Shown: piece by piece, positions 1 to 64,000 of the stretch | Numbering within the stretch: the first letter of the stretch is position 1 | Layout: each line of letters starts with the position of its first letter | Source of the DNA: a virus | Taxonomy: Duplodnaviria; Caudoviricetes | DNA: 64,000 nucleotides | Strand: one strand, 5' to 3' | IMG/VR virus record: IMGVR_UViG_3300026549_000074 | Coordinates: 6,500 to 70,499 of that record | Notes under the pieces: model-generated | What the model saw: the letters and a program-made list of their open reading frames with translations, nothing else | Database searches by the model: none | Told to the model about the DNA's origin: nothing | Made by a program: the position numbers and the translations under genes

Positions 1-203
1 ACTTAGCTGGAAGAATTAGTTTACTGGCTGATGAATTAGCTAAGGCTGTAAAGGAGAATAAGGGAGAGATTGATAATGTACCTCTTAATATCCTTGAGCA
101 TCAGCTTAGAGTAATGGGTGAATACAATAAGGATCTTGTACTCAGGATTGGTATTCATACTATTGTGGAGAATGATAAGAATGGATCCAGTAAATCATCC
201 TGA
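1..203 (+). CDS. 5'-truncated phage hypothetical protein (crAss001_48-like)
   Basis: Frame 3 is open from the window edge to TGA at 201-203. It reads ...PLNILEHQLRVMGEYNKDLVLRIG..., resembling the L-x-x-Q-L-x-x-M-x-x-Y-x-x-x-L-x-x-R-I pattern of a common phage family (from memory). Confidence 0.55.
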   Translation, partial: LAGRISLLADELAKAVKENKGEIDNVPLNILEHQLRVMGEYNKDLVLRIGIHTIVENDKNGSSKSS

Positions 204-561
204 GCACTATGCTAAGGCTTCCGTAACTGTTAATCTTGAACCAATACAGTTATGTGAGTGTTATGATTTCTGTCTTGGTAATGCCATTAAGTATATTCTT
301 AGAGCACCTTATAAGGGTAATACCTTACAGGATATGAAGAAAGCCAAATGGTATTTAGAGAGAGAACTTAATACTCATCATATGTGGAATGATTACAAAT
401 CTAGTAAGTTAGATACAATTTTATTTAATGCATTTTGTACTAATAATAAGTTTATCAATACGCTTATAGATAAAGAGACTGGAGTTATTAATTGTAATTC
501 CATTAAATGTACTCTTCGGGATATTAATATTTTTATCTCTGAATTAGAATGTGGTGTATAA
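181..561 (+). CDS. DUF3310 family phage protein
   Basis: MDPVNHPEHY...CLGNAIKYILRAPYKG...QDMKKAKWYL signature. True start is probably ATG 181 rather than the track's 118. Confidence 0.85.
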   Translation: MDPVNHPEHYAKASVTVNLEPIQLCECYDFCLGNAIKYILRAPYKGNTLQDMKKAKWYLERELNTHHMWNDYKSSKLDTILFNAFCTNNKFINTLIDKETGVINCNSIKCTLRDINIFISELECGV

Positions 562-613
562 TGAATTTGTAACCATAGTTGTATCTCCTTAGTTAGTAGT
601 TAGTTGTTGTATC

Positions 614-638
614 AGGGCATTCTTATGAATGCCTTTTT
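614..638 (+). terminator. Rho-independent terminator-like hairpin
   Basis: AGGGCATTC-TTAT-GAATGCCTT followed by T run, just before the tRNA cluster. Confidence 0.6.
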
Positions 639-723
639 GCGAGTGTGGTGGAATAGGTAGACACAGGAGACTTAAAATCTCCCGGAGTAATCCGTAAGAG
701 TTCGATTCTCTTCATTCGCACCA
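639..723 (+). tRNA. tRNA-Leu(TAA)
   Basis: Acceptor GCGAGTG/CATTCGC, anticodon arm GGAGA-CTTAAAA-TCTCC, long variable arm, TTCGATT T-loop, encoded CCA. Confidence 0.92.
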
Positions 724-728
724 ATTTT

Positions 729-803
729 AGGAGCATAGCCAAATGGTAAGGCAGTGGGTTTTGATCCCATAATCTTCAGGTTCGAATCCTGATGCTCCTG
801 CCA
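729..803 (+). tRNA. tRNA-Gln(TTG)
   Basis: AGGAGCA/TGCTCCT acceptor, GTGGG-TTTTGAT-CCCAT anticodon arm, TTCGAAT, CCA. Confidence 0.92.
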
Positions 804-816
804 ATTTATTTATTAT

Positions 817-893
817 GGGGCGATAGTTCAGCTGGTTAGAACGCCTGCTTGTCACGCAGGAGGTCGTGGGTTCGATACCCATTCGTCCCGCCA
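817..893 (+). tRNA. tRNA-Asp(GTC)
   Basis: GGGGCGA/TCGTCCC acceptor, CCTGC-TTGTCAC-GCAGG anticodon arm, CCA. Confidence 0.93.
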
Positions 894-898
894 TTTTA

Positions 899-973
899 GG
901 GAACTTGGTGTAATGGCTAGCACAAATGATTCCAAATCATTTTGTAGAGGTTCGAATCCTTTAGTTCCTGCCA
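899..973 (+). tRNA. tRNA-Trp(CCA)
   Basis: GGGAACT/AGTTCCT acceptor, AATGA-TTCCAAA-TCATT anticodon arm, TTCGAAT, CCA. Confidence 0.9.
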
Positions 974-977
974 TTAT

Positions 978-1079
978 GGACATGTGGCTGAGTGGCTTAA
1001 GGCAAACTGCAAATGCAGTTGTGTTGAGACGGATTGGAAATCCGTAAATCCACCGGGGGTTCGAATCCTCTCATGTCCA
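978..1079 (+). ncRNA. Atypical tRNA-Ser-like RNA with an extra arm
   Basis: Acceptor GGACATG/CATGTCC, Ser-like D arm (GCTGAGTGGCTTAAGGC) and T arm (GGGGG-TTCGAAT-CCTCT). Two internal hairpins: AACTG-CAAATG-CAGTT and ACGGA-TTGGAAA-TCCGT. No encoded CCA. Confidence 0.6.
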
Positions 1080-1089
1080 ACCTATTTAT

Positions 1090-1164
1090 GCTGTTATAGC
1101 TCAATGGTAGAGCAGCTGCCTTGTAAGCAGTTGGTTGTAGGTTCAAATCCTTCTGACAGCACCA
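1090..1164 (+). tRNA. tRNA-Thr(TGT)
   Basis: GCTGTTA/TGACAGC acceptor, GCTGC-CTTGTAA-GCAGT anticodon arm, CCA. Confidence 0.92.
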
Positions 1165-1169
1165 TTTAT

Positions 1170-1246
1170 GGCCCATTAGCTCAGAAGGTCAGAGCAAACG
1201 ACTCATAATCGTCGGGTCCTTGGTTCAAGTCCAAGATGGGCCACCA
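1170..1246 (+). tRNA. tRNA-Ile2(CAT) (lysidine type)
   Basis: GGCCCAT/ATGGGCC acceptor, CGA-CTCATAA-TCG anticodon arm. The body closely resembles enterobacterial ileX rather than Met tRNAs. CCA encoded. Confidence 0.85.
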
Positions 1247-1250
1247 ATTA

Positions 1251-1326
1251 GAATCCTTAGCTCAGTTGGTAGAGCAGTAGACTTTTAATCTATTGGTCAT
1301 GGGTTCGAATCCCATAGGGTTCACCA
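1251..1326 (+). tRNA. tRNA-Lys(TTT)
   Basis: GAATCCT/AGGGTTC acceptor, GTAGA-CTTTTAA-TCTAT anticodon arm, CCA. Confidence 0.92.
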
Positions 1327-1330
1327 TTTA

Positions 1331-1405
1331 GAATCCTTAGTCTAATGGTTAGGACATTGCCCTTTCACGGCAACAATACGGGTTCAAATCCCGTAGGATT
1401 CACCA
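1331..1405 (+). tRNA. tRNA-Glu(TTC)
   Basis: GAATCCT/AGGATTC acceptor, TTGCC-CTTTCAC-GGCAA anticodon arm, CCA. Confidence 0.9.
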
Positions 1406-1420
1406 ATTCATGGAGGAATA

Positions 1421-1654
1421 ATGTTTAATCCTGATAAAGCATTCGAGGATGAAGATCTAGATAATACTATCTGGCAATGTGAAAAGAAAGCCAAGATGTT
1501 AAAAGATGGTACAGAAGTATTCAGAACAGGATATCTTAATTATTATAAAATTACATTCTGGCTTAAACAGCTAAGGGATTATAGAAACCAAGATATCAAG
1601 AGGAAAGCTATTGGCAGGGTAAGAACTCTTGATGAAATGATTGAGGCTGTATGA
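1421..1654 (+). CDS. Hypothetical protein (77 aa)
   Basis: GGAGG RBS before the ATG; ATGA overlap with nrdG. Confidence 0.7.
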   Translation: MFNPDKAFEDEDLDNTIWQCEKKAKMLKDGTEVFRTGYLNYYKITFWLKQLRDYRNQDIKRKAIGRVRTLDEMIEAV

Positions 1655-2124
1655 ATTATTTTAAGTATATTCCTTTTGATGTAATTAACGGTCCTGGTAT
1701 CAGATGTACTCTGTTTGTATCAGGATGTTCTATTCATTGCCCTGATTGTTTTAATAAAGCTACATGGACATATGATGCTGGATATCCTTTTACTGATATA
1801 GAAGAGAATCATATTATCAGGGATTTACAGGATACCAGAGTAAACAGGAAAGGATTTAGTATCCTTGGAGGTGAACCTCTGGATCCAAGGAATGTAGAAG
1901 CAGTTAATAAATTGCTTAAGAATATCAGATCTAATACTACTAAAGATATCTGGTTATGGACTGGATATAAGCTTAAAGATCTCAATCCAATTCAGTTGGA
2001 AACAGTAAAGTTATGTGATACTGTAATAGATGGACCTTTCATAAAAGAATTAAAGGATATTAATCTTTGGTGGAGAGGTTCTTCTAATCAGGAAATAATT
2101 AATGTTAAGGATACACCTATATGA
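1651..2124 (+). CDS. nrdG: Anaerobic ribonucleotide reductase activating protein (radical SAM)
   Basis: DVINGPGIRCTLFVSGCSIHCPDCFN (CxxxCxxC), GFSILGGEPL, IWLWTGY, DTVIDGPF, WRGSSNQ. Confidence 0.95.
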   Translation: MNYFKYIPFDVINGPGIRCTLFVSGCSIHCPDCFNKATWTYDAGYPFTDIEENHIIRDLQDTRVNRKGFSILGGEPLDPRNVEAVNKLLKNIRSNTTKDIWLWTGYKLKDLNPIQLETVKLCDTVIDGPFIKELKDINLWWRGSSNQEIINVKDTPI

Positions 2125-2636
2125 GTACAACTGATGAATGTGGCAATGTAATCAAGGATAGTACTGAGGATAATACTCAGGGTTATGTAAATGATAATAA
2201 AGGTTACTTTACATTACATAAGGACTATCTTGATGATATTGTTACTATGTGGATGAATGGTCTTAGAGCAGTAAGCATTAACAATACTACCAAGACTATT
2301 ACTTATGTATTTCTTAAAAATAAAGAGAAACCAAGTGAAGGTGTATTAAAGTTTACTTGGGATTTAGATCCAAATAAGATGTCTACTGAGACTGATGAGG
2401 ATATTAAGACTAACAGTCAATGGGATACTTCTATAGACTGGACTGATATTAAGACAGCAATCAAATCCAAAACTATAGATGACCAGTACTTCTGGACTGG
2501 TAATTCTAAGACTCCTATTGTGAAATATGATACCAGTATTCAAGGGTTATATTTCTATACTAGGGATGAGTTTAACAGACTGTCTTATAATAATCGTAAA
2601 GCCAAGTATGAATCTTGGTTCAATTCACTGGGGTAA
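2121..2636 (+). CDS. Hypothetical protein (171 aa)
   Basis: Open frame with ATGA overlap to nrdG; no recognised motif. Confidence 0.7.
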   Translation: MSTTDECGNVIKDSTEDNTQGYVNDNKGYFTLHKDYLDDIVTMWMNGLRAVSINNTTKTITYVFLKNKEKPSEGVLKFTWDLDPNKMSTETDEDIKTNSQWDTSIDWTDIKTAIKSKTIDDQYFWTGNSKTPIVKYDTSIQGLYFYTRDEFNRLSYNNRKAKYESWFNSLG

Positions 2637-2656
2637 TTTTCTTTCTTTTCTAAATA

Positions 2657-2686
2657 ATACCCCTGTTCAATTAAGAACAGGGGTAT
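2657..2686. terminator. Bidirectional terminator between convergent blocks
   Basis: ATACCCCTGTTC-AATTAA-GAACAGGGGTAT, a perfect 12-bp stem between convergent genes. Confidence 0.8.
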
Positions 2687-2692
2687 CCTTTC

Positions 2693-5600
2693 TTAATTAA
2701 GTCCCATATTTACTAAACTCATAGTAGGGATATTATCAAGATTATCTAATGCACCATCACCTGGTAATTTAATTCTTCTAGCAATAGCATCAGAACTAAT
2801 CATACTATCAAATATAGTAGGAAGTTTACCACCAATAACAGCACCTAATAATCCTGCATACCCTAAAGAACCAAGCATTGATAAAGCATGATTCTTAAAG
2901 CCATTCCATATAGTTTTTTGAATTCCAATGAAATATCTACTGAAACAGAAGATACCCATTCTATCAAGATAATCTATAAGCTGAGGTTCAGGAATATTGT
3001 AATTAATGAATAAATCATCAGCTTTCTTTATAAACTCATTCATGTCTAATTCCTTGCCATCTTTCTGAGCTTGATCCTGCATATGCTTATAAAGAGCATA
3101 TCTGGCTGCAAAATCATTGGAAGTAGCAATTTCCATAGATAAGTTATAAAGATTAGATCCTTTAACTGAAAATATATTCTTAACTCTTGGATCATTAACT
3201 ATAGAAGTTATAGGTGATATACCAATACTTTCAGCTACTCTTACTGATAAAGGTTTCTGATAATCAGTAGTAAATGCAGCTGTAGCATTATATAAACCAG
3301 CCTTAAACAGATCTATAGCAGGATTAGCAGCTATTGTTCTTACAATCTGTTCCCTATAAGCATTAAGTTTATTAAACTTAGCCTGATACTGAGGATCCTT
3401 CTTATCTAATGACATAATGTCATAATTATTAATCTGTTGTTGTTTAAGCCAATATCTATATTCCTCTATTGCTTTTCTACCATCATTCATATAACGAACT
3501 GCATCTTTTACAGTTAAACCACCTAATGAATGAAGTACAGAAAGATTAGAATAAACATTAATTAAAGAAGGTTTAAGCATCTTAACTACAATCATATTTT
3601 TATTGAATTGTGTTAATTTCTGCAGGAAATCTTCTATTGTTAATGACCATTTATGCCCAAGAATAAATCCAAGGGTATCTATAAAGAAATTCTCACTAGC
3701 TGATTGCATAGCTTTCTTTTCAGCCCAATTTGCAAATGAGAATCTTTCTTTACCAAATACATAATCAATATATTTAGTTTCTACAGGGAATCCCTTATTC
3801 TTTAATTCTGGATCATTCTGTATCATATTCTTAATTGTATCAGGTAAGAATTTATACATAGGATCAGATTCATCTTTAATAAACTTAAACTTTTTACCAG
3901 TCTTATTTTCCTTGTAATATTTAAGAAGTGCTTCTGCACAATTTTTATTGATTTCATCTGATTTAGCTCTTTCAGTAATCATACCTGCATAATTACCCAT
4001 AGCCATATTAATATCAGAATAATTACCACTATTCAGATAAGTTTCTTTGGTTTGTTCATTAAGCTCTACATCAATAGCAATAATCTGACCATTAGCTCCA
4101 AATCTAGGAACATAATTAGTATATTTATTAGTGCCTATCTTAACAGTACCATTACCTGCATTTATCTGGTTCAGAACCTTCTGGAACATTTCAGCCTGAT
4201 CATCAGGACTTAATCTCCCATACATAAAGTCTTCACCATAGATATTAAGCTGGTTATTCTTACCATGAACAAAATTTCTAGCTGCTTTAGAGAATAAACC
4301 CGGAGTATCAGGTACATAATTATGGTGAGCTACATTAATCCAAACCATCTTATGACCATTGATATTTTCTACAGGTATATCTTTAATTCTGTTATATCCA
4401 ATAGCAGTCCATCTGGATAAATCTTCAAGAGCTACTAATCTTACCTTCTTATCAGAATCAGAGCTAGGGAACAGCAGACTCTTAGGTACATTTCTTATAG
4501 CCATTTCATGGCTATCCCATACATTACTGGATTCAGATCTTCTTAATGCTAACTCTAAACCAGCTAATTTCTTAATTAACTCATCACCAGTATTACCCTC
4601 TTTAGTTTTAGCTTTAACTACTTTTTGATAAAGATCTTTAATAGAAGATTTATTATTATTAATAGAATCATCTAAAGCTTTAAGAGTTACATAATTATCA
4701 ATAACAGATACTAAATCATCACCAGTAGCTAATTCAGTATTAGGAGTACTTGTACCAAATTTAGCAGCTATCTGATAAGCATTAGCATATCTTAATCCAC
4801 CAGGATTAGATCCAGTCTTAAGGTATTCAACCATATCATTAGCTCTTGCCAACATCCAAGGATCCTTAATCTGATTTTTAAGCTTAGCTAATTCAACCTT
4901 CCTATCAGTATTCTTTGGATCAAGGAATTTAACAATATCATCAGATGAATATCTCTGAGCCAATGCACTTAAATCATATCTAAGAATAACAGTACTAAGA
5001 TCTTGTCTTATCTTAGTATCAGTAATTCCATAGCTATTAAGTAATTCATTAACTGAGTCATTTATAGATCCAATAGCTACACCCTTAGCAGAATCTAATT
5101 GATTTCTATATTTATAACCACAAAGAATATATTGTAAATTATCCTTGGTTACTCCTTTGGCTTGTTCAATAAGATCATGTACTAAACCATCTTCTTTAGA
5201 ACTAATAAGATGGAATACTTTATCAAGCACATCTTCATAAGAAGGCATAGCAGTAAGCTGTTTATCTACCTTGGATAATAAGGATGTCTTTAAGTTAGAT
5301 AACTCAGGATTAATAGTTTCTGCAAACTCATTTCTAAGCCTGGAAGCACTATTATTTCTAATAAAATTCTTTCTGGCTTCTTGCATATCCTGAGTAATAG
5401 CAATACTACTCTTAAAATATCCTAATACTTTATTAACTGCTAAATTCTTTTCATCAGCTGCATGATGGGTAAAGAAATAAATAGCCTTATTAATGAATCC
5501 AGTAGTTCTGTTTGCAACAGCTTTCTTAAACTCAGCATTAATTTTATTATTTTTACTATTTAATGCTTTAATCATAAATCTATTAGTTAAAGCATAAGCT

Positions 5601-8600
5601 AAGAATTCCTGAACAGAATCTGCATTAACATCACTGAATACATAATCATAAATACGCTGAGCTTCATCATGAGTAGCACCAGCTTTTTCAAGATCTTCAG
5701 GAGTAATTATTTTACTTGCTAAATGCCATAATCTTGTAGCTTCATCTAACTGATGAGGAGTCATTAACTTAAATAAATTATGGGAGATTTCATGCATTAT
5801 AATTTCAGATCTGCATACTCCTGCTCTAGCCATAATACCTCTATTAGCAGTAACAACAGCAGCTCTTTCCATATTATCTGGATTATTAAAATCCAGAATA
5901 GATAATGCATCATCAGCCTTAATATTATTCATATTAATGAAATGCATCTGCATATTTGTCTGTCTTAATAAATTAGCTATATTTTTAAGATAAGAGATTT
6001 CTTCTTCAGTTACATGACCATTATCAATATCCCATTGGATATCTTCCATAACTTCCTGGAACATCTGATTACCATTCTTGGCTTGATAAATATCAAGATT
6101 GTCCATTATTTGTTGAACAGGGATACCAGATTTAGATTCATTAGAGTATCTGCTCCTACTTATTTTATTATTATAATAATTCTGGGTTCTTGTATAAGCA
6201 GTCTTACCTCCTAACTTTCTACCCTCTTCTACTGCATTTCTGACTGTTTGAGTACCTAAACCAGATGTATTAAGAGGTCTGGTGTTGTAACGCTCAGCAG
6301 TTTTCTTATCTACTCTGCCAGTATATTGCTGTACTAATCTAAAGATATCATGATCTCCCATGCTCATATCGTTCTTGGTATTCATTAAATTACCAAGAGA
6401 ATTAGACATAAGGTTAATATGATTAGTACTATCTATAGCAGTACCAGCAAAATCAGCAGTTAAATGAGCTATGAGATACTGAGCATAACTTAAACGAGCA
6501 TTACCTTGTGCATTCTTTCCAGAACTCTCAAATATATTAAACCCTTTCTTAAGTACATTAAATCTATAGAATCCATTAGCATCTGCAGAATCTATAGGAG
6601 TACCATTCATATCTACTGATCCTTTACCTTTAGCTACCATTTCTGGATTAGGTAAAGAATTAGTATCTACATAGCTAAAATCTTCAAGTAATCGATTATA
6701 CTTCCATTCATATTTACCAGTGTGCTCATTACGGCGAATATACTTCATGATTTCCTGTCTGGAAGTAAGGTTTTGAGCACTTAAATTCATGAAATATATT
6801 TTGCCCTTATGAATTCCATTTAATGTTTTATTAGTATAGTTTATGGCTACAAAAGGATCATCTTTAATATCATTACGTACTTGTTCGCTATATAACTCAG
6901 ATACCCTACTAAGAGTATCTTCTCCAAGGCTTTTTACTAATTGAGCATTAAAGTATTCACCCTCAGGAAGTACTGCTTTACCATTAACTATAAATACAGG
7001 AATAATAGTAACTTCACTATTAACATTATGATCACCAAGATTGCCAAAATCTTTAGGGTTAGAATCATGATCAGCAATACCATCACCAGGTGTAAACCTA
7101 CTTCTTTGTATTAAAGATTCAGCATTACTATGAGTAAAACCAATATTAAGATCGGTATTAATAGTTGCATGTAACCACATGTGGTTAGGAATGGTGTCAT
7201 ATTTATTGCTTAAATCTCTGGAGTGAATAGCATTAACATCAGTACGGTATGTAAGACCAAATACACGTGTAGATGTATCAATGTCTTCATTCTCTACATC
7301 CTCTTCAAGTAAATTATATTGTTCATTAAGATTAAGCTTATAGATATTACTAGGGTCAATCTTATCTCTACTGGATATAGATCTCTTTAATTCTGCACCA
7401 GCAGGTCTGGAATCAGATTTATCAGCAAAAGCTATATCAAGAATATGACCTGTTGCATCTTGAGTAGGTATAGCAAATGTATCACTATTATAAGTGGATG
7501 TATTGGTAATACCTGGTTTACCCCAGAAATCAATGGAATCAATAAGATTCTGATCTACTGAATCACCTAAAGGTGCAAATACATTAACATGCAGTGAGCA
7601 TCTACTGTCAGAAACAGTAAGTTTATCAGCAATAAGAGTGTCAAGAGTTCTTAATGATCCAGTCTCTCCATGAACTACAGGAGTTTCAGGAATATAAATA
7701 ACATCTGTAATACCCTTAAGTTCAGTATCTTTTAAGGCCATTACTCTCTGATACATTAAGAAATCAGTAGTGTTATGACCCTCAATAACAATAGCTCCTT
7801 GAGCTTTACCATAAGTATCAATAATATATTTATCAATATATTTATGAATAATCTCAGTAGGAGTTTTAGCTAAACCATAAGCATCATTACTTGATTTATT
7901 TAATATATTTAAGAAACTGAAAGGTAAATCAGTTGATTTAATTAAATAAACAGATTGAGTAGTATTCTTAAGGTCTTCTAATGCTTCAATCGCAGACTTA
8001 TTAACATCTTCATTAATAGATGCTTTAGAATCTGTAATAGCAGCATTTATATAACCTAATTTAATGTCATTAAAGTTATCAGTAACAGATTTTCCAGATA
8101 ACTTATGAAGTACTGCATTAACAATATGTGCTCTGGTTATAGAACTAACCTTGCCATTGACAGAATTATACAGATCTAAGAAAACTTCACTGGTTAAGTT
8201 ATAAAGATCTGAACCAGCAAGCATATGGATACTGAATGATTCCTGTAAATAACCAGAAACAGCATTCCATAAATGTTCATTATCTTTATTATTTATATCA
8301 GAATCCCATGTATTAAATGCATGGGCAGTAGTCTTATATAACTCTGTTCTCATAGCCTCTGATATATCATCAGATTGCTTGGTTTTATCGTCTAACTTGT
8401 TATATGCTTTTTCTTGTGCATTAATAGCACCTCTTAAAGCATCAAATAAAGGACCTCTGAAATCATCATCATGCTCTCTTACTTCCTGAGTAACTTTATC
8501 AAATAATTTTTTATATCTGTCTAATAATTTTTTATTAGTTTTTTTATTCTGACCAATAGAATTAGATAAGTAATTCCATAACTCAGCAACAGAAGTATTC

Positions 8601-11600
8601 CTATCAAATAACCCATTAGCTTTTAGAGGTGTCTTAAGCTCAACTTTAACATTCTTAGTATCCTGAGATGTAGCTATAGCATTAATCATTTCTTTAGCTA
8701 AAGGATTCTGACTATATTTATTCTTCAGGCGATTAAAAATAGCATAATTAAGACCTGTATCAGTATCATCTCCTGTTACATGTTCATAACTATAAGTTAT
8801 TTGTACTGGATCGTTAGCAGTACCAGTGCCAGATACTTCATATTTAAGATGGTTTCTAGCACATAATACTTGGATCATCTTATCTACTAATTTAGGATTT
8901 TCAGCAAGATCTATAGTAGATTCAGCAGCACCAAAATATCCATTAAATTTAAGATGTTTAATATAGCCTTTTCTAACTGCTGTAAGAATTTGAATATGAT
9001 TAAAATCATACTCTATTCCATCAGCAGCTAACTTATCCCTAAATGCTTCTAAATCTTCTATAGAAGTCATGTTGCTTACACCATAATCAGTGAAAGTCTG
9101 CTGGAGTAAATCCTGAAAATGCTGATCTTTATCCTTAGCATAAGGAGACATTACCTCTGCATTATATGCTTGAATAGCATTATCTAAATTCTTAGCTAAT
9201 TCTAATCTTGCATTCTGTAAGAACATAACCTCCATATGAGCTGTATTTGCAATACCAAGAGTATTAGCAAATGAACCAGCACCTAATATCATTGCATCAA
9301 ATACATCAATAAATGCAGTCTTTGCATATATATGGGTATAGTTAGCTATACGAGCATCAAGAGTATGGTTATGAATAGGAGGTGCAGCAGATGAACCAGA
9401 CTTTATTGTACTGCCCTGACTGCTATAACTAAGACCTTTAGTCTTTTCATTTTCAGGATTAGTAGTATCTATTGGATAATATGTTGTATTTCTGGATTCA
9501 TTAATATCCTGAATAATTGAATGAATAGCAGGTATCATCTTAACCAGAAGAGCACTCTTAATAGATCCAGCTTGGAATGATCCATTGCCATCAGCAAAGG
9601 TCATATTAAGCTTATCTTCTACTCTTCTGATTATTGCATCATAATCCTCAGTAGTAAGGATATCAAGATTACCTTCTGCATAACCTTTCTTTTCACGAAC
9701 TACTTCATAGATAGCAGTAACCATCATATTCTCAGCCATAGCAGAAAGTAATCCTGCTGTCTGACCGATATATTTGGAATCTTCTCTGGATTTACCCATT
9801 ACTCTATCTGCTATCTTAGCCATAGATGATCCAACAGAACCACGGATAAATTCATAAATACCAGTATTTTCTTGCTGATTATGCCTGAAGTCTGTTGCTA
9901 CTTTTCTCATAGACCATGCCTTTTGGCATAAGTCTGCTAACCTATCAGATGATATAGGATGATTTTGAGGATCCATACCTGAATAAGTAATCTGAGATCC
10001 AACTCTTCTGGCTACAACTTTAATTACCTGATCAGGATTATAAAGTGCACCAGAAGGCTCAATTTCAAATGCAAATGTATTATTTTCTGATAAATCTAAT
10101 CCAGTAGTAACAAATGTATTGAAAGTATATGTCGATAAATCAGCTGATGCTATTTCCTTATTAAGTAATTCAAATGCTACTTCTACTACTTTACCACTTA
10201 ATGCTTTAAGGCCAGCACCATAATTATATGGAGTCATTAAATGCTTTGAGTTATCACGTGAGTAAATAAGTTCTGCTAATCTATCTGCGGCATCTAATTT
10301 ATTTAATTTTTCTACTTCTGATTTCTTTTCACCAAATAAAGAAAGTAATGCTACTATTCTATTAAAATTCTTTTCAGAATCAGGATTATCACTTCTTACA
10401 AGATTTTCCATAGCTGCTCTTAAATAATAATGGAACAGATATGTACCTCTATCACCTAATGACAGATATAGATCCAGATTAGCATCACGATTACCCAGTG
10501 CATGCCTGCGATTAACATCACTTCTTAATTGGTCAAAGTTATCAAACATGAACGTACCAGTCATGTTAAAAATCTTATATCTTGGATCAGCTGCATCAGT
10601 AGTCTCAAGCATCTCATATGCAGTAAGATAATCAAACAGACCATTACTTATACCAGGTCCTGAAGTTAAACCATCTCCTTCATGAACCATTCTGAAATAA
10701 ATATGATCAAAAGTACCATTAGTTTGATCATTTATAATCTTTTTAACCTCAGTCATATGGGCTTTATCTAATGTTACTCTGGTAGAATTGTATGCATTAG
10801 GGGATACATTATTTTGCTTTAATTGATCAAGATTCTGATCTCTATATGCTCTAAGAATTTGAGCATATTTCTTAAATATTTTAGGATTCCTTTTATATGC
10901 AGCTACTAATTCACGAAGAATAGGGATACTATTAGAATTACTAGTCCAGTCTCCACCAAGAATTCCATACCCCTTAGTAGGAATATTAGAACCTGCTTGT
11001 GAAGCATCCATAGTAGCTACTTTACATTTATTTTTGAAATACGTTTCATCTAATGCGAATTTTCCATCAGAATCAGTAGGTATTAAAGTATCTTCTTTAC
11101 CATCAAAATAATCAGAAACATGTTGAATAAATTCTTCAAATTCAGAATCTTCAAATAATGTTATTAAAGATCCAGCTAATGAGTAATCATTACCATCTTT
11201 ATCTTCATTTCTCCAATAGTTCATTCTATAAACTTTATCAGGAGATAATCCAAGATTAGCTGCCATTATAGACATCCAGCCATATACCTTGGTTTCATCT
11301 GCAAACATTTCAGCAAATGAATCTCCAAAAAGTTCAGATGCTATTACAAGATCACCATTATCATTCCTGAATAATGGTTTGAAGATACATCTATTACCTT
11401 TCTGTTCACGGTTAGTAATTATTGAACCACATGTGTATATACGATTATTAATCGTATTTCTATGATAGAAATAAACTTTATCCCATGCAGTAAGTTTAAT
11501 TTTTTTATTATCATTTCTTCTGGTTACTTCAAAAGTAAAATCAGCATCAGGTTGATTGTTATATAATTCATAAAGATCATTAAATCTAGATTGAATATCT

Positions 11601-20196: not shown

Positions 20197-22533
20197 TTAT
20201 TTAGACTCCTCTTTACCCCTAAGAGATTTAATATTTTGTTTTAATGTACTAAGTATAGCAGCATTTGCACCATTAGAGCGAGCAACATTATATAATTGCT
20301 CAACAAGATCTGCTTTTTGAGAATAAGATTTATTTCTCATATTGTTAATAGCATCCATTCTAGCTTTGAGTTCCTGAGAGTATCTGGAAGAATCAGGAAA
20401 TGCTCTATTACTAATCTCACCACCAGCTATACCACCAGCAGCCATTAATAATGGATATAAGATTGATCTTTTACCAAGACCTCTTGCAGCTTTTCCATAC
20501 CAGCTTTTACCATCATTATGTACTCTTCTAGCAAGATTCTCAGAAGCAGTCCATCCACCAAAAGCACCAAGCATTGAACCAGCTTTATTAGTTCCTGTAT
20601 TATCTGATTCCTCACTGCCAAACATATCTTCGCTTAATCTGGATAACCAGTCAAGAGGTTGCCAGCTCCAGGTATCAGAATTATTTGCAGGAATTGGTTT
20701 GATTGGTTCATCTACCGATGCTTTAGCTCTTTGTACTTCATAATCATTATTAGTTAATTGCATTAAAGTATCAAAATTCTTTTGTGGAGCTTGAGCAGAT
20801 TTATTAACTATCTGACCTATACTATTTTGAATTTGATCTGTAGTATATTTACCACTGGCTATAGCAGCATAAACATTATTTTGAATAGCATTAATAGTAG
20901 AATCTCTCTTTAATTTTAATGCACTGATTTTTTTATAAGAGGCATCTAAATATCCTTGTACTGGATTATTATTATTGGAATAATCTGCATAATAATTATG
21001 TATATTATTAACATTATCTACTAATGTTTTATCATCTAATTGATCTTCAAGATATTTCTTTTCTGTATCCTTAAATTCCTTAGAAGTTGATGCATTAGTC
21101 ATATTATTCATTAAATACATCAATCTTCCAGCATTATCATGATTACCACCAGATACTAATATAGCAGTATCACGTAATGCTGCTTGTACCCGTTGGTCAG
21201 ATAATTTACCACTGCTTGCTAACTGAATTAAATCATCAAATCCACCACCAGTAATCTGACTGCCATATCTCAGCATTGCCATAGTTTGATCAGATACTGC
21301 AGATCCATTAATATCTACTGAACTTAATGATTGAGCCAGACTATGATAAGTCTGGGCTAAAGAATTTGTAGCAGATATTTGATGCCTATTCATCCAATCG
21401 GTAGAAAAGTTAAGAGCAGCTCTTTCTCTATCAGTATTAATATCTCGTATATCTCCATCAGCCTGTGATTTAACTGTTTCCACAGCATTACCAGAAACCT
21501 GATTAAGTACGGAAGTAGCATCTGCTTTTTGAGCTGCAAATCCTTTAGCATATTGTTCTTTAGCAGCATAAAAAGCTTCCTTAACTTCAGGAGAAGCAGT
21601 AAGAAGCATAGCATTAATGCTAGGATCTGTTTCTACTAAATCAAATATAGATTTACCACCATAATCAAATCCATCAGGATTATCAACAGAAGCCTGAAGT
21701 AATTGCTCCAATTTATCTCTAAACAGCTTGGATCCAGAATCTTTAAGAATCTGTTGTACACCACTATTAGTTAATTTATTAGTATTAATGGCTTTAATTA
21801 TTGAGTCTTTAGTAACTCCATAACCTTCTTCAGTAGCTTTCTTGTATATAATATTAATTAAATCATCCGTGGATAATGGTGTTAAATTTTTAGCTCTGCC
21901 ATCAGCTATTAACTGTTGAATATAGTTAGTACTATTATTTGTATAAATACCATTATCACCTTCAGTGATTTGATAAAATTCACCTTCAGTAAGATTTTTA
22001 GCTCCTAATACTTTACTTCTGATCTCATCTAATGGGTGCATCTTATGATCACTCATTGCAGCAGCAATATTTCTTACTTTTTGAGCATCAGCTTTATTTT
22101 TAAGGTTATCTAAAACATTATTAAAATCTGTGCCTCTAGATCCAATACCTAAAGCTGCATCTAATGTTTTATCACCAGTACTAGCACCACTACTGCTAAA
22201 TGTAGCAAATGGTAATTGAGATCCAATATAATCTTCTACTGATATACCTTGATCCTGTAATTCAAGTACTTTATTTGGATCCATACCAGATATAGCTCTA
22301 TATGCTAAAGCATTACTAGTATCTTTTAATTTCTTTTCATAGTCAGCTTTATGAGCATCATCTAATGCTATTAACTTTAATCCATTCTCAAAATCTTGCT
22401 GTGATTTAGCTTGGATCATACCAGCTAAAGCATTAGCAGAGTTAGTAACTCCATTAGATGCCTGTGTAGCATTTGATAATAAACTACCAGCTAATCCACC
22501 TAATACAGAGTTATATGTTTCATTCCAAGCCAT
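20197..22533 (-). CDS. Putative ejection/internal virion protein (N4 gp51 position)
   Basis: 778 aa helical Ala/Asn/Gln-rich protein with Gly-rich hydrophobic patches, immediately upstream of vRNAP. Confidence 0.55.
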   Translation of the reverse strand: MAWNETYNSVLGGLAGSLLSNATQASNGVTNSANALAGMIQAKSQQDFENGLKLIALDDAHKADYEKKLKDTSNALAYRAISGMDPNKVLELQDQGISVEDYIGSQLPFATFSSSGASTGDKTLDAALGIGSRGTDFNNVLDNLKNKADAQKVRNIAAAMSDHKMHPLDEIRSKVLGAKNLTEGEFYQITEGDNGIYTNNSTNYIQQLIADGRAKNLTPLSTDDLINIIYKKATEEGYGVTKDSIIKAINTNKLTNSGVQQILKDSGSKLFRDKLEQLLQASVDNPDGFDYGGKSIFDLVETDPSINAMLLTASPEVKEAFYAAKEQYAKGFAAQKADATSVLNQVSGNAVETVKSQADGDIRDINTDRERAALNFSTDWMNRHQISATNSLAQTYHSLAQSLSSVDINGSAVSDQTMAMLRYGSQITGGGFDDLIQLASSGKLSDQRVQAALRDTAILVSGGNHDNAGRLMYLMNNMTNASTSKEFKDTEKKYLEDQLDDKTLVDNVNNIHNYYADYSNNNNPVQGYLDASYKKISALKLKRDSTINAIQNNVYAAIASGKYTTDQIQNSIGQIVNKSAQAPQKNFDTLMQLTNNDYEVQRAKASVDEPIKPIPANNSDTWSWQPLDWLSRLSEDMFGSEESDNTGTNKAGSMLGAFGGWTASENLARRVHNDGKSWYGKAARGLGKRSILYPLLMAAGGIAGGEISNRAFPDSSRYSQELKARMDAINNMRNKSYSQKADLVEQLYNVARSNGANAAILSTLKQNIKSLRGKEESK

Positions 22534-22544
22534 AGTTATACTCC

Positions 22545-23378
22545 TTAACCATAGAGATACTTAAGTCTAGCATCCCATCTCTTTAATCCCCAGTTCTTAA
22601 ATTGTTTATTTCTGGGTTTATTATAGTAATTACCTACATTATTTTTTAGATTAACAAATGCATTAGGATCACCAGATGTAAATGCTGCATAAGCATCCTT
22701 AACCATATCACTATTTTGACCATATTCCCAAGCTACATCAGCTATCATATTTCTTTGTCTTTGAGATAACTTGGATAAATCATATTTACTAATTACTGGA
22801 TCTAAATACCAACCCATGAATTTACGAACCAGATTAGTTCTTTGAGCATTATCCATATTAGCCCAATTTTCATAGCTGGCATCACCAGTAGCATTAGCAT
22901 ATGCTTGCCATGTAGTATCAAGAATACCAGGGCCTCTTAATGCATATGATCCATTCATATAGGCATCATGCATTTTGTCTCTTCTACCTTGCTCATGATC
23001 AAATGTAAAGCCCATATCAATGTTTTTATACATGAAAGGATTATTTGGATCTAATGGATCATCTGATCTAAGGGTAGGAGTTGTTTTAGATGTACCAGAA
23101 GGTAATTCTGTTATATCCTGAGCTTTTTGTAAATCAGGATACATAGCTTTAAGCATCTCTCTTTGTAATAAACCAGATCTAAGATCATCTATATTAAAAC
23201 CAAGAATACTTGTTTGTTTAGGTATTTCTTTTGGTTTATCTTCTACTATAAAATCCCTATCAGCTACATTTTCAGCACCTACTTGAGGTGCTGTAAATTG
23301 AGTTGGTTCTGTAAATATATACTGTAATGATTTGGATTGTATAGGAGTATTTCTTTGATATAAAAATGAATCATCCAT
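22545..23378 (-). CDS. Putative virion protein with lysozyme-like region (N4 gp52 position)
   Basis: Synteny, plus LSQRQRNMIADVAWEYG and C-terminal KRWDARL, reminiscent of GH24/T4-lysozyme helices. Confidence 0.4.
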   Translation of the reverse strand: MDDSFLYQRNTPIQSKSLQYIFTEPTQFTAPQVGAENVADRDFIVEDKPKEIPKQTSILGFNIDDLRSGLLQREMLKAMYPDLQKAQDITELPSGTSKTTPTLRSDDPLDPNNPFMYKNIDMGFTFDHEQGRRDKMHDAYMNGSYALRGPGILDTTWQAYANATGDASYENWANMDNAQRTNLVRKFMGWYLDPVISKYDLSKLSQRQRNMIADVAWEYGQNSDMVKDAYAAFTSGDPNAFVNLKNNVGNYYNKPRNKQFKNWGLKRWDARLKYLYG

Positions 23379-23736
23379 TTACATATCTCCAAATAGTAGC
23401 AGTACCAGCAGATGCCTGATTCTTATATGGATTCATATTTCTTTGTCTAAAATCTGAAGTCCAGTTTTTACCAGTCCACATTGCTATATGACCATAAGGA
23501 TGAAACTTGTTTTTGTCAAATACAACAATGTCTCCTATTACAGGAGAGTACTTAGTAAGAGATATCTTCTTAAATCCTCTAATAGGCAATTCGAGATTAT
23601 ATAAATAAGCAGATGGCTGTCTGTTAAATTTTAATCCAGCATCAACTAAACCATTAGCAACATATCTGGCACAAAATCCTTGAGAAGTACCCTTAGAATG
23701 ATTATAGATATATTCAGCTGCTTTATTAATATTCAT
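23371..23736 (-). CDS. CHAP-family peptidoglycan hydrolase (endolysin candidate)
   Basis: GFCARYVANGL (catalytic Cys), GDIVVF, YGHIAMWTGKNWTSDFRQ (catalytic His). Confidence 0.85.
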   Translation of the reverse strand: MNINKAAEYIYNHSKGTSQGFCARYVANGLVDAGLKFNRQPSAYLYNLELPIRGFKKISLTKYSPVIGDIVVFDKNKFHPYGHIAMWTGKNWTSDFRQRNMNPYKNQASAGTATIWRYVNG

Positions 23737-23745
23737 AGATACTCC

Positions 23746-24324
23746 TTAGATCTGACCACCAGATCTAGCATTACGTCTAGCCGCAAACTCTTCTTTAGCT
23801 CTGGCTTCCTTATTCATATATTCTTGTTTGGTTAAATCAAAAGCTTCTTCACCTAACCTTAATTGTCTATCCATCATTTTCTTTTGATTCAGCATTCCAG
23901 CTACAGCCAATCCCATTGTAGAGATATCTTTGAATGTACCTAATCCACCATTACCAAATAATCCACCACTATATCTATTGGGACTGTTTCTCATATCATT
24001 AAGACCAGTCATCCAAAGATTGGCTTTCATCTTATCATCATAATTATTCCAGAGTGATCCAAATCTAGATTGTCCCCAGGCATCCATACCCTGGTTAAGC
24101 ATGGATTGATAATTATCATTACCAAATAAAAAAGTACCTGTAGATCCCATCCAAGACCACCAAGGTTTATCTACTTGGTTGGGAAATTGAGAAGGATTAG
24201 TAGCTTTATTCTGCTCAATACTTGCAAGAGTAGCATTAAGTGCTGATTGCTGTTGAGCTAATTGTTCACCATAATTAGGGCTAGCAGCAGCTGTAGGAAG
24301 ACTTCCTGTCATTATATAAGCCAT
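23746..24324 (-). CDS. Putative virion/ejection protein
   Basis: Late operon. GAGG RBS before MAYIMTG (ATG at 24324). Gly-rich segments and C-terminal coiled coil. Confidence 0.55.
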   Translation of the reverse strand: MAYIMTGSLPTAAASPNYGEQLAQQQSALNATLASIEQNKATNPSQFPNQVDKPWWSWMGSTGTFLFGNDNYQSMLNQGMDAWGQSRFGSLWNNYDDKMKANLWMTGLNDMRNSPNRYSGGLFGNGGLGTFKDISTMGLAVAGMLNQKKMMDRQLRLGEEAFDLTKQEYMNKEARAKEEFAARRNARSGGQI

Positions 24325-24331
24325 AGTTACC

Positions 24332-25381
24332 TCACATAATCTTTCCCATACCATATGCTGCTAAAAGCATAGGAATTAAACCAATATCTTTATCTTTAGT
24401 TAACTGAGCAGTACGATCATCTTGTAACATTTTATCAGCCATAAGATAATCTAATATAGATGTATTAGCTTTAGTATCTCTAATTGGTTGAGTAGTATTA
24501 GATGTCTCACCAGATTTAGTATCAGATACTTCACTAACTTTATCATTAGAACCACCAGCATTAGAGACTGATGCATCATTGGGTTTCTGGTAATATTCCC
24601 ATTCAGGGTGTCCTTCTAATCCATAGATTCCATATAATTTCTGTAAATTACCTTTTGGATCTATATATGAATCTTGATCCCATAATTTACCATCATGAAG
24701 TGCTTTCTTCATAGCTAATTGTAAATTATGATAGGTTGTAGCATCACCAGTTTCATATGCTTTTTGTATTCCGGGTCCATACTGAGCTTGTATAGCTTTA
24801 AGATCTGAACTGCCTTGTGCAGATGCTGCTGTCTTAACAGGATCTGATGTTTTTGTTACTTGTGATACATCTTCTTTCTTAACAGGATCTAATGGTTTTG
24901 CTGTTTGCGATATTTCTTGTTTTTTAATCCATTTAGGGCTAAAGTGAGCTGTTATATAATCACTAATAGCAAAACGTTTAGCAGCATCATCCCATTCAGA
25001 ATATGGTTGTTTTGAAAAGTTTTCTTCATAAGCATTCTGGTTATAACCACCTTTTTCAAATATTTTAGCAATATCATTATCTGATAATTGATCTAAAATA
25101 GATTCAGGTATTTCTTGATCTTTAATTAAGTTACCTGTAGCAGTTTTATAAGCTGCTTGGTATCTCCCATTTTTACTATCATAGTAGAAACCAAAACTGC
25201 CATTAGGTCCAAGTTGTTTTATTGGAGTAAAATAATCATTATCACCAAATGAAGTGAAAAATTCTTTACCTGCAGTCCATCCAACTGGATTAAATGTTAA
25301 TGGACTGCTCTCAAGCTTATCTGAACCAGCTGTAAAATCATTAAATGTTTTTAATTTACTTGCGTCAGCTAAACCACCCAT
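24332..25381 (-). CDS. Putative virion protein
   Basis: Late operon. GAGG RBS before MGGLADASK (25381). Low-complexity S/T linkers and hydrophobic C-terminus. Confidence 0.55.
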   Translation of the reverse strand: MGGLADASKLKTFNDFTAGSDKLESSPLTFNPVGWTAGKEFFTSFGDNDYFTPIKQLGPNGSFGFYYDSKNGRYQAAYKTATGNLIKDQEIPESILDQLSDNDIAKIFEKGGYNQNAYEENFSKQPYSEWDDAAKRFAISDYITAHFSPKWIKKQEISQTAKPLDPVKKEDVSQVTKTSDPVKTAASAQGSSDLKAIQAQYGPGIQKAYETGDATTYHNLQLAMKKALHDGKLWDQDSYIDPKGNLQKLYGIYGLEGHPEWEYYQKPNDASVSNAGGSNDKVSEVSDTKSGETSNTTQPIRDTKANTSILDYLMADKMLQDDRTAQLTKDKDIGLIPMLLAAYGMGKIM

Positions 25382-25393
25382 AGTTAACCTCAC

Positions 25394-26998
25394 TTAGTCA
25401 TATCGAATTGCATCATCGTTCATTTTACTTAAAATATCCGAAATATCTGCATCGGAGTATTTACCAGATGCCTTAACTCTAGGATCATTAAAGAATGCTT
25501 GTACAGCATCTTTATTTAGCATATAAGGAGTTGTATATATTTGTTCACCATCTTTTCCTAATAAATAAGAACTCTTAGTTAAATTAGTCCTATGATAGTC
25601 CATTTTACCTAAAGCTTCTGGAGCTACCTGATCTAAATAACGTATAAAATCTCCGGAAAATCCTTTTCCATCGATTCTGATTCCTCTACGTCTTAATTGA
25701 TCGAGTAGTGTTAAATAACCATCGTTCATTTGTTGTTTAGTAATAATACCTGGTTCCTGGTATGGGGATATAAATTTACTTGTATCTATATCTCTGTTAT
25801 AATCAATACCATTTAATGGTTTAGAACGTACTCCAGAAGTAAAGTCAGCTGGGTCAGCTGATCTATTAGCATCTACATAATCTTGTGGCATATCAGGATA
25901 AGAAGCAGCTCTTTGGTTTAATGTTCTAATATCATCTCTAACTGTTGCTGGATCATCTCGCATACCTTTTCCTGAAAACCAATTAGAGACTTGATCACCA
26001 GATCTTCTAAGCATATTACCAAGTTCATCCCATTTAGATCCTAAATGAACTATATCTCTAATATTACTAGTACCAGCTTCATCATCCTCACCATAGTATT
26101 TATGTAAAGCAGCATCCCCGATATCAAAAGCTATTTTTGCAGGTGCTACTCCTGAGGTAAGATAGCTGGCATAACCAAGACCTTGACCAGTAGTACCCCA
26201 ACCACCATAAACATTTTGCATTTCATCAGCACCTGTATCTTTAGGGGATAATGCATCTGTTATATAACCAACAACTGCACCAGGTGCAGCTTTAAGATTG
26301 GATAAAAGACCATGCTTTATTTTGGCACCTGTAGTTATTTTTGCATCTCTAGTACTTAGAATTTTATTTTTTACATCTTCTGGAATTCCTCCATTTCTAT
26401 AACCTGCCTTTTTAGCCTCAGCTATCGCTTTATCATACATACCTTGTCTAGTAGCAGCTTCAGTAAATCCATAGAAAGGATTAATTCCATTTAATATTGA
26501 TTTAAGTCTACCTGCTTGTTTAATACCAGCGTCTTCAGCAGATGGTAACTTACCAATTCCAGGTGTCCATCTGCTTGTCATTCTAGTCCAGAATCCAGGT
26601 TTAGTTTCTGTAGCTGTACCACCATTAGCAGCAGGTTTAGATGTAGTTTCTGGAGTTGTACTATTAACAGTAGGTTTAGTTTCTGTAGCTATACCATTAG
26701 CAGGTTTAGCTTCTGGAGCAGGTTTAGCTTCTGGAGCTGTACTATTAGTAGCAGGTTTAGATGTAGTATCTAAATATTTACTAAAATCGAATTGATTAAT
26801 GTCTTTAATTTTACGAAAATCTTCATCAGACATTTGTTTTTGCATATTTTTTAATATTCGTTTTTCTGCACGAGACCATCCTGTTAAATTTTTACTGCGC
26901 TGTTCGGATAATCTATAAGATGATTTATAATATGGGTCATTTTGAACTTTATTAATTAAATCTTTTAAGTTTGTAAACTTAGTTATATCCTCAGCCAT
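25394..26998 (-). CDS. Putative virion protein with P/A/E/K/T repeats
   Basis: 534 aa in the late operon; repeats TSKPA / APEAKP / ATETKP. Confidence 0.55.
   Translation of the reverse strand: MAEDITKFTNLKDLINKVQNDPYYKSSYRLSEQRSKNLTGWSRAEKRILKNMQKQMSDEDFRKIKDINQFDFSKYLDTTSKPATNSTAPEAKPAPEAKPANGIATETKPTVNSTTPETTSKPAANGGTATETKPGFWTRMTSRWTPGIGKLPSAEDAGIKQAGRLKSILNGINPFYGFTEAATRQGMYDKAIAEAKKAGYRNGGIPEDVKNKILSTRDAKITTGAKIKHGLLSNLKAAPGAVVGYITDALSPKDTGADEMQNVYGGWGTTGQGLGYASYLTSGVAPAKIAFDIGDAALHKYYGEDDEAGTSNIRDIVHLGSKWDELGNMLRRSGDQVSNWFSGKGMRDDPATVRDDIRTLNQRAASYPDMPQDYVDANRSADPADFTSGVRSKPLNGIDYNRDIDTSKFISPYQEPGIITKQQMNDGYLTLLDQLRRRGIRIDGKGFSGDFIRYLDQVAPEALGKMDYHRTNLTKSSYLLGKDGEQIYTTPYMLNKDAVQAFFNDPRVKASGKYSDADISDILSKMNDDAIRYD
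26593..26765 (-). repeat. Intragenic imperfect tandem repeats
   Basis: Recurring GCAGGTTTAG units, GCAGGTTTAGCTTCTGGA twice in tandem, GGTTTAGTTTCTGTAGCT twice. Confidence 0.7.
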
Positions 26999-26999
26999 A

Positions 27000-29948
27000 T
27001 TACATCTCCTTCTTTTGTTGGATATTTCCTAATGTAGATCCATTACAAGGATTAAAGTTATAAATATCTATTAAACTTACAGATCTAGCTAATGATACAT
27101 TACTCTTTGGCATATCAAAAGGTAATTGATATTTCCAAAAGGTTCCTGCACTGGCATCATAAGTTACACTAGGATATAAAATTTGAGAATTATACATATC
27201 AGTTATTGTAAACATATCATGACAGTTATTAAGATTGTTCATCTCAATAGTCACAGATGGTTCTGAATTGCATAATATAGATTGTTCATATGAGAATTGA
27301 GTCATAGCTAATTTTGAATCTGCTAAATATTTCAGCATAGTATTCATATGATCTTTATAAAGATACTGATATTTTTCTGCTAAATTCTCCATAGCTTTTT
27401 GATATTTATCTTTATAATATTGTTGGAATATTGAAATAGTAGAATTAGAGACTTTCATAATAGTCTCAGGTGAAGTTAATATATCTGATAAAGCTATTTG
27501 ACTGGTTTTAGTAAACTCATCATTGAAGATAGTATCTTTAGCATCCCCTCTTGTTCTGGTTATATAACTTGGTTCTGTATTAGGTATTTTAGGGGTACTT
27601 TGGTAATTATAAATATTAACAGCATAAGATCCAATCATCATAATAGCTTGAGCCATAGCTACTGGATTACCTTCTTTGATCATGTTTATAAAATCTGTAT
27701 TAGCTAATTGAATGCCTAAACCTATACCACCTGAAATAATAGGATTATCAAAAGCAGATGATAATGAACCAAGTAAACCAGAAGATGATTTACCTAAAGC
27801 ATCACTGAATACACTGTAAGGACTGCTAACATTAGCGGCAATAGAATAAGCAGATCCAGCTATAGAACCTACTTGAGTAAGTAATGTACCTGTTTGGCTT
27901 AATCTTTTATTATTAGTTAAATTACCAGTTAAATTAAGTAAATTACCACCTATAGTAGTTCCCATAATAAATGCAGATGTACCAGAAGCAAACATTGTAC
28001 TTGCTGCTCCACCTATAGAAAATTCAGCAGCTGATGTACCTGCATTTACAACTGCTCCACCAGCTGCACCTACAGCTGCTCCAGCAGCCCCTGCAGCATA
28101 ACCTGCTGCAAATGCAGCTACACCTTCACCAGCTGCACTTAAACCAGATTTGAATGCATCACCCCAGGAACCACCATAATATAGAGCTACATCCATAGCA
28201 CAAAGTATTTTAATTGCTAAAGCTACAGCAGCTATTATTGCTGCTACCCAAGATACTGGAGGAAATACATAAGCTACAAACCCACATACTGCTATAACTA
28301 TATTTAACACTGGTTGGATTATTTTAACCATAACAGGCATTACTATATGTTCATCCATCCAGTCTCTTATATTTGGACTGATAGTGTAGGCAGGTATCAT
28401 AAAACCTAAACCAATTAAAGATAAAACAATAGTTGCAACAATCCAATGAAAGAATCCACGATGCTTCTTAACTTTTTTTCTATATAGATACCAAGCATCT
28501 AAAGAATATTGGGCTATAATAGATGCCCTTTGTGCACCACACTTTCTTAAGACAAATAAATTAAGAGGAATACCAAAATCTGCATCACCTTCACTATCCT
28601 CACAATGACCATTGTTATAAGCTTTATAATAGAATTCACCTACAGTAGAGTATTCAACTACATGCTTACTATCTAACTTATAGCCAAAAGCAAGATTAGG
28701 TCTTCCTTTTCTACCCCATGCTTTAGAATAGTAATGACCTACTTTACAGTTCTTAGCAGCATCAGAATCTGGTGCTTTGGTTTCTTTTTTAATACCATGC
28801 CAACCAAACTTCTTATGATAAGTAGATTCTTCTATATCTTCCTCATGAGCACCAGATCCATACTTATGTCTCATGTACTCAAAGAATCTGAACCAGTAAA
28901 CAGAGATACATTCCTTACCATAGGCTTTCTCATAATCATAACCATCTGATTTTTTACAACCCCAGTAAGGATTAACTTCCCATTGAACAGTGATAGATTT
29001 CATATCACCGTTTATTTCCATATCTTTATTTACTTCTACATCTTTCTTCTTATTCTCTTCATTATTAAGCATGTAGCAGATTTGTTCCCAATCCAGACCT
29101 AACTTAGAATCCAGAATATCTTCAGTGGCTGGTACTGCTATATCTTTTAATTCTTCTTTAGTATGTTTATCTTTATCTTTATAGATCTTATAAACATTAG
29201 TAGAATTAACTCTTGCTACAAATATAGGAAGATAACCATTCTTTCTTTTCTTTCTGACATATGATTTTGGAGTTAAATCCAGATCTGCATAAGGTACTGT
29301 AACTGTATGGTAGTTACCTGATGCATCAGCATAAGTAGCAGTATAGTTAGTTGAACCAATAGATTTATAAGTATCATCATCTATTGTTAATACTTTAATC
29401 TGAGCATTGGGATGATCTGTTATATCTTCCTCATTACCTACTGGTTCAGAGCATAGATATATAGTAGATCCAGATATCTCAGCATAATACCAGTAGTTAG
29501 TAGTCTTGGATATTACTTCTCCAGTACTGGGATCTATAACAGATAATTCTTCTGTTACTAATTCTGTTTCTGGATCATATGCAGTGAAATGGGTTTGTAA
29601 GTATTTGGTTACTATAGTATCAGGAGATACATAATCATAGCCATGTCTTACAAGGTAAGAAGCATCAGGATATTGAGATTTAATCCATTCTAAAACCTTC
29701 TCACCATCATTTTTAGAATAGACATATGAGTATGGAAGAACTTCTTGAAATTTCTTACTACTCCAACAATAAGCGTATAGTTGATTTAATCCAACTAATA
29801 CGCTTGATTGAAGAGCTAACGCAGATATGGTACTGTAATCAAAATTACCTAAAGTACAGGCTAACTGATAAGATCTAACTATATCAGTAGCCTGACCATC
29901 ACCCGGGTCTAAAAACCATGATGTGTAATTCCGATATTTGGTACTCAT
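27000..29948 (-). CDS. Large structural protein with predicted membrane segments (N4 gp53 position)
   Basis: 982 aa. Hydrophobic stretches FFHWIVATIVLSLIGLGFMIP and VIAVCGFVAYVFPPVSWVAAIIAAVALAI, then a Gly/Ala-rich region. Synteny. Confidence 0.6.
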   Translation of the reverse strand: MSTKYRNYTSWFLDPGDGQATDIVRSYQLACTLGNFDYSTISALALQSSVLVGLNQLYAYCWSSKKFQEVLPYSYVYSKNDGEKVLEWIKSQYPDASYLVRHGYDYVSPDTIVTKYLQTHFTAYDPETELVTEELSVIDPSTGEVISKTTNYWYYAEISGSTIYLCSEPVGNEEDITDHPNAQIKVLTIDDDTYKSIGSTNYTATYADASGNYHTVTVPYADLDLTPKSYVRKKRKNGYLPIFVARVNSTNVYKIYKDKDKHTKEELKDIAVPATEDILDSKLGLDWEQICYMLNNEENKKKDVEVNKDMEINGDMKSITVQWEVNPYWGCKKSDGYDYEKAYGKECISVYWFRFFEYMRHKYGSGAHEEDIEESTYHKKFGWHGIKKETKAPDSDAAKNCKVGHYYSKAWGRKGRPNLAFGYKLDSKHVVEYSTVGEFYYKAYNNGHCEDSEGDADFGIPLNLFVLRKCGAQRASIIAQYSLDAWYLYRKKVKKHRGFFHWIVATIVLSLIGLGFMIPAYTISPNIRDWMDEHIVMPVMVKIIQPVLNIVIAVCGFVAYVFPPVSWVAAIIAAVALAIKILCAMDVALYYGGSWGDAFKSGLSAAGEGVAAFAAGYAAGAAGAAVGAAGGAVVNAGTSAAEFSIGGAASTMFASGTSAFIMGTTIGGNLLNLTGNLTNNKRLSQTGTLLTQVGSIAGSAYSIAANVSSPYSVFSDALGKSSSGLLGSLSSAFDNPIISGGIGLGIQLANTDFINMIKEGNPVAMAQAIMMIGSYAVNIYNYQSTPKIPNTEPSYITRTRGDAKDTIFNDEFTKTSQIALSDILTSPETIMKVSNSTISIFQQYYKDKYQKAMENLAEKYQYLYKDHMNTMLKYLADSKLAMTQFSYEQSILCNSEPSVTIEMNNLNNCHDMFTITDMYNSQILYPSVTYDASAGTFWKYQLPFDMPKSNVSLARSVSLIDIYNFNPCNGSTLGNIQQKKEM

Positions 29949-29950
29949 AA

Positions 29951-30862
29951 TTAATCATCATTTGAATCATCATTGCCAGTATTAGCTGCTGGGTTCTCAG
30001 ATGAACCTGCTTTAGGGAACCACTTATCCATACGCTGTGAATAAGGAATACCACTAAGAGCATCTGAATCTAACTGAGTAGAATCCTGACCATTAATAGT
30101 AGTAGTAATAGGAGGAATACCTAATCCTACTCTGCACTTATTGAGGGTAGAGATAGCATTAGATGCATTCAAACCAAAGTACTGAGGACCAACAGTCTCA
30201 GATTGTTCCATAGTATTGAATACATCAAGAACAGAAAGCTTAGCCCACTTAAGTTCAGCATCCCTTTCAGTAGACCACATGGACTTATCAATCTGTTCCT
30301 TCTGCTTACCCAGTAAACCAGTAACCTTAACAAATGGCTGACAAACCTTATTAATAATAGGCTGACCAGATTTACCACCAACATCAAAGATAGGCTTAAC
30401 CAGTACTTCAGGAGATATCTTGTAAAGATCATCATCAGGACCATAGAGCCTATCTACATAATCTCTGGTTTGAGCCTGTTCTGTAATGATCTTCTGCTTA
30501 ACCAGTAAATTCTGTAACTTAGCCTGTTTAAGCTGTTCCTCAGCTATCTCTAACTGTTTCTTGGCTAGATCTGTTTGTGCTTTAGCCTGTTCAGCCTGTG
30601 CCTTGGCTAATTCCTTCTGAGCTTTAGTTAACTCTGTCTGGGAATCAGTCTGGTCTGACTGTATCAGGAACTGAGCAGCTACCTGATAGCATATCTGGAG
30701 AAGAGCTGTATGAGCCTGAGCATAATCAGATCCAGTAATCCTTCCCTGATCATACTCAACTCTTAAATTCTCCTCACCTATATGAACCAGTCTGTCAAAA
30801 GCTCCCTGACCACCATTCTCAAAGAGCTTATCCTGAGTAAATCTATCAATAGATAATGTCAT
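29951..30862 (-). CDS. Structural protein (N4 gp54-like)
   Basis: EYDQGRITGSDYAQAH...AAQF, Q-rich coiled coil, LLGKQKEQ; synteny downstream of MCP. Confidence 0.65.
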   Translation of the reverse strand: MTLSIDRFTQDKLFENGGQGAFDRLVHIGEENLRVEYDQGRITGSDYAQAHTALLQICYQVAAQFLIQSDQTDSQTELTKAQKELAKAQAEQAKAQTDLAKKQLEIAEEQLKQAKLQNLLVKQKIITEQAQTRDYVDRLYGPDDDLYKISPEVLVKPIFDVGGKSGQPIINKVCQPFVKVTGLLGKQKEQIDKSMWSTERDAELKWAKLSVLDVFNTMEQSETVGPQYFGLNASNAISTLNKCRVGLGIPPITTTINGQDSTQLDSDALSGIPYSQRMDKWFPKAGSSENPAANTGNDDSNDD

Positions 30863-31383
30863 TACTTCTCCTTGATAGTAGCATCCCTCATCTGCTTATC
30901 CTTCTTCATCTCCTCTAACTCCTCAGGAGTAATATCAGGAAGGTACTCAATAGAATAAGCAGGAAGAAGCCTAGGCTCATTGGATACCGGCTTGCCACGT
31001 CTTGCGGCATTAGCAGTATCAGGCATCTTTACAAACTTCTGGTTCTTAAGATAATCAACAACCCACTTCTCAAGAAATATAGGAGTATCAAACTGAATAG
31101 CCTTGCGAAGATGCATCTCCCTATTTCCAATCTCAAAGAACTTAGCTGGTACATCAGACTCCTTATCATTAAGGTTAGTAATCTGAACATGAAGCAGCTT
31201 CGTAAGCTCTTTCTTTTCATCCTTAGCTTTTGCTCTGGCATCAATAATACCCTTGGCAATCTTTGCCTTCTGGATCTTCTCCAGAAGAGTAGCCTCACCA
31301 ATATTAGGTGAATAAGTAATACCAAGATCATCAGCTTGTTTCTTAAGTTCGTTTAATGAGACTTCCATTATAAGTTTCCTCAT
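30862..31383 (-). CDS. N4 gp55-like protein
   Basis: LKKQADDLGITYSPNIGEATLLEKI (short HTH/Rho-N-like) and RLLPAYSIEYLPDITPEELEE; synteny. Confidence 0.7.
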   Translation of the reverse strand: MRKLIMEVSLNELKKQADDLGITYSPNIGEATLLEKIQKAKIAKGIIDARAKAKDEKKELTKLLHVQITNLNDKESDVPAKFFEIGNREMHLRKAIQFDTPIFLEKWVVDYLKNQKFVKMPDTANAARRGKPVSNEPRLLPAYSIEYLPDITPEELEEMKKDKQMRDATIKEK

Positions 31384-31387
31384 AAAA

Positions 31388-31407
31388 GGCTCCCAGAATT
31401 GGGAGCC
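31388..31407 (-). terminator. Terminator after major capsid gene
   Basis: GGCTCCCA-GAAT-TGGGAGCC, followed by TTTT on the minus strand. Confidence 0.7.
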
Positions 31408-31430
31408 AGGGTTAATAAATATCTAGTGGA

Positions 31431-32726
31431 TTATACCTTAGCAGTGGTATAGAGACATGCTAAACGCTCAGGTCTCTTAACCATTAAGCCATAACGCCAC
31501 TGAATAGACCAGAATCCAGTCTTACCATAAGGATCATGCCATGCATTAGCAGTATCAGATCCAGGCTTCTTTACAATGATGGTGAACTTAGAAGTCTTTC
31601 CATCAGACTGGAATCCAATAGTAGCAAAGGAATCATCACCAATAACTACCATAGGATATACATTGAACTTATCGTCAGTAGAAGCATATCCATCCTTAGC
31701 TGCTGCTCCCTTACCAGCATGGATAGGCATATAAGGATCCTCAATGATCCTGAACTCACCTATACGACCAATCTCACCATTAGCAAGGGTAGTCTGATCA
31801 CCATACTTCTCAGTAGGAATGAATGCAGGACGTCCCTGAAGATCCTTCATGGTCTCAAAGGTAATCCTTAATCCAGAAGGAACAATCATAGACCATCCAC
31901 CCTTGACAGTATTGGTATCAATATTTCTGGATCCAGTAAGAATCTTAGTCTGAGTAGGAACCCTATTATCACGAAGTCTCTGACCCAGTACAAGAAGATC
32001 CTTATAAGTGATCTCAGAAGTCTCATCCATAGTGTCAATGGAAGTAGCAGTACCACCATACTGAACTAATCCAGCAGAGCAGATGATATCAATAGCCATG
32101 AGTGCTTCCTGGATCTTATGAGCACCCTTAATAGCCTCATCTGTATAATGCTGATAAAGCTCAGGATCAGAGTCAAAGGTTAACTCATCATCAGTGAACT
32201 CAAAGAAGAATCCAAGCTCAGCAATAGTTCCCTCACGGATACCACGTGTAAAGCCTACACGGTTATACCTACCACCAGTTTCACCAATAGTAGGAAGAAC
32301 CTTCAGGATAGTAGAAATATCCTTACTGGATCCATAGAAGTTACCACTTCCATTCTCAATGACAGCACCAGTAGCATCAATACCCTGATCATTGATGTTT
32401 CTGTCATCAATAAGAGGGTAGTAGATATACTGCTTAATAGTCTTGCCAGTATGAGCAGCAAGATTCTCTACAGTAGCGAACTGGAGGAAATAAGTATCCT
32501 CCTTTGCTTCTATAAGTGCATGTCTTTGAAAGTAATAATCCTGTAACTGAGGAAGCATGCTTCCTGCAGAAGCTACAGTCTTACGATTAGGTTCATAACC
32601 AGAAATACCACCATCAACCTTTACAGACTCAGTATAAGGAGCATTCTGATAACCATCAGCGGTAGGGATGTAGGGGAACTTAGTTACACCACCATTACCA
32701 TATTGCATTCCAGTAAAATCACCCAT
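31431..32726 (-). CDS. Major capsid protein (N4 gp56-like)
   Basis: GKTIKQYIYYPLIDDRNINDQGIDATG, YGSSKDISTI...LPTIGETGGRYNRVGFTR, DPYGKTGFWSIQWRYG, RPERLA: N4-type MCP. Confidence 0.93.
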   Translation of the reverse strand: MGDFTGMQYGNGGVTKFPYIPTADGYQNAPYTESVKVDGGISGYEPNRKTVASAGSMLPQLQDYYFQRHALIEAKEDTYFLQFATVENLAAHTGKTIKQYIYYPLIDDRNINDQGIDATGAVIENGSGNFYGSSKDISTILKVLPTIGETGGRYNRVGFTRGIREGTIAELGFFFEFTDDELTFDSDPELYQHYTDEAIKGAHKIQEALMAIDIICSAGLVQYGGTATSIDTMDETSEITYKDLLVLGQRLRDNRVPTQTKILTGSRNIDTNTVKGGWSMIVPSGLRITFETMKDLQGRPAFIPTEKYGDQTTLANGEIGRIGEFRIIEDPYMPIHAGKGAAAKDGYASTDDKFNVYPMVVIGDDSFATIGFQSDGKTSKFTIIVKKPGSDTANAWHDPYGKTGFWSIQWRYGLMVKRPERLACLYTTAKV

Positions 32727-32731
32727 TTTGA

Positions 32732-33778
32732 TTACCTAAATAATTTATTAATATCAAGCTTCGAGAACTCTTCATCTGACATAGATAATGGATCAAACTG
32801 TTGCTGTACAGGTGAAGATCCTCTTGTAGGTCTTGCAGCACTCTTTCTCTGCTGCTGGTAAGCTGCCTGAGCCTGCTGTTGCTGTTGATTCTGTAACTGT
32901 TGCTGTTGATTCTGTATAATGGACTTCTGCATATTACTGTAAATATCATTACCTACAGCCATATAAGCATCATACCAACCCATATTCTCAATGGATTTAT
33001 CACCTACTAACTTACGATGTTCAATTTCATCGGTAACAGCTTTGTAGAATCCATTTTTAATTTGGTCTTGGATTGCTTTGAAATATTCAGGATGTTCCAT
33101 GAACGTCTTAGCACTAGATTGATCTAAAGATTGAATAAGCTTAGTTATCTCTTCAGATTCCGGACTGTCTTGAATCTCTTTCAATGTAGTTTCAAGATCA
33201 TATTCTTGATCTGTCATTGAATGATTATTAGGCTTGTAATCAGATGGAATAGGGTTTCCATTCTCATCAATATTAGATCCAGTATCAAGAGTAGATAAGT
33301 CTATTTTCTTGGTTTCAATTAAATGCTTAAGAGCCTTGGGGTCTCCATTATAAAGATCTATAGCAAAGTTAAGGTTATCACCTAACATGCCAGCATTCTC
33401 TAATGCACGCATTTCCTTGAGACGAGGTTTCAAAGCTTGCTGTTTCTTAGTATAATCAACACCCTTCTGCATCAGGGATATAACCTCATCTGTATTACGC
33501 AGATGAACTTCATGTCCTGAAGCCTGGAATGGCTGCATGATTTTGTTATACTCAGCCTCATAATCAATAGCTCCTGGTTGCTCACCAACCTCGGAAGGTG
33601 CAGGTGGAACTGGTTGATTATTATCTGAAGGAGTAGCAACTCCTGAATTAGGATTATCTTGTAATCCACTAAGATAGCCTTCCTGTATAGCATTCAGTAC
33701 TTCTTCAGTTGGTCTGGATGCTGCTGCAGATATTTGGTCATCAGTTAAATTGTTTTGAAACGCAGTGAGATCACTCAT
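32732..33778 (-). CDS. Scaffold / 'tape measure'-annotated protein (N4 gp57-like)
   Basis: IMQPFQASGHEVHLRNTDEVISLMQKGVDYTKKQQALKP; located between portal and MCP. Confidence 0.8.
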   Translation of the reverse strand: MSDLTAFQNNLTDDQISAAASRPTEEVLNAIQEGYLSGLQDNPNSGVATPSDNNQPVPPAPSEVGEQPGAIDYEAEYNKIMQPFQASGHEVHLRNTDEVISLMQKGVDYTKKQQALKPRLKEMRALENAGMLGDNLNFAIDLYNGDPKALKHLIETKKIDLSTLDTGSNIDENGNPIPSDYKPNNHSMTDQEYDLETTLKEIQDSPESEEITKLIQSLDQSSAKTFMEHPEYFKAIQDQIKNGFYKAVTDEIEHRKLVGDKSIENMGWYDAYMAVGNDIYSNMQKSIIQNQQQQLQNQQQQQAQAAYQQQRKSAARPTRGSSPVQQQFDPLSMSDEEFSKLDINKLFR

Positions 33779-34041
33779 ATCTCTTCCTCATTCCTTATTT
33801 GTGAGTAGGCTTGTTCTGATTTCTCTCTGATGGAATCCAAGTATTGCTTGAATACACTAATACCAATGAGAGCATTATTTACATACTCCTTGTTGGCTAT
33901 TGGTGATGAATACTTGTAACTCATTTCCAGAGCGAAATCATGTAAAAATCCATCTAAGATTAATTCTTTGAAGTCTTTGTTCTTAAGAAGTCTTGTAAGC
34001 TTCTCACCATCTCTGGCTTGATTAAGAGTACTTTTAACCAT
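33775..34041 (-). CDS. N4 gp58-like small protein
   Basis: LTRLLKNKDFKELILDGF motif; synteny. Confidence 0.75.
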   Translation of the reverse strand: MVKSTLNQARDGEKLTRLLKNKDFKELILDGFLHDFALEMSYKYSSPIANKEYVNNALIGISVFKQYLDSIREKSEQAYSQIRNEEEI

Positions 34042-36364
34042 TCTTCCTCTCCTTAGCCTTCAAAGCTTCAATCGCATACTTCATAGCTAATTCCTGCTGA
34101 CTCTTCTCAGCTTGAGCCTTAGCCTGAGCACCTTGCTTCTCCATATCCTCTCTATGGGTCTGACCTGTGGACTTCTGAATATAGTCAAGATCCATCTTCC
34201 TAGCCTGAGACTCCATATACTTGGATTTAGCTTGTGCCTGCATGAAATTAGACTGCATCTCAAGCTGTTTAGCCTGAGGAGCAAGCTGAGCATCAACCAT
34301 AGTACTCTGAGCTTCAGCCATAGATTTCTGAGCATCTGCCTGAGCTTTCTGAGCCTGTGCTTCTGCTAATGCAGCCTGAGCTTCAGCTAACTTAATCTGA
34401 GCTTCCTGTAATCTCTGCTGATTAGGATCTGGCTCTGGCTTGAAGTTCTTAATCCTATACTCCATATCAGGCATCTTCTTAAGTCTGCACCACTCAGCTA
34501 TAAGTAATTGAACCATAGGCTGAGGTACAGTATTACCAAGAGTCTGCATCATGAAAGCAATAGTATCTGCTTTATCATTATCCTGCTCAGTACTAGATAT
34601 GTCTATCTTAAGATCAAAGTCTCCCCTGAGATCATCTTTCCTAACCTTAATAAACTCAGAGTTAGTAATACGGATAGCTTCCTCATCATTGAGCCAGAGA
34701 GCATTCATAGCCATTATCTTTCTGGCTACTTCTTCCATACCCTTAGCTAATCTTCTAAGGATACCCATTTCTCTCTTGGATGCTGCATCTAATGCTCCAC
34801 GTACTTCTGTAGCAGTCTGACCAAGAGAAGTCTGAGTACTTTGGAATGCTCTAACACCAGTAAGTGACTCAGCTTCTTGTTGCATATTCTGAATCATTAA
34901 GAAAGCTGATTGAGGTATCTCAGGATATACATGCTGGAATATTCCATTCTGAGGAGGCATAGCAGGATTAAACTGATAATCCAATCCTTTCTCAAATCTC
35001 TTCCTGTTTACTGAATCAAGCATACCAGCTGCTACACCAGTCTGTGAGTTAGCTGATTTACCTAATAGATCTATCATACCTCTGGTTACTGCACCAATAA
35101 TAGCTTGGTTATCACCTAATAAAGCACCATCTGGTTCACCCCAGACAGAATTCTTAACAGGAAGATAAGGAACAATAACAAAAGGAGGTTTATGATCAGG
35201 GAAAGGATTTAACTCACACCTAATCATAGTAGAACCAACAAAAGTAGCTACTATTGCTGTTTTAGTACCATCTCCATTAATATCCCAATTACCCCAGTAC
35301 TCATATGCTGTAATTCTCTTTCTTGCAGGATCTCTGAAATTATCAGCATACATGTAATATCTGTCATCCCATGCTGGAGTCTCATCCTGTATTTGATCCA
35401 GATTAGTATAGATACCAGCTTTAATAAGATCTGCTTTACAGGTATCAAAAACATAAATCATATATTCTGCTTTTGATACATCTCCCATACAGCCAGGATC
35501 TACCATTAAGTCTCTGTAATCCAATACTTCTACATCAGGCTTATTAACTTCCTTAGTTATCCATTTATTAGATCTCTTTACAGGTACTGGCTTATACATA
35601 GCAGGTTGTACCTGAGACATAGCCTGTTCCATAATCTGTTGCTGCATCTGCTGTAATTGCTCAGGATCTACTTCCTGACCAGATTGCTGTATCTGTTGCA
35701 TCTGGAAATTAATTAATTCCTGAGCCTGTTGCTGAGCTTCCTGCTGTCTCTTCTGGGTCTCTTCCTGAGATACCTGTAATGCATCTAACCATTGAGTAGG
35801 TACTGACTCACTGTCTACATCATCTTGGGCTAATGCTTGAATCTGATTGAATTTCTTTACTTCTAATGGATCTGTGATTGGTTCTATGGTGTACTGGATA
35901 TCAGGTGATTCTACTTGTTCTTTATATGAATCCCAACCTACTCTTAATACTGCTGTACCTTCATTTACTGCACATCTGATATAAGTATCAATTAAATGGA
36001 CTTTATCCAACTCTTCATTAAATTGATAATTAAGTATTACCTGATTTTGTTTAGCAGCATAACCATCTTCATAAGATCTGGGTGATATATGAATCATATC
36101 TGAATCAGATAAGAATGGCTCAGATAAAGCAGCATATCTCCATTCAGCCTGTTTTCGTATTAACTTAGGCTGAACAGCTGAATGAGTAGGTGATTTCTCT
36201 ACAGGTGATGGAGCAGCTAATGCATTAAGAAAAGACTCTACCTGAGACCTATGTTCAGCATAGGATGCACTAGCCCTAACATAATCTTCTTTGAGATCAT
36301 CTACTGTTGGCTCATTTTTCCAGTTAGTTAGCTTCTTTACTTGATTCAGCATAGTAAAATCCAA
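34034..36364 (-). CDS. Portal protein (N4 gp59-like)
   Basis: LTNWKNEPTVDDLKED, VQPKLIRKQAEWRYAALSEPFL, PPFVIVPYLPVKNSVWGEPDG. Start is TTG 36364 or ATG 36352. Confidence 0.93.
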   Translation of the reverse strand: MDFTMLNQVKKLTNWKNEPTVDDLKEDYVRASASYAEHRSQVESFLNALAAPSPVEKSPTHSAVQPKLIRKQAEWRYAALSEPFLSDSDMIHISPRSYEDGYAAKQNQVILNYQFNEELDKVHLIDTYIRCAVNEGTAVLRVGWDSYKEQVESPDIQYTIEPITDPLEVKKFNQIQALAQDDVDSESVPTQWLDALQVSQEETQKRQQEAQQQAQELINFQMQQIQQSGQEVDPEQLQQMQQQIMEQAMSQVQPAMYKPVPVKRSNKWITKEVNKPDVEVLDYRDLMVDPGCMGDVSKAEYMIYVFDTCKADLIKAGIYTNLDQIQDETPAWDDRYYMYADNFRDPARKRITAYEYWGNWDINGDGTKTAIVATFVGSTMIRCELNPFPDHKPPFVIVPYLPVKNSVWGEPDGALLGDNQAIIGAVTRGMIDLLGKSANSQTGVAAGMLDSVNRKRFEKGLDYQFNPAMPPQNGIFQHVYPEIPQSAFLMIQNMQQEAESLTGVRAFQSTQTSLGQTATEVRGALDAASKREMGILRRLAKGMEEVARKIMAMNALWLNDEEAIRITNSEFIKVRKDDLRGDFDLKIDISSTEQDNDKADTIAFMMQTLGNTVPQPMVQLLIAEWCRLKKMPDMEYRIKNFKPEPDPNQQRLQEAQIKLAEAQAALAEAQAQKAQADAQKSMAEAQSTMVDAQLAPQAKQLEMQSNFMQAQAKSKYMESQARKMDLDYIQKSTGQTHREDMEKQGAQAKAQAEKSQQELAMKYAIEALKAKERKNG

Positions 36365-36422
36365 TATAATCTTATGGTGTGTTATTTAACACATAATGTT
36401 AGGACAAGTCAAGAGTGAGTTT

Positions 36423-36863
36423 ATGGATATAGTTCTTTTAGATCAGTCTATTAAAGCACCTGAGTATAAAACTGATGGAGCAGCTGGGTTAGATATATAT
36501 CTCCCAAGAGATATTACTATTATTATAGGTGTTCCTTTAGAAGTTAACTTAGGTTTTAAGGCAGCTGTACCTGAAGGATATGCCTGCTTATTAGTACCCA
36601 GATCTAGTACTGGTACTAAGAAAGGTCTCTATCTCAGGAATACCTTAGGTGTTATTGATTCAGATTATCGTGGAGAATGGATGGCTAAATTCTGCATAGA
36701 TGAGAATGAAGGTAACATATTTGGTGATGAACTTAAATTCAAGAAAGGAGACAGACTTATTCAAGGGTTACTTGTTCCTGTTCTTCATGATGAAATAAGG
36801 ATAGTAACCAAGTTACCTGAAACCAAGAGAGGAGATGGTGGATTTGGTTCAACAGGTAAATGA
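36423..36863 (+). CDS. dut: Trimeric dUTPase
   Basis: YKTDGAAGLD, PRSSTG, GVIDSDYRGE, GDRLIQG, RGDGGFGSTG (motifs 1-5). Probable start ATG 36423. Confidence 0.95.
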   Translation: MDIVLLDQSIKAPEYKTDGAAGLDIYLPRDITIIIGVPLEVNLGFKAAVPEGYACLLVPRSSTGTKKGLYLRNTLGVIDSDYRGEWMAKFCIDENEGNIFGDELKFKKGDRLIQGLLVPVLHDEIRIVTKLPETKRGDGGFGSTGK

Positions 36864-37267
36864 AAGCAAAGAAAGTTACTCTGGATGGCAGAACCTTTAA
36901 TTCTATAAAACAAGCCCTTGCATACTATAACATTCCTTACAGTCTTTATATTTCCAGAAGACACAAGGGCTATTCTCTGGAAGAAGCTATTAAGTTCCCT
37001 AAGAAGGAAAAGATTAAGCTAGATCTATCTGAAGATGATTTTATTCATAAGATGTCTGTACAATTCTCAGTAGACGAAGGATATGTGTGGAATATAATGC
37101 ATATTAAACATGTACCCAGAGGATTAGTAGAGCAGTATCTTATTGTGGATAGAAGACTTACTAATTATAAAGATCAATTAAAAGATCTTAAAAATAAGTA
37201 TGAAGAAACCCAAGAGAAATATTATTCTACTAAATCTTTGTTATTCTCATTTGTTAAGGATAAATAA
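36860..37267 (+). CDS. Hypothetical DNA-binding protein (NUMOD/HNH-associated HTH-like N-terminus)
   Basis: VTLDGRTFNSIKQALAYYNI...RRHKGYSLEEAI pattern. Confidence 0.5.
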   Translation: MKAKKVTLDGRTFNSIKQALAYYNIPYSLYISRRHKGYSLEEAIKFPKKEKIKLDLSEDDFIHKMSVQFSVDEGYVWNIMHIKHVPRGLVEQYLIVDRRLTNYKDQLKDLKNKYEETQEKYYSTKSLLFSFVKDK

Positions 37268-37269
37268 CT

Positions 37270-39042
37270 ATGGATAATTCTCTCTATCTTGTATTTGTAG
37301 AGTTCAATCCAGCTAAAGAACTTAAATACAAGCAGAATGATATTGATAACTATAATACATGGTTATATCTCAGATGTATTAAACATAAACCAAAGATAGC
37401 ACCTGAGAATACTGTAGCTGTTGGATTCGCCAGTTATGACTGGTTATTTAACAAAGGTAAGATGCTTGGTATTACTATAGATGGTAAGCTTAAGATGGTA
37501 GATCTTACCTATCGTAATTATAAGATAAAACCTAGATATAAGATTACTGATGGAATAACCAAGAGATCTTATCTTACTGAGGATTTTGATGTTTATGCCG
37601 ATAATGGTAATCATAAATTTACTTATTATGAGTTACACTTCATGGATCTTAAAAGAGTAACTCAATATTGGAATAATATCAAATCTAATCCTAAGAAGAT
37701 ACCTAGATCAAATCTAGAGATTGAACTTAATCTCTGCCATCCTAACCCAATGCCATATGCTTATAATGATCTTATAGATAGTAAAGGACCTAAATGGGCT
37801 AGTCCTTATAAGAATCTTATAGATATTAAAGGAGCTGAATGGGCTGGTTACTTAGCAGACTTTCCTATAAAGTATTGTAAAGATTATGATACGTTAGTAA
37901 CTATGGCTTTAGCCAAAAATGAATTATATTTGAATCCAGATAAAGGAGAACCTTCTATGGCAGATGGTAATGATGTTAGTGTACAACCTGGTAATGGTAG
38001 AATTTCCCTTCGGGTTAATGGAGAGATTCGAGGTGAATTTAGTGTAGATCAATATTGGGATGATACAATAGATTTAGGTCGTTACAGTACAACTGAACCA
38101 AGTAACTGTACTATTACTATTAAGTCTAATGGTAAGTATCTTGGTTCTTTTAATCTGAACCAAGATAATGATTCTGTTATTGATATAGGAGATTCCTCAC
38201 AGTCTGTAGTAGATCTTGCTAAGGCTTTATTTAAGGTTAATGGTAATACTATTGGATCTATAGATTTTAATAAACAAACAGAATATCAGACTGTTAATCT
38301 TGATAGCCTTAAGGCTCATGACAGTACTGTTAAGATTAACTATGAGGATACCAATCTTGGATCATTTACTACAGATCAATCCAATGATTCTACTATTGAT
38401 ATAAGTGGTATTAATAATTTAATTACTAAACCTAATGATAATACTGTAACTATTAAAGCTAATGGATCTGATGTTGGTAGTTTTACTTTGAACCAGAATA
38501 AAGATACTACTATAGACTTTGGTAATCTTAAACCTAGTGATTCCAAGATATCATTCAGTCTTAATGGTAATGAGATAGGATCTATTACTCTTAATCAGAC
38601 TAATGGATCTAGTATTGCATTCAATGGATTAGCTACTACTAATTCTGTAGATACTAAGCTTAAGACTATATCTACTATTAAAGCTTATTATTCTGAAGTA
38701 CCAGAAGTAACTACTATTGTTACCAAGAATACTGATTCTGAAGGTACTGTTACTTATGATGACTATATTGCCCCTAAACCAGAAGGATTAGTATTAGGTA
38801 AAGATCTGTATAGAACTGTCAATGTGGTTAAGAGTGCTGGTACTGGTAATAACGTAGCTATCTATACTATTAGATATTCTGATCCATTATCATACAATGA
38901 TACTGATCAATATCAGTGTGTTAATCCTTCTATAGTAGCTACAACTACTGATGATACTGGATCTAATATTAATGGTACAGCAGGATCATTCAAAGAAGTA
39001 ATAATTAATACTATTGATAATACTTCATTCAATGTACAGTAA
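37270..39042 (+). CDS. Tail fibre/shaft-like protein with ~38-aa beta repeats
   Basis: Five to six copies of I-x-(L/I)-x-x-NG-x-x-x-G-S-F-x-L-x-Q-x-x-D-x-x-I-D in the central part. Confidence 0.55.
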   Translation: MDNSLYLVFVEFNPAKELKYKQNDIDNYNTWLYLRCIKHKPKIAPENTVAVGFASYDWLFNKGKMLGITIDGKLKMVDLTYRNYKIKPRYKITDGITKRSYLTEDFDVYADNGNHKFTYYELHFMDLKRVTQYWNNIKSNPKKIPRSNLEIELNLCHPNPMPYAYNDLIDSKGPKWASPYKNLIDIKGAEWAGYLADFPIKYCKDYDTLVTMALAKNELYLNPDKGEPSMADGNDVSVQPGNGRISLRVNGEIRGEFSVDQYWDDTIDLGRYSTTEPSNCTITIKSNGKYLGSFNLNQDNDSVIDIGDSSQSVVDLAKALFKVNGNTIGSIDFNKQTEYQTVNLDSLKAHDSTVKINYEDTNLGSFTTDQSNDSTIDISGINNLITKPNDNTVTIKANGSDVGSFTLNQNKDTTIDFGNLKPSDSKISFSLNGNEIGSITLNQTNGSSIAFNGLATTNSVDTKLKTISTIKAYYSEVPEVTTIVTKNTDSEGTVTYDDYIAPKPEGLVLGKDLYRTVNVVKSAGTGNNVAIYTIRYSDPLSYNDTDQYQCVNPSIVATTTDDTGSNINGTAGSFKEVIINTIDNTSFNVQ

Positions 39043-39052
39043 GGAATAAATC

Positions 39053-39403
39053 ATGACTGAGATAAAGATTAAGAGATGTGCTGATAAAGAAAATCTCAAG
39101 AAATTAGTGAGGTATATCAAAGCTACATTTGCTAATAAGAGTGAGATTAACGAGGAGTTCTACACTAAAGAGCAGATAGACACCAAGCTTGAGTCAGTCT
39201 CAGGTGGTACAGGTGGTGGTGGTACTGGTGGTACAGGTGGTGACTATTATACAAAAAGTGAGATTGATACAAAGTTAAACTCAAAGGCAAATACCAGTGA
39301 TTTAAGTAATTATTACACTAAGTCAGAGGTAGATAATTTACTGAGTTATATTAGTGTTTATTCTATTACTAAAGAAGAAATTGAGGAGATTTGTGTATTA
39401 TGA
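39053..39403 (+). CDS. Small tail-fibre-associated protein
   Basis: YTK(E/S)(Q/E)(I/V)D motif three times, GGTGG linker. Confidence 0.55.
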   Translation: MTEIKIKRCADKENLKKLVRYIKATFANKSEINEEFYTKEQIDTKLESVSGGTGGGGTGGTGGDYYTKSEIDTKLNSKANTSDLSNYYTKSEVDNLLSYISVYSITKEEIEEICVL

Positions 39404-40209
39404 GTGATGTATATTTTAAGGCAAGTTTACAAAATACTCTTAATCCAGAAGTGGGTACATTCGATAATGTAGATAATAAAGAGGGTACATTTACATTAGA
39501 AGATGACGAGTATTATCTTACTAATAATACAGGTACTTCTTATAGAGTATATTACCCTACAAAGACTATATATTCTGTTGGATTTACTACAGTAGAGTTT
39601 GATATTAATTACCGCACTAATGGTAGTTCTCTAAATAATTGGTGCTTATTATTTAATAGTGATGATTCTGCTTGGCATGGTTTTGGCGTAGCTGATTCAA
39701 CTTTACATTTTTTAGGTAATGGATTTAATTATGAGATAGTAACATCTCCTTCTACTTGGCTACATATTAAATGTATTTTTGATTATAATCCTGATCAGAG
39801 TATTGTTCATATATATATTGATAATGTTGAAGTTAATAATTTTACTATAAGTAAAAACTACAATATTAAATATATTGATATATTAGGAAATAGTGTAGGT
39901 TGGGTAGCTAACGCTAAAATTAAAAATATTACTATATCTAACAGTAAAAAACATTATCTAGATACCGTCGGCTTCACCTCTCTCTGGTCAAAAATTAAAT
40001 CCCTTTTTGCGACTAAAACAGAGTTGGCTAGTAAGGCAAATATTAGTGATTTGAGTAATTATTACACCAAAGAGCAAATAGACATTATGCTCAAGAAAGC
40101 GGGAAGTGATATTCAGGAGCCTGATAATCCTCCTGAGAATCCTGAGAATCCTGAAACCACCGGGGAGCCTGAGGAGAACAAGGAGCCTGATAAGACTGAG
40201 AATCCATAA
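39400..40209 (+). CDS. Putative receptor-binding protein with ConA/LamG-like domain
   Basis: Beta-rich core (WLHIKCIFDY...VHIYIDNVEV), then YLDTVGFTSLWSKIK and LSNYYTKEQID, and an acidic PEN tail. Confidence 0.5.
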   Translation: MSDVYFKASLQNTLNPEVGTFDNVDNKEGTFTLEDDEYYLTNNTGTSYRVYYPTKTIYSVGFTTVEFDINYRTNGSSLNNWCLLFNSDDSAWHGFGVADSTLHFLGNGFNYEIVTSPSTWLHIKCIFDYNPDQSIVHIYIDNVEVNNFTISKNYNIKYIDILGNSVGWVANAKIKNITISNSKKHYLDTVGFTSLWSKIKSLFATKTELASKANISDLSNYYTKEQIDIMLKKAGSDIQEPDNPPENPENPETTGEPEENKEPDKTENP

Positions 40210-40240
40210 TTATTGTTGGGATAGATCTATAAATATAAGA

Positions 40241-40264
40241 AAGCCCTAGTAAATACTAGGGCTT
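40241..40264. terminator. Bidirectional terminator
   Basis: AAGCCCTAGT-AAAT-ACTAGGGCTT between convergent genes. Confidence 0.8.
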
Positions 40265-40270
40265 ATTTAA

Positions 40271-40690
40271 TTAACTAGCTGCTAATACTTCAGCCATATC
40301 TTCCTCAGTCAATGGACTAATACCAAGTACAGTAAGAACACTGATTATCTTATCCAACTTAGCTGTCATTAATTGCTGAGTATCATCAAACCCTTTCTGA
40401 ACCAGATCATTAAGCTCGTCCTGTCTTATAATGATAGGCTTATCATATAATTCAGTAAGATCTTTAATAGATCTAGCATTAGATATTACAGAAAGATTAC
40501 CATTAGGAACAATGCCCTTATTAGCATAAGCCCTGAATGTATCTCTGTTATAGTTAGATATTGCTCCAGATCCCTTAAGAGAATCTAACTCATCAAGGAA
40601 CTTCTCTTTATCATCAGCAGTCTGATATGCTTCAAGTAATTGCTTACCAATATCATATCCATCTGCAATATTATTAACATCTATACTCAT
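40271..40690 (-). CDS. Hypothetical protein (139 aa)
   Basis: GGAG RBS, open frame in the late operon. Confidence 0.65.
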   Translation of the reverse strand: MSIDVNNIADGYDIGKQLLEAYQTADDKEKFLDELDSLKGSGAISNYNRDTFRAYANKGIVPNGNLSVISNARSIKDLTELYDKPIIIRQDELNDLVQKGFDDTQQLMTAKLDKIISVLTVLGISPLTEEDMAEVLAAS

Positions 40691-40693
40691 AGA

Positions 40694-40918
40694 TTATCTC
40701 CGTACCATTTGACCTGTCATAGGATCGTATGTTCTAGTGTAATCAAATCCTTCACCCATAGGAACATTATTACCATATGCTGCTTGTACAGGTTGTACAC
40801 CTGATGTTCTCATCATAGTAGCAGGACTAACTACACCACCTTTAGCTACTCCAGCTGATGCATATGTATTACCACCAGATCTACTTAAATTACCTTGGTT
40901 TCTTTGTCTTCTTTCCAT
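40694..40918 (-). CDS. Hypothetical protein (74 aa)
   Basis: GAGG RBS, tightly packed between neighbours. Confidence 0.6.
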   Translation of the reverse strand: MERRQRNQGNLSRSGGNTYASAGVAKGGVVSPATMMRTSGVQPVQAAYGNNVPMGEGFDYTRTYDPMTGQMVRR

Positions 40919-40920
40919 AA

Positions 40921-41817
40921 TTACACCTCATCATCCTTAATTAATTCAGTACAACAATTAGCACCACAATAACCTACCCAGCAATGAACATCAGGTATTC
41001 TGTAATTCTTACCAAAATCCATATCCTCAAAGATATTGGAATGAGTATTAATTCCAAGACATGCCTGACAAATCTCACCTGCTGGTCTTATTGCTAAATA
41101 GTTTAGATGACACTTTTGACCAATAAAAGATAAATTTGTTTTCCAAAGATCTTTCTCATCTATTTCCTTACCATTAATATGATAAGTAACCATAGAAGGA
41201 ATATCACCTAAATCAAAATAATTAGGATCCATAAGAATCTGACTATTATTGATATAAGCTGTTCTTAACTTATCTCTGAAACCAAGATCTGTAGCTTCTT
41301 TAACAAACTTTTCTATATTATGCTTAGCTTCAGGAGTCTGATACATCATTATCTTAATTAAGAATTTAATATCATGATCCCTGCAATACTTGGCATTGTA
41401 TAAAAGAGTCTCATTCTTGGTACACATAGGATGATAGTCAAGAATTACTTCAAGTTTAGGATTAAGAGGTATACCATCTAATTTCTTATAAGCATTAGTA
41501 TAAATTCTAGGTACTCTTACATTATCAAGCTTATACAGACCTTCAAGGAATCTATTAAGAGGTTTCCAGAATAAAGGTTCTCCACCTAATATCTGGATCA
41601 TAAGCTTATATTTCATCTCACTGAACTGATGTAATAAAATATCTGCATGATGATCATCCCACATTACAGATTTATCCGTGTAGAATGGCTGTTCTCTTGT
41701 AAATCCATTGTAGCAATAGGGACAATGATAATTACAGAATAATAAAGGAGTCAGATCTATATTTACCCAATCCAAATCATTAGGATCACAATGTGGATCA
41801 GTACCATGATTTATCAT
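40921..41817 (-). CDS. Radical SAM protein with C-terminal Cys cluster (SPASM/twitch-like)
   Basis: CNYHCPYC (CxxxCxxC), ILGGEPL, YTNA, and C-terminal CHLNY...CQAC...HC...YC...CC. Confidence 0.85.
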   Translation of the reverse strand: MINHGTDPHCDPNDLDWVNIDLTPLLFCNYHCPYCYNGFTREQPFYTDKSVMWDDHHADILLHQFSEMKYKLMIQILGGEPLFWKPLNRFLEGLYKLDNVRVPRIYTNAYKKLDGIPLNPKLEVILDYHPMCTKNETLLYNAKYCRDHDIKFLIKIMMYQTPEAKHNIEKFVKEATDLGFRDKLRTAYINNSQILMDPNYFDLGDIPSMVTYHINGKEIDEKDLWKTNLSFIGQKCHLNYLAIRPAGEICQACLGINTHSNIFEDMDFGKNYRIPDVHCWVGYCGANCCTELIKDDEV

Positions 41818-42532
41818 TCATCACCTCATCATATTCTTTCTTAGCTCCATACCAAAGATTAAGAAACTCATAATTAGAGAATACCTGCTTAAAAGACTTA
41901 CAAGTCTGATTAATTCCTGGTTTCTTACTGGTATAGTGAATCATGCAAATTTTATCTATTTCCCAAGGATAAGCCATATTAGGGATATGAATATTCCAAA
42001 ACTTAGGGTACAGATACTTCTCTTTGTAGATCCAGTTAAGATAATCCTGCTCAGGGTACATTGGATTATATTCCTTACAGAATTTCTTAAAATCTTCTAC
42101 ATTAGCACCTTCAGGAGCATAGAAGAATCCAACATTACAATACTCAGGAGTCCATATTCTTTCAGTATTACCTCTGGTAAAGTAACCACAATCTTGTACT
42201 CCACCAGCTTTCTTAGTAAATTTTTCAGGGAATTCAATATGTTTAATAAATAAAGTATCTGCATCAATAATTAATCCAGATCCATATTTCTCAACTAATT
42301 GAACCTTACCTGCCATAGACTTATGACTGAAATCAGAATCACATGGTAAATCTATAGCATCAAAACATTCAACAGGATATTCAACTGCTTTGGATATACA
42401 GTCATAGCTATCTCTGTCAGTGCCTATATGAAGATTCTCAAGGAACTGTCCATTACCAGATCTCTCCATAGAATACAAAGAGACCTGAAGCATATCCTTG
42501 AGTTCACTAGTACAATAAATATAAGTATTCAC
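41798..42532 (-). CDS. Glycosyltransferase family 8-like protein
   Basis: IIDADTLF (DxD), YCNVGFF, PEQDYLN, WNI, IHYTSKKP: GT8 hallmarks. Confidence 0.85.
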   Translation of the reverse strand: MNTYIYCTSELKDMLQVSLYSMERSGNGQFLENLHIGTDRDSYDCISKAVEYPVECFDAIDLPCDSDFSHKSMAGKVQLVEKYGSGLIIDADTLFIKHIEFPEKFTKKAGGVQDCGYFTRGNTERIWTPEYCNVGFFYAPEGANVEDFKKFCKEYNPMYPEQDYLNWIYKEKYLYPKFWNIHIPNMAYPWEIDKICMIHYTSKKPGINQTCKSFKQVFSNYEFLNLWYGAKKEYDEVMNDKSWY

Positions 42533-43089
42533 TAAATGTTCCTTTTATAGCAATAAACAGGAGTATTAAAGATAATACTACCAAATTTAACACCCTGTCT
42601 TAATTCTCTAGGTAATTCACACATTGCATTCATACACTTGAAATATCCTTCATGGATCTTATCTCTTACATATGTAATGCATTTAATAAGATACTTAATC
42701 TGTTCCTGAGTAACCTTATGCTTATGACCTGTAGCACCTAATAATTCAGCTTCATCAAGATTAGCTTTAGCAGCTAATTCATTAAGAAACTTATCATTAA
42801 TTGGATACAAATCATTACCAATATAAGTAATACCATAATCAATAGTATACTTAACTTCATTATCAAGCCTATTGATTAAATACTGCATCTGTTCCTGTTC
42901 AGAATACTTAGTAAGATCACATTCAATAAGTAATCCATTAGATTCAAAATAGGAATGTCTGCCAAATACACTGGCAATATATGGATTAGTATCCTTACTA
43001 TCGAATGTTATCTTCTTATAAGTATTGGTTTCAGGATCTCTGAAACTACCAGTAAAAGATGTATGTTCTTTATTATCCCATTGAAACAT
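42532..43089 (-). CDS. Tail fibre assembly/chaperone-like protein (DUF4376-like)
   Basis: IDYGITYIGNDLYP...HKVTQEQIKYLIKCI...KIHEGY pattern; follows a fibre gene. Confidence 0.45.
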   Translation of the reverse strand: MFQWDNKEHTSFTGSFRDPETNTYKKITFDSKDTNPYIASVFGRHSYFESNGLLIECDLTKYSEQEQMQYLINRLDNEVKYTIDYGITYIGNDLYPINDKFLNELAAKANLDEAELLGATGHKHKVTQEQIKYLIKCITYVRDKIHEGYFKCMNAMCELPRELRQGVKFGSIIFNTPVYCYKRNI

Positions 43090-44408
43090 TAGCTAACCTT
43101 CATAAATGAACCAAGAGTTCCATCAAATATAAACCACGTACTTCCCTGAGAGCCAGTAGCTGTAGTAGTTGAGTTCGAACCAGAACTATTCTTAGCATAA
43201 GAAGTACTTAAACACCTATAATTACCAGCAGCAGGATGATCTCTAAGTGTACTAGTTGTTCCAGAAACACTGGAATTTAACCATATCTGACTAGCAGGAT
43301 AAACTTTACCTACTTCACCTTTTTTCATTACATCAGTACCACTGATAGTAGCTGTATCAGACCAGTAACCAGCTACAATATCAGCAGAACCAATATCAGA
43401 TCCTTTATGACCATTAACATAGTCTACCATTTCCTGATAGGTAGCAAAGGGAAGTGTTACTGTCTGGCTATTAACAATTCTCTGACCATTTTTACGATAA
43501 TAAACATCATCAATAGTCATATTGTTGTTACCACCACCAGCAATAAGAGTTCTTACAGACTTATCACTGTTATTATAACAATCATTACCACCACCAGATG
43601 TTCCAATAGTAATATTGCCATCATCATCAACAGTAGCAGATCCTGATACCTCACCAACTAAAGTAATCTTAGATCCCTTAGTCACAAAAGGAACATCAGC
43701 AGCACCTGATGCATTAATATGAGAACCATCACTAAAATTAATTACATCAGAGACTACTAATCTCTTATTAGCTCTGCCACGACTATCAGTAGTAGTAGAT
43801 ATAGATCTATCAACAGATACTACTTTAGCTAAGTCTCTCTTTAATATAGCTATCTGCTCATTAAGATACCGAAGAGGAACAAAGGAATTAGGATCCTTAG
43901 CATTAAATGTACCACTAAATGTTGGATTACCATTATCATCATATGATAAATCCAAGTAAGAAGGCTTTGACGGATCATATATATTAGCAAATCTTACAAT
44001 GGGATTAGGTATAGGATAACCCTCATAACTGGCTCTAACCATCTCATCATAGTTCTTGATATAGATTCTCCATACTTTTTTGGTTATAATCTCACCCTCA
44101 GCAGATACGCCGGAGCCAGAACCACCGGCAGGATTAAATAAATCTATATCCTCACCTATACCATTCGTATCATTACTAAGACCCGAATCAGATGCATCCT
44201 TTAATCCATAATTAGTCTGGAGATAATACCTAAGCCATCCCTTAATCCTGAAAACAAAATCATACAGATCCTTAAACTCATCTATATGATCACTAAGAGC
44301 AGCCATCTTGTTATAAGCTGTATTAACCTGAGTATCAACAAGATGACCAGCACTCGCAGGATGATTTAACATCTCCTGCCATGATAATCTATCTACTGGA
44401 TTTATCAT
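43089..44408 (-). CDS. Tail fibre/appendage protein (N4 gp66 position)
   Basis: N-terminal LVDTQVNTAYNKM resembles N4-like fibre anchors; G/S/T-rich beta body; lies after the adaptor gene. Confidence 0.55.
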   Translation of the reverse strand: MINPVDRLSWQEMLNHPASAGHLVDTQVNTAYNKMAALSDHIDEFKDLYDFVFRIKGWLRYYLQTNYGLKDASDSGLSNDTNGIGEDIDLFNPAGGSGSGVSAEGEIITKKVWRIYIKNYDEMVRASYEGYPIPNPIVRFANIYDPSKPSYLDLSYDDNGNPTFSGTFNAKDPNSFVPLRYLNEQIAILKRDLAKVVSVDRSISTTTDSRGRANKRLVVSDVINFSDGSHINASGAADVPFVTKGSKITLVGEVSGSATVDDDGNITIGTSGGGNDCYNNSDKSVRTLIAGGGNNNMTIDDVYYRKNGQRIVNSQTVTLPFATYQEMVDYVNGHKGSDIGSADIVAGYWSDTATISGTDVMKKGEVGKVYPASQIWLNSSVSGTTSTLRDHPAAGNYRCLSTSYAKNSSGSNSTTTATGSQGSTWFIFDGTLGSFMKVS

Positions 44409-45097
44409 ACGAACTTCCTCATCCCTAGTTTAATATTTGTTGAAACATTATTTTCATGAAATAAATTAAGAGTATCAACGTTATCGCATAACTCTTTATA
44501 TTTAGCCTGAGCCATCTGAACTACCTGCATACCAGTCTGGGTAGGAAGTCTTTCAGCTACTCTCATGGTTATTCCATATATCATAGGTTCTTCAAGATAG
44601 CTAGGAATATAAATATCCTTCTCAAAATCTGTAGTATTAGGATCAATATGTTCAGGCTTAGCTTTATATCCAATAATAGCTATTCTTGTATCAATATCAG
44701 TAGTATTAGGAATTTGAATAGTATCAAAGGAAGGGGTAAACCATGCTCTTGGATTATTATTGTCATTAAGAACTATATGCTGACCTGACTCTGTATAAGC
44801 ATTCTCAATCTTAAGTACATCACCAAGGAAAGGATTATCTTTAGTATCCAGAATATATTTATATAATTCCTTGGATTCATCATTAGATCTGCAATATCTT
44901 CTTGTCAGATGGTATAAGGATATCTCAGGAAATCTTCTGAATGCTACATCTTTCTCTAATACTGGATATCTTGAATATAACTGAGTAAGCTCCAGATTAA
45001 GAGCATTGATAATGGCTGGGAACTGTTCATTCTTAGCCATATTAAACTGATACAGATTGTTCTGTACCAGATGATCTATTAACTGTCTTAAGTTCAT
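44405..45097 (-). CDS. Head-tail adaptor (N4 gp67-like)
   Basis: LTQLYSRYP, KYILDT...FLGDVLKIE, VLND, PSFDTIQIP; synteny with terminase. Confidence 0.8.
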   Translation of the reverse strand: MNLRQLIDHLVQNNLYQFNMAKNEQFPAIINALNLELTQLYSRYPVLEKDVAFRRFPEISLYHLTRRYCRSNDESKELYKYILDTKDNPFLGDVLKIENAYTESGQHIVLNDNNNPRAWFTPSFDTIQIPNTTDIDTRIAIIGYKAKPEHIDPNTTDFEKDIYIPSYLEEPMIYGITMRVAERLPTQTGMQVVQMAQAKYKELCDNVDTLNLFHENNVSTNIKLGMRKFV

Positions 45098-46701
45098 ACT
45101 AAATATGACTCCGATGATAAATTAGTCATTGGTTCTTCCCACATCTCATTAACCAGTGGATCTTCAGAGGATATGGTATACTCAAGTTTTGAAGGATTCC
45201 ATATATTCATTGCTGATAACATGGATATGGTATCAATACAGTCATCATGCTTAGACCTGAATCCAGATGGTGTAGCTAATCTTAATTCATCAAGGAATTC
45301 CATCATCCTTGGATCTTTACTCTCAACTAGATCTGAAGGAAACCAGAATTTATGTAGATGGAACCATGGTATTACATTCTGGAATCTGACCATCTTATTT
45401 GTATTAGGGCGGATACCAGGTCTGTTAGAATTCTTATCAGATGCAAAGTTAATAAAATTATTCCTTCTAAGCATCTCTTTCTGGATTATATCTATAAATC
45501 CTTGCTGTTGACCTGTTACTTCTACACCTACCTGTACTGGATGGTATATCTCATTGAAATTAAACAGCTCTTCTATTGTCTTGGAGATATTCTGTCTTTT
45601 AACCATACCATCAACCCAGAAGAACATACCATTGTAGCTTACTGCCCATACCGATATAACAGAGAAATCAGCAGACTGTCTGTCAGTAACTGCAAAATCA
45701 GTAGTAATATAAAAATTATACGCATTCTTATTCTTTAGTAAATCCCTTCGATCATAGAACTGAAGCTCACTTTCAGATACCAGTCTCTCATCATCACTCA
45801 ATATCTTAAGCATTAATTCCTGATTGAATGCAGACACCATACCAGTAGCTTTACTCTTCTCATACTGGTTCAGTAAGTGGTCATATGTGAATCTGTCTTC
45901 CCAAGCACCATAGAAGTCTTCTCTCCTGCATGGGAACTTCTCACATACTGGAAATACATTAACATTCCATGCACCAGACTCAACAGCTTCGTAAAGAGGA
46001 TCTTTCTTATTAAATGGAGTACCACACCATACAATTTTTCTTCTTGTTGGATGTAAAGCCTGTGATACTGCCTTATAAACAGTATTCTTAATATCACTGA
46101 TAACAGTAGCAGACTTGGCATCCTCATCTGATATCAAGTCATCAAGTATTGCTACCTGAGGTCTGGATCCACCAACCTTAGCACCACGAATACCAGTAAG
46201 AGCACCATATCCAATGACAGTAAGCCTATGACCGGAAGCATTAATAAACTCCATTCTGGTATCAGTAAACTTAACATTAGGAAGATATTTCTTAAGAAAA
46301 TCAGACTTTTCATACCTGAACTCAACATTTTTTCTTAAATTCTTAACACCATTCTCTATTGAGTCAGATACATACATGATAAAGCTTACATCTGCTGGCT
46401 TACCACCCTTAAAACCAGGATAAACACCATATACAGCAGTATATAAGATTCCATATTCACCGAATAATGAAGTTTTGGCTGATCCACGGAAGCATAAATT
46501 ACAAATATCACCTTCCTTGGTCAAAGAATCAAGCATTTTCAGGTGAAATACAGGTGTTTTATTCTCTTCACCATCTGTTCCATTGACTAATTTGATGAAA
46601 TTAACGAAATCCAGAGCAAATGTAGTAGGTTTATAGTTAGGATCTGGGTGATAATTGACTTCATTCAGATATTCATCAACTGTTTTCTTCTTTTGGCTCA
46701 T
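45094..46701 (-). CDS. Terminase large subunit (N4 gp68-like)
   Basis: CFRGSAKTS Walker-A-like, AILDDL Walker B, WCGTPF, TTDFA and HDDCIDT RNase H-like nuclease motifs. Confidence 0.93.
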   Translation of the reverse strand: MSQKKKTVDEYLNEVNYHPDPNYKPTTFALDFVNFIKLVNGTDGEENKTPVFHLKMLDSLTKEGDICNLCFRGSAKTSLFGEYGILYTAVYGVYPGFKGGKPADVSFIMYVSDSIENGVKNLRKNVEFRYEKSDFLKKYLPNVKFTDTRMEFINASGHRLTVIGYGALTGIRGAKVGGSRPQVAILDDLISDEDAKSATVISDIKNTVYKAVSQALHPTRRKIVWCGTPFNKKDPLYEAVESGAWNVNVFPVCEKFPCRREDFYGAWEDRFTYDHLLNQYEKSKATGMVSAFNQELMLKILSDDERLVSESELQFYDRRDLLKNKNAYNFYITTDFAVTDRQSADFSVISVWAVSYNGMFFWVDGMVKRQNISKTIEELFNFNEIYHPVQVGVEVTGQQQGFIDIIQKEMLRRNNFINFASDKNSNRPGIRPNTNKMVRFQNVIPWFHLHKFWFPSDLVESKDPRMMEFLDELRLATPSGFRSKHDDCIDTISMLSAMNIWNPSKLEYTISSEDPLVNEMWEEPMTNLSSESYLV

Positions 46702-47365
46702 ATTCAGCCTCTACAATATCAGTATCTAACACATCCTGAGCAGTCTTTGAACCAGAAGAAATCAATTTAGCCTGTAATTCAGCTAATTGTCTGGTAGTAT
46801 TCCTTAATTCAGCTATAGTATCATTAGTAACACCAATGTTAAGCTGTAATTCCTGCTTCTCAGGCTGTTTAAGGTTCTCAATTAAGCATTTGGCAGCTGT
46901 TACTCTAGCCATAGATCCAGCTCTGGGATTCAACATTATCTCCCTTTGGGTATTTATTGCTTCCTGATATACATCCTGATTTAAGATCCAAGTAGGAATA
47001 GCTGCCTGTTCCTGTATCATTATTACTAATTTGCTTCGGGCATAGCTAGATATTACTGAATTTATATCCTTTTCTGGGTATCCCTTAGCTATTAATGCAT
47101 TATATCTGTCAGGAAATACTATTCTGAAAGCATCTTTCTGGGTTCTACCAGCCATTCTATATGATACAAACCTGATAGCCTTAATATATTGAGGTACACT
47201 GAACCTTCCTTGCTTGATAATATTGGCTAATCCAAGTACCTGTTCCCATTCAGCTTCATGATTTGGATCATTGATCAGTTCCTGTACCTCCTGTGCTATC
47301 TCTTTCTTGTTGTAGCACCTGGGTACTAGCTGTTCAATCTCACTTAATTTATTGGATATATCCAT
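46676..47365 (-). CDS. N4 gp69-like protein (probable terminase small subunit)
   Basis: YIKAIRFVSYRM, SVISSYARSKLV, WILNQDVYQEAINTQ, ARVTAAKCLIENLKQPE; directly upstream of TerL. Confidence 0.8.
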   Translation of the reverse strand: MDISNKLSEIEQLVPRCYNKKEIAQEVQELINDPNHEAEWEQVLGLANIIKQGRFSVPQYIKAIRFVSYRMAGRTQKDAFRIVFPDRYNALIAKGYPEKDINSVISSYARSKLVIMIQEQAAIPTWILNQDVYQEAINTQREIMLNPRAGSMARVTAAKCLIENLKQPEKQELQLNIGVTNDTIAELRNTTRQLAELQAKLISSGSKTAQDVLDTDIVEAEYEPKEENS

Positions 47366-47413
47366 GATTTTCCTCTAAACTATCATTAATTTCTAAGTAT
47401 ATCAGGTGATGTT

Positions 47414-47716
47414 ATGAATTGGTATGACTCTCTTGTATCATGGGCTGAGAATCATGGTATTTTAGTAGGATCTTTTGTAGCTTTTATAGTTACAGTACTG
47501 AAATATATTAAGGTAAAGGGCTTTGCAGATGCAGTAGTACTGGGATTATTAGCTTCTTTACTGGTTCCAATGGTATTCTATACTCTGATTGCTATATTCC
47601 CTAATATAAGCCCTTCTTTTGGATTAGCATTAGGTGCTGGTATTGGCTCATTTGGTGCTGATTCTATCCGTTCAATGATTTACCAGTATATACAGGATAA
47701 GTTAAACAACAAATAA
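47414..47716 (+). CDS. Holin
   Basis: 100 aa, three hydrophobic segments, GAGIGSFGADSIR motif, charged C-terminus (lambda-holin-like). Confidence 0.75.
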   Translation: MNWYDSLVSWAENHGILVGSFVAFIVTVLKYIKVKGFADAVVLGLLASLLVPMVFYTLIAIFPNISPSFGLALGAGIGSFGADSIRSMIYQYIQDKLNNK

Positions 47717-47788
47717 ACTGAATAATAACCAATAATTCTTACTATCAATACCATAATTAAAGCCATACTTATCAGTAATTGGTTTCAT
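47702..47788 (-). CDS. Small membrane peptide (28 aa), not in ORF track
   Basis: MKPITDKYGFNYGIDSKNYWLLFSLFVV*; AGGAG RBS 8 nt upstream; upstream sigma70-like promoter. Confidence 0.5.
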   Translation of the reverse strand: MKPITDKYGFNYGIDSKNYWLLFSLFVV

Positions 47789-47826
47789 TTTTTATACTCC
47801 TATAAATGTGATCTATATCACATCAC

Positions 47827-47854
47827 ATAATATCCATTATTTATAATTTGTCAA
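47827..47854 (-). promoter_or_regulatory. Host sigma70-like promoter (leftward)
   Basis: TTGACA-N16-TATTAT on the minus strand. Confidence 0.6.
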
Positions 47855-47953
47855 ATTCAGATCTAACGGGCTTAATAGAATTTTCATAATTTAGTATAGA
47901 TGCAATGTAAGGTAATTAATTGATAAATTAATTAACATCCCCCCCCCATGATT

Positions 47954-47967
47954 TAATCTGACGTATG
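47954..47967 (+). promoter_or_regulatory. Early-region repeated motif, copy 1
   Basis: TAATCTGACGTATG; matches TAATYTGWCGWATG. Confidence 0.4.
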
Positions 47968-47997
47968 GAATCAAAGACAACCAAACAGGAGGAAAAT

Positions 47998-48222
47998 ATG
48001 GCTATGTCAATTGATTGGGTTGCAGCTCTTGGCGGAGCTGTAGTTGGCTGGGTTGCGTCTGGCAAGGTTGACGAGATGGAGACCAAGTTCGCAACGACAG
48101 TTGCGGCTGGTTCAGCAGCTGGTGTCAAGCAGGCCATGAAGGCCCAGGCCAAAAAGATGGCCAAGAAGGTCAAGGCCAAAAAGAGAGCCGGTTCCAGTAA
48201 CGGAAACGGTGAGGACCAGTGA
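47998..48222 (+). CDS. First early gene, small membrane-anchored basic protein (N4 gp1-like position)
   Basis: AGGAGG RBS; hydrophobic N-terminus, Lys/Ala-rich C-terminus; GC-rich codons. Confidence 0.7.
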   Translation: MAMSIDWVAALGGAVVGWVASGKVDEMETKFATTVAAGSAAGVKQAMKAQAKKMAKKVKAKKRAGSSNGNGEDQ

Positions 48223-48301
48223 GGATAAGAAAACTTATCCTTATTGGGTAATAGCCACTATTGTTATAGTGGCTATACTGGTGCTCTGGTTACTTATGTA
48301 A
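48209..48301 (+). CDS. Possible single-TM peptide (30 aa)
   Basis: GTG start, ...YPYWVIATIVIVAILVLWLLM*; weak RBS; followed by a terminator. Confidence 0.35.
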   Translation: MRTSEDKKTYPYWVIATIVIVAILVLWLLM

Positions 48302-48309
48302 CTGGAGCT

Positions 48310-48345
48310 AGTGCATCATCCGAAAGGATGGTGCATTTATTTTTT
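48310..48345 (+). terminator. Rho-independent terminator
   Basis: AGTGCATCATCC-GAAA-GGATGGTGCATT plus T-rich tail. Confidence 0.75.
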
Positions 48346-48399
48346 ATTTATTTTCATTTTTTGTCAGATTCAATCGTGAACAGGATACTCCTGAAACGG

Positions 48400-48413
48400 T
48401 AATTTGACGAATG
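48400..48413 (+). promoter_or_regulatory. Early-region repeated motif, copy 2
   Basis: TAATTTGACGAATG, preceded by the hairpin CAGGA-TAC-TCCTG (48381-48393). Confidence 0.5.
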
Positions 48414-48472
48414 GTGGCAACAACGAGACAACGTAGGGTTGTCAAGTGAGCTACCGCTATGGAGAAATAATT

Positions 48473-48712
48473 ATGGCCTTTGATACTAATAAGGAAAAGA
48501 GAGTCCATTTCATTAATCTCATGAAGTCTTCTAAAGACTTCTGTGGGGAGCATCTTGCTCCTATCTCTGAGAGTGATGTAGTTATGCTTCTGTCCCATAA
48601 AGATATTCTTGATGGGTTGAATGAGAAACTCAAGGGTACAGGATTTACTCTTCAGGTTAACTGGTCTGATGACCAGGGGCAGAGTTGGAAGCAGTACCCT
48701 CAGTCGAGGTAG
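48473..48712 (+). CDS. Early hypothetical protein (79 aa)
   Basis: GGAG RBS before ATG 48473. Confidence 0.7.
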   Translation: MAFDTNKEKRVHFINLMKSSKDFCGEHLAPISESDVVMLLSHKDILDGLNEKLKGTGFTLQVNWSDDQGQSWKQYPQSR

Positions 48713-48732
48713 TTTTAAGTTTTAGTTTTAGC

Positions 48733-48790
48733 AGCTAGGTACAAGACTTCAGATTTGATCTGAATCTTGTATCTAGCTTTTATTTTTTTG
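48733..48790 (+). terminator. Long terminator hairpin
   Basis: AGCTAGGTACAAGA...TCTTGTATCTAGCT plus T run. Confidence 0.7.
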
Positions 48791-48846
48791 TTTATTTTTA
48801 TAGCTTCAATTATGAACAAAGTTCTCCCTTTTAGCTCATATGTTTC

Positions 48847-48860
48847 TAATTTGTCGAATG
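48847..48860 (+). promoter_or_regulatory. Early-region repeated motif, copy 3
   Basis: TAATTTGTCGAATG, preceded by ATGTTTC; upstream of the RNAP gene. Confidence 0.5.
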
Positions 48861-48917
48861 ATATGAACAAGCAATGTTCAATTCCGAACATTGTATTCCT
48901 ATAAGAATGGAGGAATT

Positions 48918-50426
48918 ATGGGAAGAGAATACGTCTATAACAAAGCAGCTAAGACTGCTTATCCAAGGGTTCTTGAGATTGTGAAGGAGATTAAGAATCT
49001 CAAGGTGTCTTACTCAGGTCTGTTCAAGCATGTTACTGATGAGTATTTTGAGAAGTACAACGACAGTTGGACCATTATCAATGGTAATTCCATTGATACC
49101 AATGAGTTGAAGTTCTTCCAGTGCATGATATTTCAGGCACTTGAGGATTGCGGATTTGACTATCATCAGATTCAGTTTGCTGATGAAACCAAGGATTCAG
49201 AACTTAAGAATCAGACTATTACCTACAAGAAGCATAGACTTCTTGGGGACTACAAGCATTGGGTGAATAACCCTTGTGATGTAGAATCTTACAGATTATC
49301 TGGATATGGTATAGATTGGAGAGGTAGATTATATCCTATTGATAACATCTATGATTTCCAAAACTTTAAGGCACTTAGAGCTATGGGAGATAGATTCGAT
49401 TGCACTGAATATGATATGCGTGCTAGTGGTATTCGTATACTTGGATGTTTGCTTAGAGATTCAGGTTTAATTCTTGATTTGATTGACCCAGCTAAAGGTG
49501 ATGTTTACCACAATAAGAAAATAACATTTAAGGATGGTGAGATTCTCAAGTATGGTCTGATGGAGTACATCTATGGCTTTGGCCGTGATGAATTCGGTCA
49601 GTATATCTTAGATGATAAGAGAGAAAGACCTTATAATCTGAATGGTGTTCAGGTACCAGGTGACTGGAAAGCAGTTGATGAACTTCAGAACCAGATAATC
49701 TCTGAGTTCAACAAAGATGATAAAGAAATCTATTACAAGCTTCCGGACGGTTTCATAGTTGACTTTAAGAAGTATCATAAGATTACTATTAATCTCAATG
49801 AGAATTGGTGTCGTAATGGTCTCTATGCTAATGAATATAAGATTCCTGAATTAGAGAAAGATGAAAGGAATATCTACTCTATTGCAGTTGATGGATTAGA
49901 CAGAACCAAGAGAAACTGGCACATGAAGGGTGTAGTAGCATGCATCATTCATGCATGGGATGCTTGGCTGTTACGTGAAGTATATCGTGAGTTTCATGAT
50001 AACTTCAAAGGGTCAATCCATGACTGCTACATATTAAAAGATATCAGTCTTGATAAGATTAATAGCTTTGTATCTAACAAGTTAGCTTGGATATATAAGA
50101 ATGCAGATACTCTGATGGATGAGATTAACAAGACATTTGGTATCAATATCAAGCCAAAAGAATTTGATGAAGATATCTATCAGAAGATTCAGCAGTCTGA
50201 GTCAGTAAAGATAGAGAATCAGGGAATTACTGGTAAAGTGAATAGTCAGACATACTTTGAATATGAGAAGGCATTCTCAGACTTCTTTGAAGGTTATGAC
50301 TGGTTGATTAGAACCAGAATGATACCTGAAGATATCTATACTAGATTCTTAGATGCTTATAAGAAGCTTGAGTGTCCGAATACACTTGTTGATGAATACA
50401 TCAGAAACAAGACGGTAACTAAGTGA
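48918..50426 (+). CDS. Single-chain T7/N4-RNAPII-type RNA polymerase (~502 aa)
   Basis: DWRGRLY, motif A YDMRASG, GDVY, motif B K-x7-YG (KYGLMEYIYG), IIHAWD and motif C SIHDCY, all in one ORF. GGAGG RBS before ATG 48918. Confidence 0.85.
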   Translation: MGREYVYNKAAKTAYPRVLEIVKEIKNLKVSYSGLFKHVTDEYFEKYNDSWTIINGNSIDTNELKFFQCMIFQALEDCGFDYHQIQFADETKDSELKNQTITYKKHRLLGDYKHWVNNPCDVESYRLSGYGIDWRGRLYPIDNIYDFQNFKALRAMGDRFDCTEYDMRASGIRILGCLLRDSGLILDLIDPAKGDVYHNKKITFKDGEILKYGLMEYIYGFGRDEFGQYILDDKRERPYNLNGVQVPGDWKAVDELQNQIISEFNKDDKEIYYKLPDGFIVDFKKYHKITINLNENWCRNGLYANEYKIPELEKDERNIYSIAVDGLDRTKRNWHMKGVVACIIHAWDAWLLREVYREFHDNFKGSIHDCYILKDISLDKINSFVSNKLAWIYKNADTLMDEINKTFGINIKPKEFDEDIYQKIQQSESVKIENQGITGKVNSQTYFEYEKAFSDFFEGYDWLIRTRMIPEDIYTRFLDAYKKLECPNTLVDEYIRNKTVTK

Positions 50427-50572
50427 TGGATTTAAGATACTGAATAACGAGATACTTAGATACAGAAATAAACGGGTAGTGAACGTAGATCTAGAAATCT
50501 ATAGTTGAGATCTATATCGTATGTTCCTACCCTGGAAGTAGGAGATGAGTTAGCACTCATCTCCTATGTTCC

Positions 50573-50586
50573 TAATTTGACGAATG
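50573..50586 (+). promoter_or_regulatory. Early-region repeated motif, copy 4
   Basis: TAATTTGACGAATG, preceded by ATGTTCC and the 11-bp hairpin AGGAGATGAGT-TAGC-ACTCATCTCCT. Confidence 0.5.
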
Positions 50587-50611
50587 AGTGTTTATAACTT
50601 ATGGAGGTAAA

Positions 50612-50977
50612 ATGAACATTCATAATATGACTCCTCATGCAATTGACTTTGTAATTGATGGAGTAAAGGTATCTTTCCCTTCTGAAGGAGTGATTCGTGC
50701 AGCTCAGAAAGATGAGCAGGTTGATGAGGTTGTAACAGACCTCAACCTTGGTAACTCATCTGCTGGATTCACTATTCCTGTGTTTAAGTCTACCTTTGGT
50801 GCTCCTGAAGGGGTACCTGAAGAGATTGACCCGAATGGTATCTATGTAGTTTCCATGCTGGCATTCCAGAGCCTTAAGGCTACTGGATACAATATGGATA
50901 AGTACTACATTGTTTCAGGAACCATCAGGGATGAACAGGGTAAGATTGTAGGATGCAAGGGGCTTGCAAAAGCTTAA
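50612..50977 (+). CDS. Possible Crn4-like ring nuclease / anti-defence protein
   Basis: N-terminal NMTPH, central GAPEGVPE...IYVVS, C-terminal RDEQGKIVGCKGL. Family recognised from memory only. GGAGG RBS. Confidence 0.5.
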   Translation: MNIHNMTPHAIDFVIDGVKVSFPSEGVIRAAQKDEQVDEVVTDLNLGNSSAGFTIPVFKSTFGAPEGVPEEIDPNGIYVVSMLAFQSLKATGYNMDKYYIVSGTIRDEQGKIVGCKGLAKA

Positions 50978-51004
50978 TTGCTGATGTTCCTACAATGATT
51001 AGTT

Positions 51005-51045
51005 AAGCCAAGCTTTATGCTTGGCTTTTTTGTTTTTTTTTATTT
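51005..51045 (+). terminator. Rho-independent terminator
   Basis: AAGCCAAGC-TTTAT-GCTTGGCTT plus long T run. Confidence 0.8.
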
Positions 51046-51112
51046 TTTTATTTTTTTCGCTTTCAACTGAGAACTTATGTTCCTAAAGTGAGTGAACAAC
51101 AGGAGAAATACT

Positions 51113-51334
51113 ATGGTACATTCTATTTGCATTACTTTTAACTATGACAGGTCTAATAATACAGGGTCTTGGGTATGGGTTAATAACCTTAGTAAGTGCT
51201 GGGAATTTATAGTTAATGATACTAGGTATTACACTATTCCTAAGACTAAAGGTTATAAAGCATTAATCCATGAGTGTAAGAAGTATTGGGATGATACTGC
51301 ATGGATTAAGAATCTTCATGAGAATAGAAGGTAA
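51113..51334 (+). CDS. Hypothetical protein (73 aa)
   Basis: AGGAG RBS before ATG 51113. Confidence 0.65.
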   Translation: MVHSICITFNYDRSNNTGSWVWVNNLSKCWEFIVNDTRYYTIPKTKGYKALIHECKKYWDDTAWIKNLHENRR

Positions 51335-51346
51335 GGAGAATCTCAA

Positions 51347-51850
51347 ATGAATGTACATACTGGACTTACTCTTACTGCTCTTTCCGAGGGATTAGTTTTT
51401 CAGTTTCATATTAGCTACTCACCTTTCGGTAGGTGGGAAGTTGAGTATGAATCTGGATATGACCTTGAGTATTGTGATTCTTTTAACACCTGTAAATCAC
51501 TGAATAAGTGGATTAGGGGATTTGAACAGTATAGAGTAACCAAGAGAACCAAGAAAGATTTCCCTTTTATTGCTTTTGATGGACAGAATGGATGGTACTG
51601 TAATAAGCACTATCCATTTATTGTTGTACCAGTCGTAACCAAGGAACACCCTGAGTATATTAATGTAACATTTGATTGTTACTATCTGGGTGATGATAAG
51701 TATCAACTTATTGATGAGGATGGAGACCCTCTGTATTTTGAATCTCTTGATGAATTTAAGAGGTTTCTCAAGAAACATGATTGTTATATTGCAGGTAATA
51801 CAGAGGAATTACGTAACCGTAAGAAAATGTTCTGTGGTAAGGCTTTCTAA
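51347..51850 (+). CDS. Hypothetical protein (167 aa)
   Basis: AAGGAG RBS; aromatic-rich. Confidence 0.7.
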   Translation: MNVHTGLTLTALSEGLVFQFHISYSPFGRWEVEYESGYDLEYCDSFNTCKSLNKWIRGFEQYRVTKRTKKDFPFIAFDGQNGWYCNKHYPFIVVPVVTKEHPEYINVTFDCYYLGDDKYQLIDEDGDPLYFESLDEFKRFLKKHDCYIAGNTEELRNRKKMFCGKAF

Positions 51851-51863
51851 TGAGGTTTCTAAT

Positions 51864-52391
51864 ATGATTAATCTTGATGAACTTATTTATTCTTATAAAT
51901 ATGTTAAGGGAATGATTAAAAGAATTGAGAAAGAGTTAGATGATAATTTTGATAATCTTTCTAACCCTGAGATTCATAATAAAGAATCAGATCTTCATGG
52001 TCTTACTAAGACTATGGGAGAACTTTATAGGAAAATTAGTGTAATTAAGAAGAAGGCTATTAAAGCAGATTTAGTTAAAGCTACTATTACTACAAGTAAT
52101 GTAGATACTTTTATATTTGATAAGAGTATCAGACACAATAACAACATTGTTGAATTAACAAATAGAGTAATTGGTAGATTTACATTTAATATCATGGGTG
52201 CTGAAATAGTTAAAGAAGGTGAATATCTTCTTAGCTTTGATGATGATTATATTAAATCAGGTAAAGTATTTATATCTATTAAGAATGATACTAATTACAT
52301 TGTTACTATACCTGAAGATACTAGATGGTTCTTTATTGATGATGTAGCTAAAGATAAAGCTGAAGAATTTAGGAATAATATAAAGGAGTAG
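51864..52391 (+). CDS. Hypothetical protein (175 aa)
   Basis: GAGG RBS before ATG 51864; the track's longer 5' extension overlaps the previous gene. Confidence 0.65.
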   Translation: MINLDELIYSYKYVKGMIKRIEKELDDNFDNLSNPEIHNKESDLHGLTKTMGELYRKISVIKKKAIKADLVKATITTSNVDTFIFDKSIRHNNNIVELTNRVIGRFTFNIMGAEIVKEGEYLLSFDDDYIKSGKVFISIKNDTNYIVTIPEDTRWFFIDDVAKDKAEEFRNNIKE

Positions 52392-52419
52392 AAAATAGCT
52401 ACGCTATTTTCTACTCCTA
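52385..52419. other. Perfect 16-bp inverted repeat with 3-nt loop
   Basis: AGGAGTAGAAAATAGC-TAC-GCTATTTTCTACTCCT. Confidence 0.85.
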
Positions 52420-52438
52420 ATATTTTTTAATAAATATA

Positions 52439-52466
52439 TTGACAATAATAATAATTAATATATATT
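52439..52466 (+). promoter_or_regulatory. Host sigma70-like promoter for the tRNA/ncRNA cluster
   Basis: TTGACA-N16-TATATT with an AT-rich upstream element. Confidence 0.6.
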
Positions 52467-52471
52467 TATAA

Positions 52472-52594
52472 ATGTCCTGTTGGACATCAGATCTACTAGG
52501 TTTTTCTTCATAACGCTTTGAACCTAGTAGATCTTCCTATTTCCCTCATCATATTAAATTTTGTCTCACTTTCCCTGCTGACTATGATGAGGGA
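52472..52594 (+). ncRNA. Structured RNA block 1 (three stem-loops)
   Basis: ATGTCC/GGACAT; 14-bp AGATCTACTAGGTT/AACCTAGTAGATCT; 12-bp TCCCTCATCATA/TATGATGAGGGA; the two long stems have pyrimidine-rich loops. Confidence 0.5.
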
Positions 52595-52597
52595 TTC

Positions 52598-52671
52598 GGG
52601 GGCTTCGCCAAGTGGTAAGGCAACGGATTCTGATTCCGTCACCGGTGGTCCGAATCCATCAGCCCTCGCCA
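52598..52671 (+). tRNA. tRNA-Gln(CTG)
   Basis: GGGGGCT/AGCCCTC acceptor, GCCAAGTGGTAAGGC D arm, ACGGA-TTCTGAT-TCCGT anticodon arm, variant T-loop TCCGAAT, CCA. Confidence 0.88.
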
Positions 52672-52672
52672 T

Positions 52673-52742
52673 AGGAGTTTAGTTCAAGGATAGAACAATG
52701 GATTTAGAATCCATTATGGTGGCTTGAAACCATCAACTCCTA
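52673..52742 (+). tRNA. Atypical tRNA, anticodon TAG, no long variable arm
   Basis: AGGAGTT/AACTCCT acceptor, GTTCAAGGATAGAAC D arm, ATGGA-TTTAGAA-TCCAT, GGTGG-CTTGAAA-CCATC; no encoded CCA. Confidence 0.6.
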
Positions 52743-52749
52743 CCCAATA

Positions 52750-52875
52750 TGTCCCATATGGAATTTCTCCAGCCTAGAATCCTCCAGCTAGGTAATATTT
52801 GTCCATGTGGGACACCTCTTAGTCTCATCCACCTTCTGTATATCTGGCAATATCGCTCTTCGATGGGTGAGACTA
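52750..52875 (+). ncRNA. Structured RNA block 2 (two long stem-loops)
   Basis: 13-bp TGTCCCATATGGA/TCCATGTGGGACA enclosing CCTAG/CTAGG; 12-bp TAGTCTCATCCA/TGGGTGAGACTA. Confidence 0.5.
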
Positions 52876-52902
52876 TCCCTATTCTTATGAGGAATTAAAC
52901 TT

Positions 52903-53184
52903 ATGAAACATGAATTATTTAAGATTGAAGCAGATTATAATAAAAGAGAAGAGGAATACTATACTGAAAATGCTTCTCAATATCTGAATAATTATCTTGA
53001 AGATGCTCTTATTAAAGCTTTTGAAAATTATAAAAAAGAACATCCCAACTATTGGAATATCTATAGAAAATATCTTAGAGAAGAAGATACACATAAAGAT
53101 GATAATTATAAAGAATCAATTTTAAGTTTTAGTCTAAATCGCTATGTCACTGAAGATCATAAAAATGATTGGGAGGATTTATGA
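52903..53184 (+). CDS. Hypothetical protein (93 aa)
   Basis: GAGG RBS, open frame. Confidence 0.65.
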   Translation: MKHELFKIEADYNKREEEYYTENASQYLNNYLEDALIKAFENYKKEHPNYWNIYRKYLREEDTHKDDNYKESILSFSLNRYVTEDHKNDWEDL

Positions 53185-53402
53185 TTATAGAAGATTATAT
53201 AGAACCCATAATTCAAGATAAAGCAAATTATGGTATTGCTTATGAAAAGGTTCGTGATCTTATAGAACCTATAATAATTACTACTGTTATGGAAATTACT
53301 AATCGTAATCAATCAGAATCAGCAAGACTTTTAGGTATTAATAGAGGAACATTTGTTAAAAAACTTAAAAAATATGGATTATATGAAGTTTATTATTCAT
53401 AA
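53181..53402 (+). CDS. fis: Fis-like nucleoid/transcription factor
   Basis: VMEITNRNQSESARLLGINRGTFVKKLKKYGL aligns with the E. coli Fis C-terminus [32 protein letters not shown]; GGAGG RBS. Confidence 0.8.
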   Translation: MIIEDYIEPIIQDKANYGIAYEKVRDLIEPIIITTVMEITNRNQSESARLLGINRGTFVKKLKKYGLYEVYYS

Positions 53403-53411
53403 TGTTTCTAA

Positions 53412-53432
53412 GCCGGAGTAATCCGGTTTTTC
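53412..53432 (+). terminator. Terminator
   Basis: GCCGGA-GTAA-TCCGGT plus TTTT. Confidence 0.6.
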
Positions 53433-53458
53433 ATTTTTAACTTAAGGAGAGTAAGACT

Positions 53459-55627
53459 ATGGAGCATAGGCTTCAAGAGCTTACAGATAAGCTTAAGGAT
53501 ACTGCATATCCTGGCTTCTGTAATAACCTGGTAGATTATCTACAGGTTAAGACTAATAATTATGGTTCTAGAGTTTATTTCCAGAATATGTTTATCTATT
53601 TGATATCCAAGGTAGCATCTATGATGCGAATTAATATCAAGAACATTTCTGGTGATGTACTTCCAATTAATGCATATATCATCAATCTCTTACCTAGTGG
53701 TGGTGGTAAGGGAATGAGTATGAATATATGTGATTCTATTTTTAACTCATTTAAGAATGAATTCATACTTCAATCCAAGTCTCAGATAGCAGACAACATC
53801 ATGGATCTTGCTCAGGATAGAGCTGGGTTAACAGGAGAAGATGTTGGTACTGTTGCACAGAGAATGAAGGAATATGTAGCTGTTAATTCAGGTATGTATG
53901 AGTTCAGTGAAGGTACTGTTCCTGCTCTTAAGCAATGCAGAGCAGCACTTCAAATCCAAGGATTAGGTTCTCTTAATTATATCTGTGATGAGATTGGTTC
54001 TAATCTTACAGCAGATGGTTCTAAAGAGTTACTTACCCATTTCCTTGAGGTATATGACAAAGGATTAACCAGAGGAAAGCTTACAAAGAACAGTAAAGAT
54101 TTTCAGAGAACAGAAGAATATGGTGTACCAGTCCCTTATAACATGGTGTTATTTGGAACTCCTACAGCATTGCTTGACAGTGGTCCTGTTGAGTCTTTGT
54201 TCATGAAATATCTTAGGACTGGATTTGCAAGAAGATGTTTCTTTGGTTATGGAACTCATGATTTTCAGATTAGTACTGTTGAAGATGAGTTCAATAAGAT
54301 TAAAGCTATTGATTTTAAGCTTGGTGAATTCCAAGACCTTGTAAGAAGTCTTTGTGATGCTACCTGGTTTAATAAAGTAATAGATATGCCTGATGATGTA
54401 GCCAAAGAACTTATTAATTACAAGCAAATCTGTGAGTTCAGGTCAAGCAAGATGCTTTCTGAACAGGATACAGAACAGTCTGAGATGACTAACAGGTTCT
54501 TTAAGACTCTTAAGCTTGCAGGTGCTCTTGCTTTCTTAGACCATAGAGACCATGTAGTACTCAATGATTTATATCAGGCTATTAAGTTCTCTGAAGACTC
54601 AGGTATCTGCTTCAAGAAGATAGTTAACCAGCCAGCTAATTATGCTAAGTTAGCTATGTATCTTGCTGAGGTAAATGAGCCAAAGACTGATACTGATATC
54701 ATGGAGAAGCTTCCGTTCTATAGAAAACAGAATGAGAGAGATGAAGTTTATCTTAGAGCGGTAGAATGGGGATATGACAGAGGTATCTCAATAAGAAGAT
54801 ACAGATCTAGTAAGAATAAACTGATTTATACCTGTGCTGAGAAATATCAGCAAACTGACTTATCTAAACTTATTATTAGTATGTCCAAGCATGATGCTTA
54901 TAACTATCAGAATAAGTTTATGTCATTTACTGATTTACCCAACTTAGGTAAAGCCAGTGGATTTAACTGGGTCAATCATCATCTGCTTCCTGATGCAGAT
55001 CCTAATATTGGAAACCATAGAGATGGTTCTCATATCCAGAATGGATTCAATATGATTGTTCTGGATGTAGACCATGGTTCTAAGGTTAAGTTTGTTAAGG
55101 ATATCCTCAAGAAATATTATTATGTAATTTATACTACCAAGCGATATACAGATGAGAACCAGAGATTCAGAGTAATTATTCCTATCAAATATACTCTCAA
55201 TCTGAGAGAAGATATTTATAAGGAATTTATGAAGAATGTTGCTAATGCGTTACCTTTTGAAGTAGACATGCAGACCTTCCAAAGGTCTAGGAAATGGTCT
55301 ACCAATAAGGGTATGACCTTTATCAACAACTCTGAAGATCTAGAGCTGTTTGATCCTCTTGGATATATTCCTGATTCCAATGTTACTGAAGGTTCTGTTA
55401 AGGGATTCAAAGCTGACCTTAATAAGCTTGAGAACTGGTTTATCAGGAATACTGATGTAGGTGATAGGAATAATATGCTCTATCGCTATGGTCGTGTACT
55501 GGTTGATAATGGTGTTACAGGAGATGATCTTGAGTCTAAGATAGTAGAACTTAATTCCAAACTGATTGATCCTCTTACAGATCAGGAATTAGAGTCTACT
55601 GTTCTTAAATCACTGCTGAAGCCCTAG
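53459..55627 (+). CDS. DNA primase (N4 gp43-like)
   Basis: NLLPSGGGKGMS, DEIGSN, NMVLFGTP, TGFARRCFF, IVLDVDHG, YTTKRY, RFRVIIP, GDRNNMLYRYG (PriCT-like). Confidence 0.85.
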   Translation: MEHRLQELTDKLKDTAYPGFCNNLVDYLQVKTNNYGSRVYFQNMFIYLISKVASMMRINIKNISGDVLPINAYIINLLPSGGGKGMSMNICDSIFNSFKNEFILQSKSQIADNIMDLAQDRAGLTGEDVGTVAQRMKEYVAVNSGMYEFSEGTVPALKQCRAALQIQGLGSLNYICDEIGSNLTADGSKELLTHFLEVYDKGLTRGKLTKNSKDFQRTEEYGVPVPYNMVLFGTPTALLDSGPVESLFMKYLRTGFARRCFFGYGTHDFQISTVEDEFNKIKAIDFKLGEFQDLVRSLCDATWFNKVIDMPDDVAKELINYKQICEFRSSKMLSEQDTEQSEMTNRFFKTLKLAGALAFLDHRDHVVLNDLYQAIKFSEDSGICFKKIVNQPANYAKLAMYLAEVNEPKTDTDIMEKLPFYRKQNERDEVYLRAVEWGYDRGISIRRYRSSKNKLIYTCAEKYQQTDLSKLIISMSKHDAYNYQNKFMSFTDLPNLGKASGFNWVNHHLLPDADPNIGNHRDGSHIQNGFNMIVLDVDHGSKVKFVKDILKKYYYVIYTTKRYTDENQRFRVIIPIKYTLNLREDIYKEFMKNVANALPFEVDMQTFQRSRKWSTNKGMTFINNSEDLELFDPLGYIPDSNVTEGSVKGFKADLNKLENWFIRNTDVGDRNNMLYRYGRVLVDNGVTGDDLESKIVELNSKLIDPLTDQELESTVLKSLLKP

Positions 55628-55657
55628 AATTGAGCTACAATGAGTTAAATAGGTTTG

Positions 55658-55690
55658 GGAGTATAGTTATATACTCCCTTTGTTTTCTTT
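55658..55690 (+). terminator. Terminator after primase
   Basis: GGGAGTATA-GTTA-TATACTCCC plus T-rich tail. Confidence 0.7.
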
Positions 55691-55707
55691 CAATAGAGAG
55701 CAATAGA

Positions 55708-56403
55708 ATGCAAAAGAATACATGTGGCAGATGGTGGACTAAAGTTGATTACTATGATGGTCAGAACCTGAATGGTGATTGGTTAGTTACCTACAAAATT
55801 GATGGTGTAAGGTTACTCAGAGGAAGAGATGGTAAGGTCTATACCCGTAATGGTAAGAGAATGCCTAATGCAGACAAACTTCCAGTATCTGATTGTGAGT
55901 ACTTTGCAGGTGATTGGAATGAGTCTGTAAGTCAGTTAAGAAATGAGTCCAGAGCAAGTGAGTGTACTGGTAATAATTGTTATAAGCTTAGCCCTATTGA
56001 TCCAAGATTAGTAGTTGGTATGTATACCAATATTCATCCGGAATTAATGGATGAATTACTACGTAAAGCTTTGCTTAAGGGTTATGAAGGTATTGTTGTC
56101 CGTAAGGGAGATATCTGGCTTAAGCATGTACCAATTAGATCAGTAGATCTCAGGGTAATAGATGTTATTGAAGGTACTGGTAAGCTTAAGGGAATGATTG
56201 GTGCTTTTGTTACCAAGTATGGTCGTATTGGTTCTATGGCTATTACAGCTGATGAGCGTAAGAGACTCTGGGAACATCGTGATGAATTAATTGGTAAAAT
56301 CATTCAGGTTGAGTACCGTGAGTTTAACAAGGATACTCAAAAGCTCAGATTCCCTAGATATATCAGAACTAGATTTGATAAGGAAGTGGAGGATATACTG
56401 TGA
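55708..56403 (+). CDS. Minimal ATP-dependent DNA ligase
   Basis: TYKIDGVR (KxDG), GYEGIVVR, WLKH, and OB-fold GKIIQVEYRE...LRFPRYIRTRFDK. Confidence 0.85.
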   Translation: MQKNTCGRWWTKVDYYDGQNLNGDWLVTYKIDGVRLLRGRDGKVYTRNGKRMPNADKLPVSDCEYFAGDWNESVSQLRNESRASECTGNNCYKLSPIDPRLVVGMYTNIHPELMDELLRKALLKGYEGIVVRKGDIWLKHVPIRSVDLRVIDVIEGTGKLKGMIGAFVTKYGRIGSMAITADERKRLWEHRDELIGKIIQVEYREFNKDTQKLRFPRYIRTRFDKEVEDIL

Positions 56404-56639
56404 AACCAGTAGATTTTACTAAACTCAGTGTAGTTAAGGGAAGTAAGGTTTATTATCTTAAACCCAGCTTTAAGCATTCAAAACTTGGTATTTATGTTTC
56501 TACTCAGGATGTAGCTGATGCTACAGGAAGGTCTATCAGGACTGTTCAGGCCTGGTGTCATGATAAGGATATAGTAGCAACCAAGATTTATGATGTAGAC
56601 AGGAATACTTACTATTGGAGAATAAGAACGTATCGATGA
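56400..56639 (+). CDS. Small HTH DNA-binding protein
   Basis: STQDVADATGRSIRTVQAWC helix-turn-helix; GGAGG RBS. Confidence 0.65.
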   Translation: MKPVDFTKLSVVKGSKVYYLKPSFKHSKLGIYVSTQDVADATGRSIRTVQAWCHDKDIVATKIYDVDRNTYYWRIRTYR

Positions 56640-56836
56640 ACGAAGATTTATTGCTGAAACTTAGTGGTATCTTATGTTTCTCTACTGGTTATGTTATGGC
56701 TAACAGGAATCTTAAGAATACACTGTTAGCTCAGAAACTAATTGAAGCAAGAGATATAGTTCTTAAGGAACTTAAACTTAATCCGGAGGAAATCTTTAAG
56801 TATGACGAAGATAAACAAGAGACTGGTTCTTATTGA
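56636..56836 (+). CDS. Hypothetical protein (66 aa)
   Basis: ATGA overlap with the previous gene. Confidence 0.55.
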   Translation: MNEDLLLKLSGILCFSTGYVMANRNLKNTLLAQKLIEARDIVLKELKLNPEEIFKYDEDKQETGSY

Positions 56837-57539
56837 GGGTAAGTCTGCATCAGGCAAGACTTGCTCTCTCAGGAATCTCAAGGGTAATGTCTTGTATTTT
56901 AACTGTGAGTCAGGTAAGGAGATTCCATTCAAGAATAATTTCATGAATGTAACTGTTACTGATCCAAATAAGACATTTCTTGGAGAGAATGGAGTCTTTG
57001 CTCAAGCAACCAAGAATACTGATAAGTGTGATACTATCATCATAGATTCACTTACTTATCTGATGGATATGTATGAGAACAAGTATGTCTATAATAGTAA
57101 GAATACTATGACTGCTTGGAATGACTATCAGCAATTCTTCAAGACTCTTATGCAACAGCAGGTAGCAGGTGCACCTCAGTCTGTTATTATGACTGCTCAT
57201 ATTACAGACCAGATGAATGATGAAGGTATTACTGAGTCTTTCATCAAGCTTAAAGGAGCACTTAATAATAATGGTATTGAATCTTGGTTCAGTAATGTTT
57301 TGATTGCCAAGAAGATGCCTGTTGCTACCCTGAAGTCATATGAGAATGACTATCTCCATATAACTGAAGATGATGAAGATCTTGGTTTCAAGTATGTATT
57401 CCAGACTCGTATTACTAAGGATACTACTGGAACCAGAATCAGAAGTCCTCTTGGTATGTGGAAGAAAGAAGAGACATTTATTGATTCGGATTGTCAGATT
57501 GTTATTGACAGACTGAATAATTACTATGGAGTTGATTAA
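56802..57539 (+). CDS. AAA_24 / Sak4-like ATPase (N4 gp44-like)
   Basis: GKSASGKT Walker A, IIIDSLT Walker B, GIESWFSNV, RIRSPLGMW. Confidence 0.85.
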   Translation: MTKINKRLVLIEGKSASGKTCSLRNLKGNVLYFNCESGKEIPFKNNFMNVTVTDPNKTFLGENGVFAQATKNTDKCDTIIIDSLTYLMDMYENKYVYNSKNTMTAWNDYQQFFKTLMQQQVAGAPQSVIMTAHITDQMNDEGITESFIKLKGALNNNGIESWFSNVLIAKKMPVATLKSYENDYLHITEDDEDLGFKYVFQTRITKDTTGTRIRSPLGMWKKEETFIDSDCQIVIDRLNNYYGVD

Positions 57540-58246
57540 TGAATATTTTTGGTAATGTTGATGATTCACTGGTAAAGGACAAGGATAACGCTGGTTATTC
57601 TGTTCTTAGTACTGGCATTTACAAGGCAACTGTTAAGTCTCATTATCTGATTAACAATGCTAAGAATGCTGTAGAGGCTCATCTTACTCTTGATATCAAT
57701 GGTGGAGATCACAACTTCACTATTGCTGTTACCTGGGATGGTGATAATTCTAAGACTGGTCCTATTGTCAAGGATTTCAAGACCAAGCAGGGTGGAGTAT
57801 TCAAGAAGGTTAAGCCTGGTTATATAACTCTTAATTCCCTTACCAAGATTACTATGGGTAAGAGTCTCAAGGAAGTATCTCAGGTTAAGAAGATGGTAGA
57901 GATACAGAATTGGGAAACCAAGAATAAGGAGAAGAAGCCAGCACTGGTTATTGAAGGACTTGATGGTGTAAGGTTCAATGTAGGTATTATTCATAAGCAG
58001 TATGAATCCCAGGCTTCAGGTAAGCTTAAGAATACTAATGCTATTGATAAGATTTACAATGAGAATAATCAGACTCTTTCAGAGATTGAGAATAATGCTC
58101 CCAGTACATATGCTGAGAAGTTCATGTCTGAAAAGGCAGGCAAGATCTTTGATGTATATGGCAGGAATGAGGTAGTTCCTGTCAGTGCTGAGAAATCTGA
58201 TACATCTGATGATGATGATGATGTAAGTCCTTTTGGAAATGACTGA
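57539..58246 (+). CDS. Single-stranded DNA-binding protein (N4 gp45-like)
   Basis: GYSVLSTGIYKATV N-terminus, PGY, acidic C-terminal tail DDDDDVSPF; synteny. Confidence 0.75.
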   Translation: MNIFGNVDDSLVKDKDNAGYSVLSTGIYKATVKSHYLINNAKNAVEAHLTLDINGGDHNFTIAVTWDGDNSKTGPIVKDFKTKQGGVFKKVKPGYITLNSLTKITMGKSLKEVSQVKKMVEIQNWETKNKEKKPALVIEGLDGVRFNVGIIHKQYESQASGKLKNTNAIDKIYNENNQTLSEIENNAPSTYAEKFMSEKAGKIFDVYGRNEVVPVSAEKSDTSDDDDDVSPFGND

Positions 58247-58625
58247 TAGTAAGTCTTTTACTATGGTGCTTCCCACTGAAGTTAAAGTTGGGAAGCATTT
58301 ATATTCCGTGAATCTGAATACATTCAGGAATCTATACTATATAACCAAGAACCAAATGAAACGTAAATTTATGGATCTGGTTATAGAGCAGCTTCCTGAT
58401 GTTCATTTCAATAAAATAACTATTCACTATAAAGTATTCTTTGGTGATAGAAGAAGGCATGATATTACCAATATTGTTTCTATGGTGGATAAGTTTCTTG
58501 AGGATGCTTTAGTTGAGAAACATATTATTGAGGATGATGACTATAAACATGTATTAGGTGGTTCATGGGAATTTGGTGGAATATCAGAACCAAAGATAGA
58601 GGTTACTATTAATGGACAATATTAA
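58239..58625 (+). CDS. RusA-like Holliday junction resolvase
   Basis: SVNLNTFRN, DRRRHDITNI...KFLEDALV...IIEDDDY. Confidence 0.8.
   Translation: MTDSKSFTMVLPTEVKVGKHLYSVNLNTFRNLYYITKNQMKRKFMDLVIEQLPDVHFNKITIHYKVFFGDRRRHDITNIVSMVDKFLEDALVEKHIIEDDDYKHVLGGSWEFGGISEPKIEVTINGQY

Positions 58626-64000: not shown

Follow-up and report, generated by a model that had tools for sequence, protein, structure and literature searches.

Phages that carry a virion RNA polymerase (RNAP) were stated in a 2015 review to possess, in all cases, a heterodimeric RNAPII or a form in which gp16 is split further (PMC4496689). The locus described here raises the question of whether such a phage can instead carry a much smaller T7-type polymerase in one piece. 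The window, that is, the whole stretch of 64,000 nucleotides that was analysed, corresponded to bases 6500-70499 of a 70,499-bp IMG/VR record estimated to be 95% complete. Almost all of the sequencing runs containing this stretch were labelled cattle or sheep gut. A 519-codon open frame was present at positions 48918-50426 of the plus strand. The start was placed at the ATG at 48918, 3 nt past GGAGGA (48909-48914), which gave a protein of 502 aa, and the alternative TTG start at 48891 would add only 9 aa. The gene was under purifying selection, with a dN/dS of 0.096 in the comparison with a 94%-identical relative and of 0.107 with a 90%-identical one.

48918 to 50426 (stop codon included), plus strand: gene for a predicted single-chain T7-family RNAP of 502 aa, assigned from the ORF list, PHROG matches, hhalign, fold Z and dN/dS

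The initial annotation had reported one ORF of about 502 aa that carried DWRGR together with motifs A, B and C, and all of these were located where it had placed them. The motifs of the predicted enzyme were as follows.

49314 to 49328, plus strand: DWRGR (T/DxxGR motif), aa 133-137, invariant in the family and stacked with the DxRGR of 42 T7-like and N4 RNAP1 pieces
49413 to 49445, plus strand: motif A, DMRASGIRILG, aa 166-176, with the catalytic D166 and with G171 at the position of T7 G542, invariant
49548 to 49577, plus strand: motif B, K211...Y219-G220, with G207 at the position of T7 R627, from the family alignment and alignment A4
49743 to 49961, plus strand: PDGF (aa 276-279), a variable specificity-loop-like insert and H345xxD348 (T7 H784/D787), from the motif positions
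50019 to 50024, plus strand: motif C, H368-D369, with the second catalytic Asp, invariant and on HD in 51 of 51 rows

Across 12 family sequences (alignment A1), the invariant residues comprised D133-W-R-G-R137, D166-M-R-A-S-G-I-R-I-L-G176, K211, Y219, G220, P276-D-G, H345, D348, H368 and D369, and residue 279 was F in eight sequences and W in the remaining four. As these sequences were only 51-54% identical overall, the motifs are not due to chance. For comparison with known enzymes, alignment A4 combined the family with trimmed pieces of 7 T7-like, 44 RNAP2 and 35 RNAP1 proteins, and every motif column was checked. The D, S and G of motif A were stacked in all 51 T7-like and RNAP2 rows, and the PDxF, H and D columns in 50-51 of the 51. 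Alignment A3, made by MAFFT from full-length T7, RNAP1 and RNAP2 sequences, was discarded, since DxxGR was misaligned and RNAP1 was stacked on RNAP2.

With regard to the T7-family criterion RxxxKxxxxxxxYG, K211, Y219 and G220 were present and the Arg was replaced. The residue four before the motif-B Lys was Gly in 12 of the 13 family members and Asp in P0015 (P0009 being taken from A1), so that the Arg-to-Gly change claimed for this protein was true of most of the family. By comparison, two single-chain N4-type proteins and 49 of the 54 rows from T7-like and N4 RNAP2-like enzymes had Arg at this position. The conserved motif-B Arg of T7 RNAP, R627, contacts the NTP phosphates. Motif A of the family contained an invariant Arg pair, R168 and R173, which is not found in T7 and which might compensate for the missing Arg. 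Otherwise, the catalytic core appears to have been kept, including the metal-binding D166 and D369, the O-helix residues K211 and Y219, the ribose-gate Gly G171, the 2'-OH-sensing His H345 and the DxxGR element.

The matches to PHROGs were weak but specific: the N4 RNAP2 family phrog_2051 matched with an E of 1.4e-6, in part (profile positions 133-260 of 401), and the T7 RNAP family phrog_414 with an E of 1e-5. No Pfam family was found for the protein at E<=1, and PF00940 scored 13.5 bits in the genome search, below its gathering cut-off of 22. Neither the protein itself nor the family profile, when searched against PDB chains, produced more than chance matches. In profile comparison by hhalign, N4 RNAPII was the best match: the family aligned with a 65-sequence N4 RNAP2 profile, built from IMG/VR loci, over 372 columns (Prob 91%, E 1e-6). 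One N4 RNAP2 sequence alone could be aligned from motif A to the HxxD motif (BLAST, hhalign), and the match to the RNAP1 profile was confined to the surroundings of DxxGR. An AlphaFold model computed from the 12 family sequences only was set aside (pLDDT 50.8). The model from the hybrid alignment A4 had a pLDDT of 73.3, with 85-97 in the core and low values at residues 300-335, within the PDGF-HxxD insert. Its best Foldseek matches were T7 RNAP, N4 RNAPII chain B (6dt7_B) and mitochondrial RNAPs. VIA-align gave Z of 13-14.7 for the T7, mitochondrial and N4 RNAPs (13.5 for both T7 and N4 chain B), with 250-268 residues aligned and model residues 106-431 placed on T7 298-883, and family-A DNA polymerases came next with Z of about 11. 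Because T7 and N4 sequences are part of the model's alignment, the fold match is corroboration and not independent proof. According to the model, the protein is a member of the T7 family with a palm and fingers fold. The profile comparison and the superposition of an AlphaFold model, both proposed as checks by the initial annotation, agreed with its reading.

The family was rare. A word-indexed search of 5.8 billion proteins yielded 15 clusters, all of 502-545 aa, which formed two main groups at about 90% and 52% identity. An exhaustive phmmer search of 1.84 billion representatives added only two short matches and no split or fused relatives. The two candidates for split forms, P0016 and P0017, were rejected, one as a truncated fragment, the other because its 1.3-kb contig was chimeric. 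One more IMG/VR genome, a 72.6-kb contig, carried the RNAP at 94% identity, and tblastn against 50,697 described phage records gave no match to the 502-aa protein. Whether fused RNAPs of about 500 aa were already common had been named as a point to check, and by these counts (15 clusters, and none in the described phages) the present family is not.

The genome is that of an uncultured N4-like phage (Schitoviridae in the wide sense) with the N4 layout. On the minus strand, the C-terminal third of a 5833-aa ORF matched the C-terminal part of the virion RNAP family phrog_2206 (E 2e-67), and the terminase and structural (late) genes came after it on the same strand. The first genes of the plus-strand module, from about 47.4 kb on, were small early genes and that of the 502-aa RNAP. 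Directly downstream was the replication module with a primase, a ligase-like protein, AAA proteins and the DNA polymerase, and the plus-strand module crossed the record's ends into the DNA polymerase gene. The primase was a 722-aa protein of the N4 type (phrog_2135, E 1e-199). It matched 472 described phages, all N4-like among the matches listed, and since the identity was no more than 39%, the lineage represents a deep, undescribed N4-like branch. Furthermore, the RNAP1 family phrog_2166 gave nothing at E<=10 in the whole 70,499-bp record, and the sole match of PF00940 and phrog_2051 there was the 502-aa ORF. At the HMM level, it thus holds that no second subunit gene is present.

In N4-type RNAPII, DxxGR belongs to RNAP1 and motifs A-C to RNAP2, whereas here a single ORF holds them all. 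RNAP2 was a separate gene of about 400 aa in all 80 IMG/VR N4-like loci examined, and most of them (68 after filtering) showed, upstream, a recognisable RNAP1 ORF that was likewise separate. N4 RNAPII itself consists of two chains with 673 aa (gp15, 269 aa, and gp16, 404 aa; PDB 6DT7), compared with one chain of 502 aa here. The two have in common the T7 family, an early-region location in a phage with a giant virion RNAP, the motif set and an N-terminal domain that is cut short. Unlike N4 RNAPII, the 502-aa RNAP lacks the motif-B Arg, has a C-terminal extension of 69 aa and is accompanied by no gp2 homologue. Compared with T7 RNAP (883 aa), DWRGR is identical and motifs A, B and C, PDGF and H784/D787 align, whereas the protein is 381 residues shorter: it lacks the palm insertion and any counterpart of the N-terminal domain, its fingers are reduced and its C-terminus is not free. 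The segment lengths, in residues, were as follows.

N-terminus to DxxGR: 132 here, 420 in T7, 235 in N4
DxxGR to motif A: 33 here, 116 in T7, 108 in N4 (counted over the gp15/gp16 boundary)
Motif A to motif B: 45 here, 94 in T7, 63 in N4
Motif B to PDGF: 65 here, 99 in T7, 61 in N4
PDGF to HxxD: 69 here, 54 in T7, 46 in N4
HxxD to motif C: 23 here, 27 in T7, 96 in N4
Motif C to end: 134 here, 72 in T7, 63 in N4

The short distance from DWRGR to motif A, first given as 33 codons against 116 in T7, was the same when measured again. Between HxxD and motif C, the N4-type RNAP2 has an insert of about 70 residues, which is absent here, and the spacing was T7-like. The two ends of the protein differed most from the known enzymes.

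48918 to 49232, plus strand: N-terminal region, aa 1-105, with three helices predicted by the model's secondary structure and a linker of low confidence
50217 to 50423, plus strand: C-terminal helical extension, aa 434-502, past the T7 and N4 RNAP2 ends, with helices at 446-497

The N-terminal region occupied the place of the 420-residue N-terminal domain and thumb of T7. Structural alignments mostly began at model residue 103-110, and phmmer and hhalign found no sequence relatives of aa 1-105 outside the RNAP family. About 290 N-terminal residues would have been lost relative to T7, in which the N-terminal domain serves promoter binding and melting and carries the AT-rich recognition loop and the intercalating hairpin. 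In addition, the stretch from DxxGR to motif A would have lost about 83 residues, a segment that we take, by its size and place, to be the T7 palm insertion. The division between gp15 and gp16 in N4 is at this same site. A further 80 or so residues would be missing from the fingers. At the other end, the T7 (...ILESD) and N4 (...VLETE) tails aligned on QQSES at 425-429, so that aa 434-502 constitute an extension, and VIA-align found no structural match past model residue 431-435. A helical tail of 69 residues would thus have been gained beyond the end point of T7. T7 RNAP needs a free C-terminus for its activity, and the matching position is internal in the 502-aa RNAP.

Single-chain enzymes of this type were also found elsewhere. 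A search of metagenomes with N4 gp15 as the query, for longer proteins, revealed two N4-type RNAPs in one chain, P0138 (648 aa) and P0139 (588 aa), both with PF00940. P0138 adjoined an N4 gp2 homologue and had 104 residues between DxxGR and motif A, and its matches in described phages were two separate RNAP genes, among the matches listed. Both resemble the present protein in being of one piece and in their N4-like early-region context. They differ in that they pass PF00940, keep the motif-B Arg and are found by the N4 gp15 query, while the 502-aa family is about 100-150 aa shorter and goes undetected by N4 gp15-type searches. Among described phages (BFVD), phiEcoM-GJ1 (648 aa), Lactococcus phage KSY1 (gp014, 610 aa) and Vibrio phage phiV141 (673 aa) have single-chain RNAPs of the same fold class (Foldseek E 5e-4 to 7e-2) and well below the length of T7 RNAP. 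These are at least 100 aa longer than the 502-aa RNAP, and tblastn against the 50,697 phage records showed no similarity. Among the RNAP-annotated phage proteins in BFVD were some of 599-673 aa and a few shorter ones of 329 and 499 aa, which may be incomplete. Since other single-chain N4-type RNAPs exist, the novelty is in miniaturisation and divergence and not in fusion: fused N4-type RNAPs are known, although rare, but none with these deletions and a length of about 500 aa is. If active, the 502-aa RNAP would rank among the smallest in the T7 family. The observation of a one-piece T7-type RNAP of 502 aa was confirmed, and its reading as a one-chain counterpart of N4 RNAPII was supported.

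The expression of the gene was considered from the sequence before it and from RNA libraries.

48847 to 48860, plus strand, 57 nt before the start codon: 14-nt early-region motif TAATTTGTCGAATG, candidate promoter of the RNAP transcription unit

The motif TAATYTGWCGWATG occurred in four copies against 0.16 expected, each before an early gene, including the RNAP gene. It was also conserved in sister phages bearing another RNAP allele, and as it is unchanged between the alleles, it provides no evidence that the 502-aa RNAP recognises it. A crude k-mer search of the plus-strand intergenic regions showed no shared middle-promoter motif above chance. Two metatranscriptome runs, both of the same cattle-gut sample, had contig depths of 100-600 at 48.0-60.0 kb and of 5-17 in the late-gene region (40.0-47.3 kb), these depths being coarse and possibly affected by DNA carry-over. 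A DNA run had a flat depth of about 113-150 over both regions (tRNA bin aside). Because the data are assembled contigs, this result represents presence in RNA libraries and a contrast between the strand modules, not transcript mapping. An identical 2.2-kb RNA-library contig spanned the RNAP gene and had an end at 48862, two bases past the 14-nt motif, which is a weak hint that the motif is a promoter.

The RNAP gene was part of a segment that differed sharply between close relatives.

47950 to 51330, no strand assigned: divergent early-gene cassette, with 65-71% nucleotide identity to sister phages or unalignable (blastn, per-gene protein identities)
48473 to 48712, plus strand: upstream ORF of 79 aa, candidate cofactor, from a family of positional homologues whose divergence parallels that of the RNAP allele

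The flanks of the cassette were 94-97% identical to the sister phages at the nucleotide level. The sister contigs L006 and L007 had 94-99.6% protein identity to the window in the terminase, the primase and a dozen other genes, compared with 52% for the RNAP, 18-25% for the upstream small ORF and 66% for the downstream 121-aa gene. The small ORF was kept in position in all seven loci examined, and the identity of its product (alignment A6) was 66-77% where that of the RNAP was 89-94% and 18-29% where it was 52-54%. The 79-aa protein is the best cofactor candidate because it co-varies with the RNAP allele, a co-variation for which linkage alone could account. In the genome, there was no phrog_4099 match for gp2, no Pfam gp2-like protein among the nine early ORFs and no Drc homologue.

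Gene position and motifs suggest that the protein may replace RNAPII and may be active alone. It is quite probably a functional, cofactor-assisted middle-gene RNAP, the non-virion counterpart of N4 RNAPII and a strongly reduced variant of the T7/N4 RNAPII type, although its catalytic activity, its middle-gene role and its dependence on a cofactor are presumed. The RNAP would be made early from its own transcription unit, and its probable task thereafter would be to transcribe the middle genes, those for replication, which share its strand. Since the promoter-binding elements are absent, it would most likely depend on a small recruiter protein and on DNA that is melted or single-stranded. N4 RNAPII, the middle-gene transcriptase of N4, binds single-stranded DNA only and is recruited by gp2 (PMC4496689), and Drc of phage LUZ7 has a role equal to that of gp2 for the LUZ7 RNAPII (PMC7145618). 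The 79-aa upstream protein might be the recruiter here, as gp2 and Drc are for their polymerases.

The dependence on a partner might go further. It is conceivable, as a tentative reading, that the 502-aa RNAP is the catalytic subunit of a two-part enzyme, in which an obligatory small early partner, most likely the 79-aa product, stands in for the N-terminal domain of T7 or for N4 gp15; 'single-chain' would then, just as tentatively, apply only to the T7-homologous part. The missing N-terminal promoter-binding domain is consistent with this, as are the upstream ORF, conserved in position in 7 of 7 loci and divergent in parallel with the RNAP allele, and the fact that the RNAP and its neighbours make up one divergent cassette in otherwise 94-99% identical genomes. 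N4 and LUZ7 RNAPII likewise bind small cofactors (PMC4496689, PMC7145618). However, the co-divergence may be mere linkage in one recombining segment, in which the downstream 121-aa gene is also down to 66%, and the 79-aa protein is without a recognisable family. At the opposite end, it is rather unlikely that the protein is the smallest natural self-sufficient T7-family RNAP, working without an N-terminal domain, a palm insertion, the O-helix Arg and a free C-terminus, and that it forms with its 79-aa partner an exchangeable cassette of which one phage species maintains at least two alleles, deeply divergent from each other, possibly because the polymerase is a target of host defence. If true, such a self-sufficient minimal RNAP would imply that NTP binding and template engagement are achieved in a different way.

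A polymerase-like protein whose chemistry is lost or altered, that is, an inactive scaffold or an enzyme with another substrate preference, would agree with G207 in place of the Arg seen in 49 of 54 comparison rows, with the 69-residue extension past the T7 terminus, which buries the C-terminal 'foot' in a longer chain, and with the missing Pfam-level match. This is nevertheless very improbable: both catalytic Asp, K211, Y219, G171, H345 and DxxGR have stayed invariant although the sequences have diverged by 50%, dN/dS is 0.10, and the additional invariant R168 and R173 could compensate. Moreover, HMM searches recognised in the genome, virion enzyme aside, no other polymerase for middle transcription. 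T7 RNAP and mitochondrial RNAP also make primers or origin transcripts at origins, and the gene is directly upstream of the replication module; priming on single-stranded DNA might be a suitable task for a minimal enzyme that lacks promoter elements. The phage has, however, its own N4-type primase of 722 aa, the depth in the RNA libraries was high over the entire plus-strand module, and the N4 homologue is the middle-gene transcriptase (PMC4496689), which makes it hardly likely that the enzyme produces primer or origin transcripts for DNA replication and not mRNAs.

If active, the middle-gene RNAP proposed here could be a compact scaffold for engineering, though any need for single-stranded DNA or a cofactor would restrict this use; should both be required, as for N4 RNAPII, its value in biotechnology is doubtful. 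The occurrence of two alleles with 52% identity in otherwise near-identical phages is unusual for a core transcription enzyme, and its driver is worth study. An active enzyme of this kind would move the lower size limit of the T7 family from about 600-670 to about 500 residues and would reveal the N-terminal domain, the palm insertion at the N4 split and part of the fingers as dispensable. It would thus bear on why the N4-like phages split their RNAPII and on the minimal needs of transcription by the T7 fold.

The sequence TAATYTGWCGWATG, designated the 14-nt early motif, was found four times in the window compared with 0.16 expected, and an early gene started 12-70 nt downstream of each copy (4/4).

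47954, 48400, 48847 and 50573, (+): 14-nt early motif, TAATYTGWCGWATG

The motif was also kept in L010 and in the sister contigs L006 and L007. Furthermore, one RNA-library contig ended at 48862, just past the third copy (48847). The early-gene block at 47950-51330 was a divergence hot spot; it showed 65-71% nucleotide identity to the sister phages or was unalignable, whereas the flanks were 94-97% identical. The first copy (47954) coincided with the left breakpoint of this block. The gene directly 3' of the polymerase also had its own copy upstream, and its identity between the two cassette types was 66%.

50612-50977, (+): 121-aa gene, match to phrog_30542 (E 4e-15), unknown function

The depth of cattle-gut metatranscriptome contigs over window positions 40001-60000 showed a rise of over 10-fold around 47.4-48.0 kb, a step that separates the minus-strand late genes from the plus-strand early and replication genes. 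Unlike these contigs, the DNA run over the same interval was flat in depth. In addition, a depth peak was observed in all runs at the tRNA region (52.0-52.7 kb), probably because of shared tRNA sequence. A further ORF, immediately 5' of the primase, encoded a Fis-type DNA-binding domain, and its product is a possible phage transcription regulator.

53181-53402, (+): 73-aa ORF, HTH_8 domain (Pfam E 7e-9)

The virion RNA polymerase family of N4 was represented by a giant ORF without interruption, which exceeded N4 gp50 by about 2300 aa.

2693-20194, (-): 5833-aa ORF, C-terminal match to N4 virion RNAP family phrog_2206

The match (E 2e-67, profile positions 2364-3355) was limited to the final ~1000 residues, and no PHROG was obtained at E<=0.001 for the first 5000.

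In the N4-type RNAP2 proteins of the N4-like IMG/VR loci (L012-L091), the stretch leading from the HxxD motif to motif C contained an insert of about 70 residues. The distance between these motifs was 96 residues in N4, compared with 27 in T7 and 23 in the window polymerase. Moreover, a single-chain N4-type enzyme was present on a metagenomic contig, with a homologue of N4 gp2 (PF26984) about 500 nt upstream.

L176:305-3142 (with the gp2 homologue): P0138, 648-aa single-chain N4-type RNAP, PF00940

P0138 is a natural fused RNAPII with canonical spacing.
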